From: Ranitomeya imitator | Lineage: Eukaryota | Reading direction: 5' to 3' | DNA: 64,000 bases | NCBI RefSeq assembly: GCF_032444005.1 | Contig: NC_091289.1 | Location: forward strand, 199,702,001 to 199,766,000 | Shown here: positions 1 to 64,000 of the stretch, in pieces | Layout of the letters: every line of letters starts with the position of its first letter | Position numbering within the stretch: position 1 is the first letter of the stretch | The notes under the pieces: generated by a model | The model's database searches: none | The model's input: only the letters and a program-made list of their open reading frames with translations | Told to the model about the DNA's origin: nothing | Translations under genes and position numbers: made by a program

Positions 1-951
1 TATGATACAATATTGTTCTGCTCCAGGAAGACATCCAGGCCTCTCTTGAACCCCTCGACTGAGTTCGCCATCACCACCTCCTCAGGCAAGCAATTCCAGA
101 TTCTCACTGCCCTAACAGTAAAGAATCCTCTTCTATGTTGGTGGAAAAACCTTCTCTCCTCCAGACGCAAAGAATGCCCCCTTGTGCCCGTCACCTTCCT
201 TGGTATAAACAGATCCTCAGCGAGATATTTGTATTGTCCCCTTATATACTTATACATGGTTATTAGATCGCCCCTCAGTCGTCTTTTTTCTAGACTAAAT
301 AATCCTAATTTCGCTAATCTATCTGGGTATTGTAGTTCTCCCATCCCCTTTATTAATTTTGTTGCCCTCCTTTGTACTCTCTCTAGTTCCATTATATCCT
401 TCCTGAGCACCGGTGCCCAAAACTGGACACAGTACTCCATGTGCGGTCTAACTAGGGATTTGTACAGAGGCAGTATAATGCTCTCATCATGTGTATCCAG
501 ACCTCTTTTAATGCACCCCATGATCCTGTTTGCCTTGGCAGCTGCTGCCTGGCACTGGCTGCTCCAGGTAAGTTTATCATTAACTAGGATCCCCAAGTCC
601 TTCTCCCTGTCAGACTTACCCAGTGGTTTCCCGTTCAGTGTGTAATGGTGATATTGATTCCTTCTTCCCATGTGTATAACCTTACATTTATCATTGTTAA
701 ACCTCATCTGCCACCTTTCAGCCCAAGTTTCCAACTTATCCAGATCCATCTGTAGCAGAATACTATCTTCTCTTGTATTAACTGCTTTACATAGTTTTGT
801 ATCATCTGCAAATATCGATATTTTACTGTGTAAACCTTCTACCAGATCATTAATGAATATGTTGAAGAGAACAGGTCCCAATACTGACCCCTGCGGTACC
901 CCACTGGTCACAGCGACCCAGTTAGAGACTATACCATTTATAACCACCCTC
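1..951 (-). mobile_element. CR1-clade LINE, 5'-truncated reverse transcriptase fragment (continues off the left edge)
   Basis: Minus strand reads VVINGIVSNWVAVTSGVPQGSVLGPVLFNIFINDLVEGLHSKISIFADDTKL...WQMRFNNDKCKVIHMG, the GVPQGSVLGP/FADDTKL signature of CR1 RT. The + ORFs 13..645 and 670..1014 are mostly its antisense shadow. Confidence 0.92.
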
Positions 952-3900
952 ATTAAAATGAACCACAACTGGATTTCAAAATCTTTTGCCCCACCCTGCC
1001 CGGCTGACACCTAGCTTTCCTATGAAAAGGTCTTGCCTGTGGACTATTCTGAATGACTTTTCCAATCTCGTAATTTTCTTCACCTGATTGTCCAGCATAC
1101 GACATGTTTCCACCTCACGAAATGGCCAAACTCCCCACACGGGGCTGTGCTATCGCCACTTTGCGCTTGGACCCTTGAGAGTGCTGTTTGTCTGAAGAGG
1201 TGGGTGTGGCCGCTTTTGGTCGACGGCACTGCCACTGGGTCCCTCATAGTACAATAAAGTGTCTCTGGCGGTGGTGGTGCGCACCCAACGTCAGACACAC
1301 CGTTGTAATATGAGGGGCCCTGTGCCTGTACCGCCGGCCACAAGACAGTTCCCCCCCCCAGCTCAAACAGTGCTCTACCACTAGCAAAATTATCTCTCAC
1401 AGCTTCACCAATGTGTAGTCTAGGCGCTGACATCCTTCAATGCCTGGCACTGACAATACCATTGTTTTGACATTTTTGTTATGTTAGGCCTTCGAAGCCT
1501 GTCTGCGGTCCCTTCTTTCTACAACTACTACACTGACCAGGCCACTGCTGGCCGTGTTACCCTGGAACCAATTTAAAAGTGCCTACAGTCAGCCCAATTT
1601 TGTTATGTTAGGCCTTCGAAGACTGTCTGCCGTCACTCCTTCCACTAGACTTCCACTGACCATACACTGCTGCCCATGTACCCCTGGAACCAATTTAAAA
1701 GTGCCTACAGCCAGCCCAATTTTGTTATGTTAGGCCTTCGAAGCCTGTCTGCGGTCACTCCTTCCACTAGACTTCCACTGACCAGACCACTGCTGCCCGT
1801 GTACCCCTGCAACCAATTTAAAAGTGCCTACAGCCAGCCCAAGTTTGTTATGTTAGGCCTTCGAAGCCTGTCTGCGGTCACTCCTTCCACTAGACTTCCA
1901 CTGACCAGACCACTGCTGCCCGTGTACCCCTGGAACCAATTTAAAAGTGCCTACAGCCAGCCCAAGTTTGTTATGTTAGGCCTTCGAAGCCTGTCTGCGG
2001 TCACTCCTTCCACTAGACTTCCACAGACCAGACCACTGCTGCCCGTGTACCCCTGGAACCAATTTAAAAGTGCCTACAGCCAGCCCAAGTTTGTTATGTT
2101 AGGCCTTGGAAGCCTGTCTGCGGTCACTCCTTCCACTAAACTTCCACTGACCAGACCACTGCTGCCCGTGTACCCCTGGAACCAATTTAAAAGTGCCTAC
2201 AGCCAGCCCAAGTTTGTTATGTTAGGCCTTCGAAGCCTGTCTGCGGTCACTCCTTCCACTAGACTTCCACAGACCAGACCACTGCTGCCCGTGTACCCCT
2301 GGAACCAATTTAAAAGTGCCTACAGCCAGCCCAAGTTTGTTATGTTAGGCCTTGGAAGCCTGTCTGCGGTCACTCCTTCCACTAAACTTCCACTGACCAG
2401 ACCACTGCTGCCCGTGTACCCCTGGAACCAATTTAAAAGTGCCTACAGCCAGCCCAAGTTTGTTATGTTAGGCCTTCGAAGCCTGTCTGCGGTCACTCCT
2501 TCCACTAGACTTCCACAGACCAGACCACTGCTGCCCGTGTACCCCTGGAACCAATTTAAAAGTGCCTACAGCCAGCCCAAGTTTGTTATGTTAGGCCTTG
2601 GAAGCCTGTCTGCGGTCACTCCTTCCACTAGACTTCCACAGACCAGACCACTGCTGCCCGTGTACCCCTGGAACCAATTTAAAAGTGCCTACAGCCAGCC
2701 CAAGTTTGTTATGTTAGGCCTTGGAAGCCTGTCTGCGGTCACTCCTTCCACTAGACTTCCACTGACCAGACCACTGCTGCCCGTGTACCCCTGGAACCAA
2801 TTTAAAAGTGCCTACAGCCAGCCCAAGTTTGTTATGTTAGGCCTTGGAAGCCTGTCTGCGGTCACTCCTTCCACTAGACTTCCACTGACCAGACCACTGC
2901 TGCCCGTGTACCCCTGGAACCAATTTAAAAGTGCCTACAGCCAGCCCAAGTTTGTTATGTTAGGCCTTGGAAGCCTGTCTGCGGTCACTCCTTCCACTAG
3001 ACTTCCACTGACCATACACTGCTGCCCATGTACCCCTGGAACAAATTTAAAAGTGCCTACAGCCAGCCCAAGTTTGTTATGTTAGGCCTTCGAAGCCTGT
3101 CTGCGTCCCGTTCTTTCAACTACAACTACACTGACCAGGCCACTGATGGCCGTGTTCCCCTGGAACCAATTTTAACTTGCCTACAGCCAGCCCTATGTTA
3201 TTATGTTAGGCCTTCGAAGCCTGTCTGCGTCCCGTTCTTTCAACTACAACTACACTGACCAGGCCACTGATGGCCGTGTTCCCCTGGAACCAATTTTAAC
3301 TTGCCTACAGCCAGCCCAATGTTAGGCCTTTGATGCCTGTCTGCCGTCACTCCTTCCACTAGGCCTCCACTGACCTGTCTATTGCTGCCCGTGTACCCCT
3401 TGAACCAACATCATTAAATATAAAAAAAATTAATTTGATTATAAAAAATAAGATCGTGTTGAGATCTCAAATGCAGACATTTTAACAATCAAAACAAACA
3501 CACAACAAATATCTGGAACTGTACTACAAAGGTCCAACAGCTACAATTTCTTTCTCCTGCAAGAAGTTAACTGAAAGTTTTTTGGAGTTGTTAACACAGA
3601 TATGGCATCCACCGAGTGTTGTCCTGTCGCGTCTCCTTTAAATTATTTCCAATAAGATGTTAAACTATTAATTTAATAAAATCAATAATTAAAAAAATAA
3701 TTGAGTAAGTCAAAAGCACATTGCAAATAAACATTAATTACAAATCAAGAAGCATGGCGCGTCCGAGGGTGAGTAGATACCGAATAAGAATATAATCACC
3801 CTCGGACGCGCAATGCTTATTTACAACAGCCTTCCTTCCTAAGAATCAGCCCTTTCGTGGTGTAGAGAGAGGTTGTGTTACACTCCAAGGTGTTCCCCGG

Positions 3901-5254
3901 GTTGCCTTTCATGAGCTTCGATCTTCCGGCTCTCGTTTAGTAGTTGGTGGAAACTACGCTGCATTAGACCTACAAATTTGGTATGGGGTGTAGAGACAGG
4001 TTGTGTTACACTCCAAGGTGTTCTCCAGGTTGCCTTTCCTGAGCTTCTATCTTCAGGCTCTCATTAAATTGTGGTTAAATGGAACAACTGCATTTGGCGT
4101 ACTAGTTGGTTTGGGGCCTACTATCGGTGTCTGCCACTCCTTGCTGTTCTCCTGGTTTCCTGTCCTGAAATTCCATTTTCAGCCTCTCGTTAAGTAGTTG
4201 TTAATGTTAAACTGCATTTGGCCTACTAGTTGGGTTGGGGCCTACTATCGGTGTCTGCCACTCCTTGCTGTTCTCCTCCACTGAACAAAGCTGTGCCGCC
4301 TGTTTACTACGGTTGCCAATTTTGAACTGCATTTCGACTACTTACTGATTTGGCCCTACTCTCTGTGTCAGCCTCTCATTCCAGTTGTCCTCCACTGCAA
4401 TGCCCCCTGGTTATTCCTGTGTTACCAATTTTGAACTGCATTTAGCCCACTTTCTTCTTTGGGCCTATATCTGTGTTTCCTCCTCATCCTGCCCATTGCC
4501 CAGCCAGTGATAGATGAGTCTGCTGGTACATTGACCCATAACGCAACATTCCCCGTGCACGCTACACAACAACATTGTGACCCTGCTGAAAGTCAGGTTG
4601 CTCTTCCCGCATACCATACCACCTTACACGGGGACAAAGAGGAAGGTGCAGATGAAAGTGCAGGTTCCTTCATCAGGTGGGGGGAGGAATACTAGTTGGC
4701 GACGTCACTGGCACAGGGCCTCTCATAGTACGCAAAAGTGTTGCTGCCGGTGGGAGGCGCCCCCGCCGTGCAAACACACCGCTGTACTTTGAGGGGCCCT
4801 GTGCCAGTGCCAATGCCAACGAGTGGGCCCCCCCTGCTTGCTCAGGTTCACAGCACTTGCAAAGTTGAAATACTTACCTCTCCCTGCTCCACTGCCGTGA
4901 CGTGGTCCAGATTTCCTGGGCCCACTAATTACTTGAACCAGCCCTATCCCCCACAACTTTAGCCAAATGACCCCCAATTTCAAATGCCTTCCAATTATTA
5001 TAAGGTAAATTACGCTTGACAAGCTTCATTAAGAAGAATGGATGGTTTTGACATTAAAATGGGCACTCTAGGTGTTTTCCTGGCCCCCACTCACTGCCGA
5101 CTATGCTGCCCCATTGACTTGCATTGGGTTTCGTGTTTCGGTCGATCCCGACTTTACGTCATAATCGGCCGATTTCACTCGACCCGACTTTGGACATAGT
5201 CGGGTTTCGCAAAACCCGGCTCGACTCTAAAAAGGTCAAGGTCGCTCAACTCTA
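950..5254 (+). mobile_element. 3' part of a hAT-like DNA transposon (transposase C-terminus, internal satellite, right TIR)
   Basis: 950..1014 encodes LIKMNHNWISKSFAPPCPADT*, resembling the xFIKMNxxW end of the hAT dimerisation domain. Region ends in ...GGTCGCTCAACTCTA (5254; reverse complement TAGAGTTGAGCGACC), a TIR-like terminus. Internal near-duplicate ~1240-1345 vs ~4700-4810. Left TIR not in window. Confidence 0.6.
1435..3400. repeat. 123-bp tandem repeat (~16 copies) inside the hAT-like element
   Basis: Period measured directly (CCCCTG at 1681, 1804, 1927); gives the 41-aa repeat in ORF 1676..3085. Confidence 0.95.
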
Positions 5255-5364
5255 GTAATGTATACTGGATCCACACTGATCTATAGTGGTATTGTATACT
5301 AGATTCATGCTGATCTATACTGGAACTGTATACTGGATCCACACTGATCTATAGTGGTAATGTA

Positions 5365-5557
5365 CAGTGGGGAAAAAGAGTATTTAGTCAGCCGACAATT
5401 GTGCAAGTTCTCCCACTTATATAAAGATGAGAGCGGCCTGTAACTGACATCATATGAAGACCACAACTATGAGAGTCACAATGAGGAAACAAATCCAGAA
5501 AATCACCTTGCCTGATTTGGAAGATTTATTTTGCCAATTATGGTGGAAAATAAGTAT
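5365..5557 (+). mobile_element. Tc1-like transposon terminal fragment
   Basis: TA followed by CAGTGGGGAAAAAGAGTATTTAGTCAGCC (Tc1-type TIR) and a second AAAATAAGTAT box at the end; other end absent. Confidence 0.7.
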
Positions 5558-6326
5558 ACTGGATCCCTATTGATCTACAGTGGTAATGTATACTGGATCC
5601 CTGCGATTCCATACTGGGGCTGTGTACTGGATCTGTGCTGATCTATAATGGGAATGTATGCTGGATCCCTGCTGCTGATCTATACTACATCTGATAGCTC
5701 TATACTGGGACTGTACACTGGATCCCTGCTGATCTATACTAGGACCGTACACTGGATCCCTGCTGATCTATGCTGGTTCTGTATAACTGGATCTCTGCTG
5801 CTGATCTATACTGGGACTGTACACTGGATCTCTGCTGATCTATGCTGGAGCTGTATATTGGAACCTGCTATGTACTGGGTCTGTATATTGGATCCTGCTG
5901 ATCTATAGTGGTAATGAATACTGGATCCCTGCTATTCTATACTGAGACTGTATACTGGGCCCCTATTGAGCTATAGTGGTATGTATTCTGGAAACATACT
6001 GATCTATTGTGGGAATGTACACTGGATCCCTGCTATTCCATACTGGGGCTGTATACTGGATCCGTGCTGCTCTATAGTGGGAATGTATATGGGATCCCTG
6101 CTGCTGATCTATACTACATCCTATAGATCTGTACTGAGACTGTACACTTCATCCTGCTTATCTATACTGGGACTGTATAATAATAATTATTATCTATACT
6201 GTGTCTGTATACTGGATCCTTGTTATTCTATAATGCGTCTGCACTGGATCCCTGCTGCTGATCTATAATGGATCCTTTTAATCTACACCAGACTGTACAC
6301 TGGATCCTCTTGATCTATACTAGGAC

Positions 6327-6502
6327 CACAGGCGGACACAAACAGAAAAGGGCCCCTGTGCAAGAACAATATATGGGCCCTTTGCAGCCCAAGAGCTCCT
6401 AAAAATGCAAAATTACACTTGATTTGTAGGTTACAATGGGCCCCTTACCTCTTGGGCCCCTGTGCGGCTGCACAGGTTGCACCAATGATATGTCCGACCC
6501 TG
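6327..6502. mobile_element. 176-bp hAT-type MITE with 8-bp target-site duplication
   Basis: ACTAGGAC at 6319-6326 and 6503-6510; imperfect TIRs CACAGGCGGACA / TGTCCGACCCTG (9 of 12 match). Confidence 0.8.
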
Positions 6503-7479
6503 ACTAGGACCGTACACTGGATCCCTGCTGATCTATGCTGGTTCTCTATAACTGGATCTCTGCTGCTGATCTATACTGGGACTGTACACTGGATCCCTGC
6601 TGAACTATACTGGGACTGTACACTGGATCCCTGCTGATCTATACTAGGACCGTGCACTGGATCCCTGCTTATTTATATATTGAGACTACACTGGATCCCT
6701 CATGATCTATACTGGGACCGTACACTGGATCCCTGCTGATCTATGCTGGTTCTCTATAACTGGATCTCTGCTGCTGATCTATACTGGGACTGTGCACTGG
6801 ATCCCTGCTGAACTATACTGGGACTGTACACTGGATCCCTGCTGATCTATACTAGGACCGTGCACTGGATCCCTGCTGATCTATACTAGGACCGTGCACT
6901 GGATCCCTGCTTATTTATATATTGAGACTACACTGGATCCCTCATGATCTATACTGGGACCGTACACTGGATCCCTGCTGATCTATATTGAGACTCTATA
7001 CTGGATCCCTGCTGATCTATACTGGGACCGTACACTGGATCCCTGCTTATTTATATATTGAGACTACACTGGATCCCTCATGATCTATACTGGGACTGTA
7101 CACTGGATCCCTGCTGATCTATGCTGGTTCTCTATAACTGGATCTCTGCTGCTGATCTATACTGGGACTGTACACTGGATCCCTGCTGAACTATACTGGG
7201 ACTGTACACTGGATCCCTGCTGATCTATACTAGGACCGTGCACTGGATCCCTGCTTATTTATATATTGAGACTACACTGGATCCCTCATGATCTATACTG
7301 GGACCGTACACTGGATCCCTGCTGATCTATATTGAGACTCTATACTGGATCCCTGCTGATCTATACTGGGACCGTACACTGGATCCCTGCCTCACACTGA
7401 GCCTCTGATCTACATTCTTTCCTGCACAATCACCACAATCCTCCTGCATTGAGCTATAATACTACAGCTCCCAGCATGC

Positions 7480-7574
7480 TCTCCGGCTCAGGCGCCTGTG
7501 ATTGGTCGGCTGACAGCTCGTATGGACCGTGCAGGAGAGGAGGAAGCCGCCGCGGCTGACAGCGATGCAGAGGG
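7480..7574 (+). promoter_or_regulatory. samd13: Putative samd13 promoter / first exon (CpG-rich, reverse CCAAT box)
   Basis: GATTGG at 7500-7505, CpG-rich 7480-7800, strong donor GG|GTGAGT at 7575. Confidence 0.55.
7565..7574 (+). CDS. samd13: samd13 putative first coding exon (ATG CAG AGG G|gt); frame blocked by TAG in the next exon
   Basis: Phase-1 donor joins the exon at 10236 to give MQRVLEITEAAGLS*DTGTMESKENG, in register with the recalled mammalian long N-terminus (MRGVAEVKEPCSLPMLSVDMENKENG). Confidence 0.45.
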
Positions 7575-7940
7575 GTGAGTGTCTGACACACTGCACCGGA
7601 ACATCAGCGGCTCCTCTGCGGTGTCACCGCGCCCGGTCCCGTCTGTCCGTCGTCACTGTCACAGTGCAGAAGGCGACGAGAAGCCGGAGCCGCCACAGAC
7701 CACCGTGTGAACGCGCCCCTCGTCTGCGCGTCTCCCACCATCAGCCGCTCGTGTGGTCTCCGGCTCCGGCGCCCCCCAGGCCGCTCCCACCAGCGCTTTC
7801 TGCTTTCTGCACTGGTTGATGCGTTTTCACTTGCGGTTAGTTTTCTGCTGCCGGAAATAAAACCTGCGGATTCAGGGGCTTCACTGAGGAGAAGGTGAAA
7901 ACCACAACAAAAAGGGGAAACAGACAAAAATGGAGAATCT

Positions 7941-10120
7941 GAGCGGGGGACGAGGGCGGGATACAAAGCCCCGCAGCGGGGGACGAGGGCGGGATACAAA
8001 GCCCCGCAGCGGGGGACGAGGGCGGGATACAAAACCCCGGAGCGGGAGACGAGGGCGGGATACAAAGCCCCGGAGCGGGGGACGAGGGCGGGATACAAAG
8101 CCCCGCAGCGGGGGACGAGGGCGGGATACAAAACCCCGGAGCGGGGGACGAGGGCGGGATACAAAGCCCCGGAGCGGGGGACGAGGGCGGGATACAAAAC
8201 CCCGGAGCGGGGGACGAGGGCGGGATACAAAGCCCTGGAGCGGGGGACGAGGGTGGGATACAAAGCCCCGCAGCGGGGGACGAGGGCGGGATACAAAACC
8301 CCGGAGCGGGAGACGAGGGCGGGATACAAAACCCCGGAGCGGGGGACGAGGGCGGGATACAAAGCCCCGGAGCGGGGGACGAGGGCGGGATACAAAGCCC
8401 CAGAGCGGGAGACGAGGGCGGGATACAAAGCCCCAGAGCTGGGGACGAGGGCGGGATACAAAGCCCCAGAGCTGGGGACGAGGCCGGGATACAAAGCCCC
8501 AGAGCTGGGGACGAGGGCGGGATACAAAGCCCCAGAGCGGGGGACGAGGGTGGGAATACAAAGCCCCAGAGCTGGGGACGAGGGCGGGATACAAAGCCCC
8601 AGAGCTGGGGACGAGGCCGGGATACAAAGCCCCAGAGCTGGGGACGAGGGCGGGATACAAAGCCCCAGAGCGGGGGACGAGGGTGGGAATACAAAGCCCC
8701 AGAGCGGGGGACGAGGGTGGGATACAAAGCCCCGCAGCGGGGGACGAGGGCGGGATACAAAGCCCCAGAGCTGGGGACGAGGGCGGGATACAAAGCCCCA
8801 GAGCGGGGCACGAGGGCGGGATACAAAGCCCCGCAGCGGGGGACGAGGGTGGGATACAAAGCCCCAGAGCGGGAGACGAGGGCGGGATACAAAACCCCGG
8901 AGCGGGGGACGAGGGCGGGATACAAAGCCCCGCAGCGGGGGACGATGGCGGGATACAAAACCCCGGAGCGGGGGACGAGGGCGGGATACAAAACCCCGCA
9001 GCGGGGGACGAGGGTGGGATACAAAACCCCGGAGCGGGGGACGAGGGCGGGATACAAAACCCCGGAGCGGGGGACGAGGGTGGGATACAAAGCCCCGCAG
9101 CGGGGGACGAGGGCGGGATACAAAACCCCGGAGCGGGGGACGAGGGCGGGATACAAAACCCCGGAACGGGGGACGAGGGCGGGATACAAAGCCCCAGAGC
9201 GGGGGACGAGGGCGAGATACAAAAACCCTCGGGCAGGGCGGGACGAGGGTGAGATACAAAAACCCGGAGCGGGGGACGAGGGCGGGATACAAAACCCCGG
9301 AGCGGGGGACGAGGGTGAGATACAAAAACCCGGAGCGGGGGACGAGGGCGGGATACAAAACTCCGGAGCGGAGGACGAGGGCGGGATACAAAACCCCGGA
9401 GCGGGGGACGAGGGCGAGATACAAAACCCCGGAGCGGGGGACGAGGGCGGGATACAATACCCCGGAGCGGGGGACGAGGGTGGGATACAATACCCCGGAG
9501 CGAGGGACGAGGGCGGGATACAAAACCCCGGAGCGGGGGACGAGGGCGGGATACAAAACCCCGGGGCGGTGGACGAGGGCGGGATACAAAACCCCGGAGC
9601 GGGGGACGAGGGCGGGATACAAAACCCCGGAGCGGGGGACGAGGGCGGGATACAAATCCCCGGAGCGGGGGACGAGGGCGGGATACAAAACCCCGGAGCG
9701 GAGGACGATGGCGGGATAAAAAGCCCCGGAACGGGGGACGAGGGCGGGATACAAAACCCCGGAGTGGAGGACGAGGGCGGGATACAAAACCCCGGAGCGG
9801 GGGACGAGGGCGGGATACAAAACCCCGGAGCGGGGGACGAGGGCGGGATACAAATCCCCGGAGCGGGGGACGAGGGCGGGATACAAATCCCCGGAGCGGG
9901 GGACGAGGGCGGGATACAAATCTCCGGAGCGGGGGACGAGGGCGGGATACAAAACCCCGGAGCGGGGGACGAGGGCGGGATACAAAACCCTGGAGCTGGG
10001 GACGAGGGCGGGATACAAAGCCCCGGAGCGGGGGACGAGGGCGGGATACAAAGCCCCGGAGCTGGGGGATGGGGGCGGTTTCTATCCCACCCTCGTCCCC
10101 CCGCTCCGGGGTTTTGTATC
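7941..10120. repeat. 33-bp G-rich minisatellite (~64 copies) in samd13 intron 1, ending in one inverted monomer
   Basis: Unit CGGAGCGGGGGACGAGGGCGGGATACAAAACCC; 10083-10120 is its reverse complement. Confidence 0.95.
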
Positions 10121-10282
10121 CTGTCGCCTACATCCACTGTTCAACATTCTGGTGGTCCCACAGCCCACTGTACAACATGCACTCGCACTTGTCAGACGTC
10201 TCCTTAATCTTTTGTGATCTATATTTTTTGAACAGTTTTAGAGATCACAGAAGCAGCCGGACTTTCCTAGGACACGGGGACT

Positions 10283-10320
10283 ATGGAGAGCAAAGAGAAT
10301 GGCTCCACCGACTCCAAAAG
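10283..10320 (+). CDS. samd13: samd13 coding exon (MESKENGSTDSK-S); whole exon 10236..10320
   Basis: Acceptor TTTTTTGAACAG|10236, ATG 10283, phase-2 donor AG|GTAAAT 10321; matches the MENKENGS segment of SAMD13. Confidence 0.85.
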
Positions 10321-10397
10321 GTAAATTCTGCCCATTTCTGGCCATTGTGCGCCACATCATTTGGTGAGATTCATAAAAACGAGTGCAGTTTCGGTGA

Positions 10398-10590
10398 GCG
10401 CCGTCACCGGCAGATCCTGCGCCGTCACCGGCAGATCCTGCGCCGTCACCGGCAGATCCTGCGCCGTCACCGGCAGATCCTGCGCCTTCACCGGCAGATC
10501 CTGCGCCGTCACCGGCAGATCCTGCGCCGTCACCGGCAGATCCTGCGCCGTCACCGGCAGATCCTGCGCCGTCACCGGCAGATCCTGCAC
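10398..10590. repeat. 21-bp tandem repeat (9 copies) in the samd13 intron
   Basis: Unit GCGCCGTCACCGGCAGATCCT. Confidence 0.95.
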
Positions 10591-11288
10591 CGTCCAGCGA
10601 CTGCTAACGTAGAAACGTGGCGCTCAGACGGGACAGGAGGTGGCCGAGCGCGCCTGACAAAACCATCATAATTTATGCCAAAACACTAGTGTGAATTTCG
10701 ACGTGAACGTGTGCCTGTCCTGGTAAGGGACATTAGTGTCACCAGATTCCTGACATGTCGCCTCCTGCTCCAGCGCTGCCTTCATCAGAGCTTGTTCTCA
10801 TCCTCATTATTAATAGTTATTGTCCGATAGTGATTGTAAATACAAGCAATTGTGCAATTTGCAGCTTATTTACATTTTTAGCTATTCTTGACATATAAAC
10901 ACTTTTTTTTACAGCTTGTTGCCTTGGAGACCGACCACGACTGATAGACAGCTGGACAGCAGCAGTGATCAGTCTCCAAGGCAACAAGCTGTAAAAAACA
11001 AACAAACAGAAAATTGCAAAAAATCTTTGTTTTTATGTGTCTCCAACAATATCCATCTATGAAGATGAAAAACTCCCTCAAATACTTGTGTACAAGACGT
11101 GCGTCTTAATGAATCGGGGCCGGAGCATGTATTGAGCGCGCGCACCGCCCTGTGCACCCCCTTATGATATATCAGTAGTGTTTGCAGATGACGGGTGCGC
11201 ACTACCCCAGCTACCGCGCAGCCTGATCACACACATGATTAGGCTTTGGGGTCCATTGTCGTGTTATTGGTGGTCTCGTGTTTTCCAG

Positions 11289-11400
11289 CTCCATAGAGGA
11301 TGGGAGACCCCCTGATCCGGCGCTCTGGGCCATCGATGATGTCGTCAGTTACTTTAAAGCAGCCGGATTTGAAGAACAAGCAGCAGCGTTCAGAGATCAG
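11289..11400 (+). CDS. samd13: samd13 coding exon, SAM domain N-terminal half
   Basis: TTTTCCAG|C acceptor; SIEDGRPPDPALWAIDDVVSYFKAAGFEEQAAAFRDQ; donor GTAGGA 11401; phases fit both neighbouring exons. Confidence 0.95.
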
Positions 11401-11529
11401 GTAGGAGATGATAGCGGGAAACCCCGATGTGACAGATCCTCTCTTGGGCCGTGTTCACACTGTCAGTATTTCTCCGGAGCTGACAGCAGTGCAGCAGTGT
11501 ATTCTCAGATGCCGCCTTGCTGTATTTGG

Positions 11530-11543
11530 CCTGCAGGTGGCGC
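11530..11543 (+). promoter_or_regulatory. Single CTCF-like motif in the last samd13 intron
   Basis: CCTGCAGGTGGCGC, close to the CCASYAGRKGGCRS core; motif match only. Confidence 0.4.
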
Positions 11544-11675
11544 TCTCATCCAGCGTGTGACTGTGAGCAGTGATCCTGCAGATGCGGCCCCTGGCTCTAC
11601 GATCCCGCGGGGTCTCCGATCACCTTCTTCTCGTTTCCTTCCATTTATTGATCGTTTTTCTCTTTTTTCTATCAG

Positions 11676-11819
11676 GAAATCGATGGGAAATCTCTGCTGC
11701 TCATGACCAGAAACGACGTCTTAACGGGACTTTCTCTAAAACTGGGTCCAGCGCTGAAAATCTACGAATATCACGTGAAGCTGCTGCAGACACAGCACCT
11801 CAAGAGCGGCCCCCCATAA
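11676..11819 (+). CDS. samd13: samd13 last coding exon
   Basis: [56 protein letters not shown] and KIYEYHVK favour SAMD13 over SAMD1, as does synteny with uox/dnase2b. Spliced CDS from 10283 is 97 aa. Confidence 0.95.
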
Positions 11820-12192
11820 GACGTGAGCTGTCATGTGGCTGCAGAGAGACCCCCAGCATGGACCACCCACGAGGACGCAGGGAGAACGCAGGGAGCGGCG
11901 CCGCTGATCTCAGCTCCTTGGGAAGAGTTATTGTGTCTGTGATCCTACGAGGACGGGGGGGAAGCTGCACGGAAAAGCCCCTTATCTGTACAGAGTCACC
12001 CCTGGACGGGCGGCGGACATCGGACAGGATGAACATGATCAATAAGGATCCTTCTGGATTTATAAAGGATCCCGAGGACAAATGTAAATTCCACCCTGGC
12101 GCCCAAATGGTTGAAATAAGGTGAATTATCAGAGATGTGGGAAGTGAAATGGAAGTAAATATGTATATGGGGCCAGGAAATGGGGCAACCAA

Positions 12193-12630
12193 TATACGGG
12201 GCCACCATCACCGATATACGTAACTACCATCACCGCTATATGGGGCCACCGTCATCGCTATACGGGGCCACCGTCATCGCTATACGGGGCCACTGTCACG
12301 ACTATACGGGGCCACCATCACGACTATACGGGGCCACTGTCACCAATATACGGAACTACCATCACCGCTATATGGGGCCACCATCACCGCTATACGGGGC
12401 CACCGTCACCGCTATACGGGGCCACCGTCATGACTATACGGGGCCACCATCACGGCTATACGGGGCCACTGTCATGGCTATATGGGGCCACCATCACCGC
12501 TATACGGGGATACCTTCACTGCTATACGGGGCCACCATCACCGATATACGGTGCCACCGTCACCAATATACGGGGCTACCGTCACTGCTATACAGGGCCA
12601 CCATCAGCTCTATAAGGGGCTACTGTCACC
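12193..12630. repeat. 21-bp minisatellite downstream of samd13
   Basis: Unit ~GGGCCACCATCACCGCTATAC, diverged copies. Confidence 0.9.
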
Positions 12631-13046
12631 CCATAATTATTACAGGTGGCTCTTGCTCTTGGTTTCACTGGACACACAATTAGATCCGGACTGATCCCGG
12701 GTACCAGGTACAGACTGAGTTCGGGGCCACTCTTTATTGCTCCTAGGGGTCCCTGTAAATCCTCATAAATCCTGATAGTCTGCCTGTGATTCACACTGCT
12801 GTCTGCAGGGGGCAGTGTTATAGTGACAATCACTTGTTGGTCCCTGCAGTTGTCATTTTCCTGCCCTCATTGTTCTCTGGGCAAGAAGACATGAACTGCA
12901 GTGTAAAGCAGGGCGGCCTCTACGTGGATGATTCCCACAGATTGCAGATGTCAGACTGGACCTGAAGCTGCTGATACTTTATATAAAGTGTGTGACAATC
13001 ACTGGAAACTTCTGTGGAGATTCTGCCATAGCGTTCACTCCCTGTG

Positions 13047-14645
13047 GTGACGTGCGCTCTCCCTGCGGTGATGTGCACTCTCCCCGTGGTGACGTGCGCT
13101 CGTCCTGTGGTGATGTGCGCTCTCCCTGTGGTGACGTGCGCTCTCCCTGCGGTGATGTGCACTCTCCCCGTGGTGACGTGCGCTCGTCCTGTGGTGATGT
13201 GCGCTCTGCCTGTGGTGACGTGCGCTCTGCCTGTGGTGACGTGCGCTCTCCCTGTGGTGACGTGCGCTCTCCCTGTGGTGACGTGCGCTCTCCCTGTGGT
13301 GACGTGCGCTCTCCCTGTGGTGACGTGCGCTCTCCCTGTGGTGACGTGCGCTCTGCCTGTGGTGACGTGCGCTCTGCCTGTGGTGACGTGCGCTCTCCCT
13401 GTGGTGACGTGCGCTCTGCCTGTGGTGACGTGCGCTCTCCCTGTGGTGACGTGCGCTCTCCCTGTGGTGACGTGCGCTCTCCCTGTGGTGACGTGCGCTC
13501 TCCCTGTGGTGATGTGCGCTCTGCCTGCGGTGACGTGCGCTCTCCCTGCTGTGACGTGCGCTCTCCCTGCGGTGACGTGCGCTCTCCCTGCTGTGATGTG
13601 CGCTCTCCCTGCGGTGACGTGCGCTCTCCCTGCTGTGACGTGCGCTCTCCCTGTGGTGATGTGCGCTCTCCCTGTGGTGACGTGCCCTTTCCTTCAGTGA
13701 TGTGCGCTCTGCCTGTGGTGACGTGCGCTCTCCCTGCTGTGACGTGCGCTCTCCCTGCGGTGACGTGCGCTCTCCCTGCTGTGATGTGCGCTCTCCCTGC
13801 GGTGACGTGCGCTCTCCCTGCTGTGACGTGCGCTCTCCCTGTGGTGATGTGCGCTCTCCCTGTGGTGACGTGCCCTTTCCTTCAGTGATGTGCGCTCTGC
13901 CTGTGGTGACGTGCGCTCTCCCTGCTGTGACGTGCGCTCTCCCTGCGGTGACGTGCGCTCTCCCTGCTGTGACGTGCGCTCTCCCTGTGGTGATGTGCGC
14001 TCTCCCTGTGGTGACGTGCACTTTCCTTCAGTGATGTGCGCTCTGCCTGTGGTGACGTGCGCTCTCCCTGCTGTGACGTGCGCTCTCCCTGCGGTGACGT
14101 GCGCTCTCCCCGCGGTGACGTGCGCTCTCTCTTCGGTGATGTGCGCTCTCTCTGTGGTGACGTGCGCTCTCCCTGTGGTGACGTGCGCTCTGCCTGTGGT
14201 GACGTGCGCTCTCCCTGTGGTGACGTGCGCTCTGCCTGTGGTGACGTGCGCTCTCCCTGTGGTGATGTGCGCTCTGCCTGTGGTGACGTGCGCTCTCCCT
14301 GCGGTGATGTGCGCTCTCCCTGCTGTGACGTGCGCTCTCCCTGCGGTGACGTGCGCTCTCCCTGCTGTGACGTGCGCTCTCCCTGCGGTGACGTGCGCTC
14401 TCCCTGCTGTGACGTGCGCTCTCCCTGCGGTGACGTGCGCTCTCCCTGCGGTGATGTGCGCTCTCCCTGCGGTGATGTGCGCTCTCCCTGCTGTGACGTG
14501 CGCTCTCCCTGCTGTGACGTGCGCTCTCCCTGTGGTGACGTGCGCTCTCCCTGCTGTGACGTGCGCTCTCCCTGCGGTGACGTGCGCTCTCTCTTCGGTG
14601 ATGTGCGCTCTCTCTGTGGTGACGTGCGCTCTTCCTGTGGTGATG
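13047..14645. repeat. 21-bp minisatellite (~75 copies)
   Basis: Unit GTGGTGACGTGCGCTCTCCCT; source of the VVTCALP / CGDVRSP ORFs. Confidence 0.95.
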
Positions 14646-14773
14646 TCTCCTGCATTGGACACATATCCTCCAGAGTACGGTGGTGGTGGCCTTACACCAC
14701 TCTATCCGACGCTCCGCATTGTGCTTGGTGATGTACGGCTACCTGCAGCTGCTCGGTAATGAAGCTCCCGGCA

Positions 14774-15515
14774 GGGATGGGGGCACTGTGACCGGTAACT
14801 GGGATGGGGGCACTGTGACCGGTAACTGGGATGGGGGCAGTGTGACCGGTAACTGGGATGGGGGCAGTGTGACCGGTAACTGGGATGGGGGCACTGTGAC
14901 TGGTAACTGGGATGGGGGCAGTGTGACCTGTAACTGGGATGGGGGCGCTGTGACCGGTAACTGGGAAGGGGGCAGTGTGACCGGTAACTGGGAAGGGGGC
15001 AGTGTGAGCGGTAACTGGGATGGGGGCGCTGTGACCGGTAACTGGGAAGGGGGCAGTGTGACCGGTAACTGGGAAGGGGGCAGTGTGAGCGGTAACTGGG
15101 ATGGGGGCATTGTGATCGGTAACTGGGATGGGGGCACTGTGACCGGTAACTGGGATGGGGGCACTGTGACCGGTAACTGGGATGGGGGCAGTGTGACGGG
15201 TAACTGGGATGGGGGCACTGTGACCGGTAACTGGGATGGGGGCACTGTGACCGGTAACTGGGATGGGGGCACTGTGACCGGTAACTGGGATGGGGGCACT
15301 GTGACCGGTAACTGGGATGGGGGCACTGTGACCGGTAACTGGGATGGGGGCACTGTGACGGGTAACTGGGATGGGGGCAGTGTGACCGGTAACTGGGATG
15401 GGGGCAGTGTGACCGGTAACTGGGATGGGGGCAGTGTGACCGGTAACTGGGATGGGGGCACTGTGACCGGTAACTGGGATGGGGGCACTGTGAGCGGTAA
15501 CTGGGATGGGGGCAA
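14774..15515. repeat. 27-bp G-rich minisatellite (~27 copies)
   Basis: Unit GATGGGGGCACTGTGACCGGTAACTGG. Confidence 0.95.
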
Positions 15516-15761
15516 TGTAATGGAGGTGCAATGCTGCTCCTATAATAGCAGCACAGTGTCGTGGTCCAGTATGGCGGCATTATGGCTGGTACTACAGGGC
15601 CACTGCGGCTATCACTCTTAGGGACGGTGTGGTTGAGCGTTGCAGGGGGACTAGTATAGTAATGGGGGCACTACTACCGCACCTCGTCACAACCTCTGGA
15701 TCTGGCGGTATCGCCGCTCCCTGCGCAGTATCACGTCACAACACTCAGATGAAGCAGCCAT

Positions 15762-15767
15762 TTTATT
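15762..15767 (-). terminator. uox: Probable uox polyadenylation signal
   Basis: AATAAA on the minus strand ~70 nt after the stop codon. Confidence 0.6.
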
Positions 15768-15835
15768 ATTCCAGATCACCACAAATCAATGAGTAAATGA
15801 CAGGAGCAGAATTATCGTCTGTCGCTCGAGGAACA

Positions 15836-15910
15836 TCACAGCTTGGATGAAGCTTTTCTCCTCACAGTGCCGGTGATGTTTCCATAGGGTTTATCTGAAG
15901 GCAGCAGGAT
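15836..15910 (-). CDS. uox: Urate oxidase exon 8 (last), ends in PTS1 SKL
   Basis: CTCCGCAG|ILLPSDKPYGNITGTVRRKASSKL*; 75 nt. Confidence 0.95.
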   Translation of the reverse strand: MLLPSDKPYGNITGTVRRKASSKL

Positions 15911-16079
15911 CTGCGGAGACATTGGATATCATCACATAATGCCGCCATCAATCTGCTACCTATCTACGACATCATACCGCCATCGTTCTCTGCACAATGA
16001 CATTATATGTTGGGGTGAAGCCCCGCAGCTGCGCCCTGTGACGCAGACGGTAAACGCCGCAGCAGACGGTTCTCATTAC

Positions 16080-16163
16080 CTCGTCTTTGTTGTTCAGGCC
16101 AAACTTGCTCATATCGATGGTGAAATAATGTTTGTTCGGCAAAATAATTTCAACTTCTTCAAT
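16080..16163 (-). CDS. uox: Urate oxidase exon 7
   Basis: IEEVEIILPNKHYFTIDMSKFGLNNKDE|gtaatg; contains the conserved PNxH motif; 84 nt, phase 0/0. Confidence 0.96.
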
Positions 16164-16257
16164 CTGCAATGAAAAGAAGTCGTTATAGGGACAAGGCCCC
16201 ACGAGCAGAACGGCTAATGCAAGAATGGTTCCCAAAGCTGACACCTGCCCCCGATCA

Positions 16258-17045
16258 ACGGAGGACGAGACGAGTATTGGAGAATGAGACGAGTATTGGA
16301 GGATGAGACGAGTATTGGAGGACGAGACGAGTATTGGAGGACGAGACGAGTATCGGAAGACGAGACGAGTATCGGAAGACGAGACGAGTATCGGAGGACG
16401 AGACGAGTATCGGAGGACGAGACGAGTATCGGAGGACGAGACGAGTATCGGAAGACGAGACGAGTATCGGAGGACGAGACAAGAAACGGAGGACGAGACG
16501 AGTATCGGAGGACAAGACAAGAAACGGAGGACAAGACAAGAAACGGAGGACGAGATGAGTAACAGAGGACGAGACGAGTAACGGAGGACGAGACGAGTAA
16601 CGGAGGACGAGACGAGTAACGGAGGACGAGACGAGTAACGGAGGACGAGACGAGTAACGGAGGACGAGACGAGTAACGGAGGATGAGACAAGAAACGGAG
16701 GACGAGATGAGTAACAGAGGATGAGACAATGGAGGACGAGACAAGAAACGGAGGACAAGACAAAAAACGGAGGACAAGACAAGAAACGGAGGACGAGATG
16801 AGTAACAGAGGACGAGATGAGTAACGGAGGACGAGACGAGTAACGGAGGACGAGACGAGTAACGGAGGACGAGACGAGTAACGGAGGACGAGACGAGTAA
16901 CGGAGGACGAGACGAGTAACGGAGGACGATACGAGTAACGGAGGACGAGACGAGTAACGGAAGACAAGGGAAGCAACGGAGGACCAGACAAGTAATGGAG
17001 GAAGAGACAAATAATGGGGGACGAGACAAGAAACGGAGGACGAGA
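16258..17045. repeat. 19-bp purine-rich minisatellite in uox intron 6
   Basis: Unit ACGGAGGACGAGACGAGTA (period checked at 16581/16600). Confidence 0.93.
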
Positions 17046-17768
17046 CCCACAGGGGAGGCCAGGATGGCGGCACAGACTCAGACATGACATAAGTGGCCCA
17101 AAAATCTCAATCAGCTGAAAGTTGTAAAATGCAGGAGGTCTCTGTCCATAACCCTCTAACCCCCAACAAGACCCCTCTGTCCCCTACAGAAAAGAGGAAG
17201 GAGAATAGATGGATAAAGAACAGATGAATCCGTGCAGAATGAGATGGTGAGAAATGAACTGAATGCCAGTCCTACTGTCCCACACACCTTGTACTATTGT
17301 CTTGTGCTCCCCGTCCTACAGTCCCACGCTCCCCGTCCCATACTTACCGCCTATAGTCACGCCAACACGTGCTACAGTGACCATCCCATAGTTTCGTAGT
17401 CCCCGTCCTATAGTTTTGTAGTCCCCGTCCTATAGTCCCGCAGTTCCTATCCCATAGCCCTGCAGTCCCCGTCCTATAGTCCTACTGTTACCATCCTATT
17501 GTCCTGCAGTCACCATCGCTCAATCATGGATGGTAAGTCCTCGGAGTATAAGCCCCCTTAGGACGGACCCCATAACTTTGTATTAGACAATCCGCTGCAC
17601 AGACAGAAGAAATGAATCGATGGCAGATTGTGAACCTCTGGGATAAAACATTGCCGTTCTCGGATACGGCAGATCTCTTTGATATCACACCGGACCCCAT
17701 CCTCTTACGACATTTCTGACCATTGCACATATGGAGACCCCGGCCGCCGTGTGCCCCCCGCTCCGTAC

Positions 17769-17892
17769 CTGGGGGACGCTGCTCAGGCACAGCACCTGGA
17801 TGTCGTACAGTGTCTTCTGGACGGAGGGGGAATATTCTCCTTTGTCGTACGGACCAGCAAATTTGTCAAGGATGATTTCTTTCACGGTTCCA
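17769..17892 (-). CDS. uox: Urate oxidase exon 6
   Basis: TTTCGCCAG|[42 protein letters not shown]|gtacgg; 124 nt. Confidence 0.96.
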
Positions 17893-18245
17893 CTGGCGAA
17901 ACAAGAAGACGTTCGTCAGATGATCGTCACCCGGTGCCGGATTGAAGATTGGGTATATGATAACTAGAGCAGGGACTCGTGAGGACACACGTCCATCCTG
18001 CACATCGGGAGCCCAGTAACCCGCTATCTCCAGGGGCCCCAACAATATAAGGAGCGGTGGTGCACACAATCGTTCACACGGAGATCTTGGGAGCCCTAGT
18101 TCTTGGGATCGGTGGGAGTCCAAGTTGTCGGGAGGCTATCCCTAACCAATGAATGGGGTAGAACTCCCAGCTTCAGCATGTCCTTGTGACTCACTGGTCA
18201 CTGGTGAGAAAACCCCAGGGCTGTGCCAGTCCCAAGGCCACTTAC

Positions 18246-18432
18246 CAGATGGCATCAAAGTTCAGCCCTTTGTAGGAGTCAAACTTCCATTTGCAGTTGA
18301 CGATGGTGGAGAAGCATCTGTCCTTCACCTCGGGGAGTGTTGTGTATTGATCTTTTATAAAACCTTCAAATCCGGACTGTGTCGTCTTCAGAATTCGCAG
18401 ATCTTTGATTCCAGAGTAAACGACGGGCTGAC
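18246..18432 (-). CDS. uox: Urate oxidase exon 5
   Basis: (G)[63 protein letters not shown]|gtaagt; 187 nt. Confidence 0.97.
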
Positions 18433-18552
18433 CTGTGGGGGGGACAGCAAAATGACGGCATAAGATGGCGGTGCGGAGACTACAACACCCAGAGGTCCCC
18501 AGCCCTCTCACACCAAGGACAACCAGACCTGGTCCTGATGGAGATATCCTAC

Positions 18553-18631
18553 CTCCTCGCTCCTGTTCTACTTCACAGAAATGGGTGCCCTCAGAGGAAT
18601 AGATAAAGGCATGAACGTGCTCCACTCCGTC
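18553..18631 (-). CDS. uox: Urate oxidase exon 4
   Basis: [27 protein letters not shown]|gtagga; 79 nt, phase 0/1. Confidence 0.95.
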
Positions 18632-18799
18632 CTGCATAAACAGAGGCACGAAGTCAGAAATGCATGAATTCCCTTATCTAAGCAGATGCAAAACGTCTGT
18701 CGTTCTGGCAGAGTTACCAAACTTGTGCACTCATCACGTCTACCCCTTAGTGTGCGACCAATCAGAGCCTCATATCACTGTACTTACAAGACAAAATGC

Positions 18800-21253
18800 T
18801 ATCATGTATCTCTGTATACAGGGAGCTCCCCCTAGTGGTGGCTGCAGACAGGATCTTATCATGTATCTCTGTATACAGGGAGCTCCCCCTAGTGGTGGCT
18901 GCAGACAGGATCTTATCATGTATCTCTGTATACAGGGAGCTCCCCCTAGTGATGGCTGCAGACAGGATCTTATCATGTATCTGTATACAGGGAGCTCCCC
19001 ATAGTGGTAGCTGCAGACAGGATCTTATCATGTATCTCTGTATACAGGGAGCTCCCCCTAGTGGTGACTGCAGACAGGATCTTATCATGTATCTCTGTAT
19101 ACAGGGAGCTCCCCCTAGTGGTGGCTGCAGACAGGATCTTATCATGTATCTCTGTATACAGGGAGCTCCCCCTAGTGGTGGCTGCAGACAGGATCTTATC
19201 ATGTATCTCTGTATACAGGGAGCTCCCCCTAGTGGTGCCTGCAGACATAATCTTATCATGTATCTCTGTATACAGGGAGCTCCCCCTAGTGGTGACTGCA
19301 GACAGGATCTTATCATGTATCTCTGTATACAGGGAGCTCCCCCTAGTGGTGGCTGCAGACAGGATCTTATCATGTATCTCTGTATACAGGGAGTTCCCCC
19401 TAGTGGTGGCTGCAGACAGGATCTTATCATGTATCTCTGTATACAGGGAGCTCCCCCTAGTAGTGGCTGTAGACAGGATCTTATCATGTATCTCTGTATA
19501 CAGGGAGCTCCCCCTAGTGGTGGCTGCAGACAGGATCTTATGTATCTCTGTATACAGGGAGCTCCCCCTAGTGGTGCCTGCAGACATAATCTTATCATGT
19601 ATCTCTGTATACAGGGAGCTCCCCCTAGTGGTGACTGCAGACAGGATCTTATCATGTATCTCTGTATACAGGGAGCTCCCCCTAGTGGTGGCTGCAGACA
19701 GGATCTTATCATGTATCTCTGTATACAGGGAGCTCCCCCTAGTGGTGCCTGCAGAAAGGATCTTATCATGTATCTCTGTATACAGGGAGCTCCCCCTAGT
19801 GGTGACTGCAGACAGGATCTTATCATGTATCTCTGTATACAGGGAGCTCCCCCTAGTGGTGGCTGCAGACACGATCTTATCATGTATCTCTGTATACAGG
19901 GAGCTCCCCCTAGTGGTGGCTGCAGACAGGATCTTATCATGTATCTCTGTATACAGGGAGCTCCCCCTAGTGGTGGCTGCAGTCAGGATCTTATCATGTA
20001 TCTCTGTATACAGGGAGCTCCCCCTAGTGGTGGCTGCAGTCAGGATCTTATCATGTATCTCTGTATACAGGGAGCTCCCCCTAGTGGTGGCTGCAGTCAG
20101 GATCTTATCATGTATCTCTGTATACAGGGAGCTCCCCCTAGTGGTGGCTGCAGTCAGGATCTTATCATGTATCTCTGTATACAGGGAGCTCCCCCTAGTG
20201 GTGACTGCAGACAGGATCTTATCATGTATCTCTGTATACAGGGAGCTCCCCCTAGTGGTGGCTGCAGACAGGATCTTATCATGTATCTCTGTATACAGGG
20301 AGCTCCCCCTAGTGGTGGCTGCAGAGAGGATCTTATCATGTATCTCTGTATACAGGGAGCTCCCCCTAGTGGTGGCTGCAGACAGTATCTTATCATGTAT
20401 CTCTATATACAGGGAGCTCCCCCTAGTGGTGGCTGCAGAGAGGATCTTATCATGTATCTCTGTACACAGGGAGCTCCCCCTAGTGGTGACTGCAGGCAGT
20501 ATCTTATCATGTATCTCTGTATACAGGGAGCTCCCCCTAGTGGTGGCTGCAGACAGGATCTTATCATGTATCTCTGTACACAGGGAGCTCCCCCTAGTGG
20601 TGGCTGCAGACAGGATCTTATCATGTATCTCTGTATACAGGGAGCTCCCCCTAGTGGTGGCTGCAGACAGGATCTTATCATGTATCTCTGTATACAGGGA
20701 GCCCCCCCTAGTGGTGGCTGCAGACAGAACCTTATCATGTATCTCTGTATACAGGGAGCTCCCCCTAGTGGTGTCTGCAGACAGGATATTATCATGTATC
20801 TCTGTATACAGGGAGCTCCCCCTAGTGGTGGCTGCAGACAGAATGTTACAATGTATCTCTGTATACAGGGAGCTCCCCCTAGTGGTGGCTGCAGACAGAA
20901 CCTTATCATGTATCTCTGTATACAGGGAGCTCCCCCTAGTGGTGACTGCAGACAGGATCTTATCATGTATCTCTGTACACAAGGAGCTCCCCCTAGTGGT
21001 GGCTGCAGACAGGATCTTATCATGTATCTCTGTATACAGGGAGCTCCCCCTAGTGGTGGCTGGAGACAGGATCCTATCATGTATCTCTGTATACAGGGAG
21101 CTCCCCCTAGTGGTGGCTGCAGACAGGATCTTATCATGTATCTCTGTATACAGGGAGCTCCCCCTAGTGGTGGCTGGAGACAGGATCCTATCATGTATCT
21201 CTGTATACAGGGAGCTCCCCCTAGTGGTGTCTGCAGACAGAATGTTACAATGT
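18800..21253. repeat. 57-bp satellite, left block (~43 copies), uox intron 3
   Basis: Unit TATCATGTATCTCTGTATACAGGGAGCTCCCCCTAGTGGTGGCTGCAGACAGGATCT. Confidence 0.98.
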
Positions 21254-22134
21254 TATTATTATTATTATTATTATTATTTATTGTTATAGCGCCATTTATT
21301 CCATGGCGCTTTACATGTGAGGAGGGGTATACATAATGAAAACAAGTACAATAATCTTAAACAATACAAGTCATAACTGGTACAGGAGGAATGAGGACCC
21401 TGCCCGCGAGGGCTCACAATCTACAAGGGATGGGTGAGAATACAGTAGGTGAGGGTAGAGATGGTCATGCAGCGGTTTGGTCGATCGGTGGTAGCTGCAG
21501 GTTGTAGGCTTGTCTGAAGAGGTGGGTCTTCAGGTTCTTTTTGAAGGTTTCGATGGTAGGCGAGAGTCTGATGTGTTGTGGTAGAGGGTTCCAGAGTAGG
21601 GGTGATACGCGAGAGAAATCTTGTATACGATTGTGGGAAGAGGAGATAAGAGGGGAGTAGAGTAGGAGATCTTGTGAGGATCGGAGGTTGCGGGTAGGTA
21701 AGTACCGGGAGACGAGGTCACAGATGTATGGAGGAGACAGGTTGTGGATGGCTTTGTACGTCATGGTTAGGGTTTTGTAGTGGAGTCTCTGGGCAATGGG
21801 GAGCCAGTGAAGGGATTGACAGAGGGGAGAGGCCGGGGAATAGCGGGGGGACAGGTGGATTAGTCGGGCAGCAGAGTTTAGAATAGATTGGAGGGGTGCG
21901 AGAGTGTTAGCGGGGAGGCCACAGAGCAGGAGGTTGCAGTAGTCAAGGCGAGAGATGATGAGGGCATGGACTAGGGTTTTTGCAGATTCATGGTTGAGGA
22001 ATGAACGGATTCGTGAAATATTTTTGAGTTGCAGTCGGCAGGAAGTGGAAAGGGCTTGGATATGTGGTTTGAAGGAGAGATCAGCGTCAAGGATTACCCC
22101 GAGGCAGCGAGCTTGTGGGACTGGGGAGAGTGGG
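21254..22134 (-). mobile_element. L2-clade LINE, 5'-truncated (~880 bp) with (TAA)n tail
   Basis: Uninterrupted frame ARCLGVILDADLSFKPHI...LIISRLDYCNLLLCGLP...LHWLP...FKKNLKTHLF (L2 ORF2 C-terminus); (TTA)n at 21254-21280 on +; ACAATGT at 21247-21253 and 22160-22166 is a candidate TSD. Confidence 0.93.
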
Positions 22135-25100
22135 CATGTATCTCTGTACAATGTATCTAACAATGTATCTCTGTATACAGGGAGCTCCCCCTAGTGGTGG
22201 CTGCAGACAGAACCTTATCATGTATCTCTGTATACAGGGAGCTCCCCCTAGCGGTGACTGCAGACAGGATCTTATCATGTATCTCTGTATACAGGGAGCT
22301 CCCCCTAGTGGTGGCTGCAGACAGGATCTTATGTATCTCTGTATACAGGGAGCTCCCCCTAGTGGTGCCTGCAGACAGGATCTTATCATGTATCTCTGTA
22401 TACAGGGAGCTCCCCCTAGTGGTGACTGCAGACAGGATCTTATCATGTATCTCTGTATACAGGGAGCTCCCCCTAGTGGTGGCTGCAGACACGATCTTAT
22501 CATGTATCTCTGTATACAGGGAGCTCCCCCTAGTGGTGGCTGCAGACAGGATCTTATCATGTATCTCTGTATACAGGGAGCTCCCCCTAGTGGTGGCTGC
22601 AGTCAGGATCTTATCATGTATCTCTGTATACAGGGAGCTCCCCCTAGTGGTGGCTGCAGTCAGGATCTTATCATGTATCTCTGTATACAGGGAGCTCCCC
22701 CTAGTGGTGGCTGCAGTCAGGATCTTATCATGTATCTCTGTATACAGGGAGCTCCCCCTAGTGGTGGCTGCAGTCAGGATCTTATCATGTATCTCTGTAT
22801 ACAGGGAGCTCCCCCTAGTGGTGACTGCAGACAGGATCTTATCATGTATCTCTGTATACAGGGAGCTCCCCCTAGTGGTGGCTGCAGACAGGATCTTATC
22901 ATGTATCTCTGTATACAGGGAGCTCCCCCTAGTGGTGGCTGCAGACAGGATCCTATCATGTATCTCTGTATACAGGGAGCTCCCCCTAGTGGTGGCTGCA
23001 GAGAGGATCTTATCATGTATCTCTGTACACAGGGAGCTCCCCCTAGTGGTGACTGCAGGCAGTATCTTATCATGTATCTCTGTATACAGGGAGCTCCCCC
23101 TAGTGGTGGCTGCAGACAGGATCTTATCATGTATCTCTGTACACAGGGAGCTCCCCCTAGTGGTGGCTGCAGACAGGATCTTATCATGTATCTCTGTATA
23201 CAGGGAGCTCCCCCTAGTGGTGGCTGCAGACAGGATCTTATCATGTATCTCTGTATACAGGGAGCCCCCCCTAGTGGTGGCTGCAGACAGAACCTTATCA
23301 TGTATCTCTGTATACAGGGAGCTCCCCCTAGTGGTGTCTGCAGACAGGATATTATCATGTATCTCTGTATACAGGGAGCTCCCCCTAGTGGTGGCTGCAG
23401 ACAGAATGTTACAATGTATCTCTGTATACAGGGAGCTCCCCCTAGTGGTGGCTGCAGACAGAACCTTATCATGTATCTCTGTATACAGGGAGCTCCCCCT
23501 AGTGGTGACTGCAGACAGGATCTTATCATGTATCTCTGTACACAAGGAGCTCCCCCTAGTGGTGGCTGCAGACAGGATCTTATCATGTATCTCTGTATAC
23601 AGGGAGCTCCCCCTAGTGGTGGCTGGAGACAGGATCCTATCATGTATCTCTGTATACAGGGAGCTCCCCCTAGTGGTGGCTGCAGACAGGATCTTATCAT
23701 GTATCTCTGTATACAGGGAGCTCCCCCTAGTGGTGGCTGGAGACAGGATCCTATCATGTATCTCTGTATACAGGGAGCTCCCCCTAGTGGTGTCTGCAGA
23801 CAGAATGTTACAATGTATCTCTGTATACAGGGAGCTCCCCCTAGTGGTGGCTGCAGACAGAACCTTATCATGTATCTCTGTATACAGGGAGCTCCCCCTA
23901 GTGGTGACTGCAGACAGGATCTTATCATGTATCTCTGTATACAGGGAGCTCCCCCTAGTGGTGGCTGCAGACAGGATCTTATCATGTATCTCTGTATACA
24001 GGGAGCTCCCCCTAGTGGTGACTGCAGACAGGATCCTATCATGTATCTCTGTATACAGGGAGCTCCCCCTAGTGGTGGCTGCAGACAGGATCTTATCATG
24101 TATCTCTGTATACAGGGAGCTCCCCCTAGTGGTGATTTCAGACAGGATCTTATCATGTATCTCTGTATACAGGGAGCTCCCCCTAGTGGTGGCTGCAGAC
24201 AGGATCTTATCATGTATCTCTGTATACAGGGAGCTCCCCCTAGTGGTGACTGCAGACAGGATCTTATCATGTATCTCTGTATACAGGGAGCTCCCCCTAG
24301 TGGTAGCTGCAGACAGGATCTTATCATGTATCTCTGTATACAGGGAGCTCCCCCTAGTGGTGACTGCAGACAGGATCTTATCATGTATCTCTGTATACAG
24401 GGAGCTCCCCCTAGTGGTAGCTGCAGACAGGATCTTATCATGTATCTCTGTATACAGGGAGCTCCCCCTAGTGGTGACTGCAGACAGGATCTTATGTATC
24501 TCTGTATACAGGGAGCTCCCCCTAGTGGTGACTGCAGACAGGATCTTATCATGTATCTCTGTATACAGGGAGCTCCCCCTAGTGGTGGCTGCAGACAGGA
24601 TCTTATCATGTATCTCTGTATACAGGGAGCTCCCCCTAGTGGTGACTGCAGACAGGATCTTATCATGTATCTCTGTATACAGGGAGCTCCCCCTAGTGGT
24701 GGCTGCAGACAGGATCTTATCATGTATCTCTGTATACAGGGAGCTCCCCCTAGTGGTGGTTGCAGACAGGATCTTATCATGTATCTCTGTATACAGGGAG
24801 CTCCCCCTAGTGGTGGCTGCAGACAGGATCTTATCATGTATCTCTGTATACAGGGAGCCCCCCCTAGTGGTGGCTGCAGACAGAACCTTATCATGTATGT
24901 CTGTATACAGGGAGCTCCCCCTAGTGGTGTCTGCAGACAGAATGTTACAATGTATCTCTGTATACAGGGAGCTCCCCCTAGTGGTGGCTGCAGACAGAAC
25001 CTTATCATGTATCTCTGTATACAGGGAGCTCCCCCTAGCGGTGACTGCAGACAGGATCTTATCATGTATCTCTGTATACAGGGAGCTCCCCCTAGTGGTG

Positions 25101-28100
25101 GCTGCAGACAGGATCCTATCATGTATCTCTGTATACAGGGAGCTCCCCCTAGTGGTGGATGCAGACAGGATCTTATCACGTATCTCTGTATACAGGGAGC
25201 TCCCCCTAGTGGTGACTGCAGACAGAATCTTATCATGTATCTCTGTATACAGGGAGCTCCCCCTAGTGGTGGCTGCAGACAGGATCTTATCATGTATCTC
25301 TGTATACAGGGAGCTCCCCCTAGTGGTGATTTCAGACAGGATCTTATCATGTATCTCTGTATACAGGGAGCTCCCCCTAGTGGTGGCTGCAGACAGGATC
25401 TTATCATGTATCTCTGTATACAGGGAGCTCCCCCTAGTGGTGACTGCAGACAGGATCTTATCATGTATCTCTGTATACAGGGAGCTCCCCCTAGTGGTAG
25501 CTGCAGACAGGATCTTATCATGTATCTCTGTATACAGGGAGCTCCCCCTAGTGGTGACTGCAGACAGGACCTTATGTATCTCTGTATACAGGGAGCTCCC
25601 CCTAGTGGTGACTGCAGACAGGATCTTATCATGTATCTCTGTATACAGGGAGCTCCCCCTAGTGGTGGCTGCAGACAGGATCTTATCATGTATCTCTGTA
25701 TACAGGGAGCTCCCCCTAGTGGTGACTGCAGACAGGATCTTATCATGTATTTCTGTATACAGGGAGCTCCCCCTAGTGGTGACTGCAGACAGGATCTTAT
25801 CATGCATCTCTGTATACAGGGAGCTCCCCCTAGTGGTGGCTGCAGACAGGATCTTATCATGTATCTCTGTATACAGGTAGCTCCCCCTAGTGGTGGCTGC
25901 AGACAGGATCTTATCACGTATCTCTGTATACAGGGAGCTCCCCCTAGTGGTGGCTGCAGACAGGATCTTATGTATCTCTGTATACAGGGAGCTCCCCCTA
26001 GTGGTGGCTGCAGACAGGATCTTATCATGTATCTCTGTATACAGGTAGCTCCCCCTAGTGGTGACTGCAGACAGGATCTTATCATGTATCTCTGTATACA
26101 GGGAGCTCCCCCTAGTGGTGGCTGCAGACAGGATCTTATCATGTATCTCTGTATACAGGGAGCTCCCCCTAGTGGTGGCTGCAGACAGGATCTTATCATG
26201 TATCTCTGTATACAGGGAGCTCCCCCTAGTGGTGACTGCAGACAGGATCTTATCATGTATCTCTGTATACAGGGAGCTCCCCCTAGTGGTGGCTGCAGAG
26301 AGGATCTTATCATGTATCTCTGTATACAGGGAGCTCCCCCTAGTGGTGGCTGCAGACAGTATCTTATCATGTATCTCTATATACAGGGAGCTCCCCCTAG
26401 TGGTGGCTGCAGAGAGGATCTTATCATGTATCTCTGTACACAGGGAGCTCCCCCTAGTGGTGACTGCAGGCAGTATCTTATCATGTATCTCTGTATACAG
26501 GGAGCTCCCCCTAGTGGTGGCTGCAGACAGGATCTTATCATGTATCTCTGTACACAGGGAGCTCCCCCTAGTGGTGGCTGCAGACAGGATCTTATGTATC
26601 TCTGTATACAGGGAGCTCCCCCTAGTGGTGCCTGCAGACAGGATCTTATCATGTATCTCTGTATACAGGGAGCTCCCCCTAGTGGTGACTGCAGACAGGA
26701 TCTTATCATGTATCTCTGTATACAGGGAGCTCCCCCTAGTGGTGGCTGCAGACACGATCTTATCATGTATCTCTGTATACAGGGAGCTCCCCCTAGTGGT
26801 GGCTGCAGACAGGATCTTATCATGTATCTCTGTATACAGGGAGCTCCCCCTAGTGGTGGCTGCAGTCAGGATCTTATCATGTATCTCTGTATACAGGGAG
26901 CTCCCCCTAGTGGTGGCTGCAGTCAGGATCTTATCATGTATCTCTGTATACAGGGAGCTCCCCCTAGTGGTGGCTGCAGTCAGGATCTTATCATGTATCT
27001 CTGTATACAGGGAGCTCCCCCTAGTGGTGGCTGCAGTCAGGATCTTATCATGTATCTCTGTATACAGGGAGCTCCCCCTAGTGGTGACTGCAGACAGGAT
27101 CTTATCATGTATCTCTGTATACAGGGAGCTCCCCCTAGTGGTGGCTGCAGACAGGATCTTATCATGTATCTCTGTATACAGGGAGCTCCCCCTAGTGGTG
27201 GCTGCAGACAGGATCCTATCATGTATCTCTGTATACAGGGAGCTCCCCCTAGTGGTGGCTGCAGAGAGGATCTTATCATGTATCTCTGTACACAGGGAGC
27301 TCCCCCTAGTGGTGACTGCAGGCAGTATCTTATCATGTATCTCTGTATACAGGGAGCTCCCCCTAGTGGTGGCTGCAGACAGGATCTTATCATGTATCTC
27401 TGTATACAGGGAGCTCCCCCTAGTGGTGGCTGCAGTCAGGATCTTATCATGTATCTCTGTATACAGGGAGCTCCCCCTAGTGGTGGCTGCAGTCAGGATC
27501 TTATCATGTATCTCTGTATACAGGGAGCTCCCCCTAGTGGTGGCTGCAGTCAGGATCTTATCATGTATCTCTGTATACAGGGAGCTCCCCCTAGTGGTGG
27601 CTGCAGTCAGGATCTTATCATGTATCTCTGTATACAGGGAGCTCCCCCTAGTGGTGACTGCAGACAGGATCTTATCATGTATCTCTGTATACAGGGAGCT
27701 CCCCCTAGTGGTGGCTGCAGACAGGATCTTATCATGTATCTCTGTATACAGGGAGCTCCCCCTAGTGGTGGCTGCAGACAGGATCCTATCATGTATCTCT
27801 GTATACAGGGAGCTCCCCCTAGTGGTGGCTGCAGAGAGGATCTTATCATGTATCTCTGTACACAGGGAGCTCCCCCTAGTGGTGACTGCAGGCAGTATCT
27901 TATCATGTATCTCTGTATACAGGGAGCTCCCCCTAGTGGTGGCTGCAGACAGGATCTTATCATGTATCTCTGTACACAGGGAGCTCCCCCTAGTGGTGGC
28001 TGCAGACAGGATCTTATCATGTATCTCTGTATACAGGGAGCTCCCCCTAGTGGTGGCTGCAGACAGGATCTTATCATGTATCTCTGTATACAGGGAGCCC

Positions 28101-31100
28101 CCCCTAGTGGTGGCTGCAGACAGAACCTTATCATGTATCTCTGTATACAGGGAGCTCCCCCTAGTGGTGTCTGCAGACAGGATATTATCATGTATCTCTG
28201 TATACAGGGAGCTCCCCCTAGTGGTGGCTGCAGACAGAATGTTACAATGTATCTCTGTATACAGGGAGCTCCCCCTAGTGGTGGCTGCAGACAGAACCTT
28301 ATCATGTATCTCTGTATACAGGGAGCTCCCCCTAGTGGTGACTGCAGACAGGATCTTATCATGTATCTCTGTACACAAGGAGCTCCCCCTAGTGGTGGCT
28401 GCAGACAGGATCTTATCATGTATCTCTGTATACAGGGAGCTCCCCCTAGTGGTGGCTGGAGACAGGATCCTATCATGTATCTCTGTATACAGGGAGCTCC
28501 CCCTAGTGGTGGCTGCAGACAGGATCTTATCATGTATCTCTGTATACAGGGAGCTCCCCCTAGTGGTGGCTGGAGACAGGATCCTATCATGTATCTCTGT
28601 ATACAGGGAGCTCCCCCTAGTGGTGTCTGCAGACAGAATGTTACAATGTATCTCTGTATACAGGGAGCTCCCCCTAGTGGTGGCTGCAGACAGAACCTTA
28701 TCATGTATCTCTGTATACAGGGAGCTCCCCCTAGTGGTGACTGCAGACAGGATCTTATCATGTATCTCTGTATACAGGGAGCTCCCCCTAGTGGTGGCTG
28801 CAGACAGGATCTTATCATGTATCTCTGTATACAGGGAGCTCCCCCTAGTGGTGACTGCAGACAGGATCCTATCATGTATCTCTGTATACAGGGAGCTCCC
28901 CCTAGTGGTGGCTGCAGACAGGATCTTATCATGTATCTCTGTATACAGGGAGCTCCCCCTAGTGGTGATTTCAGACAGGATCTTATCATGTATCTCTGTA
29001 TACAGGGAGCTCCCCCTAGTGGTGGCTGCAGACAGGATCTTATCATGTATCTCTGTATACAGGGAGCTCCCCCTAGTGGTGACTGCAGACAGGATCTTAT
29101 CATGTATCTCTGTATACAGGGAGCTCCCCCTAGTGGTAGCTGCAGACAGGATCTTATCATGTATCTCTGTATACAGGGAGCTCCCCCTAGTGGTGACTGC
29201 AGACAGGATCTTATGTATCTCTGTATACAGGGAGCTCCCCCTAGTGGTGACTGCAGACAGGATCTTATCATGTATCTCTGTATACAGGGAGCTCCCCCTA
29301 GTGGTGGCTGCAGACAGGATCTTATCATGTATCTCTGTATACAGGGAGCTCCCCCTAGTGGTGACTGCAGACAGGATCTTATCATGTATCTCTGTATACA
29401 GGGAGCTCCCCCTAGTGGTGGCTGCAGACAGGATCTTATCATGTATCTCTGTATACAGGGAGCTCCCCCTAGTGGTGGTTGCAGACAGGATCTTATCATG
29501 TATCTCTGTATACAGGGAGCTCCCCCTAGTGGTGGCTGCAGACAGGATCTTATCATGTATCTCTGTATACAGGGAGCCCCCCCTAGTGGTGGCTGCAGAC
29601 AGAACCTTATCATGTATGTCTGTATACAGGGAGCTCCCCCTAGTGGTGTCTGCAGACAGAATGTTACAATGTATCTCTGTATACAGGGAGCTCCCCCTAG
29701 TGGTGGCTGCAGACAGAACCTTATCATGTATCTCTGTATACAGGGAGCTCCCCCTAGCGGTGACTGCAGACAGGATCTTATCATGTATCTCTGTATACAG
29801 GGAGCTCCCCCTAGTGGTGACTGCAGACAGGATCTTATCATGTATCTCTGTATACAGGGAGCTCCCCCTAGTGGTGGCTGCAGACAGGATCCTATCATGT
29901 ATCTCTGTATACAGGGAGCTCCCCCTAGTGGTGGATGCAGACAGGATCTTATCACGTATCTCTGTATACAGGGAGCTCCCCCTAGTGGTGACTGCAGACA
30001 GAATCTTATCATGTATCTCTGTATACAGGGAGCTCCCCCTAGTGGTGGCTGCAGACAGGATCTTATCATGTATCTCTGTATACAGGGAGCTCCCCCTAGT
30101 GGTGATTTCAGACAGGATCTTATCATGTATCTCTGTATACAGGGAGCTCCCCCTAGTGGTGGCTGCAGACAGGATCTTATCATGTATCTCTGTATACAGG
30201 GAGCTCCCCCTAGTGGTGACTGCAGACAGGATCTTATCATGTATCTCTGTATACAGGGAGCTCCCCCTAGTGGTAGCTGCAGACAGGATCTTATCATGTA
30301 TCTCTGTATACAGGGAGCTCCCCCTAGTGGTGACTGCAGACAGGACCTTATGTATCTCTGTATACAGGGAGCTCCCCCTAGTGGTGACTGCAGACAGGAT
30401 CTTATCATGTATCTCTGTATACAGGGAGCTCCCCCTAGTGGTGGCTGCAGACAGGATCTTATCATGTATCTCTGTATACAGGGAGCTCCCCCTAGTGGTG
30501 ACTGCAGACAGGATCTTATCATGTATTTCTGTATACAGGGAGCTCCCCCTAGTGGTGACTGCAGACAGGATCTTATCATGCATCTCTGTATACAGGGAGC
30601 TCCCCCTAGTGGTGGCTGCAGACAGGATCTTATCATGTATCTCTGTATACAGGTAGCTCCCCCTAGTGGTGGCTGCAGACAGGATCTTATCACGTATCTC
30701 TGTATACAGGGAGCTCCCCCTAGTGGTGGCTGCAGACAGGATCTTATGTATCTCTGTATACAGGGAGCTCCCCCTAGTGGTGGCTGCAGACAGGATCTTA
30801 TCATGTATCTCTGTATACAGGTAGCTCCCCCTAGTGGTGACTGCAGACAGGATCTTATCATGTATCTCTGTATACAGGGAGCTCCCCCTAGTGGTGGCTG
30901 CAGACAGGATCTTATCATGTATCTCTGTATACAGGGAGCTCCCCCTAGTGGTGGCTGCAGACAGGATCTTATCATGTATCTCTGTATACAGGGAGCTCCC
31001 CCTAGTGGTGACTGCAGACAGGATCTTATCATGTATCTCTGTATACAGGGAGCTCCCCCTAGTGGTGGCTGCAGAGAGGATCTTATCATGTATGTCTGTA

Positions 31101-34100
31101 TACAGGGAGCTCCCCCTAGTGGTGGCTGCAGACAGTATCTTATCATGTATCTCTATATACAGGGAGCTCCCCCTAGTGGTGGCTGCAGAGAGGATCTTAT
31201 CATGTATCTCTGTACACAGGGAGCTCCCCCTAGTGGTGACTGCAGGCAGTATCTTATCATGTCTCTCTGTATACAGGGAGCTCCCCCTAGTGGTGGCTGC
31301 AGACAGGATCTTATCATGTATCTCTGTACACAGGGAGCTCCCCCTAGTGGTGGCTGCAGACAGGATCTTATCATGTATCTCTGTATACAGGGAGCTCCCC
31401 CTAGTGGTGGCTGCAGACAGGATCTTATCATGTATCTCTGTATACAGGGAGCCCCCCCTAGTGGTGGCTGCAGACAGAACCTTATCATGTATCTCTGTAT
31501 ACAGGGAGCTCCCCCTAGTGGTGTCTGCAGACAGGATATTATCATGTATCTCTGTATCCAGGGAGCTCCCCCTAGTGGTGGCTGCAGACAGAATGTTACA
31601 ATGTATCTCTGTATACAGGGAGCTCCCCCTAGTGGTGGCTGCAGACAGAACCTTATCATGTATCTCTGTATACAGGGAGCTCCCCCTAGTGGTGACTGCA
31701 GACAGGATCTTATCATGTATCTCTGTACACAAGGAGCTCCCCCTAGTGGTGGCTGCAGACAGGATCTTATCATGTATCTCTGTATACAGGGAGCTCCCCC
31801 TAGTGGTGGCTGGAGACAGGATCCTATCATGTATCTCTGTATACAGGGAGCTCCCCCTAGTGGTGGCTGCAGACAGGATCTTATCATGTATCTCTGTATA
31901 CAGGGAGCTCCCCCTAGTGGTGGCTGGAGACAGGATCCTATCATGTATCTCTGTATACAGGGAGCTCCCCCTAGTGGTGTCTGCAGACAGAATGTTACAA
32001 TGTATCTCTGTATACAGGGAGCTCCCCCTAGTGGTGGCTGCAGACAGAACCTTATCATGTATCTCTGTATACAGGGAGCTCCCCCTAGCGGTGACTGCAG
32101 ACAGGATCTTATCATGTATCTCTGTATACAGGGAGCTCCCCCTAGTGGTGGCTGCAGACAGGATCTTATCATGTATCTCTGTATACAGGGAGCTCCCCCT
32201 AGTGGTGGCTGCAGACAGGATCTTATCATGTATCTCTGTATACAGGGAGCTCCCCCTAGTGGTGACTGCAGACAGGATCCTATCATGTATCTCTGTATAC
32301 AGGGAGCTCCCCCTAGTGGTGGCTGCAGACAGGATCTTATCATGTATCTCTGTATACAGGGAGCTCCCCCTAGTGGTGATTTCAGACAGGATCTTATCAT
32401 GTATCTCTGTATACAGGGAGCTCCCCCTAGTGGTGGCTGCAGACAGGATCTTATCATGTATCTCTGTATACAGGGAGCTCCCCCTAGTGGTGACTGCAGA
32501 CAGGATCTTATCATGTATCTCTGTATACAGGGAGCTCCCCCTAGTGGTAGCTGCAGACAGGATCTTATCATGTATCTCTGTATACAGGGAGCTCCCCCTA
32601 GTGGTGACTGCAGACAGGATCTTATGTATCTCTGTATACAGGGAGCTCCCCCTAGTGGTGACTGCAGACAGGATCTTATCATGTATCTCTGTATACAGGG
32701 AGCTCCCCCTAGTGGTGGCTGCAGACAGGATCTTATCATGTATCTCTGTATACAGGGAGCTCCCCCTAGTGGTGACTGCAGACAGGATCTTATCATGTAT
32801 CTCTGTATACAGGGAGCTCCCCCTAGTGGTGGCTGCAGACAGGATCTTATCATGTATCTCTGTATACAGGGAGCTCCCCCTAGTGGTGGTTGCAGACAGG
32901 ATCTTATCATGTATCTCTGTATACAGGGAGCTCCCCCTAGTGGTGGCTGCAGACAGGATCTTATCATGTATCTCTGTATACAGGGAGCCCCCCCTAGTGG
33001 TGGCTGCAGACAGAACCTTATCATGTATCTCTGTATACAGGGAGCTCCCCCTAGTGGTGTCTGCAGACAGAATGTTACAATGTATCTCTGTATACAGGGA
33101 GCTCCCCCTAGTGGTGGCTGCAGACAGAACCTTATCATGTATCTCTGTATACAGGGAGCTCCCCCTAGCGGTGACTGCAGACAGGATCTTATCATGTATC
33201 TCTGTATACAGGGAGCTCCCCCTAGTGGTGACTGCAGACAGGATCTTATCATGTATCTCTGTATACAGGGAGCTCCCCCTAGTGGTGGCTGCAGACAGGA
33301 TCCTATCATGTATCTCTGTATACAGGGAGCTCCCCCTAGTGGTGGATGCAGACAGGATCTTATCATGTATCTCTGTATACAGGGAGCTCCCCCTAGTGGT
33401 GACTGCAGACAGAATCTTATCATGTATCTCTGTATACAGGGAGCTCCCCCTAGTGGTGGCTGCAGACAGGATCTTATCATGTATCTCTGTATACAGGGAG
33501 CTCCCCCTAGTGGTGATTTCAGACAGGATCTTATCATGTATCTCTGTATACAGGGAGCTCCCCCTAGTGGTGGCTGCAGACAGGATCTTATCATGTATCT
33601 CTGTATACAGGGAGCTCCCCCTAGTGGTGACTGCAGACAGGATCTTATCATGTATCTCTGTATACAGGGAGCTCCCCCTAGTGGTAGCTGCAGACAGGAT
33701 CTTATCATGTATCTCTGTATACAGGGAGCTCCCCCTAGTGGTGGCTGCAGACAGGATCTTATCATGTATCTCTGTATACAGGGAGCTCCCCCTAGTGGTG
33801 ACTGCAGACAGGATCCTATCATGTATCTCTGTATACAGGGAGCTCCCCCTAGTGGTGGCTGCAGACAGGATCTTATCATGTATCTCTGTATACAGGGAGC
33901 TCCCCCTAGTGGTGATTTCAGACAGGATCTTATCATGTATCTCTGTATACAGGGAGCTCCCCCTAGTGGTGGCTGCAGACAGGATCTTATCATGTATCTC
34001 TGTATACAGGGAGCTCCCCCTAGTGGTGACTGCAGACAGGATCTTATCATGTATCTCTGTATACAGGGAGCTCCCCCTAGTGGTAGCTGCAGACAGGATC

Positions 34101-37100
34101 TTATCATGTATCTCTGTATACAGGGAGCTCCCCCTAGTGGTGACTGCAGACAGGATCTTATGTATCTCTGTATACAGGGAGCTCCCCCTAGTGGTGACTG
34201 CAGACAGGATCTTATCATGTATCTCTGTATACAGGGAGCTCCCCCTAGTGGTGGCTGCAGACAGGATCTTATCATGTATCTCTGTATACAGGGAGCTCCC
34301 CCTAGTGGTGGCTGCAGACAGGATCTTATCATGTATCTCTGTATACAGGGAGCTCCCCCTAGTGGTGGTTGCAGACAGGATCTTATCATGTATCTCTGTA
34401 TACAGGGAGCTCCCCCTAGTGGTGGCTGCAGACAGGATCTTATCATGTATCTCTGTATACAGGGAGCTCCCCCTAGTGGTGACTGCAGACAGGATCTTAT
34501 CATGTATCTCTGTATACAGGGAGCTCCCCCTAGTGGTGGCTGCAGACAGGATCTTATCATGTATCTCTGTATACAGGGAGCTCCCCCTAGTGGTGGTTGC
34601 AGACAGGATCTTATCATGTATCTCTGTATACAGGGAGCTCCCCCTAGTGGTGGCTGCAGACAGGATCTTATCATGTATCTCTGTATACAGGGAGCCCCCC
34701 CTAGTGGTGGCTGCAGACAGAACCTTATCATGTATGTCTGTATACAGGGAGCTCCCCCTAGTGGTGTCTGCAGACAGAATGTTACAATGTATCTCTGTAT
34801 ACAGGGAGCTCCCCCTAGTGGTGGCTGCAGACAGAACCTTATCATGTATCTCTGTATACAGGGAGCTCCCCCTAGCGGTGACTGCAGACAGGATCTTATC
34901 ATGTATCTCTGTATACAGGGAGCTCCCCCTAGTGGTGACTGCAGACAGGATCTTATCATGTATCTCTGTATACAGGGAGCTCCCCCTAGTGGTGGCTGCA
35001 GACAGGATCCTATCATGTATCTCTGTATACAGGGAGCTCCCCCTAGTGGTGGATGCAGACAGGATCTTATCATGTATCTCTGTATACAGGGAGCTCCCCC
35101 TAGTGGTGACTGCAGACAGAATCTTATCATGTATCTCTGTATACAGGGAGCTCCCCCTAGTGGTGGCTGCAGACAGGATCTTATCATGTATCTCTGTATA
35201 CAGGGAGCTCCCCCTAGTGGTGATTTCAGACAGGATCTTATCATGTATCTCTGTATACAGGGAGCTCCCCCTAGTGGTGACTGCAGACAGGATCTTATCA
35301 TGTATCTCTGTATACAGGGAGCTCCCCCTAGTGGTAGCTGCAGACAGGATCTTATCATGTATCTCTGTATACAGGGAGCTCCCCCTAGTGGTGACTGCAG
35401 ACAGGATCTTATGTATCTCTGTATACAGGGAGCTCCCCCTAGTGGTGACTGCAGACAGGATCTTATCATGTATCTCTGTATACAGGGAGCTCCCCCTAGT
35501 GGTGGCTGCAGACAGGATCTTATCATGTATCTCTGTATACAGGGAGCTCCCCCTAGTGGTGACTGCAGACAGGATCTTATCATGTATTTCTGTATACAGG
35601 GAGCTCCCCCTAGTGGTGACTGCAGACAGGATCTTATCATGCATCTCTGTATACAGGGAGCTCCCCCTAGTGGTGGCTGCAGACAGGATCTTATCATGTA
35701 TCTCTGTATACAGGTAGCTCCCCCTAGTGGTGGCTGCAGACAGGATCTTATCACGTATCTCTGTATACAGGGAGCTCCCCCTAGTGGTGGCTGCAGACAG
35801 GATCTTATGTATCTCTGTATACAGGGAGCTCCCCCTAGTGGTGGCTGCAGACAGGATCTTATCATGTATCTCTGTATACAGGTAGCTCCCCCTAGTGGTG
35901 ACTGCAGACAGGATCTTATCATGTATCTCTGTATACAGGGAGCTCCCCCTAGTGGTGGCTGCAGACAGGATCTTATCATGTATCTCTGTATACAGGGAGC
36001 TCCCCCTAGTGGTGACTGCAGACAGGATCTTATCATGTATCTCTGTATACAGGGAGCTCCCCCTAGTGGTGGCTGCAGAGAGGATCTTATCATGTATCTC
36101 TGTATACAGGGAGCTCCCCCTAGTGGTGGCTGCAGACAGTATCTTATCATGTATCTCTATATACAGGGAGCTCCCCCTAGTGGTGGCTGCAGAGAGGATC
36201 TTATCATGTATCTCTGTACACAGGGAGCTCCCCCTAGTGGTGACTGCAGGCAGTATCTTATCATGTATCTCTGTATACAGGGAGCTCCCCCTAGTGGTGG
36301 CTGCAGACAGGATCTTATCATGTATCTCTGTACACAGGGAGCTCCCCCTAGTGGTGGCTGCAGACAGGATCTTATCATGTATCTCTGTATACAGGGAGCT
36401 CCCCCTAGTGGTGGCTGCAGACAGGATCTTATCATGTATCTCTGTATACAGGGAGCCCCCCCTAGTGGTGGCTGCAGACAGAACCTTATCATGTATCTCT
36501 GTATACAGGGAGCTCCCCCTAGTGGTGTCTGCAGACAGGATATTATCATGTATCTCTGTATACAGGGAGCTCCCCCTAGTGGTGGCTGCAGACAGAATGT
36601 TACAATGTATCTCTGTATACAGGGAGCTCCCCCTAGTGGTGGCTGCAGACAGAACCTTATCATGTATCTCTGTATACAGGGAGCTCCCCCTAGTGGTGAC
36701 TGCAGACAGGATCTTATCATGTATCTCTGTACACAAGGAGCTCCCCCTAGTGGTGGCTGCAGACAGGATCTTATCATGTATCTCTGTATACAGGGAGCTC
36801 CCCCTAGTGGTGGCTGGAGACAGGATCCTATCATGTATCTCTGTATACAGGGAGCTCCCCCTAGTGGTGGCTGCAGACAGGATCTTATCATGTATCTCTG
36901 TATACAGGGAGCTCCCCCTAGTGGTGGCTGGAGACAGGATCCTATCATGTATCTCTGTATACAGGGAGCTCCCCCTAGTGGTGTCTGCAGACAGAATGTT
37001 ACAATGTATCTCTGTATACAGGGAGCTCCCCCTAGTGGTGGCTGCAGACAGAACCTTATCATGTATCTCTGTATACAGGGAGCTCCCCCTAGCGGTGACT

Positions 37101-39712
37101 GCAGACAGGATCTTATCATGTATCTCTGTATACAGGGAGCTCCCCCTAGTGGTGGCTGCAGACAGGATCTTATCATGTATCTCTGTATACAGGGAGCTCC
37201 CCCTAGTGGTGGCTGCAGACAGGATCTTATCATGTATCTCTGTATACAGGGAGCTCCCCCTAGTGGTGACTGCAGACAGGATCCTATCATGTATCTCTGT
37301 ATACAGGGAGCTCCCCCTAGTGGTGGCTGCAGACAGGATCTTATCATGTATCTCTATACAGGGAGCTCCCCCTAGTGGTGATTTCAGACAGGATCTTATC
37401 ATGTATCTCTGTATACAGGGAGCTCCCCCTAGTGGTGGCTGCAGACAGGATCTTATCATGTATCTCTGTATACAGGGAGCTCCCCCTAGTGGTGACTGCA
37501 GACAGGATCTTATCATGTATCTCTGTATACAGGGAGCTCCCCCTAGTGGTAGCTGCAGACAGGATCTTATCATGTATCTCTGTATACAGGGAGCTCCCCC
37601 TAGTGGTGACTGCAGACAGGATCTTATGTATCTCTGTATACAGGGAGCTCCCCCTAGTGGTGACTGCAGACAGGATCTTATCATGTATCTCTGTATACAG
37701 GGAGCTCCCCCTAGTGGTGGCTGCAGACAGGATCTTATCATGTATCTCTGTATACAGGGAGCTCCCCCTAGTGGTGACTGCAGACAGGATCTTATCATGT
37801 ATCTCTGTATACAGGGAGCTCCCCCTAGTGGTGGCTGCAGACAGGATCTTATCATGTATCTCTGTATACAGGGAGCTCCCCCTAGTGGTGGTTGCAGACA
37901 GGATCTTATCATGTATCTCTGTATACAGGGAGCTCCCCCTAGTGGTGGCTGCAGACAGGATCTTATCATGTATCTCTGTATACAGGGAGCCCCCCCTAGT
38001 GGTGGCTGCAGACAGAACCTTATCATGTATGTCTGTATACAGGGAGCTCCCCCTAGTGGTGTCTGCAGACAGAATGTTACAATGTATCTCTGTATACAGG
38101 GAGCTCCCCCTAGTGGTGGCTGCAGACAGAACCTTATCATGTATCTCTGTATACAGGGAGCTCCCCCTAGCGGTGACTGCAGACAGGATCTTATCATGTA
38201 TCTCTGTATACAGGGAGCTCCCCCTAGTGGTGACTGCAGACAGGATCTTATCATGTATCTCTGTATACAGGGAGCTCCCCCTAGTGGTGGCTGCAGACAG
38301 GATCCTATCATGTATCTCTGTATACAGGGAGCTCCCCCTAGTGGTGGATGCAGACAGGATCTTATCATGTATCTCTGTATACAGGGAGCTCCCCCTAGTG
38401 GTGACTGCAGACAGAATCTTATCATGTATCTCTGTATACAGGGAGCTCCCCCTAGTGGTGGCTGCAGACAGGATCTTATCATGTATCTCTGTATACAGGG
38501 AGCTCCCCCTAGTGGTGATTTCAGACAGGATCTTATCATGTATCTCTGTATACAGGGAGCTCCCCCTAGTGGTGGCTGCAGACAGGATCTTATCATGTAT
38601 CTCTGTATACAGGGAGCTCCCCCTAGTGGTGACTGCAGACAGGATCTTATCATGTATCTCTGTATACAGGGAGCTCCCCCTAGTGGTAGCTGCAGACAGG
38701 ATCTTATCATGTATCTCTGTATACAGGGAGCTCCCCCTAGTGGTGGCTGCAGACAGGATCTTATCATGTATCTCTGTATACAGGGAGCTCCCCCTAGTGG
38801 TGACTGCAGACAGGATCTTATGTATCTCTGTATACAGGGAGCTCCCCCTAGTGGTGACTGCAGACAGGATCTTATCATGTATCTCTGTATACAGGGAGCT
38901 CCCCCTAGTGGTGGCTGCAGACAGGATCTTATCATGTATCTCTGTATACAGGGAGCTCCCCCTAGTGGTGACTGCAGACAGGATCTTATCATGTATTTCT
39001 GTATACAGGGAGCTCCCCCTAGTGGTGACTGCAGACAGGATCTTATCATGCATCTCTGTATACAGGGAGCTCCCCCTAGTGGTGGCTGCAGACAGGATCT
39101 TATCATGTATCTCTGTATACAGGTAGCTCCCCCTAGTGGTGGCTGCAGACAGGATCTTATCACGTATCTCTGTATACAGGTAGCTCCCCCTAGTGGTGGC
39201 TGCAGACAGGATCTTATCACGTATCTCTGTATACAGGGAGCTCCCCCTAGTGGTGGCTGCAGACAGGATCTTATGTATCTCTGTATACAGGGAGCTCCCC
39301 CTAGTGGTGGCTGCAGACAGGATCTTATCATGTATCTCTGTATACAGGGAGCTCCCCCTAGTGGTGGCTGCAGACAGGATCTTATCATGTATCTCTGTAT
39401 ACAGGGAGCTCCCCCTAGTGGTGACTGCAGACAGGATCTTATCATGTATCTCTGTATACAGGGAGCTCCCCCTAGTGGTGACTGCAGACAGGATCTTATC
39501 ATGTATCTCTGTATACAGGGAGCTCCCCCTAGTGGTGGCTGCAGACAGGATCTTATCATGTATCTCTGTATACAGGGAGCTCCCCCTAGTGGTGACTGCA
39601 GACAGGATCTTATCATGCATGTCTGTATACAGGGAGCTCCCTCTAGTGGTGACTGCAGACAGGATCTTATCATGTATCTCTGTATACAGGGAGCTCCCCC
39701 TAGTGGTGACTG
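22135..39712. repeat. 57-bp satellite, right block (~308 copies) with higher-order structure
   Basis: Same unit; 54-bp (-CAT) variants and diagnostic SNV series recur every ~3.3-5 kb; one 55-bp monomer near 37355. Confidence 0.98.
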
Positions 39713-39795
39713 TTCTGCTTTATCTTTTTTTTCTGTAGTGTATTTTGAAACAATTTTCAGAAAACTTAAGCCTTTGATCAAGTATCTACAAATAC

Positions 39796-39912
39796 CTTTG
39801 TAAAGCGTCTCCAGGGGGCTTCTTCAATGTAGGTCTTTGCTCTTGTCACATGACTGAAGTATGTGAGGAAATGATTACAAATCTCCAGAGAGAAATCCTC
39901 AATGGTGTTTAT
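39796..39912 (-). CDS. uox: Urate oxidase exon 3
   Basis: TTGCACAG|INTIEDFSLEICNHFLTYFSHVTRAKTYIEEAPWRRFTK|gtattt; 117 nt. Confidence 0.96.
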
Positions 39913-40124
39913 CTGTGCAATAAAATAAGATATAAAGTCATTGATGCGGATGACGGCCTGGAGACGATATAATCCGACTATCAAAGGCGACAGAAATGTA
40001 ATAAATTGGGACCTGAGTGTTAATGATCCTCGTGTGGTGACAGTTACAGGTGTGGACTGTATTGGCTGCCACCAGAGAGCACCAGCATACACATTCAGTA
40101 AACACAAATATGACTAATTCTCAC

Positions 40125-40337
40125 CCCTTTGGTCTTGGCCAGGACGTAGACGGTATTTTTGATGGTATCGGTGGGAATGATGTCGCTGTTATCGCCCTCC
40201 AGGTAATCCTTCTTGGAGCTGAGGGTGAGCTCCACCGAGGCCTCGATCTCCCGGATGTAATGCCTGTCGCCGTCTCTCCGGATCTGCAGAACTTTCACAG
40301 CGTTCTTCCCATAACCTGTCCGCACAAACTCCACGTC
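40125..40337 (-). CDS. uox: Urate oxidase exon 2
   Basis: TTCTTCCAG|[23 protein letters not shown]...[23 protein letters not shown]|gtgaga; includes the catalytic Lys and Thr motifs; 213 nt. Confidence 0.97.
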
Positions 40338-40544
40338 CTGGAAGAACAAAAATCAGGGAGAATAAAAGCAAAGTGTCATGTCAGTGATGAGAAGCCGATG
40401 CTGCACCTTGTGGGGTCGTCCCGATGTACGGACCCTGCAGAGGATCAGAGAAAGCCAAGAAATGTGGGCGATATCCGGCAGCCCCCCGATTAGAACTTGC
40501 AGTTTTTATTCTGAGGGTCTCGTAGTAGCGGAGAGCAGGGGCTT

Positions 40545-40922
40545 CTGTAGGGGGCGTCTGTACGGGGCTTCTGAACAGGGCTTCTGTACGGGGCGTCTGT
40601 ACGGGGCTTTTGTGTGGGGCGTCTGTACGGGGCGTCTGTACGGGGCTTCTGTACGGGGCGTCTGTACGGGGCTTCTCTACGGGGCTTCTCTACGGGGCGT
40701 CTGTACGGGGCGTCTGTACGTGGCGTCTGTACGTGGCTTCTGTAAGGGGCTTCTCTACGGGGCTTCTGTAGGGGGTGTCTGTAGGGGGCGTCTGTAGGGG
40801 GCTTCTGTACGGGGCTTTTGTGTGGGGCTTCTGTACGGGGCGTCTCTACGGGGCTTCTGTACGGGGCGTCTCTACGGGGCTTCTGTACGGGGCGTCTCTA
40901 TGGGGCGTCTGTACGGGGCGTC
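40545..40922. repeat. 13-bp minisatellite in uox intron 1
   Basis: Unit GGGGCGTCTGTAC / GGGGCTTCTGTAC. Confidence 0.92.
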
Positions 40923-41479
40923 TGGATACATCGGAGCTGTAAGTCGCCCGTTCACATCCACAGCTTTCTGCTTTTTTTTCTCACCAGACCTTGGAGATTT
41001 ACCTTCTGTCCATCAGATGGTTCCTGAAATCTGGGCCCTTATATTTGGTGCTCACTGGTAATTAATCAGAGCTGCCTAAAAACACACCCACTTGATAAAA
41101 ACTAGAAAAAGTAACGGTAACTATAAAGCTCCAAATCTCAGGAACCGTTTAAGAAAAAACCCAGGGAAGCATCGGGAATGAAATAAGAGCAAACACTGGA
41201 GACGGCTTTTCGGTAGGGGGCAGTGTGAACGGAGCCTGAGAAGACGACATTGGGGACGTCTATGATCAGAGAACCGCCATCTCCAGAACGACTGGATGTC
41301 ATAGAGGCCACAGCAGCTCGTGATGTGCGGCCACGGAGCGGGATCTGCCCTGCAGGAACACTGCACCGAGAATAGGGCAACTATTGTCCTAGTAATTGGG
41401 TTCGTAATTCACTGTGGTGTAAAACAGCGGGAAAGACGAGCCGCAGACTGCGAGGATATGAGCACTGCCGGCCCCAAGC

Positions 41480-42165
41480 ATCAGCAGCCGCCCCCGAGGA
41501 ACATCCGCCCCAGAGCAACAATCACCCCCAACACAGGAGCCACCCCTGAGGAGCAGGCGCCCCCGAGCAGTAGCCGCCCTGAGGAGCAGCCACCCCTGAG
41601 GAGCAGCAGTAGCCATCCCTGAGGAGCAGCTGCACCAAACAGTAGCCGCCCTGAGGAGCAGCCACCCCCGAGTAGTGGCCGTCCTGAGGAGCAGCCACCC
41701 CTGAAGAGCAGCAGCCACCCCAGAGGAGCAGGCGCCGCCAAGCAGTAGATGCCCTGAGCAGCCACCCCCAAGCAGTGGCCGCCTTGAGCAGTAGCACCCA
41801 CCCCTGAGCAGTAGCAGCCACCCCTGGGCAGTAGCAGCCACCCCTGAGCAGTAGCAGCCACCCCTGGGCAGTAGCAGCCACCCCTGAGGAGCAGCAGCCA
41901 CCCCTGAGGAGCAGCAGCAGCCACCCCCGAGCATTAGCCAGCCTGAGGAGCAGCCACCCCTGATCAGTAGCAGCCAACCCTTGAGGAGCAGCTGCCCCCG
42001 AGCAGTAGCCGCCCCCAAGCAGTAGCAGCCACCCCCGAGCAGTGGCCGTCCTGAGGAGCAGCTGCACCTGAACAGTAGCCGCCCTGAGGAGCAGCCGCCC
42101 CCGAGCAGTAGCGACCCTGAGCAGTAGCTGCCCCTAAACAGTAGCCGCCCCTGAGCAGTAGCAGC
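41480..42165. repeat. Degenerate ~18-21-bp CAG-rich minisatellite in uox intron 1
   Basis: Recurrent GAGCAGTAGCAGCCACCCCT motif. Confidence 0.88.
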
Positions 42166-43154
42166 CTTGTCTCCATGTCACAGTCTCCGTGCAGGAACGT
42201 CACCAATCATGAGGACACTACACAGGTCTCCTGCGAGGCAGTGGGGCGCAGCGGTACCTGGAACACTGCTCTGACCTCGTAGGCACCTGGTGGAAATATC
42301 ATTATACTCGCAGTCTAAATCCACGTACAATGTGGGTAATGTGTGCGCATATGTAACCAATGTGTTTCATAGCAGTACTAGCATTGTGTGCAGAATTGCG
42401 ATGTGTATATATACTGTATGTGTGCATAATGTGTATACGAGTGTACATGTATAAATGTGTAATATATATATGTTTTATATAGCAGTGCTAATAATGTGTG
42501 GAGCACTGTGGTATGCAGATGTGTGTAATGTATGTGTATATATTTATATATACGCACACTGTATATGTGTTTTGTAGAGTTCTCTTTCTGTTCTCCATGC
42601 TTACTGACACACAATGCAAAAACTGAGTCAACTTTTCCCCTTTTTATCCGGTTTCAGGTGCGATTTTCATATTGCCCACACCTGTTACTTGCCACAGGTG
42701 AGTGTGAACGAGCATCGCATGCTTGAAGCAAAGTTGTTTACCCACAAGTTTGGAAAGGTGCCAACAATATTGTCTGGATTATTTTTGACGTTTTGTGTTC
42801 TATATAGCGGTACTAATGACGTGCAGTGTTGCGGTATGTGTAGTGTATACGAGTGTAACATGTATAGATATATGTGTGTGTCCTATATAGCGGTACTAAT
42901 AACGTGCACCGTGTTGCGGTGTGTTATGATCTTCCAAATTGAGAACTTGTGGGTAAATTGAATGTGTGCACTTGGGGGGGATTATCAGTGAGTTTGTGCC
43001 CCGGATGAAGACCTGCCTTCCTTCCTCTCGGGGTGGGCTATATTAGATGGGTTCCCATTTTTCGGAGACCTGCGGTGCCCACTGTGAGAGGCACTCACTC
43101 ATGATGTTGGGGGGCACAAGATGCATTTCTCTTCATGTATCGGGTCGCTGTTAC

Positions 43155-43184
43155 CTTGAACGATCTCCTGTAGGTCTGTGCCAT
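43155..43184 (-). CDS. uox: Urate oxidase exon 1 coding part (MAQTYRRSFK)
   Basis: Kozak AAGG-ATG-G, 10 codons, phase-0 donor AAG|GTAACA matching the phase-0 acceptor of exon 2; completes a 909-nt CDS (302 aa + stop). Confidence 0.8.
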
Positions 43185-43270
43185 CCTTCGATCAGTGTCC
43201 GGAGCAGTGCAATGCCAGCTGTGTGTGCAGGAGCCCGGAGGGGCCCGGTTGGGGGGCAGCTATTGTACGC

Positions 43271-43364
43271 GGACTTTGGGCCAATCCGCTTCTGTTTGTT
43301 CGGTTGAACAGTAACCTCAACTCGGGGGTCACCGATCTCTGATCGGGGTCAGTTATTTGTTAAC
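43271..43364 (-). promoter_or_regulatory. uox: Putative hepatocyte-type uox promoter (HNF4-like and HNF1-like motifs)
   Basis: Minus strand CCAAAGTCC (43271-43279) and GTTAACAAATAAC (43352-43364; 2 mismatches to GTTAATNATTAAC), 90-180 nt upstream of the ATG. Motif match only. Confidence 0.4.
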
Positions 43365-43704
43365 TAGAAGCTTCTCTCACGGACATTTTCTAGCGAAAAA
43401 AAAATATCTACAAATGTTCCGGCCGTTCCGCATCGATCGCGGAGGCGGCTTCTCAGTAAATGGATAAAAGCCGCCATGACTTTAAACTTTGGCATGAAAA
43501 GAAAAAACGGGAGATTATGAGGCTGAAATATCGTATCCTGGATCTCGCGTCTACAGATCCGGCCGATCCTTCAGAACGGACAATTTTCCACTTTAGCTTT
43601 TCCTGTGAGTTTTTTCGGGACGACTTGTAGTTTCTAATGACACCTTTCATTTATTGTACTGGAAAATGGAAACAAATCCAAATGTGATGAAATGGTGAAA
43701 AACA

Positions 43705-46700
43705 ATTCCCCCCGATGCTCATTGTTTTCTTTTTGGGCCGTTCATTGTGGGTGACGATTCCCCCGATGCTCGTTGTTTTCTTTTTGGGCCGTTCATTGTG
43801 GGTGACGATTCCCCCGATGCTCATTGTGTTTTCTTTTTGGGCCATTCATTGTGGGTGACGATTCCCCCGATGCTCGTTGTGTTTTCTTTTTGGGCCGTTC
43901 ATTGTGGGTGAGGATTCCCCGGTTCTCATTGTTTTCTTTTTGGGCCGTTCATTGTGGGTGACGATTCCCCCGATGCTCGTTGTGTTTTCTTTTTGGGCCG
44001 TTCATTGTGGGTGACGATTCCCCCGATGCTCGTTGTGTTTTCCTTTTGGGCCGTTCATTGTGGGTGACGATTCCCCCGATGCTCGTTGTGTTTTCTTTTT
44101 GGGCCGTTCATTGTGGGTGACGATTCCCCCGATGCTCATTGTGTTTTCTTTTTGGGCCGTTCATTGTGGGTGACGATTCCTCCAATGCTCGTTGTGTTTT
44201 CTTTTTGGGCCCTTCATTGTGGGTGACGATTCCCCCAATGCTCGTTGTGTTTTCTTTTTGGGCCCTTCATTGTGGGTGACAATTCCCCCGGTGCTCGTTG
44301 TGTTTTCTTTTTGGGCCGTTCATTGTGGGTGACGATTCCCCCGATGCTCATTGTTTTCTTTTTGGGCCGTTCATTGTGGGTGACGATTCCCCCCGATGCT
44401 CGTTGTGTTTTCTTTTTGGGCCCTACATTGTGGGTGACGATTCCCCCGATGCTCATTGTTTTCTTTTTGGGCCCTTCATTGTGGGTGACAATTCCCCCGA
44501 TGCTCGTTGTGTTTTCTTTTTGGGCCATTCATCGTGGGTGACGATTCCCCCGGTTCTCATTGTTTTCTTTTTGGGCCCTTCATTGTGGGTGACGATTCCC
44601 CCGATGCTCGTTGTGTTTTCTTTTTGGGCCGTTCATTGTGGGTGACGATTCCCCCGATGCTCGTTGTGTTTTCTTTTTGGGCCGTTCATTGTGGGTGACG
44701 ATTCCCCCGATGCTCGTTGTGTTTTCTTTTTGGGCCGTTCATTGTGGGTGATGATTCCCCCGATGCTCGTTGTGTTTTCTTTTTGGGCCGTTCATTGTGG
44801 GTGACGATTCCCCCGATGCTCGTTGTGTTTTCTTTTTGGGCCGTTCATTGTGGGTGACGATTCCCCCGATGCTCGTTGTGTTTTCTTTTTGGGCCCTACA
44901 TTGTGGATGACGATTCCCCCGGTGCTCATTGTGTTTTTCTTTTTGGGCCGTTCATTGTGGGTGACGATTCTCCCGATGCTCGTTGTGTTTTCTTTTTGGG
45001 CCGTTCATTGTGGGTGACGATTCCCCCGATGCTCGTTGTGTTTTCTTTTTGGGCCGTTCATTGTGGGTGACGATTCCCCCGATGCTCGTTGTGTTTTCTT
45101 TTTGGGCCGTTCATGGTGGGTGACGATTCCCCCGATGCTCGTTGTGTTTTCTTTTTGGGCCGTTCATTGTGGGTGACGATTCCCCCGATGCTCGTTGTGT
45201 TTTCTTTTTGGGCCCTACATTGTGGATGACGATTCCCCCGGTGCTCATTGTGTTTTTCTTTTTGGGCCGTTCATTGTGGGTGACGATTCCCCCGATGCTC
45301 ATTGTGTTTTCTTTTTGGGCCGTTCATTGTGGGTGACGATTCCCCCGATGCTCGTTGTGTTTTCTTTTTGGGCCGTTCATTGTGGGTGACGATTCCCCCG
45401 ATGCTCGTTGTGTTTTCTTTTTGGGCCCTACATTGTGGGTGACGATTCCCCCGGTGCTCATTGTGTTTTTCTTTTTGGGCCGTTCATTGTGGGTGACGAT
45501 TCTCCCGATGCTCGTTGTGTTTTCTTTTTGGGCCGTTCATTGTGGGTGACGATTCCCCCGATGCTCGTTGTTTTCTTTTTGGGCTGTTCATTGTGGGTGA
45601 CGATTCTCCCGATGCTCATTGTTTTTCTTTTTGGGCCGTTCATGGTGGGTGACGATTCCCCCGGTGCTCATTGTGTTTTTCTTTTTGGGCCGTTCATTGT
45701 GGGTGACGATTCTCCCGATGCTCATTGTTTTTCTTTTTGGGCCGTTCATGGTGGGTGACGATTCCCCCGATGCTCATTGTTTTTCTTTTTGGGCCGTTCA
45801 TTGTGGGTGACGATTCTCCCGATGCTCATTGTTTTTCTTTTTGGGCCGTTCATGGTGGGTGACGATTCCCCCGGTGCTCATTGTGTTTTTCTTTTTGGGC
45901 CGTTCATTGTGGGTGACGATTCTCCCGATGCTCATTGTTTTTCTTTTTGGGCCGTTCATGGTGGGTGACGATTCCCCCGATGCTCATTGTTTTTCTTTTT
46001 GGGCCGTTCATTGTGGGTGACGATTCTCCCGATGCTCATTGTTTTTCTTTTTGGGCCGTTCATGGTGGGTGACGATTCCCCCGGTGCTCATTGTGTTTTT
46101 CTTTTTGGGCCGTTCATTGTGGGTGACGATTCCCCCGATGCTCGTTGTGTTTTCTTTTTGGGCCCTACATTGTGGGTGACGATTCCCCCGGTGCTCATTG
46201 TGTTTTTCTTTTTGGGCCGTTCATTGTGGGTGACGATTCCCCCGATGCTCGTTGTGTTTTCTTTTTGGGCCGTTCATTGTGGGTGACGATTCCCCCGATG
46301 CTCGTTGTGTTTTCTTTTTGGGCCCTACATTGTGGGTGACGATTCCCCCGGTGCTCATTGTGTTTTTCTTTTTGGGCCGTTCATTGTGGGTGACGATTCT
46401 CCCGATGCTCGTTGTGTTTTCTTTTTGGGCCGTTCATTGTGGGTGACGATTCCCCCGATGCTCGTTGTTTTCTTTTTGGGCTGTTCATTGTGGGTGACGA
46501 TTCTCCCGATGCTCATTGTTTTTCTTTTTGGGCCGTTCATGGTGGGTGACGATTCCCCCGGTGCTCATTGTGTTTTTCTTTTTGGGCCGTTCATTGTGGG
46601 TGACGATTCTCCCGATGCTCATTGTTTTTCTTTTTGGGCCGTTCATGGTGGGTGACGATTCCCCCGATGCTCATTGTTTTTCTTTTTGGGCCGTTCATTG

Positions 46701-47035
46701 TGGGTGACGATTCTCCCGATGCTCATTGTTTTTCTTTTTGGGCCGTTCATGGTGGGTGACGATTCCCCCGGTGCTCATTGTGTTTTTCTTTTTGGGCCGT
46801 TCATTGTGGGTGACGATTCTCCCGATGCTCATTGTTTTTCTTTTTGGGCCGTTCATTGTGGGTGACGATTCTCCCGATGCTCATTGTTTTTCTTTTTGGG
46901 CCGTTCATTGTGGGTGACGATTCTCCCGATGCTCATTGTTTTTCTTTTTGGGCCGTTCATGGTGGGTGACGATTCCCCCGGTGCTCGTTGTGTTTTCTTT
47001 TTGGGCCGTTCATTGTGGGTGACGATTCCCCCGGT
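43705..47035. repeat. 52-54-bp minisatellite (~63 copies) between the divergent uox and dnase2b starts
   Basis: Unit TGGGCCGTTCATTGTGGGTGACGATTCCCCCGATGCTCGTTGTGTTTTCTTTT (53 bp). Confidence 0.97.
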
Positions 47036-47527
47036 CAGCACTGTTACCCCAATATCAGATGTGGGGCAAATGCAACATTGCTGATTTTTACTGCACTTTT
47101 TGGGGAGGTTCGTTGGCTGAAAAATGACAATTCTGGCTTTTTGATTATTTTTCTCTTTAATTAACCTTACATTTCGGAGCTTTGCAGAAGTGGAAATACC
47201 AAATAGATTTTATTTTTTGATTGGGGAAGGGAGGCGCAATGTAAACTTTTGTATTTTTTTTTTAATATTTAAAACTCTTTTTTTACCAATTTGTATTTTA
47301 GTCGCCCCCAGGGACCGTGACTCTGGGGTCATTTGTGCGATCCTCTGCAGCAGAGGCTTCTGTAGATTGTGGGTTCCACAGCAATCATACAGTTATCATC
47401 TATCCCACGGCAAGGAACTGTTTTGTGTGTCTGGCCCTTTAACCAGTTTGTGACCAGTCAGACACGTGGGCGCCCAGTAACAGAATGGTGCTGGGACATT
47501 TCCACTTTCCCGGCAGCAAACGACGAG

Positions 47528-47549
47528 ATCACATGATTTCACTTCCTGC
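47528..47549 (+). promoter_or_regulatory. dnase2b: Putative dnase2b proximal motifs (M-box/CLEAR-like E-box plus ETS)
   Basis: ATCACATGAT (47528-47537) followed by CACTTCCTG, 60-80 nt upstream of the ATG. Confidence 0.35.
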
Positions 47550-47607
47550 TGAACATGAGAGGACGGGACTTCTCCTTTACAGCCATTCTTGAACCATTCG
47601 GGGGATC

Positions 47608-47708
47608 ATGTCCGGCAGCCGCTTCCTGTCTGTGCTCGGTGTGATCGGCGTCTCTCTGGTGACATGTGAGATCGCGTGTCGCAATGAAGGTGGAGATCCC
47701 GTAGACTG
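47608..47708 (+). CDS. dnase2b: Deoxyribonuclease II beta exon 1 (signal peptide + start of mature protein)
   Basis: MSGSRFLSVLGVIGVSLVTCEIACRNEGGDPVD-TG|gtaggt; the I-x-C-R-N-E-x-G-x-x-V-D-W motif is diagnostic of the DNase II N-terminus. Missed by the ORF track. Confidence 0.92.
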
Positions 47709-48106
47709 GTAGGTGATCAACACTGATCGGATCCACAGGAATCACTGATCGTTAGATTCACCTCATTATAAGGCTGCGTTATTTAAAAAACACTGCAAAA
47801 TCTGTGCAGTTCTATCGCAGCTAAATAGCGAGGCTGCAATGTGTGAACGCAGCTATAAGAACACGGACAGATCAGGATCAGCCCCTCCATGCAATGCACA
47901 GCCCTACTGAACGGGGGCATCTGCTGCCCTGAAATCTGGGAAAGAAGAGTGAAGGTATCGCAGGGCTGGACTACTTGTGCTGCAGCCCCCCTTGTACTCC
48001 TGTGGCCGGGGACCCTCTATTCTCTGGTATTGTGGGGCCCCAGAGAACAGACTACCCCCCCCCCCCCCCCCCAGACCTATTCCTGAATCCAGCGGATGTC
48101 ACTATA

Positions 48107-49020
48107 GATCCCAGTACAATACTGGTCCCCGGTCTGTATGGATCCCAGTACAATACTGGTCCCCGGTCTGTATGGATCCCAGTACAATACTGGTCCCCGG
48201 TCTGTATGGATCCCAGTACAATACTGGTCCCCGGTCTGTATGGATCCCAGTACAATACTGGTCCCCGGTCTGTATGGATCCCAGTACAATACTGGTCCCC
48301 GGTCTGTATGGATCCCAGTACAATACTGGTCCCCGGTCTGTATGGATCCCAGTACAATACTGGTCCCCGGTCTGTATGGATCCCAGTACAATACTGGTCC
48401 CCGGTCTGTATGGATCCCAGTACAATACTGGTCCCCGGTCTGTATGGATCCCAGTACAATACTGGTCCCCGGTCTGTATGGATCCCAGTACAATACTGGT
48501 CCCCGGTCTGTATGGATCCCAGTACAATACTGGTCCCCGGTCTGTATGGATCCCAGTACAATACTGGTCCCCGGTCTGTATGGATCCCAGTACAATACTG
48601 GTCCCCGGTCTGTATGGATCCCAGTACAATACTGGTCCCCGGTCTGTATGGATCCCAGTACAATACTGGTCCCCGGTCTGTATGGATCCCAGTACAATAC
48701 TGGTCCCCGGTCTGTATGGATCCCAGTACAATACTGGTCCCCGGTCTGTATGGATCCCAGTACAATACTGGTCCCCGGTCTGTATAGATCCCAGTACAAT
48801 ACTGGTCCCCGGTCTGTATAGATCCCTGTACAATACTGGTCCCCGGTCTGTATAGATCCCAGTACAATAATGGCCCCCGGTCTGTATGGATCCCAGTACA
48901 ATACTGGTCCCCGGTCTGTATGGATCCCAGTACAATACTGGTCCCCGGTCTGTATAGATCCCTGTACAATACTGGTCCCCGGTCTGTATAGATCCCAGTA
49001 CAATAATGGCCCCCGGTCTG
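48107..49020. repeat. 34-bp highly homogeneous minisatellite (~27 copies), dnase2b intron 1
   Basis: Unit GATCCCAGTACAATACTGGTCCCCGGTCTGTATG; preceded by a C18 run at 48055-48072. Confidence 0.97.
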
Positions 49021-49176
49021 TAGCGATCCGATGTGTCAGCACAGAGTTCAAGAAGTGCAATGGGGTGTTGAATACAGAAACAGTACCTGGACACGCCCCC
49101 AATGCACTTCCAAGCTTATTTGCATGTGGTTTCAATACTTGATTTCTCAGTGCCGCCACATTGGACCAGGATCAGG

Positions 49177-49182
49177 TTTATT
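49177..49182 (-). terminator. ppil1: Candidate ppil1 polyadenylation signal
   Basis: First minus-strand AATAAA I found downstream of the ppil1 stop (~2.7 kb away). Confidence 0.3.
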
Positions 49183-49589
49183 GTACTGGGACCCGTGTAC
49201 ACGTCCAGTTTTGTAGGAAAACCCTCAGACAGATCCCTGTATGCAGCACCTGGGTCTGGACCCATCAGTATCTAGTGTGAACAGTCACCTGCACTTGATG
49301 GCCGCGTCACGTGGCTGCAGTCGTGTCCGATTCTTCGGGGCTCAGCCTCCAACATATGTAATAAACACGTCCGGCACCGGACCTCACACCACTGGCTGCA
49401 GCCCCCCGCATGCTGTGGGGGAGTAGGAGGCCGGACCCTAAACTTTATGGCAGTCTTAAGGATTTAACCTGATGGGATCTTTCTACCTACGGTGCAGATT
49501 TTTTTTGCAGAGATTTTAATTAGTGAAAAAAATATATATACACAAAAATATGTAAAAAAGAAAAAGGCCCTCATGCAAAATTCCAGGGG

Positions 49590-51330
49590 GAGACTATGAT
49601 GGGGGCCTCAGGGTCCCAGCGCACAGAAGAGTCTGGGGAAGGACGAGTCCGGAAGAGATGACGGGGGTCCCAGCACGCAGAAGAGTCCGGGGGGACGATG
49701 ACGGGGGTCCCAGCACACAGGAGAGTCTGGGGGGGGGGGACGATGATGGGGGGGTCCCAGCACGCAGAAGAGTCTGGGGGGACGATGACAGGGGGTCCCA
49801 GCACGCAGAAGAGTCCGGGGGGGGGGGGGGACGATGATGGGGGCCTCAGCACACAGAAGAGTCTGGGGAAGGACGAGTCTGGGGGGATGATGACGGGGGT
49901 CCCAGCACACAGAAGAGTCCGGGGGGGGAGGGGGGGGGTAGAGCGATGACGGGGGGTCCCAGCGCGCAGAAGAGTCCGGGGGGACGATGACGGGGGGTCC
50001 CAGCGCGCAGAAGAGTCCGGGGGGACGATGACGGGGGGTCCCAGCACGCAGAAGAGTCCGGGGGGACGATGACGGGGGGTCCCAGCACGCAGAAGAGTCC
50101 GGGGGGACGATGACGGGGGGTCCCAGCACGCAGAAGAGTCCGGGGGGACGATGACGGGGGTCCCAGCACGCAGAAGAGTCCGGGGGGACGATGACGGGGG
50201 GGTCCCAGCGCGCAGAAGAGTCCGGGGGGACGATGACGGGGGGTCCCAGCACGCAGAAGAGTCCGGGGGGACAATGACGGGGGGTCCCAGCACGCAGAAG
50301 AGTCCGGGGGGACGATGACGGGGGTCCCAGCACGCAGAAGAGTCCGGGGGGACGATGACGGGGGGTCCCAGCGCGCAGAAGAGTCCGGGGGGACGATGAC
50401 GGGGGGTCCCAGCACGCAGAAGAGTCCGGGGGGACGATGACGGGGGGTCCCAGCACGCAGAAGAGTCCGGGGGGACGATGACGGGGGGTCCCAGCACGCA
50501 GAAGAGTCCGGGGGGACGATGACGGGGGTCCCAGCACGCAGAAGAGTCCGGGGGGACGATGACGGGGGGTCCCAGCGCGCAGAAGAGTCCGCGGGGGGAA
50601 GATGACGGGGGTCCCAGCACGCAGAAGAGTCCGGGGGGATGATGACGGGGGGTCCCACCACGCAGAAGAGTCCGCGGGGGGGGGGGGGGGGGGAAAGATG
50701 ACGGGGGTCCCAGCACGCAGAAGAGTCTGGGGGGATGATGACGGGGGGTCCCAGCACACAGAAGAGTCCGGGGAGGACGACGACGGGGGGGTCCCAGCAC
50801 ACACAAGAGTCCGGGGGGGGGACGACGACGGGGGGTCCCAGCACACACAAGAGTCCGGGGGGGGGGGTTTGACGATGATGGGGGGTCCCAGCACACAGAA
50901 GAGTCCGAGGGGAAACGGTGATGGGGGTCTCAGGGTGCCAGCACACAGAAGAGTCTGGGGAAGGACGAGTCCGGAGAGATGATGACGGGGGTCCCAGCAC
51001 ACAGAAGAGTCCGGGGGGAGACGATGATGGGGGTCTCAGGGTCCCAGCACACAGAAGAGTCTGGGGAAGGACGAGTCCGGAGGAGATGATGACGGGGGTC
51101 CCAGCACACAGAAGAGTCCGGGGGGAAACGGTGATGGGGTCTCAGGGTCCCAGCACACAGAAGAGTCTGGGGAAGGACGAGTCCCGAGAGATGATGATGG
51201 GGGTCCCAGCACACAGAAGAGTCCGGGGGGACGATGACGGGGGGTCCCAGCACACAGAAGAGTCTTTGATGACGGGGGTCCCAGCACACAGAAGAGTCTG
51301 GAGGAATCGATGACGGGGTCCCGGCGGTCC
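49590..51330. repeat. ~40-bp G-tract minisatellite
   Basis: Unit GGGGGTCCCAGCACGCAGAAGAGTCCGGGGGGACGATGAC with variable G-run lengths. Confidence 0.93.
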
Positions 51331-51334
51331 GCCT

Positions 51335-51903
51335 GTCACTTGATGGGGCTCCGGACAGTTGGGCTCCTGTCAGTGGAGGACTCTGGACGTCACTAGGGGG
51401 CTCCGGACGTCACTTGATGGGGTCTGCCTGTCACTTGAGGGCTCCAGACGTCACTGGGGGGCTCCGGTCACTTGATGGGGTCCGCCTGTCACTAGGGGGC
51501 TCCGGTCACTTGATGGCATCCGCCTGTCACTGGGGGGCTCCTGTCAGTTGATGGGGTCTGTCTGTCACTTGGGGGCTCCGGACATCACTGGGGGGCTCCG
51601 GTCACTTGGTGGGGTCCGCCTGTCACTAGGGGGCTCCGGTCAGTTGGCGGAGGCCCGCAGGATCTTCACCTCGTCCCGCGGCCGGTCCTGGCTGTCACTT
51701 GGGGGGGCTCCGGACATCACTGGGGGGCTCCTGTCAGTTGATGGGGTCTGTCTGTCACTGGGGGGCTCCTGTCAGTTGATGGAGCTCCGGTCAGTTGGCG
51801 GAGGCCCGCAGGATCTTCACCTCGTCCCGCGGCCGGTCCTGGCTGTCACTTGGGGGGGCTCCGGACATCACTGGGGGGCTCCTGTCAGTTGATGGAGCTC
51901 CGG
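51335..51903. repeat. Mosaic repeat in the ppil1 3' flank containing two extra copies of the last 17 codons plus stop
   Basis: GTCACT(A/T)GGGGGCTCC-type units; a 53-nt CDS-end copy at 51640-51692 and 51791-51843, identical to 51904-51956. Confidence 0.9.
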
Positions 51904-52404
51904 TCAGTTGGCGGAGGCCCGCAGGATCTTCACCTCGTCCCGCGGCCGGTCCTGGCCGTCCGTCTCCACCATCCCCAGCCTGTTCAGGGTCCCCAGGCCC
52001 TGACACACCCGCCCGAAGATCGTGTGCTTGCCGTCCAGCCACTGCGCCGGGGCCAGGGTGAGGAAGAACTGGCTGCCGTTGGTGTCGGGCCCGGAGTTGG
52101 CCATGGCGAGGATCCCGGCCCCGGTGAACTTCAGCTCCGGGTGCAGCTCGTCGGGGAAGTGCTTCCCGTCATAGATGGAGCCTCCGCCGCGCCCGGTGCC
52201 CGTGGGGTCCCCGCCCTGCACCATGAAGTCCTTGATGATGCGGTGGAACTTGGTGCCGTTGTAGTAGCCGCGGCGGGAGAGCTCGGCGAAGTTCCTGCAG
52301 GTCCGCGGGGCGTGCTCCCAGTATAACTCCACCGTGATCGTGCCCATGCTGCTGTCCAGGCTGACGGTGGCCGGCCGCCAATTATCCGGTGGGATCCCCG
52401 CCAT
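51904..52404 (-). CDS. ppil1: Peptidyl-prolyl isomerase-like 1 (spliceosomal cyclophilin), intronless, 166 aa
   Basis: MAGIPPDNWRPATVSLDSSMGTITVELYWEHAPRTCRNFAELSRRGYYNGTKFHRIIKDFMVQGGDPTGTGRGG...AMANSGPDTNGSQFFLTLAPAQWLDGKHTIFGRV...; N-terminus and motifs are those of PPIL1. ATG at 52404 in Kozak AGG-ATG-G (the ORF-track start at 52521 is TTG). Confidence 0.95.
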   Translation of the reverse strand: MAGIPPDNWRPATVSLDSSMGTITVELYWEHAPRTCRNFAELSRRGYYNGTKFHRIIKDFMVQGGDPTGTGRGGGSIYDGKHFPDELHPELKFTGAGILAMANSGPDTNGSQFFLTLAPAQWLDGKHTIFGRVCQGLGTLNRLGMVETDGQDRPRDEVKILRASAN

Positions 52405-52640
52405 CCTGCACACGTGTGACCGGGGAGCGCCGTCGCGGGAACGCACTTCCGGCCTCCAAGCCTCGTTCTCAGACGCGCAGCCGCAGTCACAGTGACTGTC
52501 CGGCGCAGCTTCCAGTATCAATAAAGTTACTTTTGAATACTCAGTGACGATTGCTCATGGCAACCAATCAGAACGCTTTTTACATTTTCTAATCTCTTTT
52601 GAATAAATTTAAGCTGTAATCTGATTGGTTGCTGTGACAC
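52405..52640 (-). promoter_or_regulatory. ppil1: ppil1 housekeeping-type promoter (CpG-rich; E-box, ETS, paired CCAAT)
   Basis: CACGTG 52411-52416, CCGGAAGT on minus 52445-52452, CCAAT boxes in a 13-bp inverted repeat (52560-52572 / 52620-52632). Confidence 0.6.
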
Positions 52641-52837
52641 TCTCCTTCTTACAACAGATTCTCAGGAAATAAATCAGTGTCCACAATCTGTCACCAATAA
52701 CCGGAATCCCGGATACAGGGAGAGTCCTCGGCGCTGCCAGAGAGGCAAAGCAATGCCAGACCCACCGAGCGAAGGCGAGAATGGCGCTCACCGACCAAAT
52801 AACTCTCCTCGTTTTTATGTGAATCCAAATAAAGGAC

Positions 52838-53728
52838 GTTTGTTGGTCGGTGAGCGCCATTGTCGCCTTCGTCTTATGGATTTGGACGTTTGTTGTTCGG
52901 TGAGCGCCATTGTCGCCTTCGCCTTGTGGATTTGGACATTTGTTGGTTGGTGAGCGCCATTGTTGCCTTCGCCTTGTGGATTTGGACGTTGGTCGGTGAG
53001 CGCCATTGTCGCCTTCGCCTTGTGGATTTGGATGTTTGTTGGTCAGTGAGCGCCATTGTCGCCTTCGCCTTGTGGATTTGGACATTTGTTGGTCGGTGAG
53101 CGCCATTGTTGCCTTCGCCTTGTGGATTTGGACGTTTGTTGGTCGGTGAGTGCCATTGTCGCCTTCGCCTTGTGGATTTGGATGTTTGTTGGTCAGTGAG
53201 CGCCATTGTCGCCTTCGCCTTGTGGATTTGGACATTTGTTGGTCGGTGAGCGCCATTGTCGCCTTCGTCTTCTGGATTTGGACATTTGTTGGTCGGTGAG
53301 CGCCATTGTCGCCTTCGTCTTGTGGATTTGGACGTTTGTTGTTCGGTGAGCGCCATTGTCGCCTTCGCCTTGTGGATTTGGACGTTTGTTGGTCGGTGAG
53401 CGCCATTGTCGCCTTCGCCTTGTGGATTTGAACATTTGTTGGTCGGTGAGCGCCATTGTCGCCTTCGTCTTGTGGATTTGGACGTTTGTTGGTCGGTGAG
53501 CGCCATTGTCGCCTTCATCTTGTGGATTTGGACGTTTGTTGGTCGGTGAGCGCCATTGTCGCCTTCATCTTGTGGATTTGGACGTTTGTTGGTCGGTGAG
53601 CGCCATTGTCGCCTTCATCTTGTGGATTTGGACGTTTGTTGGTCGGTGAGCGCCATTGTCGCCTTCGTCTTGTGGATTTGGACGTTTGTTGGTCGGTGAG
53701 CGCCATTGTCGCCTTGTGGATTTGGACA
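52838..53728. repeat. 50-bp minisatellite (~18 copies)
   Basis: Unit CGCCATTGTCGCCTTCGCCTTGTGGATTTGGACGTTTGTTGGTCGGTGAG. Confidence 0.96.
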
Positions 53729-54099
53729 TTTACTAGAACGTCACATTTTGATTTTGGCCCGGGATCCCGGGTCTGCAGCTCCAGCCCTGGAGCAGTGCAG
53801 CTGTGCCGCACATCTGTGCTAAAGTAATGCCAGAAGTAGCAGCGAAAGCTGCGCTGTGATTGGTTCCCCTGCCTACAAGAGGGATTCCAGGATCTGAGGG
53901 GTCAACGCAAAGCGGGAGACCGGGAAAAATTACGTTAAAAAGTGTCGTCAGGCCCCAAAAAGAAAAAAACAACGACATTGGTGAGCAATGAGGCGCTAGT
54001 GGTCCAGAGTTAGAATGCATTGCAATTAGGGGACTCAGGTCTGTATCACATTAGAGGGTCCGGTCTAAGGTCTATATAAAGTGTAAAGGGTCCGGGATG

Positions 54100-55760
54100 G
54101 GGTTTGTATCAGTCTAGGGAGTCTGGTCTGGGGTCTGTATCAGTTTTGGGGGTCCGGTCTGGGGTCTGTATCAGTTTAGGGAGTCTGGTCTGGGGTCTGT
54201 ATCAGTCTAGGGAGTCTGGTCTGGGGTCTGTATCAGTCTAGGGAGTCTGGTCTGGGGTCTGTATCAGTCTAGGGAGTCTGGTCTGGGGTCTGTATCAGTC
54301 TAGGGAGTCTGGTCTGGGGTCTGTATCAGTCTAGGGAGTCTGGTCTGGGGTTTGTATCAGTCTAGGGAGTCTGGTCTGGGGTCTGTATCAGTCTAGGGAG
54401 TCTGGTCTGGGGTCTGTATCAGTCTAGGGAGTCTGGTCTGGGGTCTGTATCAGTCTAGGGAGTCTGGTCTGGGGTCTGTATCAGTCTAGGGAGTCTGGTC
54501 TGGGGTCTGTATCAGTTTAGGGAGTCTGGTCTGGGGTCTGTATCAGTCTAGGGAGTCTGGTCTGGGGTCTGTATCAGTTTAGGGAGTCTGGTCTGGGGTT
54601 TGTATCAGTCTAGGGAGTCTGGTCTGGGGTCTGTATCAGTTTTGGGGGTCCCGTCTGGGGTCTGTATCAGTCTAGGGAGTCTGATCTGGGGTCAGTATCA
54701 GTCTAGGGAGTCTGGTCTGGGGTCGGTCCACTCTGGGGTCTGTATCAGTTTAGGGTGTCCAGTCTGGGGTCTGTATCAGTCTAGGGAGTCTGGTCTGGGG
54801 TTTGTATCTGTCTAGGGAGTCTGGTCTGGGGTTTGTATCTGTCTAGGGAGTCTGGTCTGGGGTCGGTCCACTCTGGGGTCTGTATCAGTTTAGGGGGTCC
54901 GGTCTGGGGTCTGTATCAGTCTAGGGAGTCTGGTCTGGGGTTTGTATCTGTCTAGGGAGTCTGGTCTGGGGTTTGTATCTGTCTAGGGAGTCTGGTCTGG
55001 GGTCGGTCCACTCTGGGGTTTGTATCAGTTTAGGGGGTCCGGTCTGGGGTCTGTATCAGTCTAGGGAGTCTGGTCTGGGGTTTGTATCTGTCTAGGGAGT
55101 CTGTTCTGGGGTCAGTATCAGTCTAGGGAGTCTGTTCTGGGGTCAGTATCAGTCTAGGGAGTCTGGTCTGGGGTCTGTATCAGTTTTGGGGGTCCCGTCT
55201 GGGGTCAGTATCTGTCTAGGGAGTCTGGTCTGGGGTCTGTATCAGTCTAGGGAGTCTGATCTGGGGTCTGTATCAGTCTAGGGAGTCTGGTCTGGGGTCT
55301 GTATCAGTCTAGGGAGTCTGGTCTGGGGTCTGTATCAGTTTTGGGGGTCCCGTCTGGGGTCTGTATCAGTCTAGGGAGTCTGATCTGGGGTCTGTATCAG
55401 TCTAGGGAGTCTGATCTGGGGTCTGTATCAGTCTAGGGAGTCTGGTCTGGGGTCTGTATCAGTCTAGGGAGTCTGGTCTGGGGTTTGTATCAGTCTAGGG
55501 AGTCTGGTCTGGGGTCTGCATCAGTTTTGGGGATCCGCTCTGGAATCTGTATCAGTCTAGGGAGTCTGGTCTGGGGTCTGTATCAGTCTAGGGAGTCTGG
55601 TCTGGGGTCTGTATCAGTCTAGGGAGTCTGGTCTGGGGTTTGTATCAGTCTAGGGAGTCTGGTCTGGGGTCTGCATCAGTTTTGGGGATCCGCTCTGGAA
55701 TCTGTATCAGTCTAGGGAGTCTGGTCTGGGGTCGGTCCGCTCTGGGGTCTGTATAAGTTC
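54100..55760. repeat. 31-bp minisatellite (~53 copies)
   Basis: Unit GGGAGTCTGGTCTGGGGTCTGTATCAGTCTA. Confidence 0.96.
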
Positions 55761-56456
55761 AGGGGGTCATGGTATACACACTTGATTTTTCATACACTTT
55801 GATACATATATATCTGATCTGATCATATGGACTTTGGTCGCCCTTTCATTATTCAGACTCATTTGTACATTGATCCAGTTTATGCTTCTTCTCCGCTCTA
55901 TTTTGGGCTTTTTTTTAATGTCTTGTATGTTTTTTTTATTTATTGCAGATTATCAATTTATTTACCAATAACTGTATACCTGTATATGCCTCCGTGGTGT
56001 GTGAAGCAGTATATGTAGAATGTTTTGGGCTGACCTATATCCTTTATGGGCCGTCTGTTCTATGTTGATACCTATATTTGGGGCATTACTCTTCTTTTTC
56101 AGGGATTTATTATCAGTGATTTTTTTCATTATCATTATTATAGATTTTCAAAATAGGTAAATATAAATGATCCCAGATTTCTCATTTTGCTCGTATTGTT
56201 TATATTATATTGTTGGGAATTTTTTGATGGGAAATGTGACATAAGGAAAGTGGAGCCACTGGCTGAAAAAAGTTCTGCAACTTCTGTGCTAATTTGGGGA
56301 TTTCCTTATAGGCCACCAAACACGACGTGAACGCTGCTCAGAGGCTGAAGCTTCTCCTTCCCATAGAATATCTGTAATAGCGCCCCCTCCTGTCACGCAC
56401 CAGTTATTACACCGTTGACTTTTTTCACTTTTTCTTCTCTTCTTCTATTTCCGAAG

Positions 56457-56628
56457 GTTTGCGATTTATAAGTTACCAATGCGACTGATCAACGAGTCGT
56501 ATGGACCAGGCCTGGACTATTTGTATCTCGACTCAAAGTCGAAGGGATGGCAAGTCAGCAAATTCCTCATCAACATGACCCAGGGGGCGATGGGGCGTGT
56601 GCTGGAGCAGCTCTACCAGTCATACAAG
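56457..56628 (+). CDS. dnase2b: DNase II beta exon 2
   Basis: Long pyrimidine tract, CCGAAG|G completes Trp; FAIYKLPMRLINESYGPGLDYLYLDSKSKGWQVSKFLINMTQGAMGRVLEQLYQSYK|gtgagc. Confidence 0.95.
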
Positions 56629-56861
56629 GTGAGCGTGATCTTTATCGGGTGCCTAAATATTCTGCCAAACTGTTCAGGAGCGGGCGTCACATGCGTTCCT
56701 GCTTCTCCAAGAATTCTGTATAATCCGCTGCATAAACCGCGATGTGCACCATGGGGCGGATACGAGGTTTGTGTCTATAAATGGAATTCTGTACAATAAA
56801 CCCGGAGACACAAAGGTCTATTGGCCCCAGCAGTCGGTAGGCAGCGTTATTTGGGAACCCT

Positions 56862-57169
56862 TTAGGGTATGTGCCCACGCTGCGAATTTTCCTGCGAAAA
56901 AATCCGCAGTGCAAAACCACTGCGGTTTCTTCTGCAGATTCTTCTGCGGTTTTTCACCAGCACTTTCCTATTGGTGCTGGTTGCAAACCGCTGCGGAATC
57001 CGCACAAACAATTGACATGCTGCGGAAAATTTTCCACGCGGCATTTTCCGCAGCATCTGCACAGCGTTTTTTTTTTCCCCTTAGGTTTACATGGTACTGG
57101 AAACTTTGGGAAAACTGCTGCGGATCCGCAGCGGTCAAATCCGCTGCGGTCGTGTGCACACAGCCTTAA
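56862..57169. mobile_element. Palindromic T2/Kolobok-like MITE in dnase2b intron 2
   Basis: Ends AGGGTATGTGCCCACG / CGTGTGCACACAGCCT (13 of 16 inverted match), TTAA-like flanks, internal CTGCGG/CCGCAG inverted motifs. Confidence 0.65.
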
Positions 57170-57300
57170 AATTCAGCTAAGAAGGTGCAAATATGAAGGA
57201 AATGTCTCTGTGAAAAGTCAATGTGATGTGCGCGGGATAGTTCCTGAGATTTGCAGGTTTTCTTGCATCTGACAATATTTTCTTATTTTCCTTCGTTTAG

Positions 57301-57382
57301 AGAAACGACACGGCATACATGTTATATAATGATTCTCCGCCGGGAATGAACAGCTCCTTTACAGACAGAGGGCACACCAAGG
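57301..57382 (+). CDS. dnase2b: DNase II beta exon 3 (first catalytic HxK motif)
   Basis: TTCGTTTAG|RNDTAYMLYNDSPPGMNSSFTDRGHTK-G|gtaagt; 82 nt, phase 0/1. Confidence 0.95.
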
Positions 57383-58317
57383 GTAAGTCACAGACAGAGG
57401 ACACACCAAGGGTAAGTCACAGACAGAGGGCACACCATGGATAAGTCACAGACAGAGGACACACCAAGGGTAAGTCACAGACAGAGGACACACCAAGGGT
57501 AAGTCACAGACAGAGGGCACACCATGGATAAGTCACAGACAGAGGACACACCAAGGGTAAGTCACAGACAGAGGGCACACCAAGGGTAAGTCACAGACAG
57601 AGGACACACCAAGGGTAAGTCACAGACAGAGGGCACACCAAGGGTAAGTCACAGACAGAGGACACACCAAGGGTAAGTCACAGACAGAGGACACACCAAG
57701 GGTAAGTCACAGACAGAGGACACACCAAGGGTGAGTCACAGACAAAGGGCACACCAAGGGTAAGTCACAGACAGAGGGCACACCAAGGATAAGTCACAGA
57801 CAGAGGGCACACCAAGGATAAGTCACAGACAGAGGGCACACCAAGGGTAAGTCACAGACAGAGGGCACACCAAGGGTAAGTCACAGACAGAGGGCACACC
57901 AAGGGTAAGTCACAGACAGAGGACACACCAAGGGTAAGTCACAGACAGAGGGCACACCAAGGGTAAGTCACAGACAGAGGGCACATCAAGGGTAAGTCAC
58001 AGACAGAGGGCACACCAAGGATAAGTCACAGACAGAGGGCACATCAAGGGTAAGTCACAGACAGAGGGCACACCAAGGATAAGTCACAGAGAGAGGGCAC
58101 ACCAAGGGTAAGTCACAGACAGAGGGCACACCAAGGATAAGTCACAGACAGAGGGCACACCAGGGGTAAGTCACAGACAGAGGGCACACCAAGGATAAGT
58201 CACAGACAGAGGACACACCAAGGGTAAGTCACAGACAGAGGGCACACCAAGGGTAAGTCACAGAGAGAGGGCACACCAAGGGTAAGTCACAGAGAGAGGG
58301 CACACCAAGGATAAGTC
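57361..58317 (+). repeat. 29-bp tandem array (33 copies) of the exon 3 end plus splice donor
   Basis: Unit ACAGACAGAGGGCACACCAAGG|GTAAGTC; 957 bp = 33 x 29; 24 copies keep GT, 9 have GA. Confidence 0.98.
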
Positions 58318-58499
58318 ACCGGAATAGATAATGACGATGCTATCGAAAGATACAAGCGGTGGAGACATCATCCCGGGTGAGACGCGAGTGGAGACGCCTC
58401 GGGCCAAACTCCAGGCCGTGGACTTCACCACATGTTTCCATTTCCCTCTCGACTTCTTCCAAGAGACAACACTTTTTATGTTTCTGTTAATATAACCGT

Positions 58500-59393
58500 A
58501 AGAAGCTTGTTTTTTTGTAGGACAAGTTGTACTTTTGAATGACCCCGTTCATTTTATCATGTCATGTACTCGAAAGCAGGGAAAAAAAGCCAAATAGTCT
58601 GTGAAGTAGTGAAAACAAATTGTGAAGTCTGTAAGAAAGTTTTGCTTTTGTCTCCATTTTTTCAGACCTGTAACGTTTCATTTTTCGGCATCTGGGGCCG
58701 GGTGAGGGATAATTTTTGCGTCCCGAGCTGACATTTTTATTGATACCATTTGGGGGCAGATACAATGTTTTTATCGCCTCTTATTGCAACCAAAAAAAAG
58801 TAATTCTGGCATTTTGTTTTGTTTTTTTGTTCTGCCATTCACCAATCAGATAAATTTACTTTATATTTTGATGGATCGGACTTTTATGAACGCAGCGATA
58901 CCAAATATGTGTCATTTATTATTATTTTATTTGGAATGTGGCCAAAGAGGGGCGATTTGAACTGTTGTGTTTTGTTTTTTTTAATCCTTTTCATATTTCT
59001 AAAAACTTTTTTTCTTCTCGTTTTTTACATTATTTAATAGTCCCCTTAGGGGATTTGCAGCTGCGATCGTCCAATCGCTTGTGCTGTACATAGCAGAGCT
59101 GTAGAGAAAATCACAGGAGGATGGTAATGACAGGCATAGGGGTCATCAGCGGACCCCCGCCAATGGGACCGTGGAACATTGCGCCCCCTTCAGGCGTCTG
59201 CCGAATCCTGCTGTTAGAGATGGTCAGTGAGATTTAACAGGTTGACAGTCGCGGCTGGGGCTCCGATCCACTCGCTGCTGTTAGAGGCAGATTTTAGAGG
59301 CCATTATGTGTGGGAGAAGATGCGGCTCAGCGTGCGAGTCAGGGACACAACTTTGGACGTACAAGAACGTCAAAGGTTGTGAAGGGGTTAAAT
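58500..59393. mobile_element. Probable non-autonomous Kolobok/T2-type DNA transposon fragment
   Basis: Ends in GTGAAGGGGTTAA (TIR-like plus TTAA); T-rich interior resembles 47050-47330. Left boundary uncertain. Confidence 0.4.
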
Positions 59394-59635
59394 ACAATCC
59401 AGAATCTTCAGAAATTTCCAAAAGCATCAGAACAATGATGGAAAATCTGTAGAAGTGTCAGGAGAGACTGGAGGTGATAGCGGAGGATGTATCAGGAGCC
59501 CTAAGAGACGCTTTTCCTTGCACCTTGATATTCATGGACATCCATCAATTTGGCTTGACTTAAAGGGGTGTCGCTATTTCAAAGATCCTATCCCAATATG
59601 TAGTAGGTGTAATAATAGTAGCAAATACCTCCAAT

Positions 59636-59840
59636 TAGAAATGTAGCATAGTTCTTCTGATTCACTATGTCTCTTTACCCATGTGCAGGCATTGCAGGAC
59701 CTTAGGTATCCATGGTTACGACCACTAGCAACTAGCTAACTGTCATTATCAGTGGTCATAACCATGGATACCTAAGGTCCTGCAATGCCTGCACATGAGG
59801 AAAGAGATATAGCGAATATAAAAACTATATTACATTTCTA
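59636..59840. mobile_element. Fold-back MITE core (~90-bp arms, 24-nt loop)
   Basis: 59636-59726 is the reverse complement of 59751-59840; inner ~45 bp almost perfect. Confidence 0.75.
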
Positions 59841-59845
59841 ATATC

Positions 59846-60400
59846 AAGGGGTTGTACAGGAGTAGGAAAATATGGCGGCTTTCTTCAACCTACAACGTCA
59901 GCAGCTCATGCGGCCACTTGACCAGTCCATGCGTCTACTTGACCAGTCCATGCGTCTACTTGACCAGTCCATGCGTCTACTTGACCCGTCCATGCGTCTA
60001 TTTGACTAGTTCATGCGTCTACTTGACCAGTCCATGCGTCTACTTGACCAGTTCATGCGTCTACTTGACTGGTCCATGCGGCCACTTGACTGGTCCATGC
60101 GTCTACTTGACCAGTCCATGCGTCTACTTGACCAGTCCATGCGTCTACTTGACCAGTCCATGCGTCTACTTGACCAGTCCATGCGTCTACTTGACCAGTT
60201 CATGCGTCTACTTGACCAGTCCATGCGTCTACTTGACTGGTCCATGCGGCCACTTGACAGGTCCATGCGTCTACTTGACCAGTTCATGCGTCTATTTGAC
60301 CAGTTCATGCGTCTATTTGACCAGTTCATGCGTCTACTTGACCAGTCCATGTGGCCGCCTCTTGGTAACACAATAAAGTGGGATGGAACAACCCTTTTAA
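59846..60400. mobile_element. MITE-like element carrying a 21-bp tandem repeat (59909-60352)
   Basis: AAGGGGTTGT ... ACAACCCTTTTAA ends; internal unit TGACCAGTCCATGCGTCTACT (~21 copies). Confidence 0.6.
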
Positions 60401-63400
60401 TTCCTGTCGTGCAGTGAGCGACAATAAACAAGGAGTCTGCGATGAATTTCTAGTACGGCAGCTGAAGGCGACATTTGTGAAGCAGCCGAGCGTCGCCCAC
60501 TTTGTGGAGCGCGGCCTTATGATGGCGCTGATGGCGGAGCCGGCCATCTTTGTCCTCCCTGTCCCTCGGTCCCGTCCCTCGGTTGACCTTGTGTCTTTTT
60601 TCGGCTATTATTCGCCTATATATCTATGACGTGCCTTGTGAGGGTCTCGTTTCTTACCCGGCGCTCATTCACTGTACAACTTCAATCTAAATCCATTTGA
60701 TAAAATCATCCGAAATCCTCAATAAAACCTTTGTTGTAAATAATTATAATTTGATACCTGTCTCTGCATTTTGGCGCTTTCCTCTTGTCCTGATGTTTGT
60801 GCTGCACTCAGCATATTGGATCCAGATCTTCCGCACTCAGACATGTTCGCCCTGCAGCTTCTCCACCTGCTGCTTCGCTGGTTATATCAGGTATCTGAGC
60901 CGGTATCCACCCACTGCTCCTCCTGGCATCGCTCCTGGCGTATCTCCATCACTCAGTACCCGCCTAGTAAGAGTCGATAACGCCTCCTGCCCTGGTTCCG
61001 GGTGCGTGACCCATGCATGGTTCTTCCATCCCATGGTTCTTCCATCCTATAGATTCCCCGGCCCCCCATGCGTTTCATCGTTCTTGCGCTTTGGGGGTGT
61101 GGAGCCCAATGTTCGTGTCATCAGCGGAAGAGGAACGAGACGCTGCCGCAGGAATCACGTGGCCAAAGAGCGAAGCTCTGCAAATCGCCAGCCTCAGTGA
61201 CACAAGCCCAGCGCTAAACTGCAGAAGAGGGGTGTAGGGAAAGATCTGGGGGACATCTTTACCGAAGAGCCGTCACCGAGTCATGGTGGGCAGTTTGTGC
61301 TCTCATTTTATTCCCGCGGATCCCCTTAGTGAGCAGTTGTTGTTTTCTCTAATTTCCAAGGGGGTGGGGCGCACAGGGTCATTTTCAGACTTGGCTTTAG
61401 ACACGCCCCCAGAAAATCTTGTGAGCCACACCCTTTTGGTAAAGACCATAAAAACTAACACCAAAGAAAAGGGTCCATTTCTCTGGAACCGTATGACAGG
61501 TTTCATAAAAAAAAAAAATGCAAATGCAGGAAAGAAGCAGGAATAAAATAAAAGCAACAACTGGCAGCAGAGGTCACCGTTATATGCCGACAGTCTGCGG
61601 TCACCACTAGAGGGAGCACAGGAGCGTCCTGCTCAGTACTGAGCTCTGTGTATGGCCGCCATGCAGCACTGCCCCCGAGCGCCTCCTAGTGTTCATTAAA
61701 GGCATTTATGTAGCAAGTAAGAAGCGGACTAACAGGATCCGCTCTGTGGCAGGATCACTGCTCCCAAATCTTGTAAGGATTCCTCTTAGATACCTCTTAG
61801 TTTCCATGTTCAGGAAACGCTGCGTTTTTGACGCAGCGTTGAGCCGCAGTGTCAAACACGCAGCGTCCAGATGTTACAGCGTAGTGGAGGGGATTTCATG
61901 AAATCCTGTCTCCACTATGCATTAAAAGACGCATGCGGCAGACCGGCGTACACGCAGCGTCCTGCCTTGTCTGACACCATTCCACAGTGATGGCGTCACA
62001 TAATGCCACAGTGATGGCGTCACATAATGCCACCTGAACACGGAGCGCCCAGATTCTCCACCTGGAGATCATGAATAGTCATCTCGTCTCTGCTCCAATT
62101 ATTCTGCTTTCTGACCCAGTGGAAAGTTTTCAAAAGTAAGAAAGAATTGTATCAGGAAAAATAATTTCCGCCTGCTATAAATAATACCGCTAATCAGTGC
62201 AGGACCGGGGGTAGATTTAGGGGAAATGCGCATTTGTTGAACGCTGGACAATTATTTATATTGTTACTTAAATGGGTCGTCATGTGTAACATACTGTTAG
62301 TTCTCAGACTCCTGTAATAACAAGTCGAGCTTTCCAATCACTGAGCTCGGCCAATGTAGACGGCATGAGCCGCTGCGCTCAGTGATTGGCTGCAGTGGTG
62401 GAGACACAGCAGGATCTCAGGATGAGAAATGGGTTAACAATATTCTAAACTGGACAACCCCTTTAGATGCAGATATTTTTCTTGGGATTGGTTCGGCTTT
62501 TGGAGCGTTTGCTTTTACGGGTTCTTCATTTCCTGGACGTCGTTAGCTGCGGAGGGAACGGACAATTTGTCGTTATTCTTTTATCTTTCTTTTTCTAAAC
62601 TGGTTTGTGACCCCATGGCAGTTCTGCAATTCATACAAATAATTACACTGACGTGTATCCACTAAACACTATACGCCTACAAATATGATACACACCCAAT
62701 ATATGTATAAAGGTACATCATTTATTATTGACAAGATAATTAGAACATTAGTAAACACAGAAGGGAGAAGCCTCCACCATCCAGGGGCATGAATGACAAA
62801 CACACGAAATAACCAGGTCAGACCAGTAAGTACAGAGATATCAATAAATAATAGTACATGCTATTTATCATACTGTCCACCTCTGGTTATTAATCACTTC
62901 ATATATAGGTTCAGCAGAGCTATGAGTAAGATGACTTTGCGTATAGATATATTGCTGCGCATAGATATAAATTGATACATAGTTACTACATATATAGGAT
63001 ATAATGGAAATCTACTCTAACCACAGAATTCTATAGTAAAAGATAACAGGTATATTTAAATGAAATTCCATTCTGGAAAAGAAAGTGAACGCAGTGCATT
63101 ATGAATAAAATAGAATAAATAGGGGAGAGATCAATAGCAATAATACATTCTAGAGCGTGACGATATTAAATACCCATCTATTAAGACACAATGGAGCCAG
63201 TGCTTGTCAGATCATCATTGCGCAAGCAGAGAGACGTCATGATGGTAGATTGCCAAAGGCGTCCATACCCCAGTAGTGGACCCCCCACGGCCCGACGCGC
63301 GTTTCGCCTTAGCTTTGACAAGGGATGGGCTATTTAATATTGTCACTCTCTAGAATTTATTATAGCCATTGATCCACTCTCCTGAATAGATGACTACTCC

Positions 63401-63559
63401 ACCCAGCCTCCTCTTACATGAAATGATGGGCCCAGGAAGGGTATGATCTGTGAATTCACAGCCAGGACGTTGATTATTTCCTTGCCAGGACGTCTGGTAA
63501 ATGTCATCCTGCATGGATTGTGAGTAATCAGTGGAGATTCCTCATCTTCTTCACCTCAC

Positions 63560-64000
63560 TGATCGCAGAGTGTGAACCAGCGCTTGGTGGTTGGCACCTA
63601 ATGGAGATACAGATATAAATGGCTCCCTCCATTGTGATCCACGGCATGGTTCAAGTAGAGCGAGGCGTCCGACGAGGCAGCACCGTGTCACCATCTTGTC
63701 AGGGAGACTGGACTTACCGAAAAAGAAGAAGGAATCGAGATTTCTGGACGAATCATCAACAATCTTAAATATGGAGATGATACAACATTGATAGTAACAA
63801 GGGAAGATGGAATGAAGGACGTATTAGCGAGTGTCAAGATGGAAAGCTCCAGCATGGAAGACAACGATACTGACCACTACCAGGTATGACCGGGACACAT
63901 CTGAGATGGACGACCATGAACTGGAAGTAGTCCAGGACTTCAACCTACTGGGTCAATGATCACCCAAGATGCAGCGATGACACCGGAAGTCAATAGAACA
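63560..64000 (+). mobile_element. Degenerate RTE-clade LINE reverse transcriptase fragment
   Basis: GIEISGRIINNLKYGDDTTLIVTREDGMKDVL... and ELEVVQDFNLLG resemble RTE/BovB-type GIKIAGRNINNLRYADDTTL; frameshifted. Confidence 0.75.

What the first reader, a model, noticed from the sequence alone, without database searches (positions are those of the whole stretch)
18800..39712. ~350 tandem, co-oriented, CpG-free CTCF-like motifs fill uox intron 3
Seen: every 57-bp monomer reads CCACCACTAGGGGGAGCTC on the minus strand. Established: the CTCF core is CCASYAGRKGGCRS (JASPAR-like TGGCCACCAGGGGGCGCTA). The only core mismatch is C12>A, which removes the CpG, and the consensus monomer has no CpG at all. 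Seen qualitatively: most monomer variants fall in the adjacent TGGCTGCAGACAGGATC segment, and several core variants stay motif-compatible (CCGCTAGGGGGAGC, CCACTAGAGGGAGC). Inference: a 20-kb methylation-insensitive CTCF/cohesin array inside a liver enzyme gene could act as a directional loop-extrusion barrier or Pol II pause zone, separating samd13 from the uox/dnase2b/ppil1 promoters, with strength tuned by copy number. Related single motifs occur at 61604-61617 and in the ppil1 3' repeat.
Basis: partly seen in the sequence, partly recalled or inferred. Interest (0 to 1): 0.72.

Follow-up and report, generated by a model that had tools for sequence, protein, structure and literature searches.

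The report
Satellite block with CTCF-like motifs
A frog uricase gene intron is almost entirely filled by 352 copies of a 57-base repeat that each carry a strong match to the CTCF binding motif. The repeat is one block of a satellite present in at least hundreds of thousands of copies across the genome, so a purpose-built insulator at this gene is unlikely and CTCF binding is untested.

Summary
There are 352 head-to-tail 57-bp units at 18800-21247 and 22163-39712, split by a 915-bp LINE-like insertion. All carry CCACCACTAGGGGGAGCTC on the minus strand. The consensus has no CpG, and the array has 18 CpGs in 20 kb. The array fills 98.8% of uox intron 3 (18632-39795) and leaves both splice sites intact.

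Public DNA contigs show single-copy depth of about 10 in the flank and 3.6-4.9 million on the units. They also show 21,434 contigs and hundreds of different junctions. The unit therefore belongs to a genome-wide satellite of roughly 1e5-1e6 units, and this locus holds about 0.1% or less of them. A species about 5% diverged has the same array edge.

Low variation is not specific to the CTCF core, because it spans unit positions 12-40. Family-wide, two of the four common variants lie inside the core.

The scan found what appears to be this satellite before on other DNA (s1-307380). My reading is a passive satellite block grown by unequal crossing-over. CTCF occupancy is possible but unproven.

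The parts
18800..21247 (-). 57-bp satellite array, part 1 (43 units). The CTCF-like 19-mer lies on the minus strand, in the same sense as uox.
   Evidence: TRF, pattern search, unit parsing. The left edge is confirmed by public contigs of organisms A and C, which run from the unique flank into the first unit (records 1, 17, 25).
21248..22162 (-). 915-bp insertion inside the array. It is probably a 5'-truncated non-LTR (CR1/L2-like) retrotransposon 3' end with a (TAA)n tail.
   Evidence: Sequence. There is a 231-aa open frame at 21468-22160 on the minus strand. Pfam gives no hit, so the identity rests on pattern recall only.
22163..39712 (-). 57-bp satellite array, part 2 (309 units). It is built of multi-unit blocks.
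   Evidence: TRF. Identical runs of 15-32 units recur at offsets of 58-261 units.
18632..39795 (-). uox intron 3 (21,164 bp). The array plus insertion make up 98.8% of it. 83 bp remain after the donor and 168 bp before the acceptor.
   Evidence: Splice contexts AAG|GTATTT and TTTATGCAG|GAC. An RNA contig of organism B joins exon 4 to exon-3 letters at 18633 (table 7).
39796..39912 (-). uox exon 3 (INTIEDF...APWRRFTK)
   Evidence: Translation.
18553..18631 (-). uox exon 4 (DGVEHVHAF...EVEQERGG)
   Evidence: Translation. The stop-free stretch that holds exons 4 and 5 hits Pfam Uricase at E 3e-19; the match itself lies on the exon-5 part. RNA depth in X13 covers only the exons.
61593..61617 (+). 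Single copy resembling the unit's motif plus its GTCTGCAG flank (22 of 25 nt identical). The CTCF-type hit is at 61601(+), 17.0 bits.
   Evidence: blastn-short E = 0.13, PWM scan. The similarity is marginal.

Best explanation
This is one block (352 units, 20.9 kb including a LINE fragment) of an abundant, dispersed 57-bp satellite family of this frog lineage. The block sits in uox intron 3.

Shown:
- The tandem structure.
- The family's very high copy number and its many different junctions.
- The same array edge in a species about 5% diverged.
- The intact uox exons and splice sites.

Inferred:
- A seed of the family came to lie in the intron before those species split.
- The block then grew and is reshuffled by unequal crossing-over or replication slippage, which copies runs of 15-32 units at a time. 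The window is 62% tandem arrays, which is the kind of recombination-prone, repeat-dense DNA described for frog extended subtelomeres.
- The array is transcribed as part of the uox pre-mRNA and removed with the intron, with no designed role at this gene.

Each unit carries a strong, CpG-free, single-orientation match to the CTCF motif. That match is a property of the whole family. Whether CTCF occupies it is unknown. If it does, any barrier effect at uox is a by-product of the satellite and not an adaptation of this locus.
For: Family abundance. In one search, run X5 (DNA, organism A) shows flank depth 9.84 against a summed depth of 3.6-4.9 million over the units. 21,434 contigs were laid, and there are hundreds of loose-end classes with low agreement, which means many different junctions. 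The ratio gives at least about 3.7e5 units, against 352 here. Run X16 (organism C) differs by 31 letters and 6 gaps over the 575 nt laid on the flank. It has a contig ending 25 nt into the first unit and a depth ratio of about 1.1-1.6e5.

Growth pattern. Identical runs of up to 32 units recur within the array.

Repeat context. 62% of the window is tandem arrays from 19 families. Bredeson et al. 2024 (PMC10794172) report that 10.7% of X. tropicalis chromosomes are tandem arrays. They attribute expansion to unequal crossing-over in recombination-rich extended subtelomeres. They also report enrichment of ACAG, AGGG and TGGG; the unit contains ACAG twice and AGGG.

Gene integrity. uox is intact from exon 2 to the final ...SKL stop. 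RNA contigs of organism B cover exons 4 and 5 at depths of 13,000-68,000, give no intron depth, and join exon 4 to exon 3.

No core-specific constraint.
Against: The motif match is far stronger than chance for a single unit: 5e-5 in composition-matched shuffles.

A second repeat family in this window (51408-51783) also carries a CTCF-like motif, and earlier scan notes list several more such arrays in this genome. The association of CTCF-like motifs with tandem arrays may therefore not be accidental.

Family-wide, subfamilies share a constant block (unit positions about 12 to 45-51) that contains the motif, and they differ in a linker of about 20 bp (table 7). This pattern is compatible with a bound protein.

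The copy-number figure comes from summed contig depths, which the tool itself warns are not a copy number. Array length and the right-hand edge were not checked against reads.
Confidence: 0.6

Rival explanations
1. The satellite units are genuine CTCF binding sites. A fraction of the 352 units is occupied. All motifs point the same way (minus strand), so the block would stall cohesin arriving from the low-coordinate side (samd13 and the uox 3' half). It could then pair with forward sites such as 11527(+). This gives a directional boundary or a Pol II slowing zone inside uox, but as a family-wide property.
For: The motif scores 18.85 bits, p about 2.5e-7, and 350 of 352 units score at least 14 bits. 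Chance is 5e-5 per unit in shuffles. The motif has no CpG, so direct methylation of the motif cannot block binding. A mammalian CTCF motif marks convergent TAD borders in X. tropicalis, and CTCF knock-down disrupts TADs there (PMC8270788). Some human satellites carry CTCF motifs, with binding signal reported at rDNA arrays (10.64898/2026.07.18.739380). The constant block shared by subfamilies contains the motif.
Against: There are no binding data. With at least about 1e5 sites, the family would be comparable in number to the CTCF molecules in a nucleus (my recollection for mammalian cells), so most units cannot be occupied. Sites 57 bp apart leave no room for nucleosomes if filled. Human alpha-satellite higher-order repeats with enriched motifs gave no DiMeLo-seq signal. 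CTCF and Rad21 are barely detectable in frog liver. Motif position 15 is A, which is C in about 80% of matrix sites. Core variation is no lower than in the adjacent non-motif segment.
Confidence: 0.22
2. The motif is the cause of the arrays and not their purpose. Amphibians lack PRDM9, and in such genomes breaks may fall in nucleosome-free, factor-bound sites. A CTCF-occupied site would then attract breaks and unequal exchange, so units that contain such a site would be the ones that expand into mini- and satellite arrays.
For: Amphibians lack prdm9, and recombination correlates with satellite density (PMC10794172). Strong CTCF sites are reported as double-strand-break hotspots in human cells (PMC11040008 abstract). 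Two of the 19 repeat families in this window carry CTCF-like motifs, against about 0.05 expected. Earlier scan notes list several independent CTCF-motif arrays in this genome. Those notes are leads only.
Against: The window was picked because of this motif, so the count is post hoc. First-stage readers look for CTCF motifs in particular. G-run-rich composition raises chance matches. There is no genome-wide count against a composition-matched null and no recombination map for this frog.
Confidence: 0.1
3. The constant block (palindrome CTGTATACAG plus GGGAGCTCCC and the flanking letters) serves another purpose. It could be a site for a different DNA-binding protein, or a satellite RNA. On this reading the resemblance to CTCF is incidental.
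For: The low-variation zone (unit positions 12-40) and the block shared by subfamilies (about 12 to 45-51) both extend well beyond the CTCF core. The unit has two 10-bp palindromes. RNA contigs of organism B hold unit sequence at a summed depth of 9,000-62,000, while the unique part of intron 3 has none. Most of that RNA therefore comes from other loci.
Against: No candidate factor was identified. The single-strand fold of the unit is no better than shuffles (z = -0.22). Summed depth over at least 1e5 units can be reached by very low transcription per unit.
Confidence: 0.08

Closest known systems
Dispersed satellite and minisatellite arrays of frog extended subtelomeres (Bredeson et al. 2024, PMC10794172)
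   Same: Both show dense tandem arrays of units tens of bp long and growth by unequal exchange. Both contain the ACAG and AGGG tetramers. The families are shared among related frogs. Arrays lie in and around genes.
   Different: That paper describes other species and other units, for example a 52-bp SINE/tRNA-V-derived unit. It reports no CTCF-type motif in them. The chromosomal position of this window relative to a telomere is unknown.
Human gamma satellite and other primate satellites enriched in CTCF motifs (10.64898/2026.07.18.739380)
   Same: In both cases tandem satellite units carry CTCF motif matches, and a barrier role has been proposed.
   Different: Gamma satellite has GC-rich units of about 215 bp with partly methylated CpGs and sits near centromeres. 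It has a few hundred motifs per Mb. This array has one CpG-free motif per 57 bp (about 17,500 per Mb) in a gene intron.
CTCF-bound macrosatellites DXZ4 and FIRRE (PMC3491370)
   Same: Both are tandem repeats with one CTCF site per unit in a single orientation. Both are candidate architectural anchors.
   Different: Those are single-locus arrays with kb-sized units and demonstrated, epigenetically regulated CTCF binding. This one is a genome-wide family of 57-bp units with no binding data.
Retrotransposon-borne CTCF site waves (B2 SINE in rodents; from my own knowledge, Schmidt et al. 2012)
   Same: In both, a repeat family multiplies a strong CTCF motif to very high copy number within one lineage.
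   Different: B2 copies are dispersed single insertions made by retrotransposition. Here the copies are tandem, and the array edges show no transposon hallmarks.

Membership tests
Satellite DNA family (dispersed, high-copy tandem repeat) | Head-to-tail units of constant length with high identity | tested here: met
   57-bp period, 352 units, 95% matches.
Satellite DNA family (dispersed, high-copy tandem repeat) | Many copies at many loci in the genome | tested here: met
   Summed depth of 3.6-4.9 million against 9.84 in the single-copy flank, 21,434 contigs, and hundreds of different loose ends in a DNA run of the same organism. The copy figure is rough.
Satellite DNA family (dispersed, high-copy tandem repeat) | Shared with related species | tested here: met
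   Organism C (flank about 5% diverged) and organism B both hold the unit in quantity. Organism C has the same array edge.
CTCF binding site | Match to the core motif at a stringent threshold | tested here: met
   18.85 of 26.06 bits, p about 2.5e-7. The only mismatch among the high-information positions is A at matrix position 15.
CTCF binding site | Occupancy by CTCF in cells or in vitro | not testable with these tools
   No ChIP, CUT&RUN or footprinting data were accessible. All runs were offered only as contigs.
CTCF binding site | Stronger conservation of the core than of the flanks | tested here: not met
   The low-variation zone is unit positions 12-40. The minimum-window test gives P = 0.08, and variant compatibility gives P = 0.11. 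Family-wide common variants lie at unit positions 31 and 32, inside the core.
CTCF-bound macrosatellite (DXZ4/FIRRE type) | Single-locus array of kb-sized units | tested here: not met
   The unit is 57 bp and the family is genome-wide.
Transposon-borne CTCF site | Unit lies inside a mobile element with target-site duplication, terminal repeats or a tail | tested here: inconclusive
   The array edges show no duplication or terminal repeat. One single copy at 61593-61617 shares 22 of 25 nt with the unit (E = 0.13). No inverted repeat spans it.
Frog extended-subtelomere tandem arrays | Repeat-dense, GC-raised region enriched in ACAG, AGGG and TGGG | tested here: met
   62% of the window is tandem arrays. 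The unit holds ACAG twice and AGGG on both strands.
Frog extended-subtelomere tandem arrays | Location within the terminal tens of Mb of a chromosome | not testable with these tools
   The window's chromosomal position is not given.

The most novel reading that the evidence does not exclude
This frog lineage carries a satellite of 1e5-1e6 strong, CpG-free, methylation-proof CTCF sites that really bind CTCF. On this reading the family acts genome-wide, either as a CTCF/cohesin sink or as the glue of the repeat-rich chromosome ends that cluster in frog nuclei. Blocks inside genes, such as this one in uox, would then be local directional barriers whose strength follows copy number.
Probability: 0.12. 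Interest if true: 0.8.

Novelty: new member of a known kind. Interest (0 to 1): 0.35.

Why it matters
At this locus the finding is ordinary. It is a satellite block in an intron of an intact, spliced gene.

The family is of more interest. A lineage-specific satellite that places a strong, CpG-free CTCF motif every 57 bp, hundreds of thousands of times, is a natural test of two questions. The first is whether motif strength alone recruits CTCF in repetitive DNA. The second is what very large numbers of extra sites do to a limited CTCF pool and to genome folding.

I found no paper that describes this unit. The scan had already met what appears to be the same family on other DNA (s1-307380).

Tried and rejected
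- Hairpin or cruciform-driven instability. The single-strand DNA fold of two units is no better than shuffles (z = -0.22).
- Coding potential. 57 is a multiple of 3 and four of the six frames of the unit are open. This is mechanical, and the array is intronic.
- Core-specific selection. The raw binomial test on the 14-bp core (6 of 55 variant types, P = 0.01) does not survive the sliding-window correction (P = 0.08). The variants are also not independent, because blocks are duplicated.
- Canonical upstream CTCF module. The TGCAG next to the core sits only 3 nt from it. From my recollection of the two-part motif, the usual gap is 9-10 nt, so I do not count it.
- CpG loss as the origin of the C-to-A core mismatch. 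Deamination would give TG or CA, not GGAGC, so there is no sign that the unit derives from a canonical GGCGC site.
- Other copies in public collections. An exact 20-mer gave nothing in metagenome contigs. Two 16-mers gave nothing in the paper library. The by-sequence search of scan notes was blank.
- Pfam on the insertion's open frame gave no hit.
- The species name was not tested here. 'Poison frog' comes from earlier scan notes only.


Full report
Observation.

Tandem Repeats Finder reports a 57-bp period at 18800-21247 (43.0 copies) and 22163-39712 (308.7 copies), both with 95% matches. The 19-mer GAGCTCCCCCTAGTGGTGG is found 352 times at up to 2 mismatches. Every match is on the + strand, and shuffles give none. 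All 352 motifs therefore read CCACCACTAGGGGGAGCTC on the minus strand.

Parsing the units gives 333 of exactly 57 bp, 16 of 54 bp, 2 of 55 bp, and one that holds a 915-bp insertion. There are 54 distinct unit types (48 among the 57-bp units).

The consensus is TATCATGTATCTCTGTATACAGGGAGCTCCCCCTAGTGGTGGCTGCAGACAGGATCT and has no CpG. The array as a whole has 18 CpGs in 20 kb (o/e 0.01-0.02). The non-array part of the window has o/e 0.66, and most neighbouring arrays have 0.3-2.0. Two other arrays in the window are also CpG-poor.

Motif strength.

The column sums of 908-913 are as I recall them, but this remains a recalled matrix. The unit motif scores 18.85 of a maximum 26.06 bits, with an exact p of about 2.5e-7. 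350 of 352 units score at least 14 bits, all on the minus strand. The only mismatch among the high-information positions is A at matrix position 15, where C holds about 80% of sites.

Dinucleotide-preserving shuffles of the unit reach 18.85 bits in 1 of 20,000 trials and 14 bits in 0.25%. The match is therefore not a trivial chance event for one repeat family.

Gene context.

Uricase (PF01014) matches lie on the minus strand on both sides of the array. There is a SAM-domain exon at 11.65-11.8 kb (+), a DNase II exon at 56.4-56.8 kb (+), and a cyclophilin-like open frame at 51904-52521 (-).

Exon 3 of uox is 39796-39912 and ends ...APWRRFTK|GTATTT. Exon 4 is 18553-18631 and starts TTTATGCAG|GACGGA. 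Intron 3 is 18632-39795, which is 21,164 bp. The array plus its insertion make up 98.8% of the intron. It starts 83 bp after the donor and ends 168 bp before the acceptor. The last exon ends with the peroxisomal signal ...SKL, so the gene looks intact. The motif strand is the sense strand of uox.

What the array is.

The single read-laying run was placed on the left edge, 18250-19030.

- In a DNA run of the same organism (X5), the unique flank has depth 9.84. The units have a summed depth of 3.6-4.9 million from 21,434 contigs. There are hundreds of loose-end classes whose consensus agreement is only about 0.5, which means many different junctions. Each k-mer of a de Bruijn assembly belongs to one contig, so the ratio suggests at least about 3.7e5 units per genome. 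The tool warns that summed depth is not a copy number, so I take it only as an order of magnitude (1e5-1e6). The 352 units here are about 0.1% or less of the family.
- In organism C, the flank differs by 31 letters and 6 gaps over the 575 nt laid. A 1,550-nt contig runs through exons 5 and 4 and stops 25 nt into the first unit. The array edge is therefore shared and predates the split. The depth ratio there is about 1.1-1.6e5.
- Organism B (X13) behaves as RNA. Exons 4 and 5 are covered at 13,000-68,000, and the unique intron parts are not covered at all. A loose end at 18633 carries exon-3 letters, so intron 3 is spliced out.
- Organism B shares four of the five exon-5 differences with organism C, so by parsimony it probably carries the array too. 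This is an inference.
- Unit sequence is present in that RNA run at a summed depth of 9,000-62,000. The unique intron has no depth, so nearly all of this RNA must come from other loci of the family.

This agrees with an earlier scan note on another piece of the same genome (s1-307380). That note describes a 57-bp unit, 1e5-8e5 units per genome and several related frogs. I reached the same result independently, but I could not compare the two unit sequences directly.

How it grew.

Written as a string of unit types, the array contains identical runs of 15-32 units (up to 1.8 kb at 100% identity) that recur at offsets of 58-261 units. This is the signature of unequal exchange of multi-unit blocks.

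A 915-bp insertion at 21248-22162 has a 231-aa open frame on the minus strand and a (TAA)n tail at its low-coordinate end. It looks like the 3' part of a CR1/L2-type LINE, although Pfam gives no hit. It occurs once, so no block containing it has been copied since it landed.

62% of the window is tandem arrays from 19 families. Bredeson et al. 2024 describe exactly such DNA in frogs. They report that 10.7% of X. tropicalis chromosomes are tandem arrays, concentrated in about 20-30 Mb recombination-rich extended subtelomeres. They attribute expansion to unequal crossing-over and report enrichment of ACAG, AGGG and TGGG. They also note that amphibians lack prdm9 (PMC10794172).

Is the CTCF core under constraint?

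Counting variant types instead of letters is more appropriate, because blocks are duplicated. On that count the 14-bp core has 6 of 55 types (binomial P = 0.01). However, every 14-nt window starting at positions 12-23 is about as poor in variants. The minimum-window test gives P = 0.08. The observed single-substitution variants of the 19-mer are not significantly more motif-compatible than all possible ones (P = 0.11).

Family-wide, the positions that vary in 10% or more of units in organism A are 42 and 53 (outside the core) and 31 and 32 (inside the G-run of the core) (table 3).

On the other side, contigs of diverged subfamilies match this unit only from about position 12 to about 45-51 (table 7). 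The family therefore has a constant block of 34-40 bp and a variable linker of about 20 bp. The constant block comprises the palindrome CTGTATACAG, the palindrome GGGAGCTCCC and the CTCF-like 19-mer. This is compatible with a bound protein, but it is not specific to CTCF.

Interpretation.

The locus-level part does not fit a unit that exists at many other places, and nothing tests binding.

Points in favour of real CTCF sites:
- The motif is strong and has no CpG.
- A mammalian CTCF motif marks convergent TAD borders in X. tropicalis, and knock-down of CTCF and Rad21 disrupts TADs there (PMC8270788).
- Several human satellites are enriched in CTCF motifs, with binding signal at rDNA arrays.

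Points against:
- The number of sites is on the order of the CTCF molecules in a nucleus (my recollection for mammalian cells).
- A 57-bp spacing would exclude nucleosomes if the sites were filled.
- Human alpha-satellite arrays with enriched motifs gave no DiMeLo-seq signal.
- Frog liver was reported to have barely detectable CTCF and Rad21 and weak TADs.

If the block were bound, the minus-strand orientation would block cohesin coming from the low-coordinate side. It would also form a convergent pair with the strong forward site at 11527 (20.7 bits). This is descriptive only.

A further idea is that the motif promotes expansion, because breaks fall in factor-bound, nucleosome-free sites in a genome without PRDM9. 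It is suggested by a second CTCF-like repeat at 51408-51783 (13.7 bits) and by several independent CTCF-motif arrays in earlier notes. The window and those notes were selected for the motif, so this needs a genome-wide census.

Dead ends.

- No special single-strand structure.
- No match in metagenome contigs or in the paper library.
- No literature on poison-frog satellites with this unit.
- The single copy at 61593-61617 shares 22 of 25 nt with the unit, including the GTCTGCAG flank, but only at E = 0.13. No transposon structure surrounds it.

Verdict.

This is a real and striking array with a correct description. It is best read as a passive block of a lineage-wide satellite whose unit happens to carry, or has come to carry, a strong CTCF-type motif. 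I class it as a new member of a known kind. Interest is modest at the locus level. It would be higher if the family were shown to bind CTCF.

Noticed in passing
window 1-64000: 62% of the window consists of tandem arrays from 19 different families with units of 13-134 bp. Most are CpG-rich (o/e 0.3-2.0). Three are CpG-poor: this 57-bp array, 57361-58319 and 54098-55733.
   Followed up: partly
window 21248-22162: A 915-bp insertion lies inside the array. It has a 231-aa open frame on the minus strand (21468-22160) and a (TAA)n tail, and is probably the 3' part of a CR1/L2-type LINE. Pfam gives no hit. It occurs once, so it postdates the last block duplication that covered its site.
   Followed up: partly
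window 11527-11545 (+), 40066-40084 (+), 61601-61619 (+), 61677-61695 (-): These are strong single CTCF-matrix hits outside the array (20.7, 16.6, 17.0 and 16.8 bits). There are 15 hits of at least 10 bits in the 43 kb outside the array, against about 4 expected under a uniform background.
   Followed up: partly
window 51408-51783: A 38/134-bp repeat next to the ppil1-like open frame carries CTGTCACTAGGGGGCTCCG (13.7 bits). It shares the 10-mer CACTAGGGGG with the 57-bp unit.
   Followed up: partly
window 3-1010 (-): An open frame with a reverse-transcriptase domain (RVT_1, E 1e-15) runs off the window start. It is a LINE fragment.
   Followed up: no
window 18800-19030, in run X13 (RNA of a related species): Satellite-unit RNA reaches a summed depth (9,000-62,000) similar to that of the highly expressed uox exons, although the unique part of intron 3 has no depth. 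The family is therefore transcribed from other loci. The strand and the source are unknown.
   Followed up: no
window 18812-18830 within each unit (unit positions 13-31): Two adjacent perfect 10-bp palindromes, CTGTATACAG and GGGAGCTCCC, lie in the constant half of the unit. The second overlaps the G-run of the CTCF-like motif.
   Followed up: partly

What the first reader, a model, noticed from the sequence alone, without database searches (positions are those of the whole stretch)
51904..52404. Intact intronless ppil1 nested antisense within dnase2b intron 1
Seen: a complete 166-aa PPIL1 ORF with no introns, very high GC3/CpG, good Kozak context and ETS/E-box/CCAAT motifs upstream, lying between dnase2b exon 1 (47708) and exon 2 (56457) on the opposite strand. 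No poly(A) remnant or TSD is visible. Established from memory: human PPIL1 is multi-exon, on 6p21, and not part of the SAMD13-UOX-DNASE2B block on 1p; it is a core spliceosome cyclophilin. Inference: an old functional retrogene, possibly replacing the parental locus, whose constitutive transcription collides with a tissue-restricted host. One extra residue (IYDGKHF vs recalled IYGKQF) marks the lineage.
Basis: partly seen in the sequence, partly recalled or inferred. Interest (0 to 1): 0.7.

Follow-up and report, generated by a model that had tools for sequence, protein, structure and literature searches.

The report
Intronless PPIL1 retrogene of hyloid frogs
In this poison frog the gene for the spliceosome cyclophilin PPIL1 is an intact, transcribed, intron-free copy made from its own mRNA, lying backwards inside intron 1 of dnase2b; all eight hyloid frogs checked carry it there as their only annotated PPIL1, while other frogs keep the ordinary multi-exon gene elsewhere.

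Summary
A 166-aa PPIL1 ORF with no interruption lies on the minus strand at 52404..51904. It sits between dnase2b exon 1 (ends 47708) and exon 2 (starts 56457).

It is a retrogene that appears to have replaced its parent ("orphan retrogene").
- **Where it occurs:** the same single-exon CDS is nested antisense in the DNase II gene in Ranitomeya, Bufo, Eleutherodactylus, Dendropsophus, Leptodactylus, Mixophyes and Pseudophryne.
- **The ordinary gene:** ppil1 is multi-exon at other loci in Xenopus, Pelobates, Lithobates, Hyperolius and Gastrophryne.
- **Copy number:** each hyloid proteome shows only one PPIL1.
- **Selection:** dN/dS among retrogene orthologues is 0.04-0.13.
- **Expression:** contigs from four putative RNA runs cover the CDS co-linearly and stop about 60 nt upstream of the ATG.
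- **Composition:** GC3 rose from 0.36-0.51 in parental genes to 0.84-0.95.

The extra Asp is shared by all Neobatrachia, including frogs that keep the parental gene, so it predates the retroposition. The proposed "collision" with dnase2b transcription is untested.

The gene is already annotated by NCBI, but I found no paper describing it as a retrogene. This scan's unchecked notes report four similar replacements on other DNA of this genome: MARCHF6, UHRF1, SRPK1 and LZTFL1. Verdict: a new member of a known kind, of moderate interest.

The parts
51904..52404 (-). ppil1 coding sequence: 166 codons plus TGA, no intron
   Evidence: ORF list and translation. Pfam PF00160. Matches human PPIL1 in PDB at E=6.5e-92. 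Identical to stored protein P0121 and 99% identical to Ranitomeya variabilis PPIL1.
52405..52470 (-). 5'UTR. Transcript contigs end at 52439-52470, which gives an approximate TSS. No upstream ATG.
   Evidence: Contig pieces from four runs stop at 52463, 52470, 52439 and 52452. Depth is zero at 52484-52833 in all four runs.
52441..52471 (-). Conserved 5' block ending in an ETS-type CCGGAAGT site (52452-52445). It is shared by all four hyloid retrogenes aligned and resembles the region upstream of the X. laevis parental ATG.
   Evidence: Alignment A2. Local alignment to X. laevis -85..-50: 18 of 20 matches with Mixophyes at the same distance from the ATG, a score above all 1000 shuffles; Ranitomeya p about 0.013; Dendropsophus and Leptodactylus not significant.
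52411..52416 (-). CACGTG E-box just upstream of the ATG, conserved in the three Nobleobatrachia aligned
52560..52574 (-). Inverted CCAAT box (CTGATTGG core) conserved in Ranitomeya, Dendropsophus and Leptodactylus. A second CCAAT lies at 52624-52628. Candidate promoter elements (inferred).
   Evidence: Alignment A2 and sequence.
51640..51903 (-). Proximal 3'UTR. It holds two extra tandem copies (51791-51847 and 51640-51696) of the last 57 nt of the CDS with the stop codon.
   Evidence: TRF period 113. Repeat family D3, 99% and 81% identical. tblastn matches to residues 144-166. Short contigs bridge these junctions in runs X1, X5 and X15. The related organism B has 156 nt in place of these 605 bp.
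49657..51639 (-). Tandem arrays downstream of the gene (38/134-bp repeats, then a 41-bp G-rich array). Probably part of a long 3'UTR (inferred).
   Evidence: TRF. An X5 contig at 51274-51553 has depth similar to the CDS contig. The first canonical poly(A) signal on the minus strand is ATTAAA at 49515-49520.
47608..47708 (+). dnase2b exon 1 (ATG at 47608, GT donor at 47709)
   Evidence: Conserved with the Mixophyes, Leptodactylus and Dendropsophus loci. Sequence.
56457..56628 (+). dnase2b exon 2
   Evidence: AG acceptor at 56455-56456 and GT donor at 56629. Pfam DNase_II E=6.5e-12. Conserved in other hyloid loci.
57286..57393 (+). dnase2b exon 3 (extent of the tblastn match; exact ends not determined)
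18245..43327 (-). uox (uricase) exons downstream of ppil1 on the same strand: about 43160-43327 (weak match), 40122-40343, 39781-39912, 18551-18631, 18245-18433
   Evidence: tblastn of Leptodactylus and Dendropsophus ORFs against the window. Pfam Uricase for two exons.

Best explanation
This is the ppil1 gene of hyloid frogs. It is a processed retrocopy of the PPIL1 mRNA that inserted antisense into intron 1 of dnase2b in the stem of Hyloidea (Myobatrachidae plus Nobleobatrachia), after the split from Ranoidea. It has been kept under strong purifying selection since then, and it took over as the only PPIL1 gene when the four-exon parental gene was lost: an 'orphan retrogene', or retrogene replacement. 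It is transcribed as an unspliced mRNA from a short CpG-rich promoter. The TSS lies about 60-66 nt upstream of the ATG and is flanked by ETS, E-box and CCAAT motifs. The first roughly 65-85 nt upstream of the ATG seem to derive from the parental 5'UTR. After the introns were lost, synonymous sites became extremely GC-rich (GC3 0.84-0.95 against 0.36-0.51 in parental genes). This fits the published observation that long-lived intronless genes need high GC content for efficient expression. Shown here: intronless structure, position, phylogenetic distribution, purifying selection, co-linear transcript contigs. Inferred: loss of the parent, promoter elements, the reason for the GC3 rise, and the length of the 3'UTR.
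For: (1) Structure. The CDS is contiguous. X. laevis ppil1.L has four coding exons over 1.75 kb. Gene spans are 10-15 kb in Lithobates, Pelobates, Hyperolius and Gastrophryne, with no DNase II neighbour; Hyperolius is flanked by RPS10- and seryl-tRNA-synthetase-type genes.
(2) Position. A 501- or 504-bp single-exon CDS lies inside the DNase_II gene on the opposite strand in R. variabilis, Bufo gargarizans, Mixophyes, Dendropsophus, Leptodactylus, Pseudophryne and E. coqui. The dnase2b exons flanking it are conserved with the window.
(3) One PPIL1 per hyloid species among the 120 best hits and in the 90% clusters.
(4) NG86 dN/dS is 0.04-0.13 among five retrogene orthologues. The columns expected to hold the cyclophilin active-site residues are invariant in 31 sequences.
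(5) Contigs from four runs of four studies cover 51927-52470 with no joint. Nothing lies on the unique 350 bp upstream, and the assemblies are only 50-133 Mb, so they behave as transcriptomes.
(6) The retrogene CDS is a sharp GC island (0.63-0.68) in a 0.35-0.5 background in four other species. GC3 is 0.84-0.95, against 0.51 in Lithobates and 0.36 in X. laevis. This matches PMC7181179.
(7) The 5' block is shared with the X. laevis parental upstream region.
Against: No poly(A) tract or target-site duplication survives, and no 3'UTR homology to the Lithobates cDNA was found. The retroposition mechanism therefore rests on intron loss plus relocation. Loss of the parent rests only on annotated proteomes; no hyloid genome was searched at the DNA level. 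The runs are only guessed to be RNA, and contigs cannot prove strand or true ends. In the protein tree the two myobatrachid retrogenes fall outside a group of ranoids plus Nobleobatrachia (97/93). Hyloid monophyly is only marginally not rejected (AU p=0.062), so a single simple event is not fully secure. The 5'UTR homology is significant for Mixophyes and Ranitomeya only.
Confidence: 0.8

Rival explanations
1. The retrocopy is an additional paralogue. The multi-exon parental ppil1 still exists in hyloid genomes but is unannotated, misassembled or more divergent, so there was no replacement.
For: Large, repeat-rich frog genomes are hard to annotate. Only the best 120 of 7970 hits were listed.
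Against: At least 14 hyloid species each show a single PPIL1, all of the hyloid sequence type. The seven looked up, plus the window, all sit at the dnase2b locus. Any PPIL1 of 70% identity or more would have ranked within the list, which runs down to invertebrates. The very low dN/dS fits a sole essential copy.
Confidence: 0.1
2. The history is more complex than one insertion in stem Hyloidea. Either the retrocopy predates crown Neobatrachia, was lost in ranoids and was later gene-converted by the parent in Nobleobatrachia, or ppil1 mRNA inserted twice independently into the same intron.
For: The protein tree puts the myobatrachid retrogenes outside ranoid parents plus nobleobatrachian retrogenes (97/93). 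Residues N8, R10, E157 and K159 are shared by ranoids and Nobleobatrachia, while Mixophyes keeps the ancestral states. AU p=0.062. No flank homology between Mixophyes and Nobleobatrachia exists outside the mRNA-derived part.
Against: The retrogene lies in the same intron, in the same orientation, with its stop codon about 2-3.4 kb from the dnase2b start codon, in both groups. Only about four conservative, partly homoplastic sites carry the signal: Gastrophryne and Rhinoderma have Q10. The AU test does not reject monophyly. The alternative needs many more events.
Confidence: 0.07
3. The gene lost its introns by recombination with a cDNA at its original locus and then moved by a DNA-level rearrangement, rather than by retroposition into dnase2b.
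For: No poly(A) tract or target-site duplication is left to prove insertion by target-primed reverse transcription.
Against: It needs two rare events instead of one. Only the mRNA-sized unit moved: the conserved part runs from about -85 to the stop codon, with none of the ancestral neighbours. It landed cleanly inside a host intron.
Confidence: 0.02
4. Assembly artefact or cDNA contamination.
For: None beyond the intronless structure itself.
Against: The same syntenic position is seen in eight independent assemblies from different groups. Divergence between the copies (dS 0.3-0.9 by NG86) is in line with comparisons between frog families.
Confidence: 0.01

Closest known systems
'Orphan' retrogenes of the human genome (Ciomborowska et al. 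2013, PMC3548309; 25 candidates, e.g. CHMP1B)
   Same: A single-exon retrocopy of a multi-exon housekeeping gene that replaced its progenitor. It is under very strong purifying selection and shows no sign of restricted use. It is annotated as an ordinary gene and was never recognised as a retrogene.
   Different: A different gene and lineage: PPIL1 in hyloid frogs. Human PPIL1 is the multi-exon parental type (from memory; X. laevis is shown to have four coding exons). Here the parent survives in sister lineages, so the event can be bracketed.
Amphioxus SYCP1 retrogene replacement (Garstang & Ferrier 2018, PMC5803294)
   Same: The multi-exon parent was lost, and the single-coding-exon retrogene at a new locus carries on the function.
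   Different: AmphiSYCP1 co-opted a neighbour's bidirectional promoter and evolved a multi-exon 5'UTR. The ppil1 transcript contigs show no 5' splice joint and have a short 5'UTR partly inherited from the parent. The ppil1 retrogene is nested antisense in an intron rather than beside a gene.
GC enrichment of functional retrogenes and intronless genes (Mordstein et al. 2020, PMC7181179)
   Same: The functional retrocopy is much more GC-rich at silent sites than intron-containing parental genes, and the local neighbourhood is not GC-rich.
   Different: The shift is extreme here, about +0.35 to +0.6 in GC3, and is replicated in five frog families. Whether it is driven by selection for export and expression or by biased gene conversion at a promoter-proximal CpG island was not tested.
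Other intronless replacements noted by this scan in the same genome (MARCHF6, UHRF1, SRPK1, LZTFL1; notes s1-271768, s1-271762, s1-294874, s1-280612)
   Same: Reported as intact intronless copies of essential multi-exon genes, shared by hyloid or neobatrachian frogs and apparently sole copies. The MARCHF6 note also reports GC-rich silent sites.
   Different: They lie on other DNA, and their claims were not checked here. Three are dated to Neobatrachia, earlier than ppil1, whose parent persists in ranoids.

Membership tests
PPIL1 orthologue (spliceosomal cyclophilin, Pfam PF00160) | Cyclophilin-type PPIase domain over the whole protein | tested here: met
   PF00160 E=1.4e-52, residues 16-163.
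PPIL1 orthologue (spliceosomal cyclophilin, Pfam PF00160) | Closest to PPIL1 rather than to PPIA, PPIL2, PPIL3, CWC27 or PPWD1 | tested here: met
   Human PPIL1 (chains from spliceosome structures such as 5mqf, 5xjc, 6qdv) scores 309 bits. PPIL2 scores 160, PPIL3 145 and PPIA 118. All top database hits are named PPIL1.
PPIL1 orthologue (spliceosomal cyclophilin, Pfam PF00160) | Conserved active-site and ligand-groove residues | tested here: met
   R55, F60, M61, Q63, A102, N103, F113/F114, W122, L123 and H127 are invariant in 31 vertebrate PPIL1 sequences. Their equivalence to the cyclophilin A catalytic residues is from memory.
PPIL1 orthologue (spliceosomal cyclophilin, Pfam PF00160) | Isomerase activity and spliceosome association | not testable with these tools
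   Needs biochemistry or a pull-down.
Processed retrocopy / retrogene | Lacks all introns of the parental gene | tested here: met
   The three coding-region introns of X. laevis ppil1.L (exon limits near residues 17, 71 and 93) are all absent. The CDS is contiguous in the window and in five fetched hyloid loci (L004-L008), one of them a Dendropsophus duplicate scaffold.
Processed retrocopy / retrogene | Lies at a locus unrelated to the parental one | tested here: met
   Hyloids: inside dnase2b intron 1, next to uox. Hyperolius: between RPS10-type and seryl-tRNA-synthetase-type genes. Pelobates, Lithobates, Gastrophryne and Xenopus: no DNase II neighbour.
Processed retrocopy / retrogene | Poly(A) tract at the 3' end and flanking target-site duplications | tested here: inconclusive
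   None seen in the window or in the Mixophyes locus read in full, and 3' flanks are not alignable between the four hyloids compared. This is expected after more than 100 Myr (age from memory of published frog timetrees).
Processed retrocopy / retrogene | Carries parental UTR sequence but not parental promoter or flanks | tested here: inconclusive
   The 5' block at -85..-50 resembles the X. laevis upstream region: significant for Mixophyes (0 of 1000 shuffles) and Ranitomeya (p about 0.013), not for two others. No 3'UTR similarity to the Lithobates cDNA.
Orphan retrogene / retrogene replacement | Parental gene absent from the genome | tested here: inconclusive
   Only one PPIL1 per hyloid proteome. 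Hyloid genomes could not be searched at the DNA level with these tools.
Orphan retrogene / retrogene replacement | Retrocopy under purifying selection | tested here: met
   NG86 dN/dS is 0.04-0.13 in all ten pairs among five hyloid species.
Orphan retrogene / retrogene replacement | Retrocopy transcribed | tested here: met
   Co-linear contigs in four runs from four studies cover the CDS and 5'UTR but not the unique upstream DNA. Caveat: that the runs are RNA is the tool's guess, supported by assembly size and by that internal control.
Nested antisense gene in a host intron | Whole gene lies inside one intron of a host gene on the other strand | tested here: met
   The CDS and mapped 5'UTR (51904-52470, minus strand) lie between dnase2b exon 1 (47608-47708, plus) and exon 2 (56457-56628, plus). 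The 3' end was not mapped. The first poly(A) signal at 49515 would still lie inside the intron.

The most novel reading that the evidence does not exclude
ppil1 is not an isolated case. It would be one of an unusual wave of retrogene replacements of essential single-copy genes in stem neobatrachian and hyloid frogs. This scan's unchecked notes list MARCHF6, UHRF1, SRPK1 and LZTFL1 in only 755 windows of this genome, and two of the five (PPIL1, SRPK1) are splicing factors. Each replacement would be followed by a strong rise in synonymous GC. Within-genome retrocopy pipelines that need a parental gene cannot see such a wave.
Probability: 0.3. Interest if true: 0.7.

Novelty: new member of a known kind. 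Interest (0 to 1): 0.45.

Why it matters
PPIL1 is a core spliceosome cyclophilin. In the largest frog radiation its gene no longer needs splicing, has a different promoter context, and lies antisense inside another gene. This has three consequences.
- **Regulation:** regulatory data on ppil1 cannot be transferred between Xenopus or Rana and hyloid frogs.
- **A natural experiment:** the parent survives in ranoids and the retrogene in hyloids. One can therefore see what an essential gene must change to survive without introns. Here the change is a jump in GC3 from 0.5 or less to 0.84-0.95, with no detectable acceleration of protein change.
- **A possible wider pattern:** together with the scan's other notes, it hints that retrogene replacement may have been unusually common in early neobatrachian evolution. 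Standard retrocopy surveys, which need the parent in the same genome, would miss that.

Tried and rejected
- **Poly(A) and target-site duplications:** I looked in the window and the Mixophyes flanks and found none.
- **3'UTR homology:** I compared hyloid 3' flanks with the Lithobates cDNA and the X. laevis locus. Nothing matched beyond the CDS.
- **Extra Asp as a retrogene marker:** rejected, because ranoids with the multi-exon gene have it too.
- **Regional GC as the cause of high GC3:** rejected for Mixophyes, Dendropsophus, Leptodactylus and E. coqui, where the CDS is a GC island in AT-richer DNA. In the window, GC-rich satellites obscure this.
- **Second PPIL1 copy nearby:** only the two 3'-end fragments in the window lineage.
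- **YN00 and ML dS estimates:** unstable or saturated with this codon bias, so only NG86 ratios are quoted.
- **uox gene models starting upstream of ppil1 in Mixophyes and R. variabilis:** I could not confirm an upstream exon in the window.
- **Literature:** searches for PPIL1 with retrogene, and for frog retrogene surveys, found nothing specific.
- **DNA not held:** for R. variabilis, Bufo, Pseudophryne, Lithobates, Pelobates, Hyperolius and Gastrophryne, only gene ranges could be used, not sequences.

Full report
**Observation**

The minus strand carries an uninterrupted ORF from the ATG at 52404 to the TGA at 51906-51904 (166 aa).
- It is a full-length cyclophilin domain (PF00160, E=1.4e-52).
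- Its best solved relative is human PPIL1 from spliceosome structures (309 bits, against 160 or less for PPIL2, PPIL3, CWC27 and PPIA).
- GC3 is 0.952 and CpG o/e 0.81. The window as a whole is 0.515 GC and has no N.
- dnase2b exon 1 runs from the ATG at 47608 to 47708, followed by a GT donor. Exon 2 starts at 56457 after an AG acceptor and matches Pfam DNase_II. Both are on the + strand.

The ETS, E-box and CCAAT motifs and the Kozak context are also present.

**Whose gene is it**

The ORF is identical to a stored protein (P0121) and 99% identical to Ranitomeya variabilis PPIL1. The next closest are other dendrobatoids, then Bufo (93%) and Eleutherodactylus (92%). The window therefore comes from a dendrobatid poison frog.

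**Comparative gene structure (the main test)**

By exact-protein look-up, the annotated ppil1 gene range is exactly the CDS length (501 or 504 bp) and lies inside the DNase_II gene on the opposite strand in seven species:
- Ranitomeya variabilis and Bufo gargarizans
- Mixophyes fleayi
- Dendropsophus ebraccatus
- Leptodactylus fuscus
- Pseudophryne corroboree and Eleutherodactylus coqui

Where DNA was available, the CDS translates without interruption, and the flanking dnase2b exons 1-3 are conserved with the window.

Outside Hyloidea the picture differs.
- X. laevis ppil1.L has four coding exons spread over 1.75 kb.
- The gene spans about 10 kb in Lithobates and Pelobates and about 15 kb in Hyperolius and Gastrophryne.
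- None of these has a DNase II neighbour. In Hyperolius the neighbours are RPS10-type and seryl-tRNA-synthetase-type genes.

The intronless copy at dnase2b is thus shared by both branches of Hyloidea (Myobatrachidae and Nobleobatrachia). It is absent, as the annotated gene, from Ranoidea, Pelobatoidea and Pipidae. Given the accepted frog phylogeny (from memory), the simplest reading is one retroposition in stem Hyloidea.

**Replacement**

Every hyloid species in the search and cluster listings has a single PPIL1 of the hyloid type. Dendropsophus has two accessions, but one lies on a 37-kb unplaced scaffold with the same neighbours and is probably a haplotig. A second PPIL1 of 70% identity or more would have ranked within the listed hits. 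Loss of the parent is therefore likely. It remains an inference from annotation, because no hyloid genome could be searched at the DNA level.

**Selection**

Among the window, E. coqui, Dendropsophus, Leptodactylus and Mixophyes, NG86 dN/dS is 0.04-0.13. The columns expected to hold the cyclophilin active-site residues are invariant. Branch lengths in the protein tree show no general acceleration of the retrogene lineages compared with ranoid parental genes.

**Expression**

Twenty runs hold the stretch, most with about 0.75 of the sampled words. I laid contigs from four runs of four studies on 51265-52833 (1,569 letters).
- Each run gives one long contig co-linear with the CDS: 51927-52463, 51931-52470, 51927-52439 and 51904-52452.
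- There is no joint inside the CDS or 5'UTR.
- There is no coverage at all on the unique 350 bp upstream, 52484-52833.
- The assemblies are only 50-133 Mb.

The runs therefore behave as transcriptomes, and the silent upstream stretch serves as an internal control. The tool marks 'RNA' as a guess, and contigs cannot prove strand or true ends. The common 5' limit suggests a TSS near 52463-52470. The break near 51927-51931 is what a 31-mer graph produces at the edge of the repeated CDS end.

**5' region**

All four hyloid sequences aligned share a block ending in CCGGAAGT, 40-85 nt upstream of the ATG. The three Nobleobatrachia also share CACGTG and an inverted CCAAT box.

The block resembles the sequence at -85..-50 of the X. 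laevis parental gene. With Mixophyes it matches 18 of 20 positions at the same distance from the ATG, a score above all 1000 shuffles. For the window p is about 0.013, and the other two species are not significant. I read this as part of the parental 5'UTR carried into the retrocopy. That the promoter elements lie just upstream is an inference.

**3' region**

In the window the last 57 nt of the CDS, with the stop codon and 36 nt of 3' flank, occur three times in tandem: 51868-51960 (the real gene end), 51755-51847 and 51604-51696. Short contigs bridge these junctions. A related species (organism B) has 156 nt in place of these 605 bp, and the other hyloid loci lack the extra copies. The triplication is therefore recent and lineage-specific.

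Downstream lie 38/134-bp repeats and a 1.6-kb array of 41-bp units. The first canonical poly(A) signal on the minus strand is ATTAAA at 49515-49520. The 3'UTR may therefore be about 2.4 kb of satellite-like DNA. This was not shown.

**GC content**

Retrogene GC3 is 0.95 (window), 0.94 (E. coqui), 0.87 (Dendropsophus), 0.84 (Leptodactylus) and 0.85 (Mixophyes). Parental GC3 is 0.51 in the Lithobates cDNA and 0.36 in the X. laevis exons.

In the four other hyloids the CDS is a sharp GC peak (0.63-0.68) in DNA of 0.35-0.5 GC. Host-gene exons in the window have GC3 of 0.43-0.78. The rise is therefore specific to the retrogene. Mordstein et al. (PMC7181179) report that functional retrogenes, unlike retropseudogenes, are more GC-rich than their parents despite GC-poorer neighbourhoods, and they link this to expression of unspliced mRNAs. 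This locus is an extreme, replicated example. Whether selection or biased gene conversion caused the rise was not tested.

The extra Asp (IYDGKHF) is real, but all Neobatrachia have it, including the six ranoids in the alignment; the three of these that were looked up have a multi-exon gene. It arose in the parental gene before retroposition. The proposed transcriptional collision with dnase2b could not be examined.

**An unexplained detail**

In the protein tree Neobatrachia are monophyletic (98/89). However, the two myobatrachid retrogenes fall outside a group of ranoids plus Nobleobatrachia (97/93). About four conservative sites carry this signal. The AU test does not quite reject hyloid monophyly (p=0.062). 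Homoplasy is the simplest explanation. An older retrocopy with later gene conversion, or two insertions into the same intron, are not excluded.

**Map of the neighbourhood**

uox lies on the same strand as ppil1, downstream of it, with exons at about 43.3, 40.3, 39.9, 18.6 and 18.4 kb. It is head-to-head with dnase2b exon 1. A ppil1 transcript that failed to terminate would run antisense across the dnase2b start and into uox. NCBI uricase models in Mixophyes and R. variabilis begin upstream of ppil1. That may reflect such transcripts, or an upstream alternative exon.

**Novelty**

The gene is annotated as ppil1 in these genomes. No paper in the searched library connects PPIL1 with retroposition. 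Frog-oriented searches found nothing specific.

The VGP retrocopy survey identifies retrocopies by aligning a genome's own annotated mRNAs and requiring an alignment that spans an exon-exon junction of the parental gene, so it would miss orphan retrogenes. The phenomenon itself is known: 25 human orphan retrogenes (PMC3548309) and amphioxus SYCP1 (PMC5803294).

This scan's own notes, which are unchecked, report four similar replacements elsewhere in this genome: MARCHF6, UHRF1, SRPK1 and LZTFL1. ppil1 would be the fifth, and that hints at a lineage-wide pattern.

No N stretches were involved.

**Verdict**

It is a new member of a known kind, of moderate interest (0.45).

Noticed in passing
window 18800-21247 and 22163-39712: A 57-bp satellite of about 350 copies (95% matches, CpG o/e about 0.01-0.02) fills some 20 kb of the uox intron between the exons at 39.8 kb and 18.6 kb.
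   Followed up: partly
window 43709-47033, 48103-49029, 49657-51264, 52834-53715, 54098-55733, 57361-58319: Six further tandem arrays, with periods of 52-53, 34, 41, 50, 31 and 29 bp and about 18-63 copies each. They occupy most of the uox-dnase2b spacer and dnase2b intron 1, and the 29-bp array starts at the end of the dnase2b exon 3 match. In R. variabilis the interval from the ppil1 stop to the dnase2b ATG is about 2.1 kb, against 4.2 kb here, so the arrays expand quickly.
   Followed up: partly
window 52609-53406 (minus strand): A 265-aa ATG ORF is a by-product of the 50-bp array read in a 150-bp frame. It is not a gene.
   Followed up: yes
L004:9446-9475 (Mixophyes) and the R. variabilis locus: NCBI uricase models start upstream of ppil1 on the same strand: a 10-codon first exon 555 bp upstream in Mixophyes, and about 6.8 kb upstream in R. 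variabilis. In those models ppil1 and dnase2b exon 1 lie inside a uox intron. In Leptodactylus and Dendropsophus uox starts downstream of ppil1. This may be a read-through or an alternative promoter, or a model artefact.
   Followed up: partly
protein alignment A1 and the tree: Myobatrachid PPIL1 (Mixophyes, Pseudophryne) keeps the ancestral residues S8, D157 and R159 (and Q10 in Mixophyes), while ranoid parental genes and nobleobatrachian retrogenes share N8, E157 and K159, and most also share R10. The tree conflicts with the species tree at 97/93; AU p=0.062.
   Followed up: partly
L005 versus L006 (Dendropsophus ebraccatus): An identical ppil1 with uox downstream also sits on a 37-kb unplaced scaffold. 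It is probably an uncollapsed haplotig, not a second locus.
   Followed up: no
other pieces of this genome (scan notes): Scan notes list SRPK1 as another orphan retrogene in frogs. From memory, SRPK1, RPS10 and PPIL1 all lie in human 6p21. It may be worth asking whether loss of the parental copies is linked to rearrangement of that ancestral block. This was not tested.
   Followed up: no
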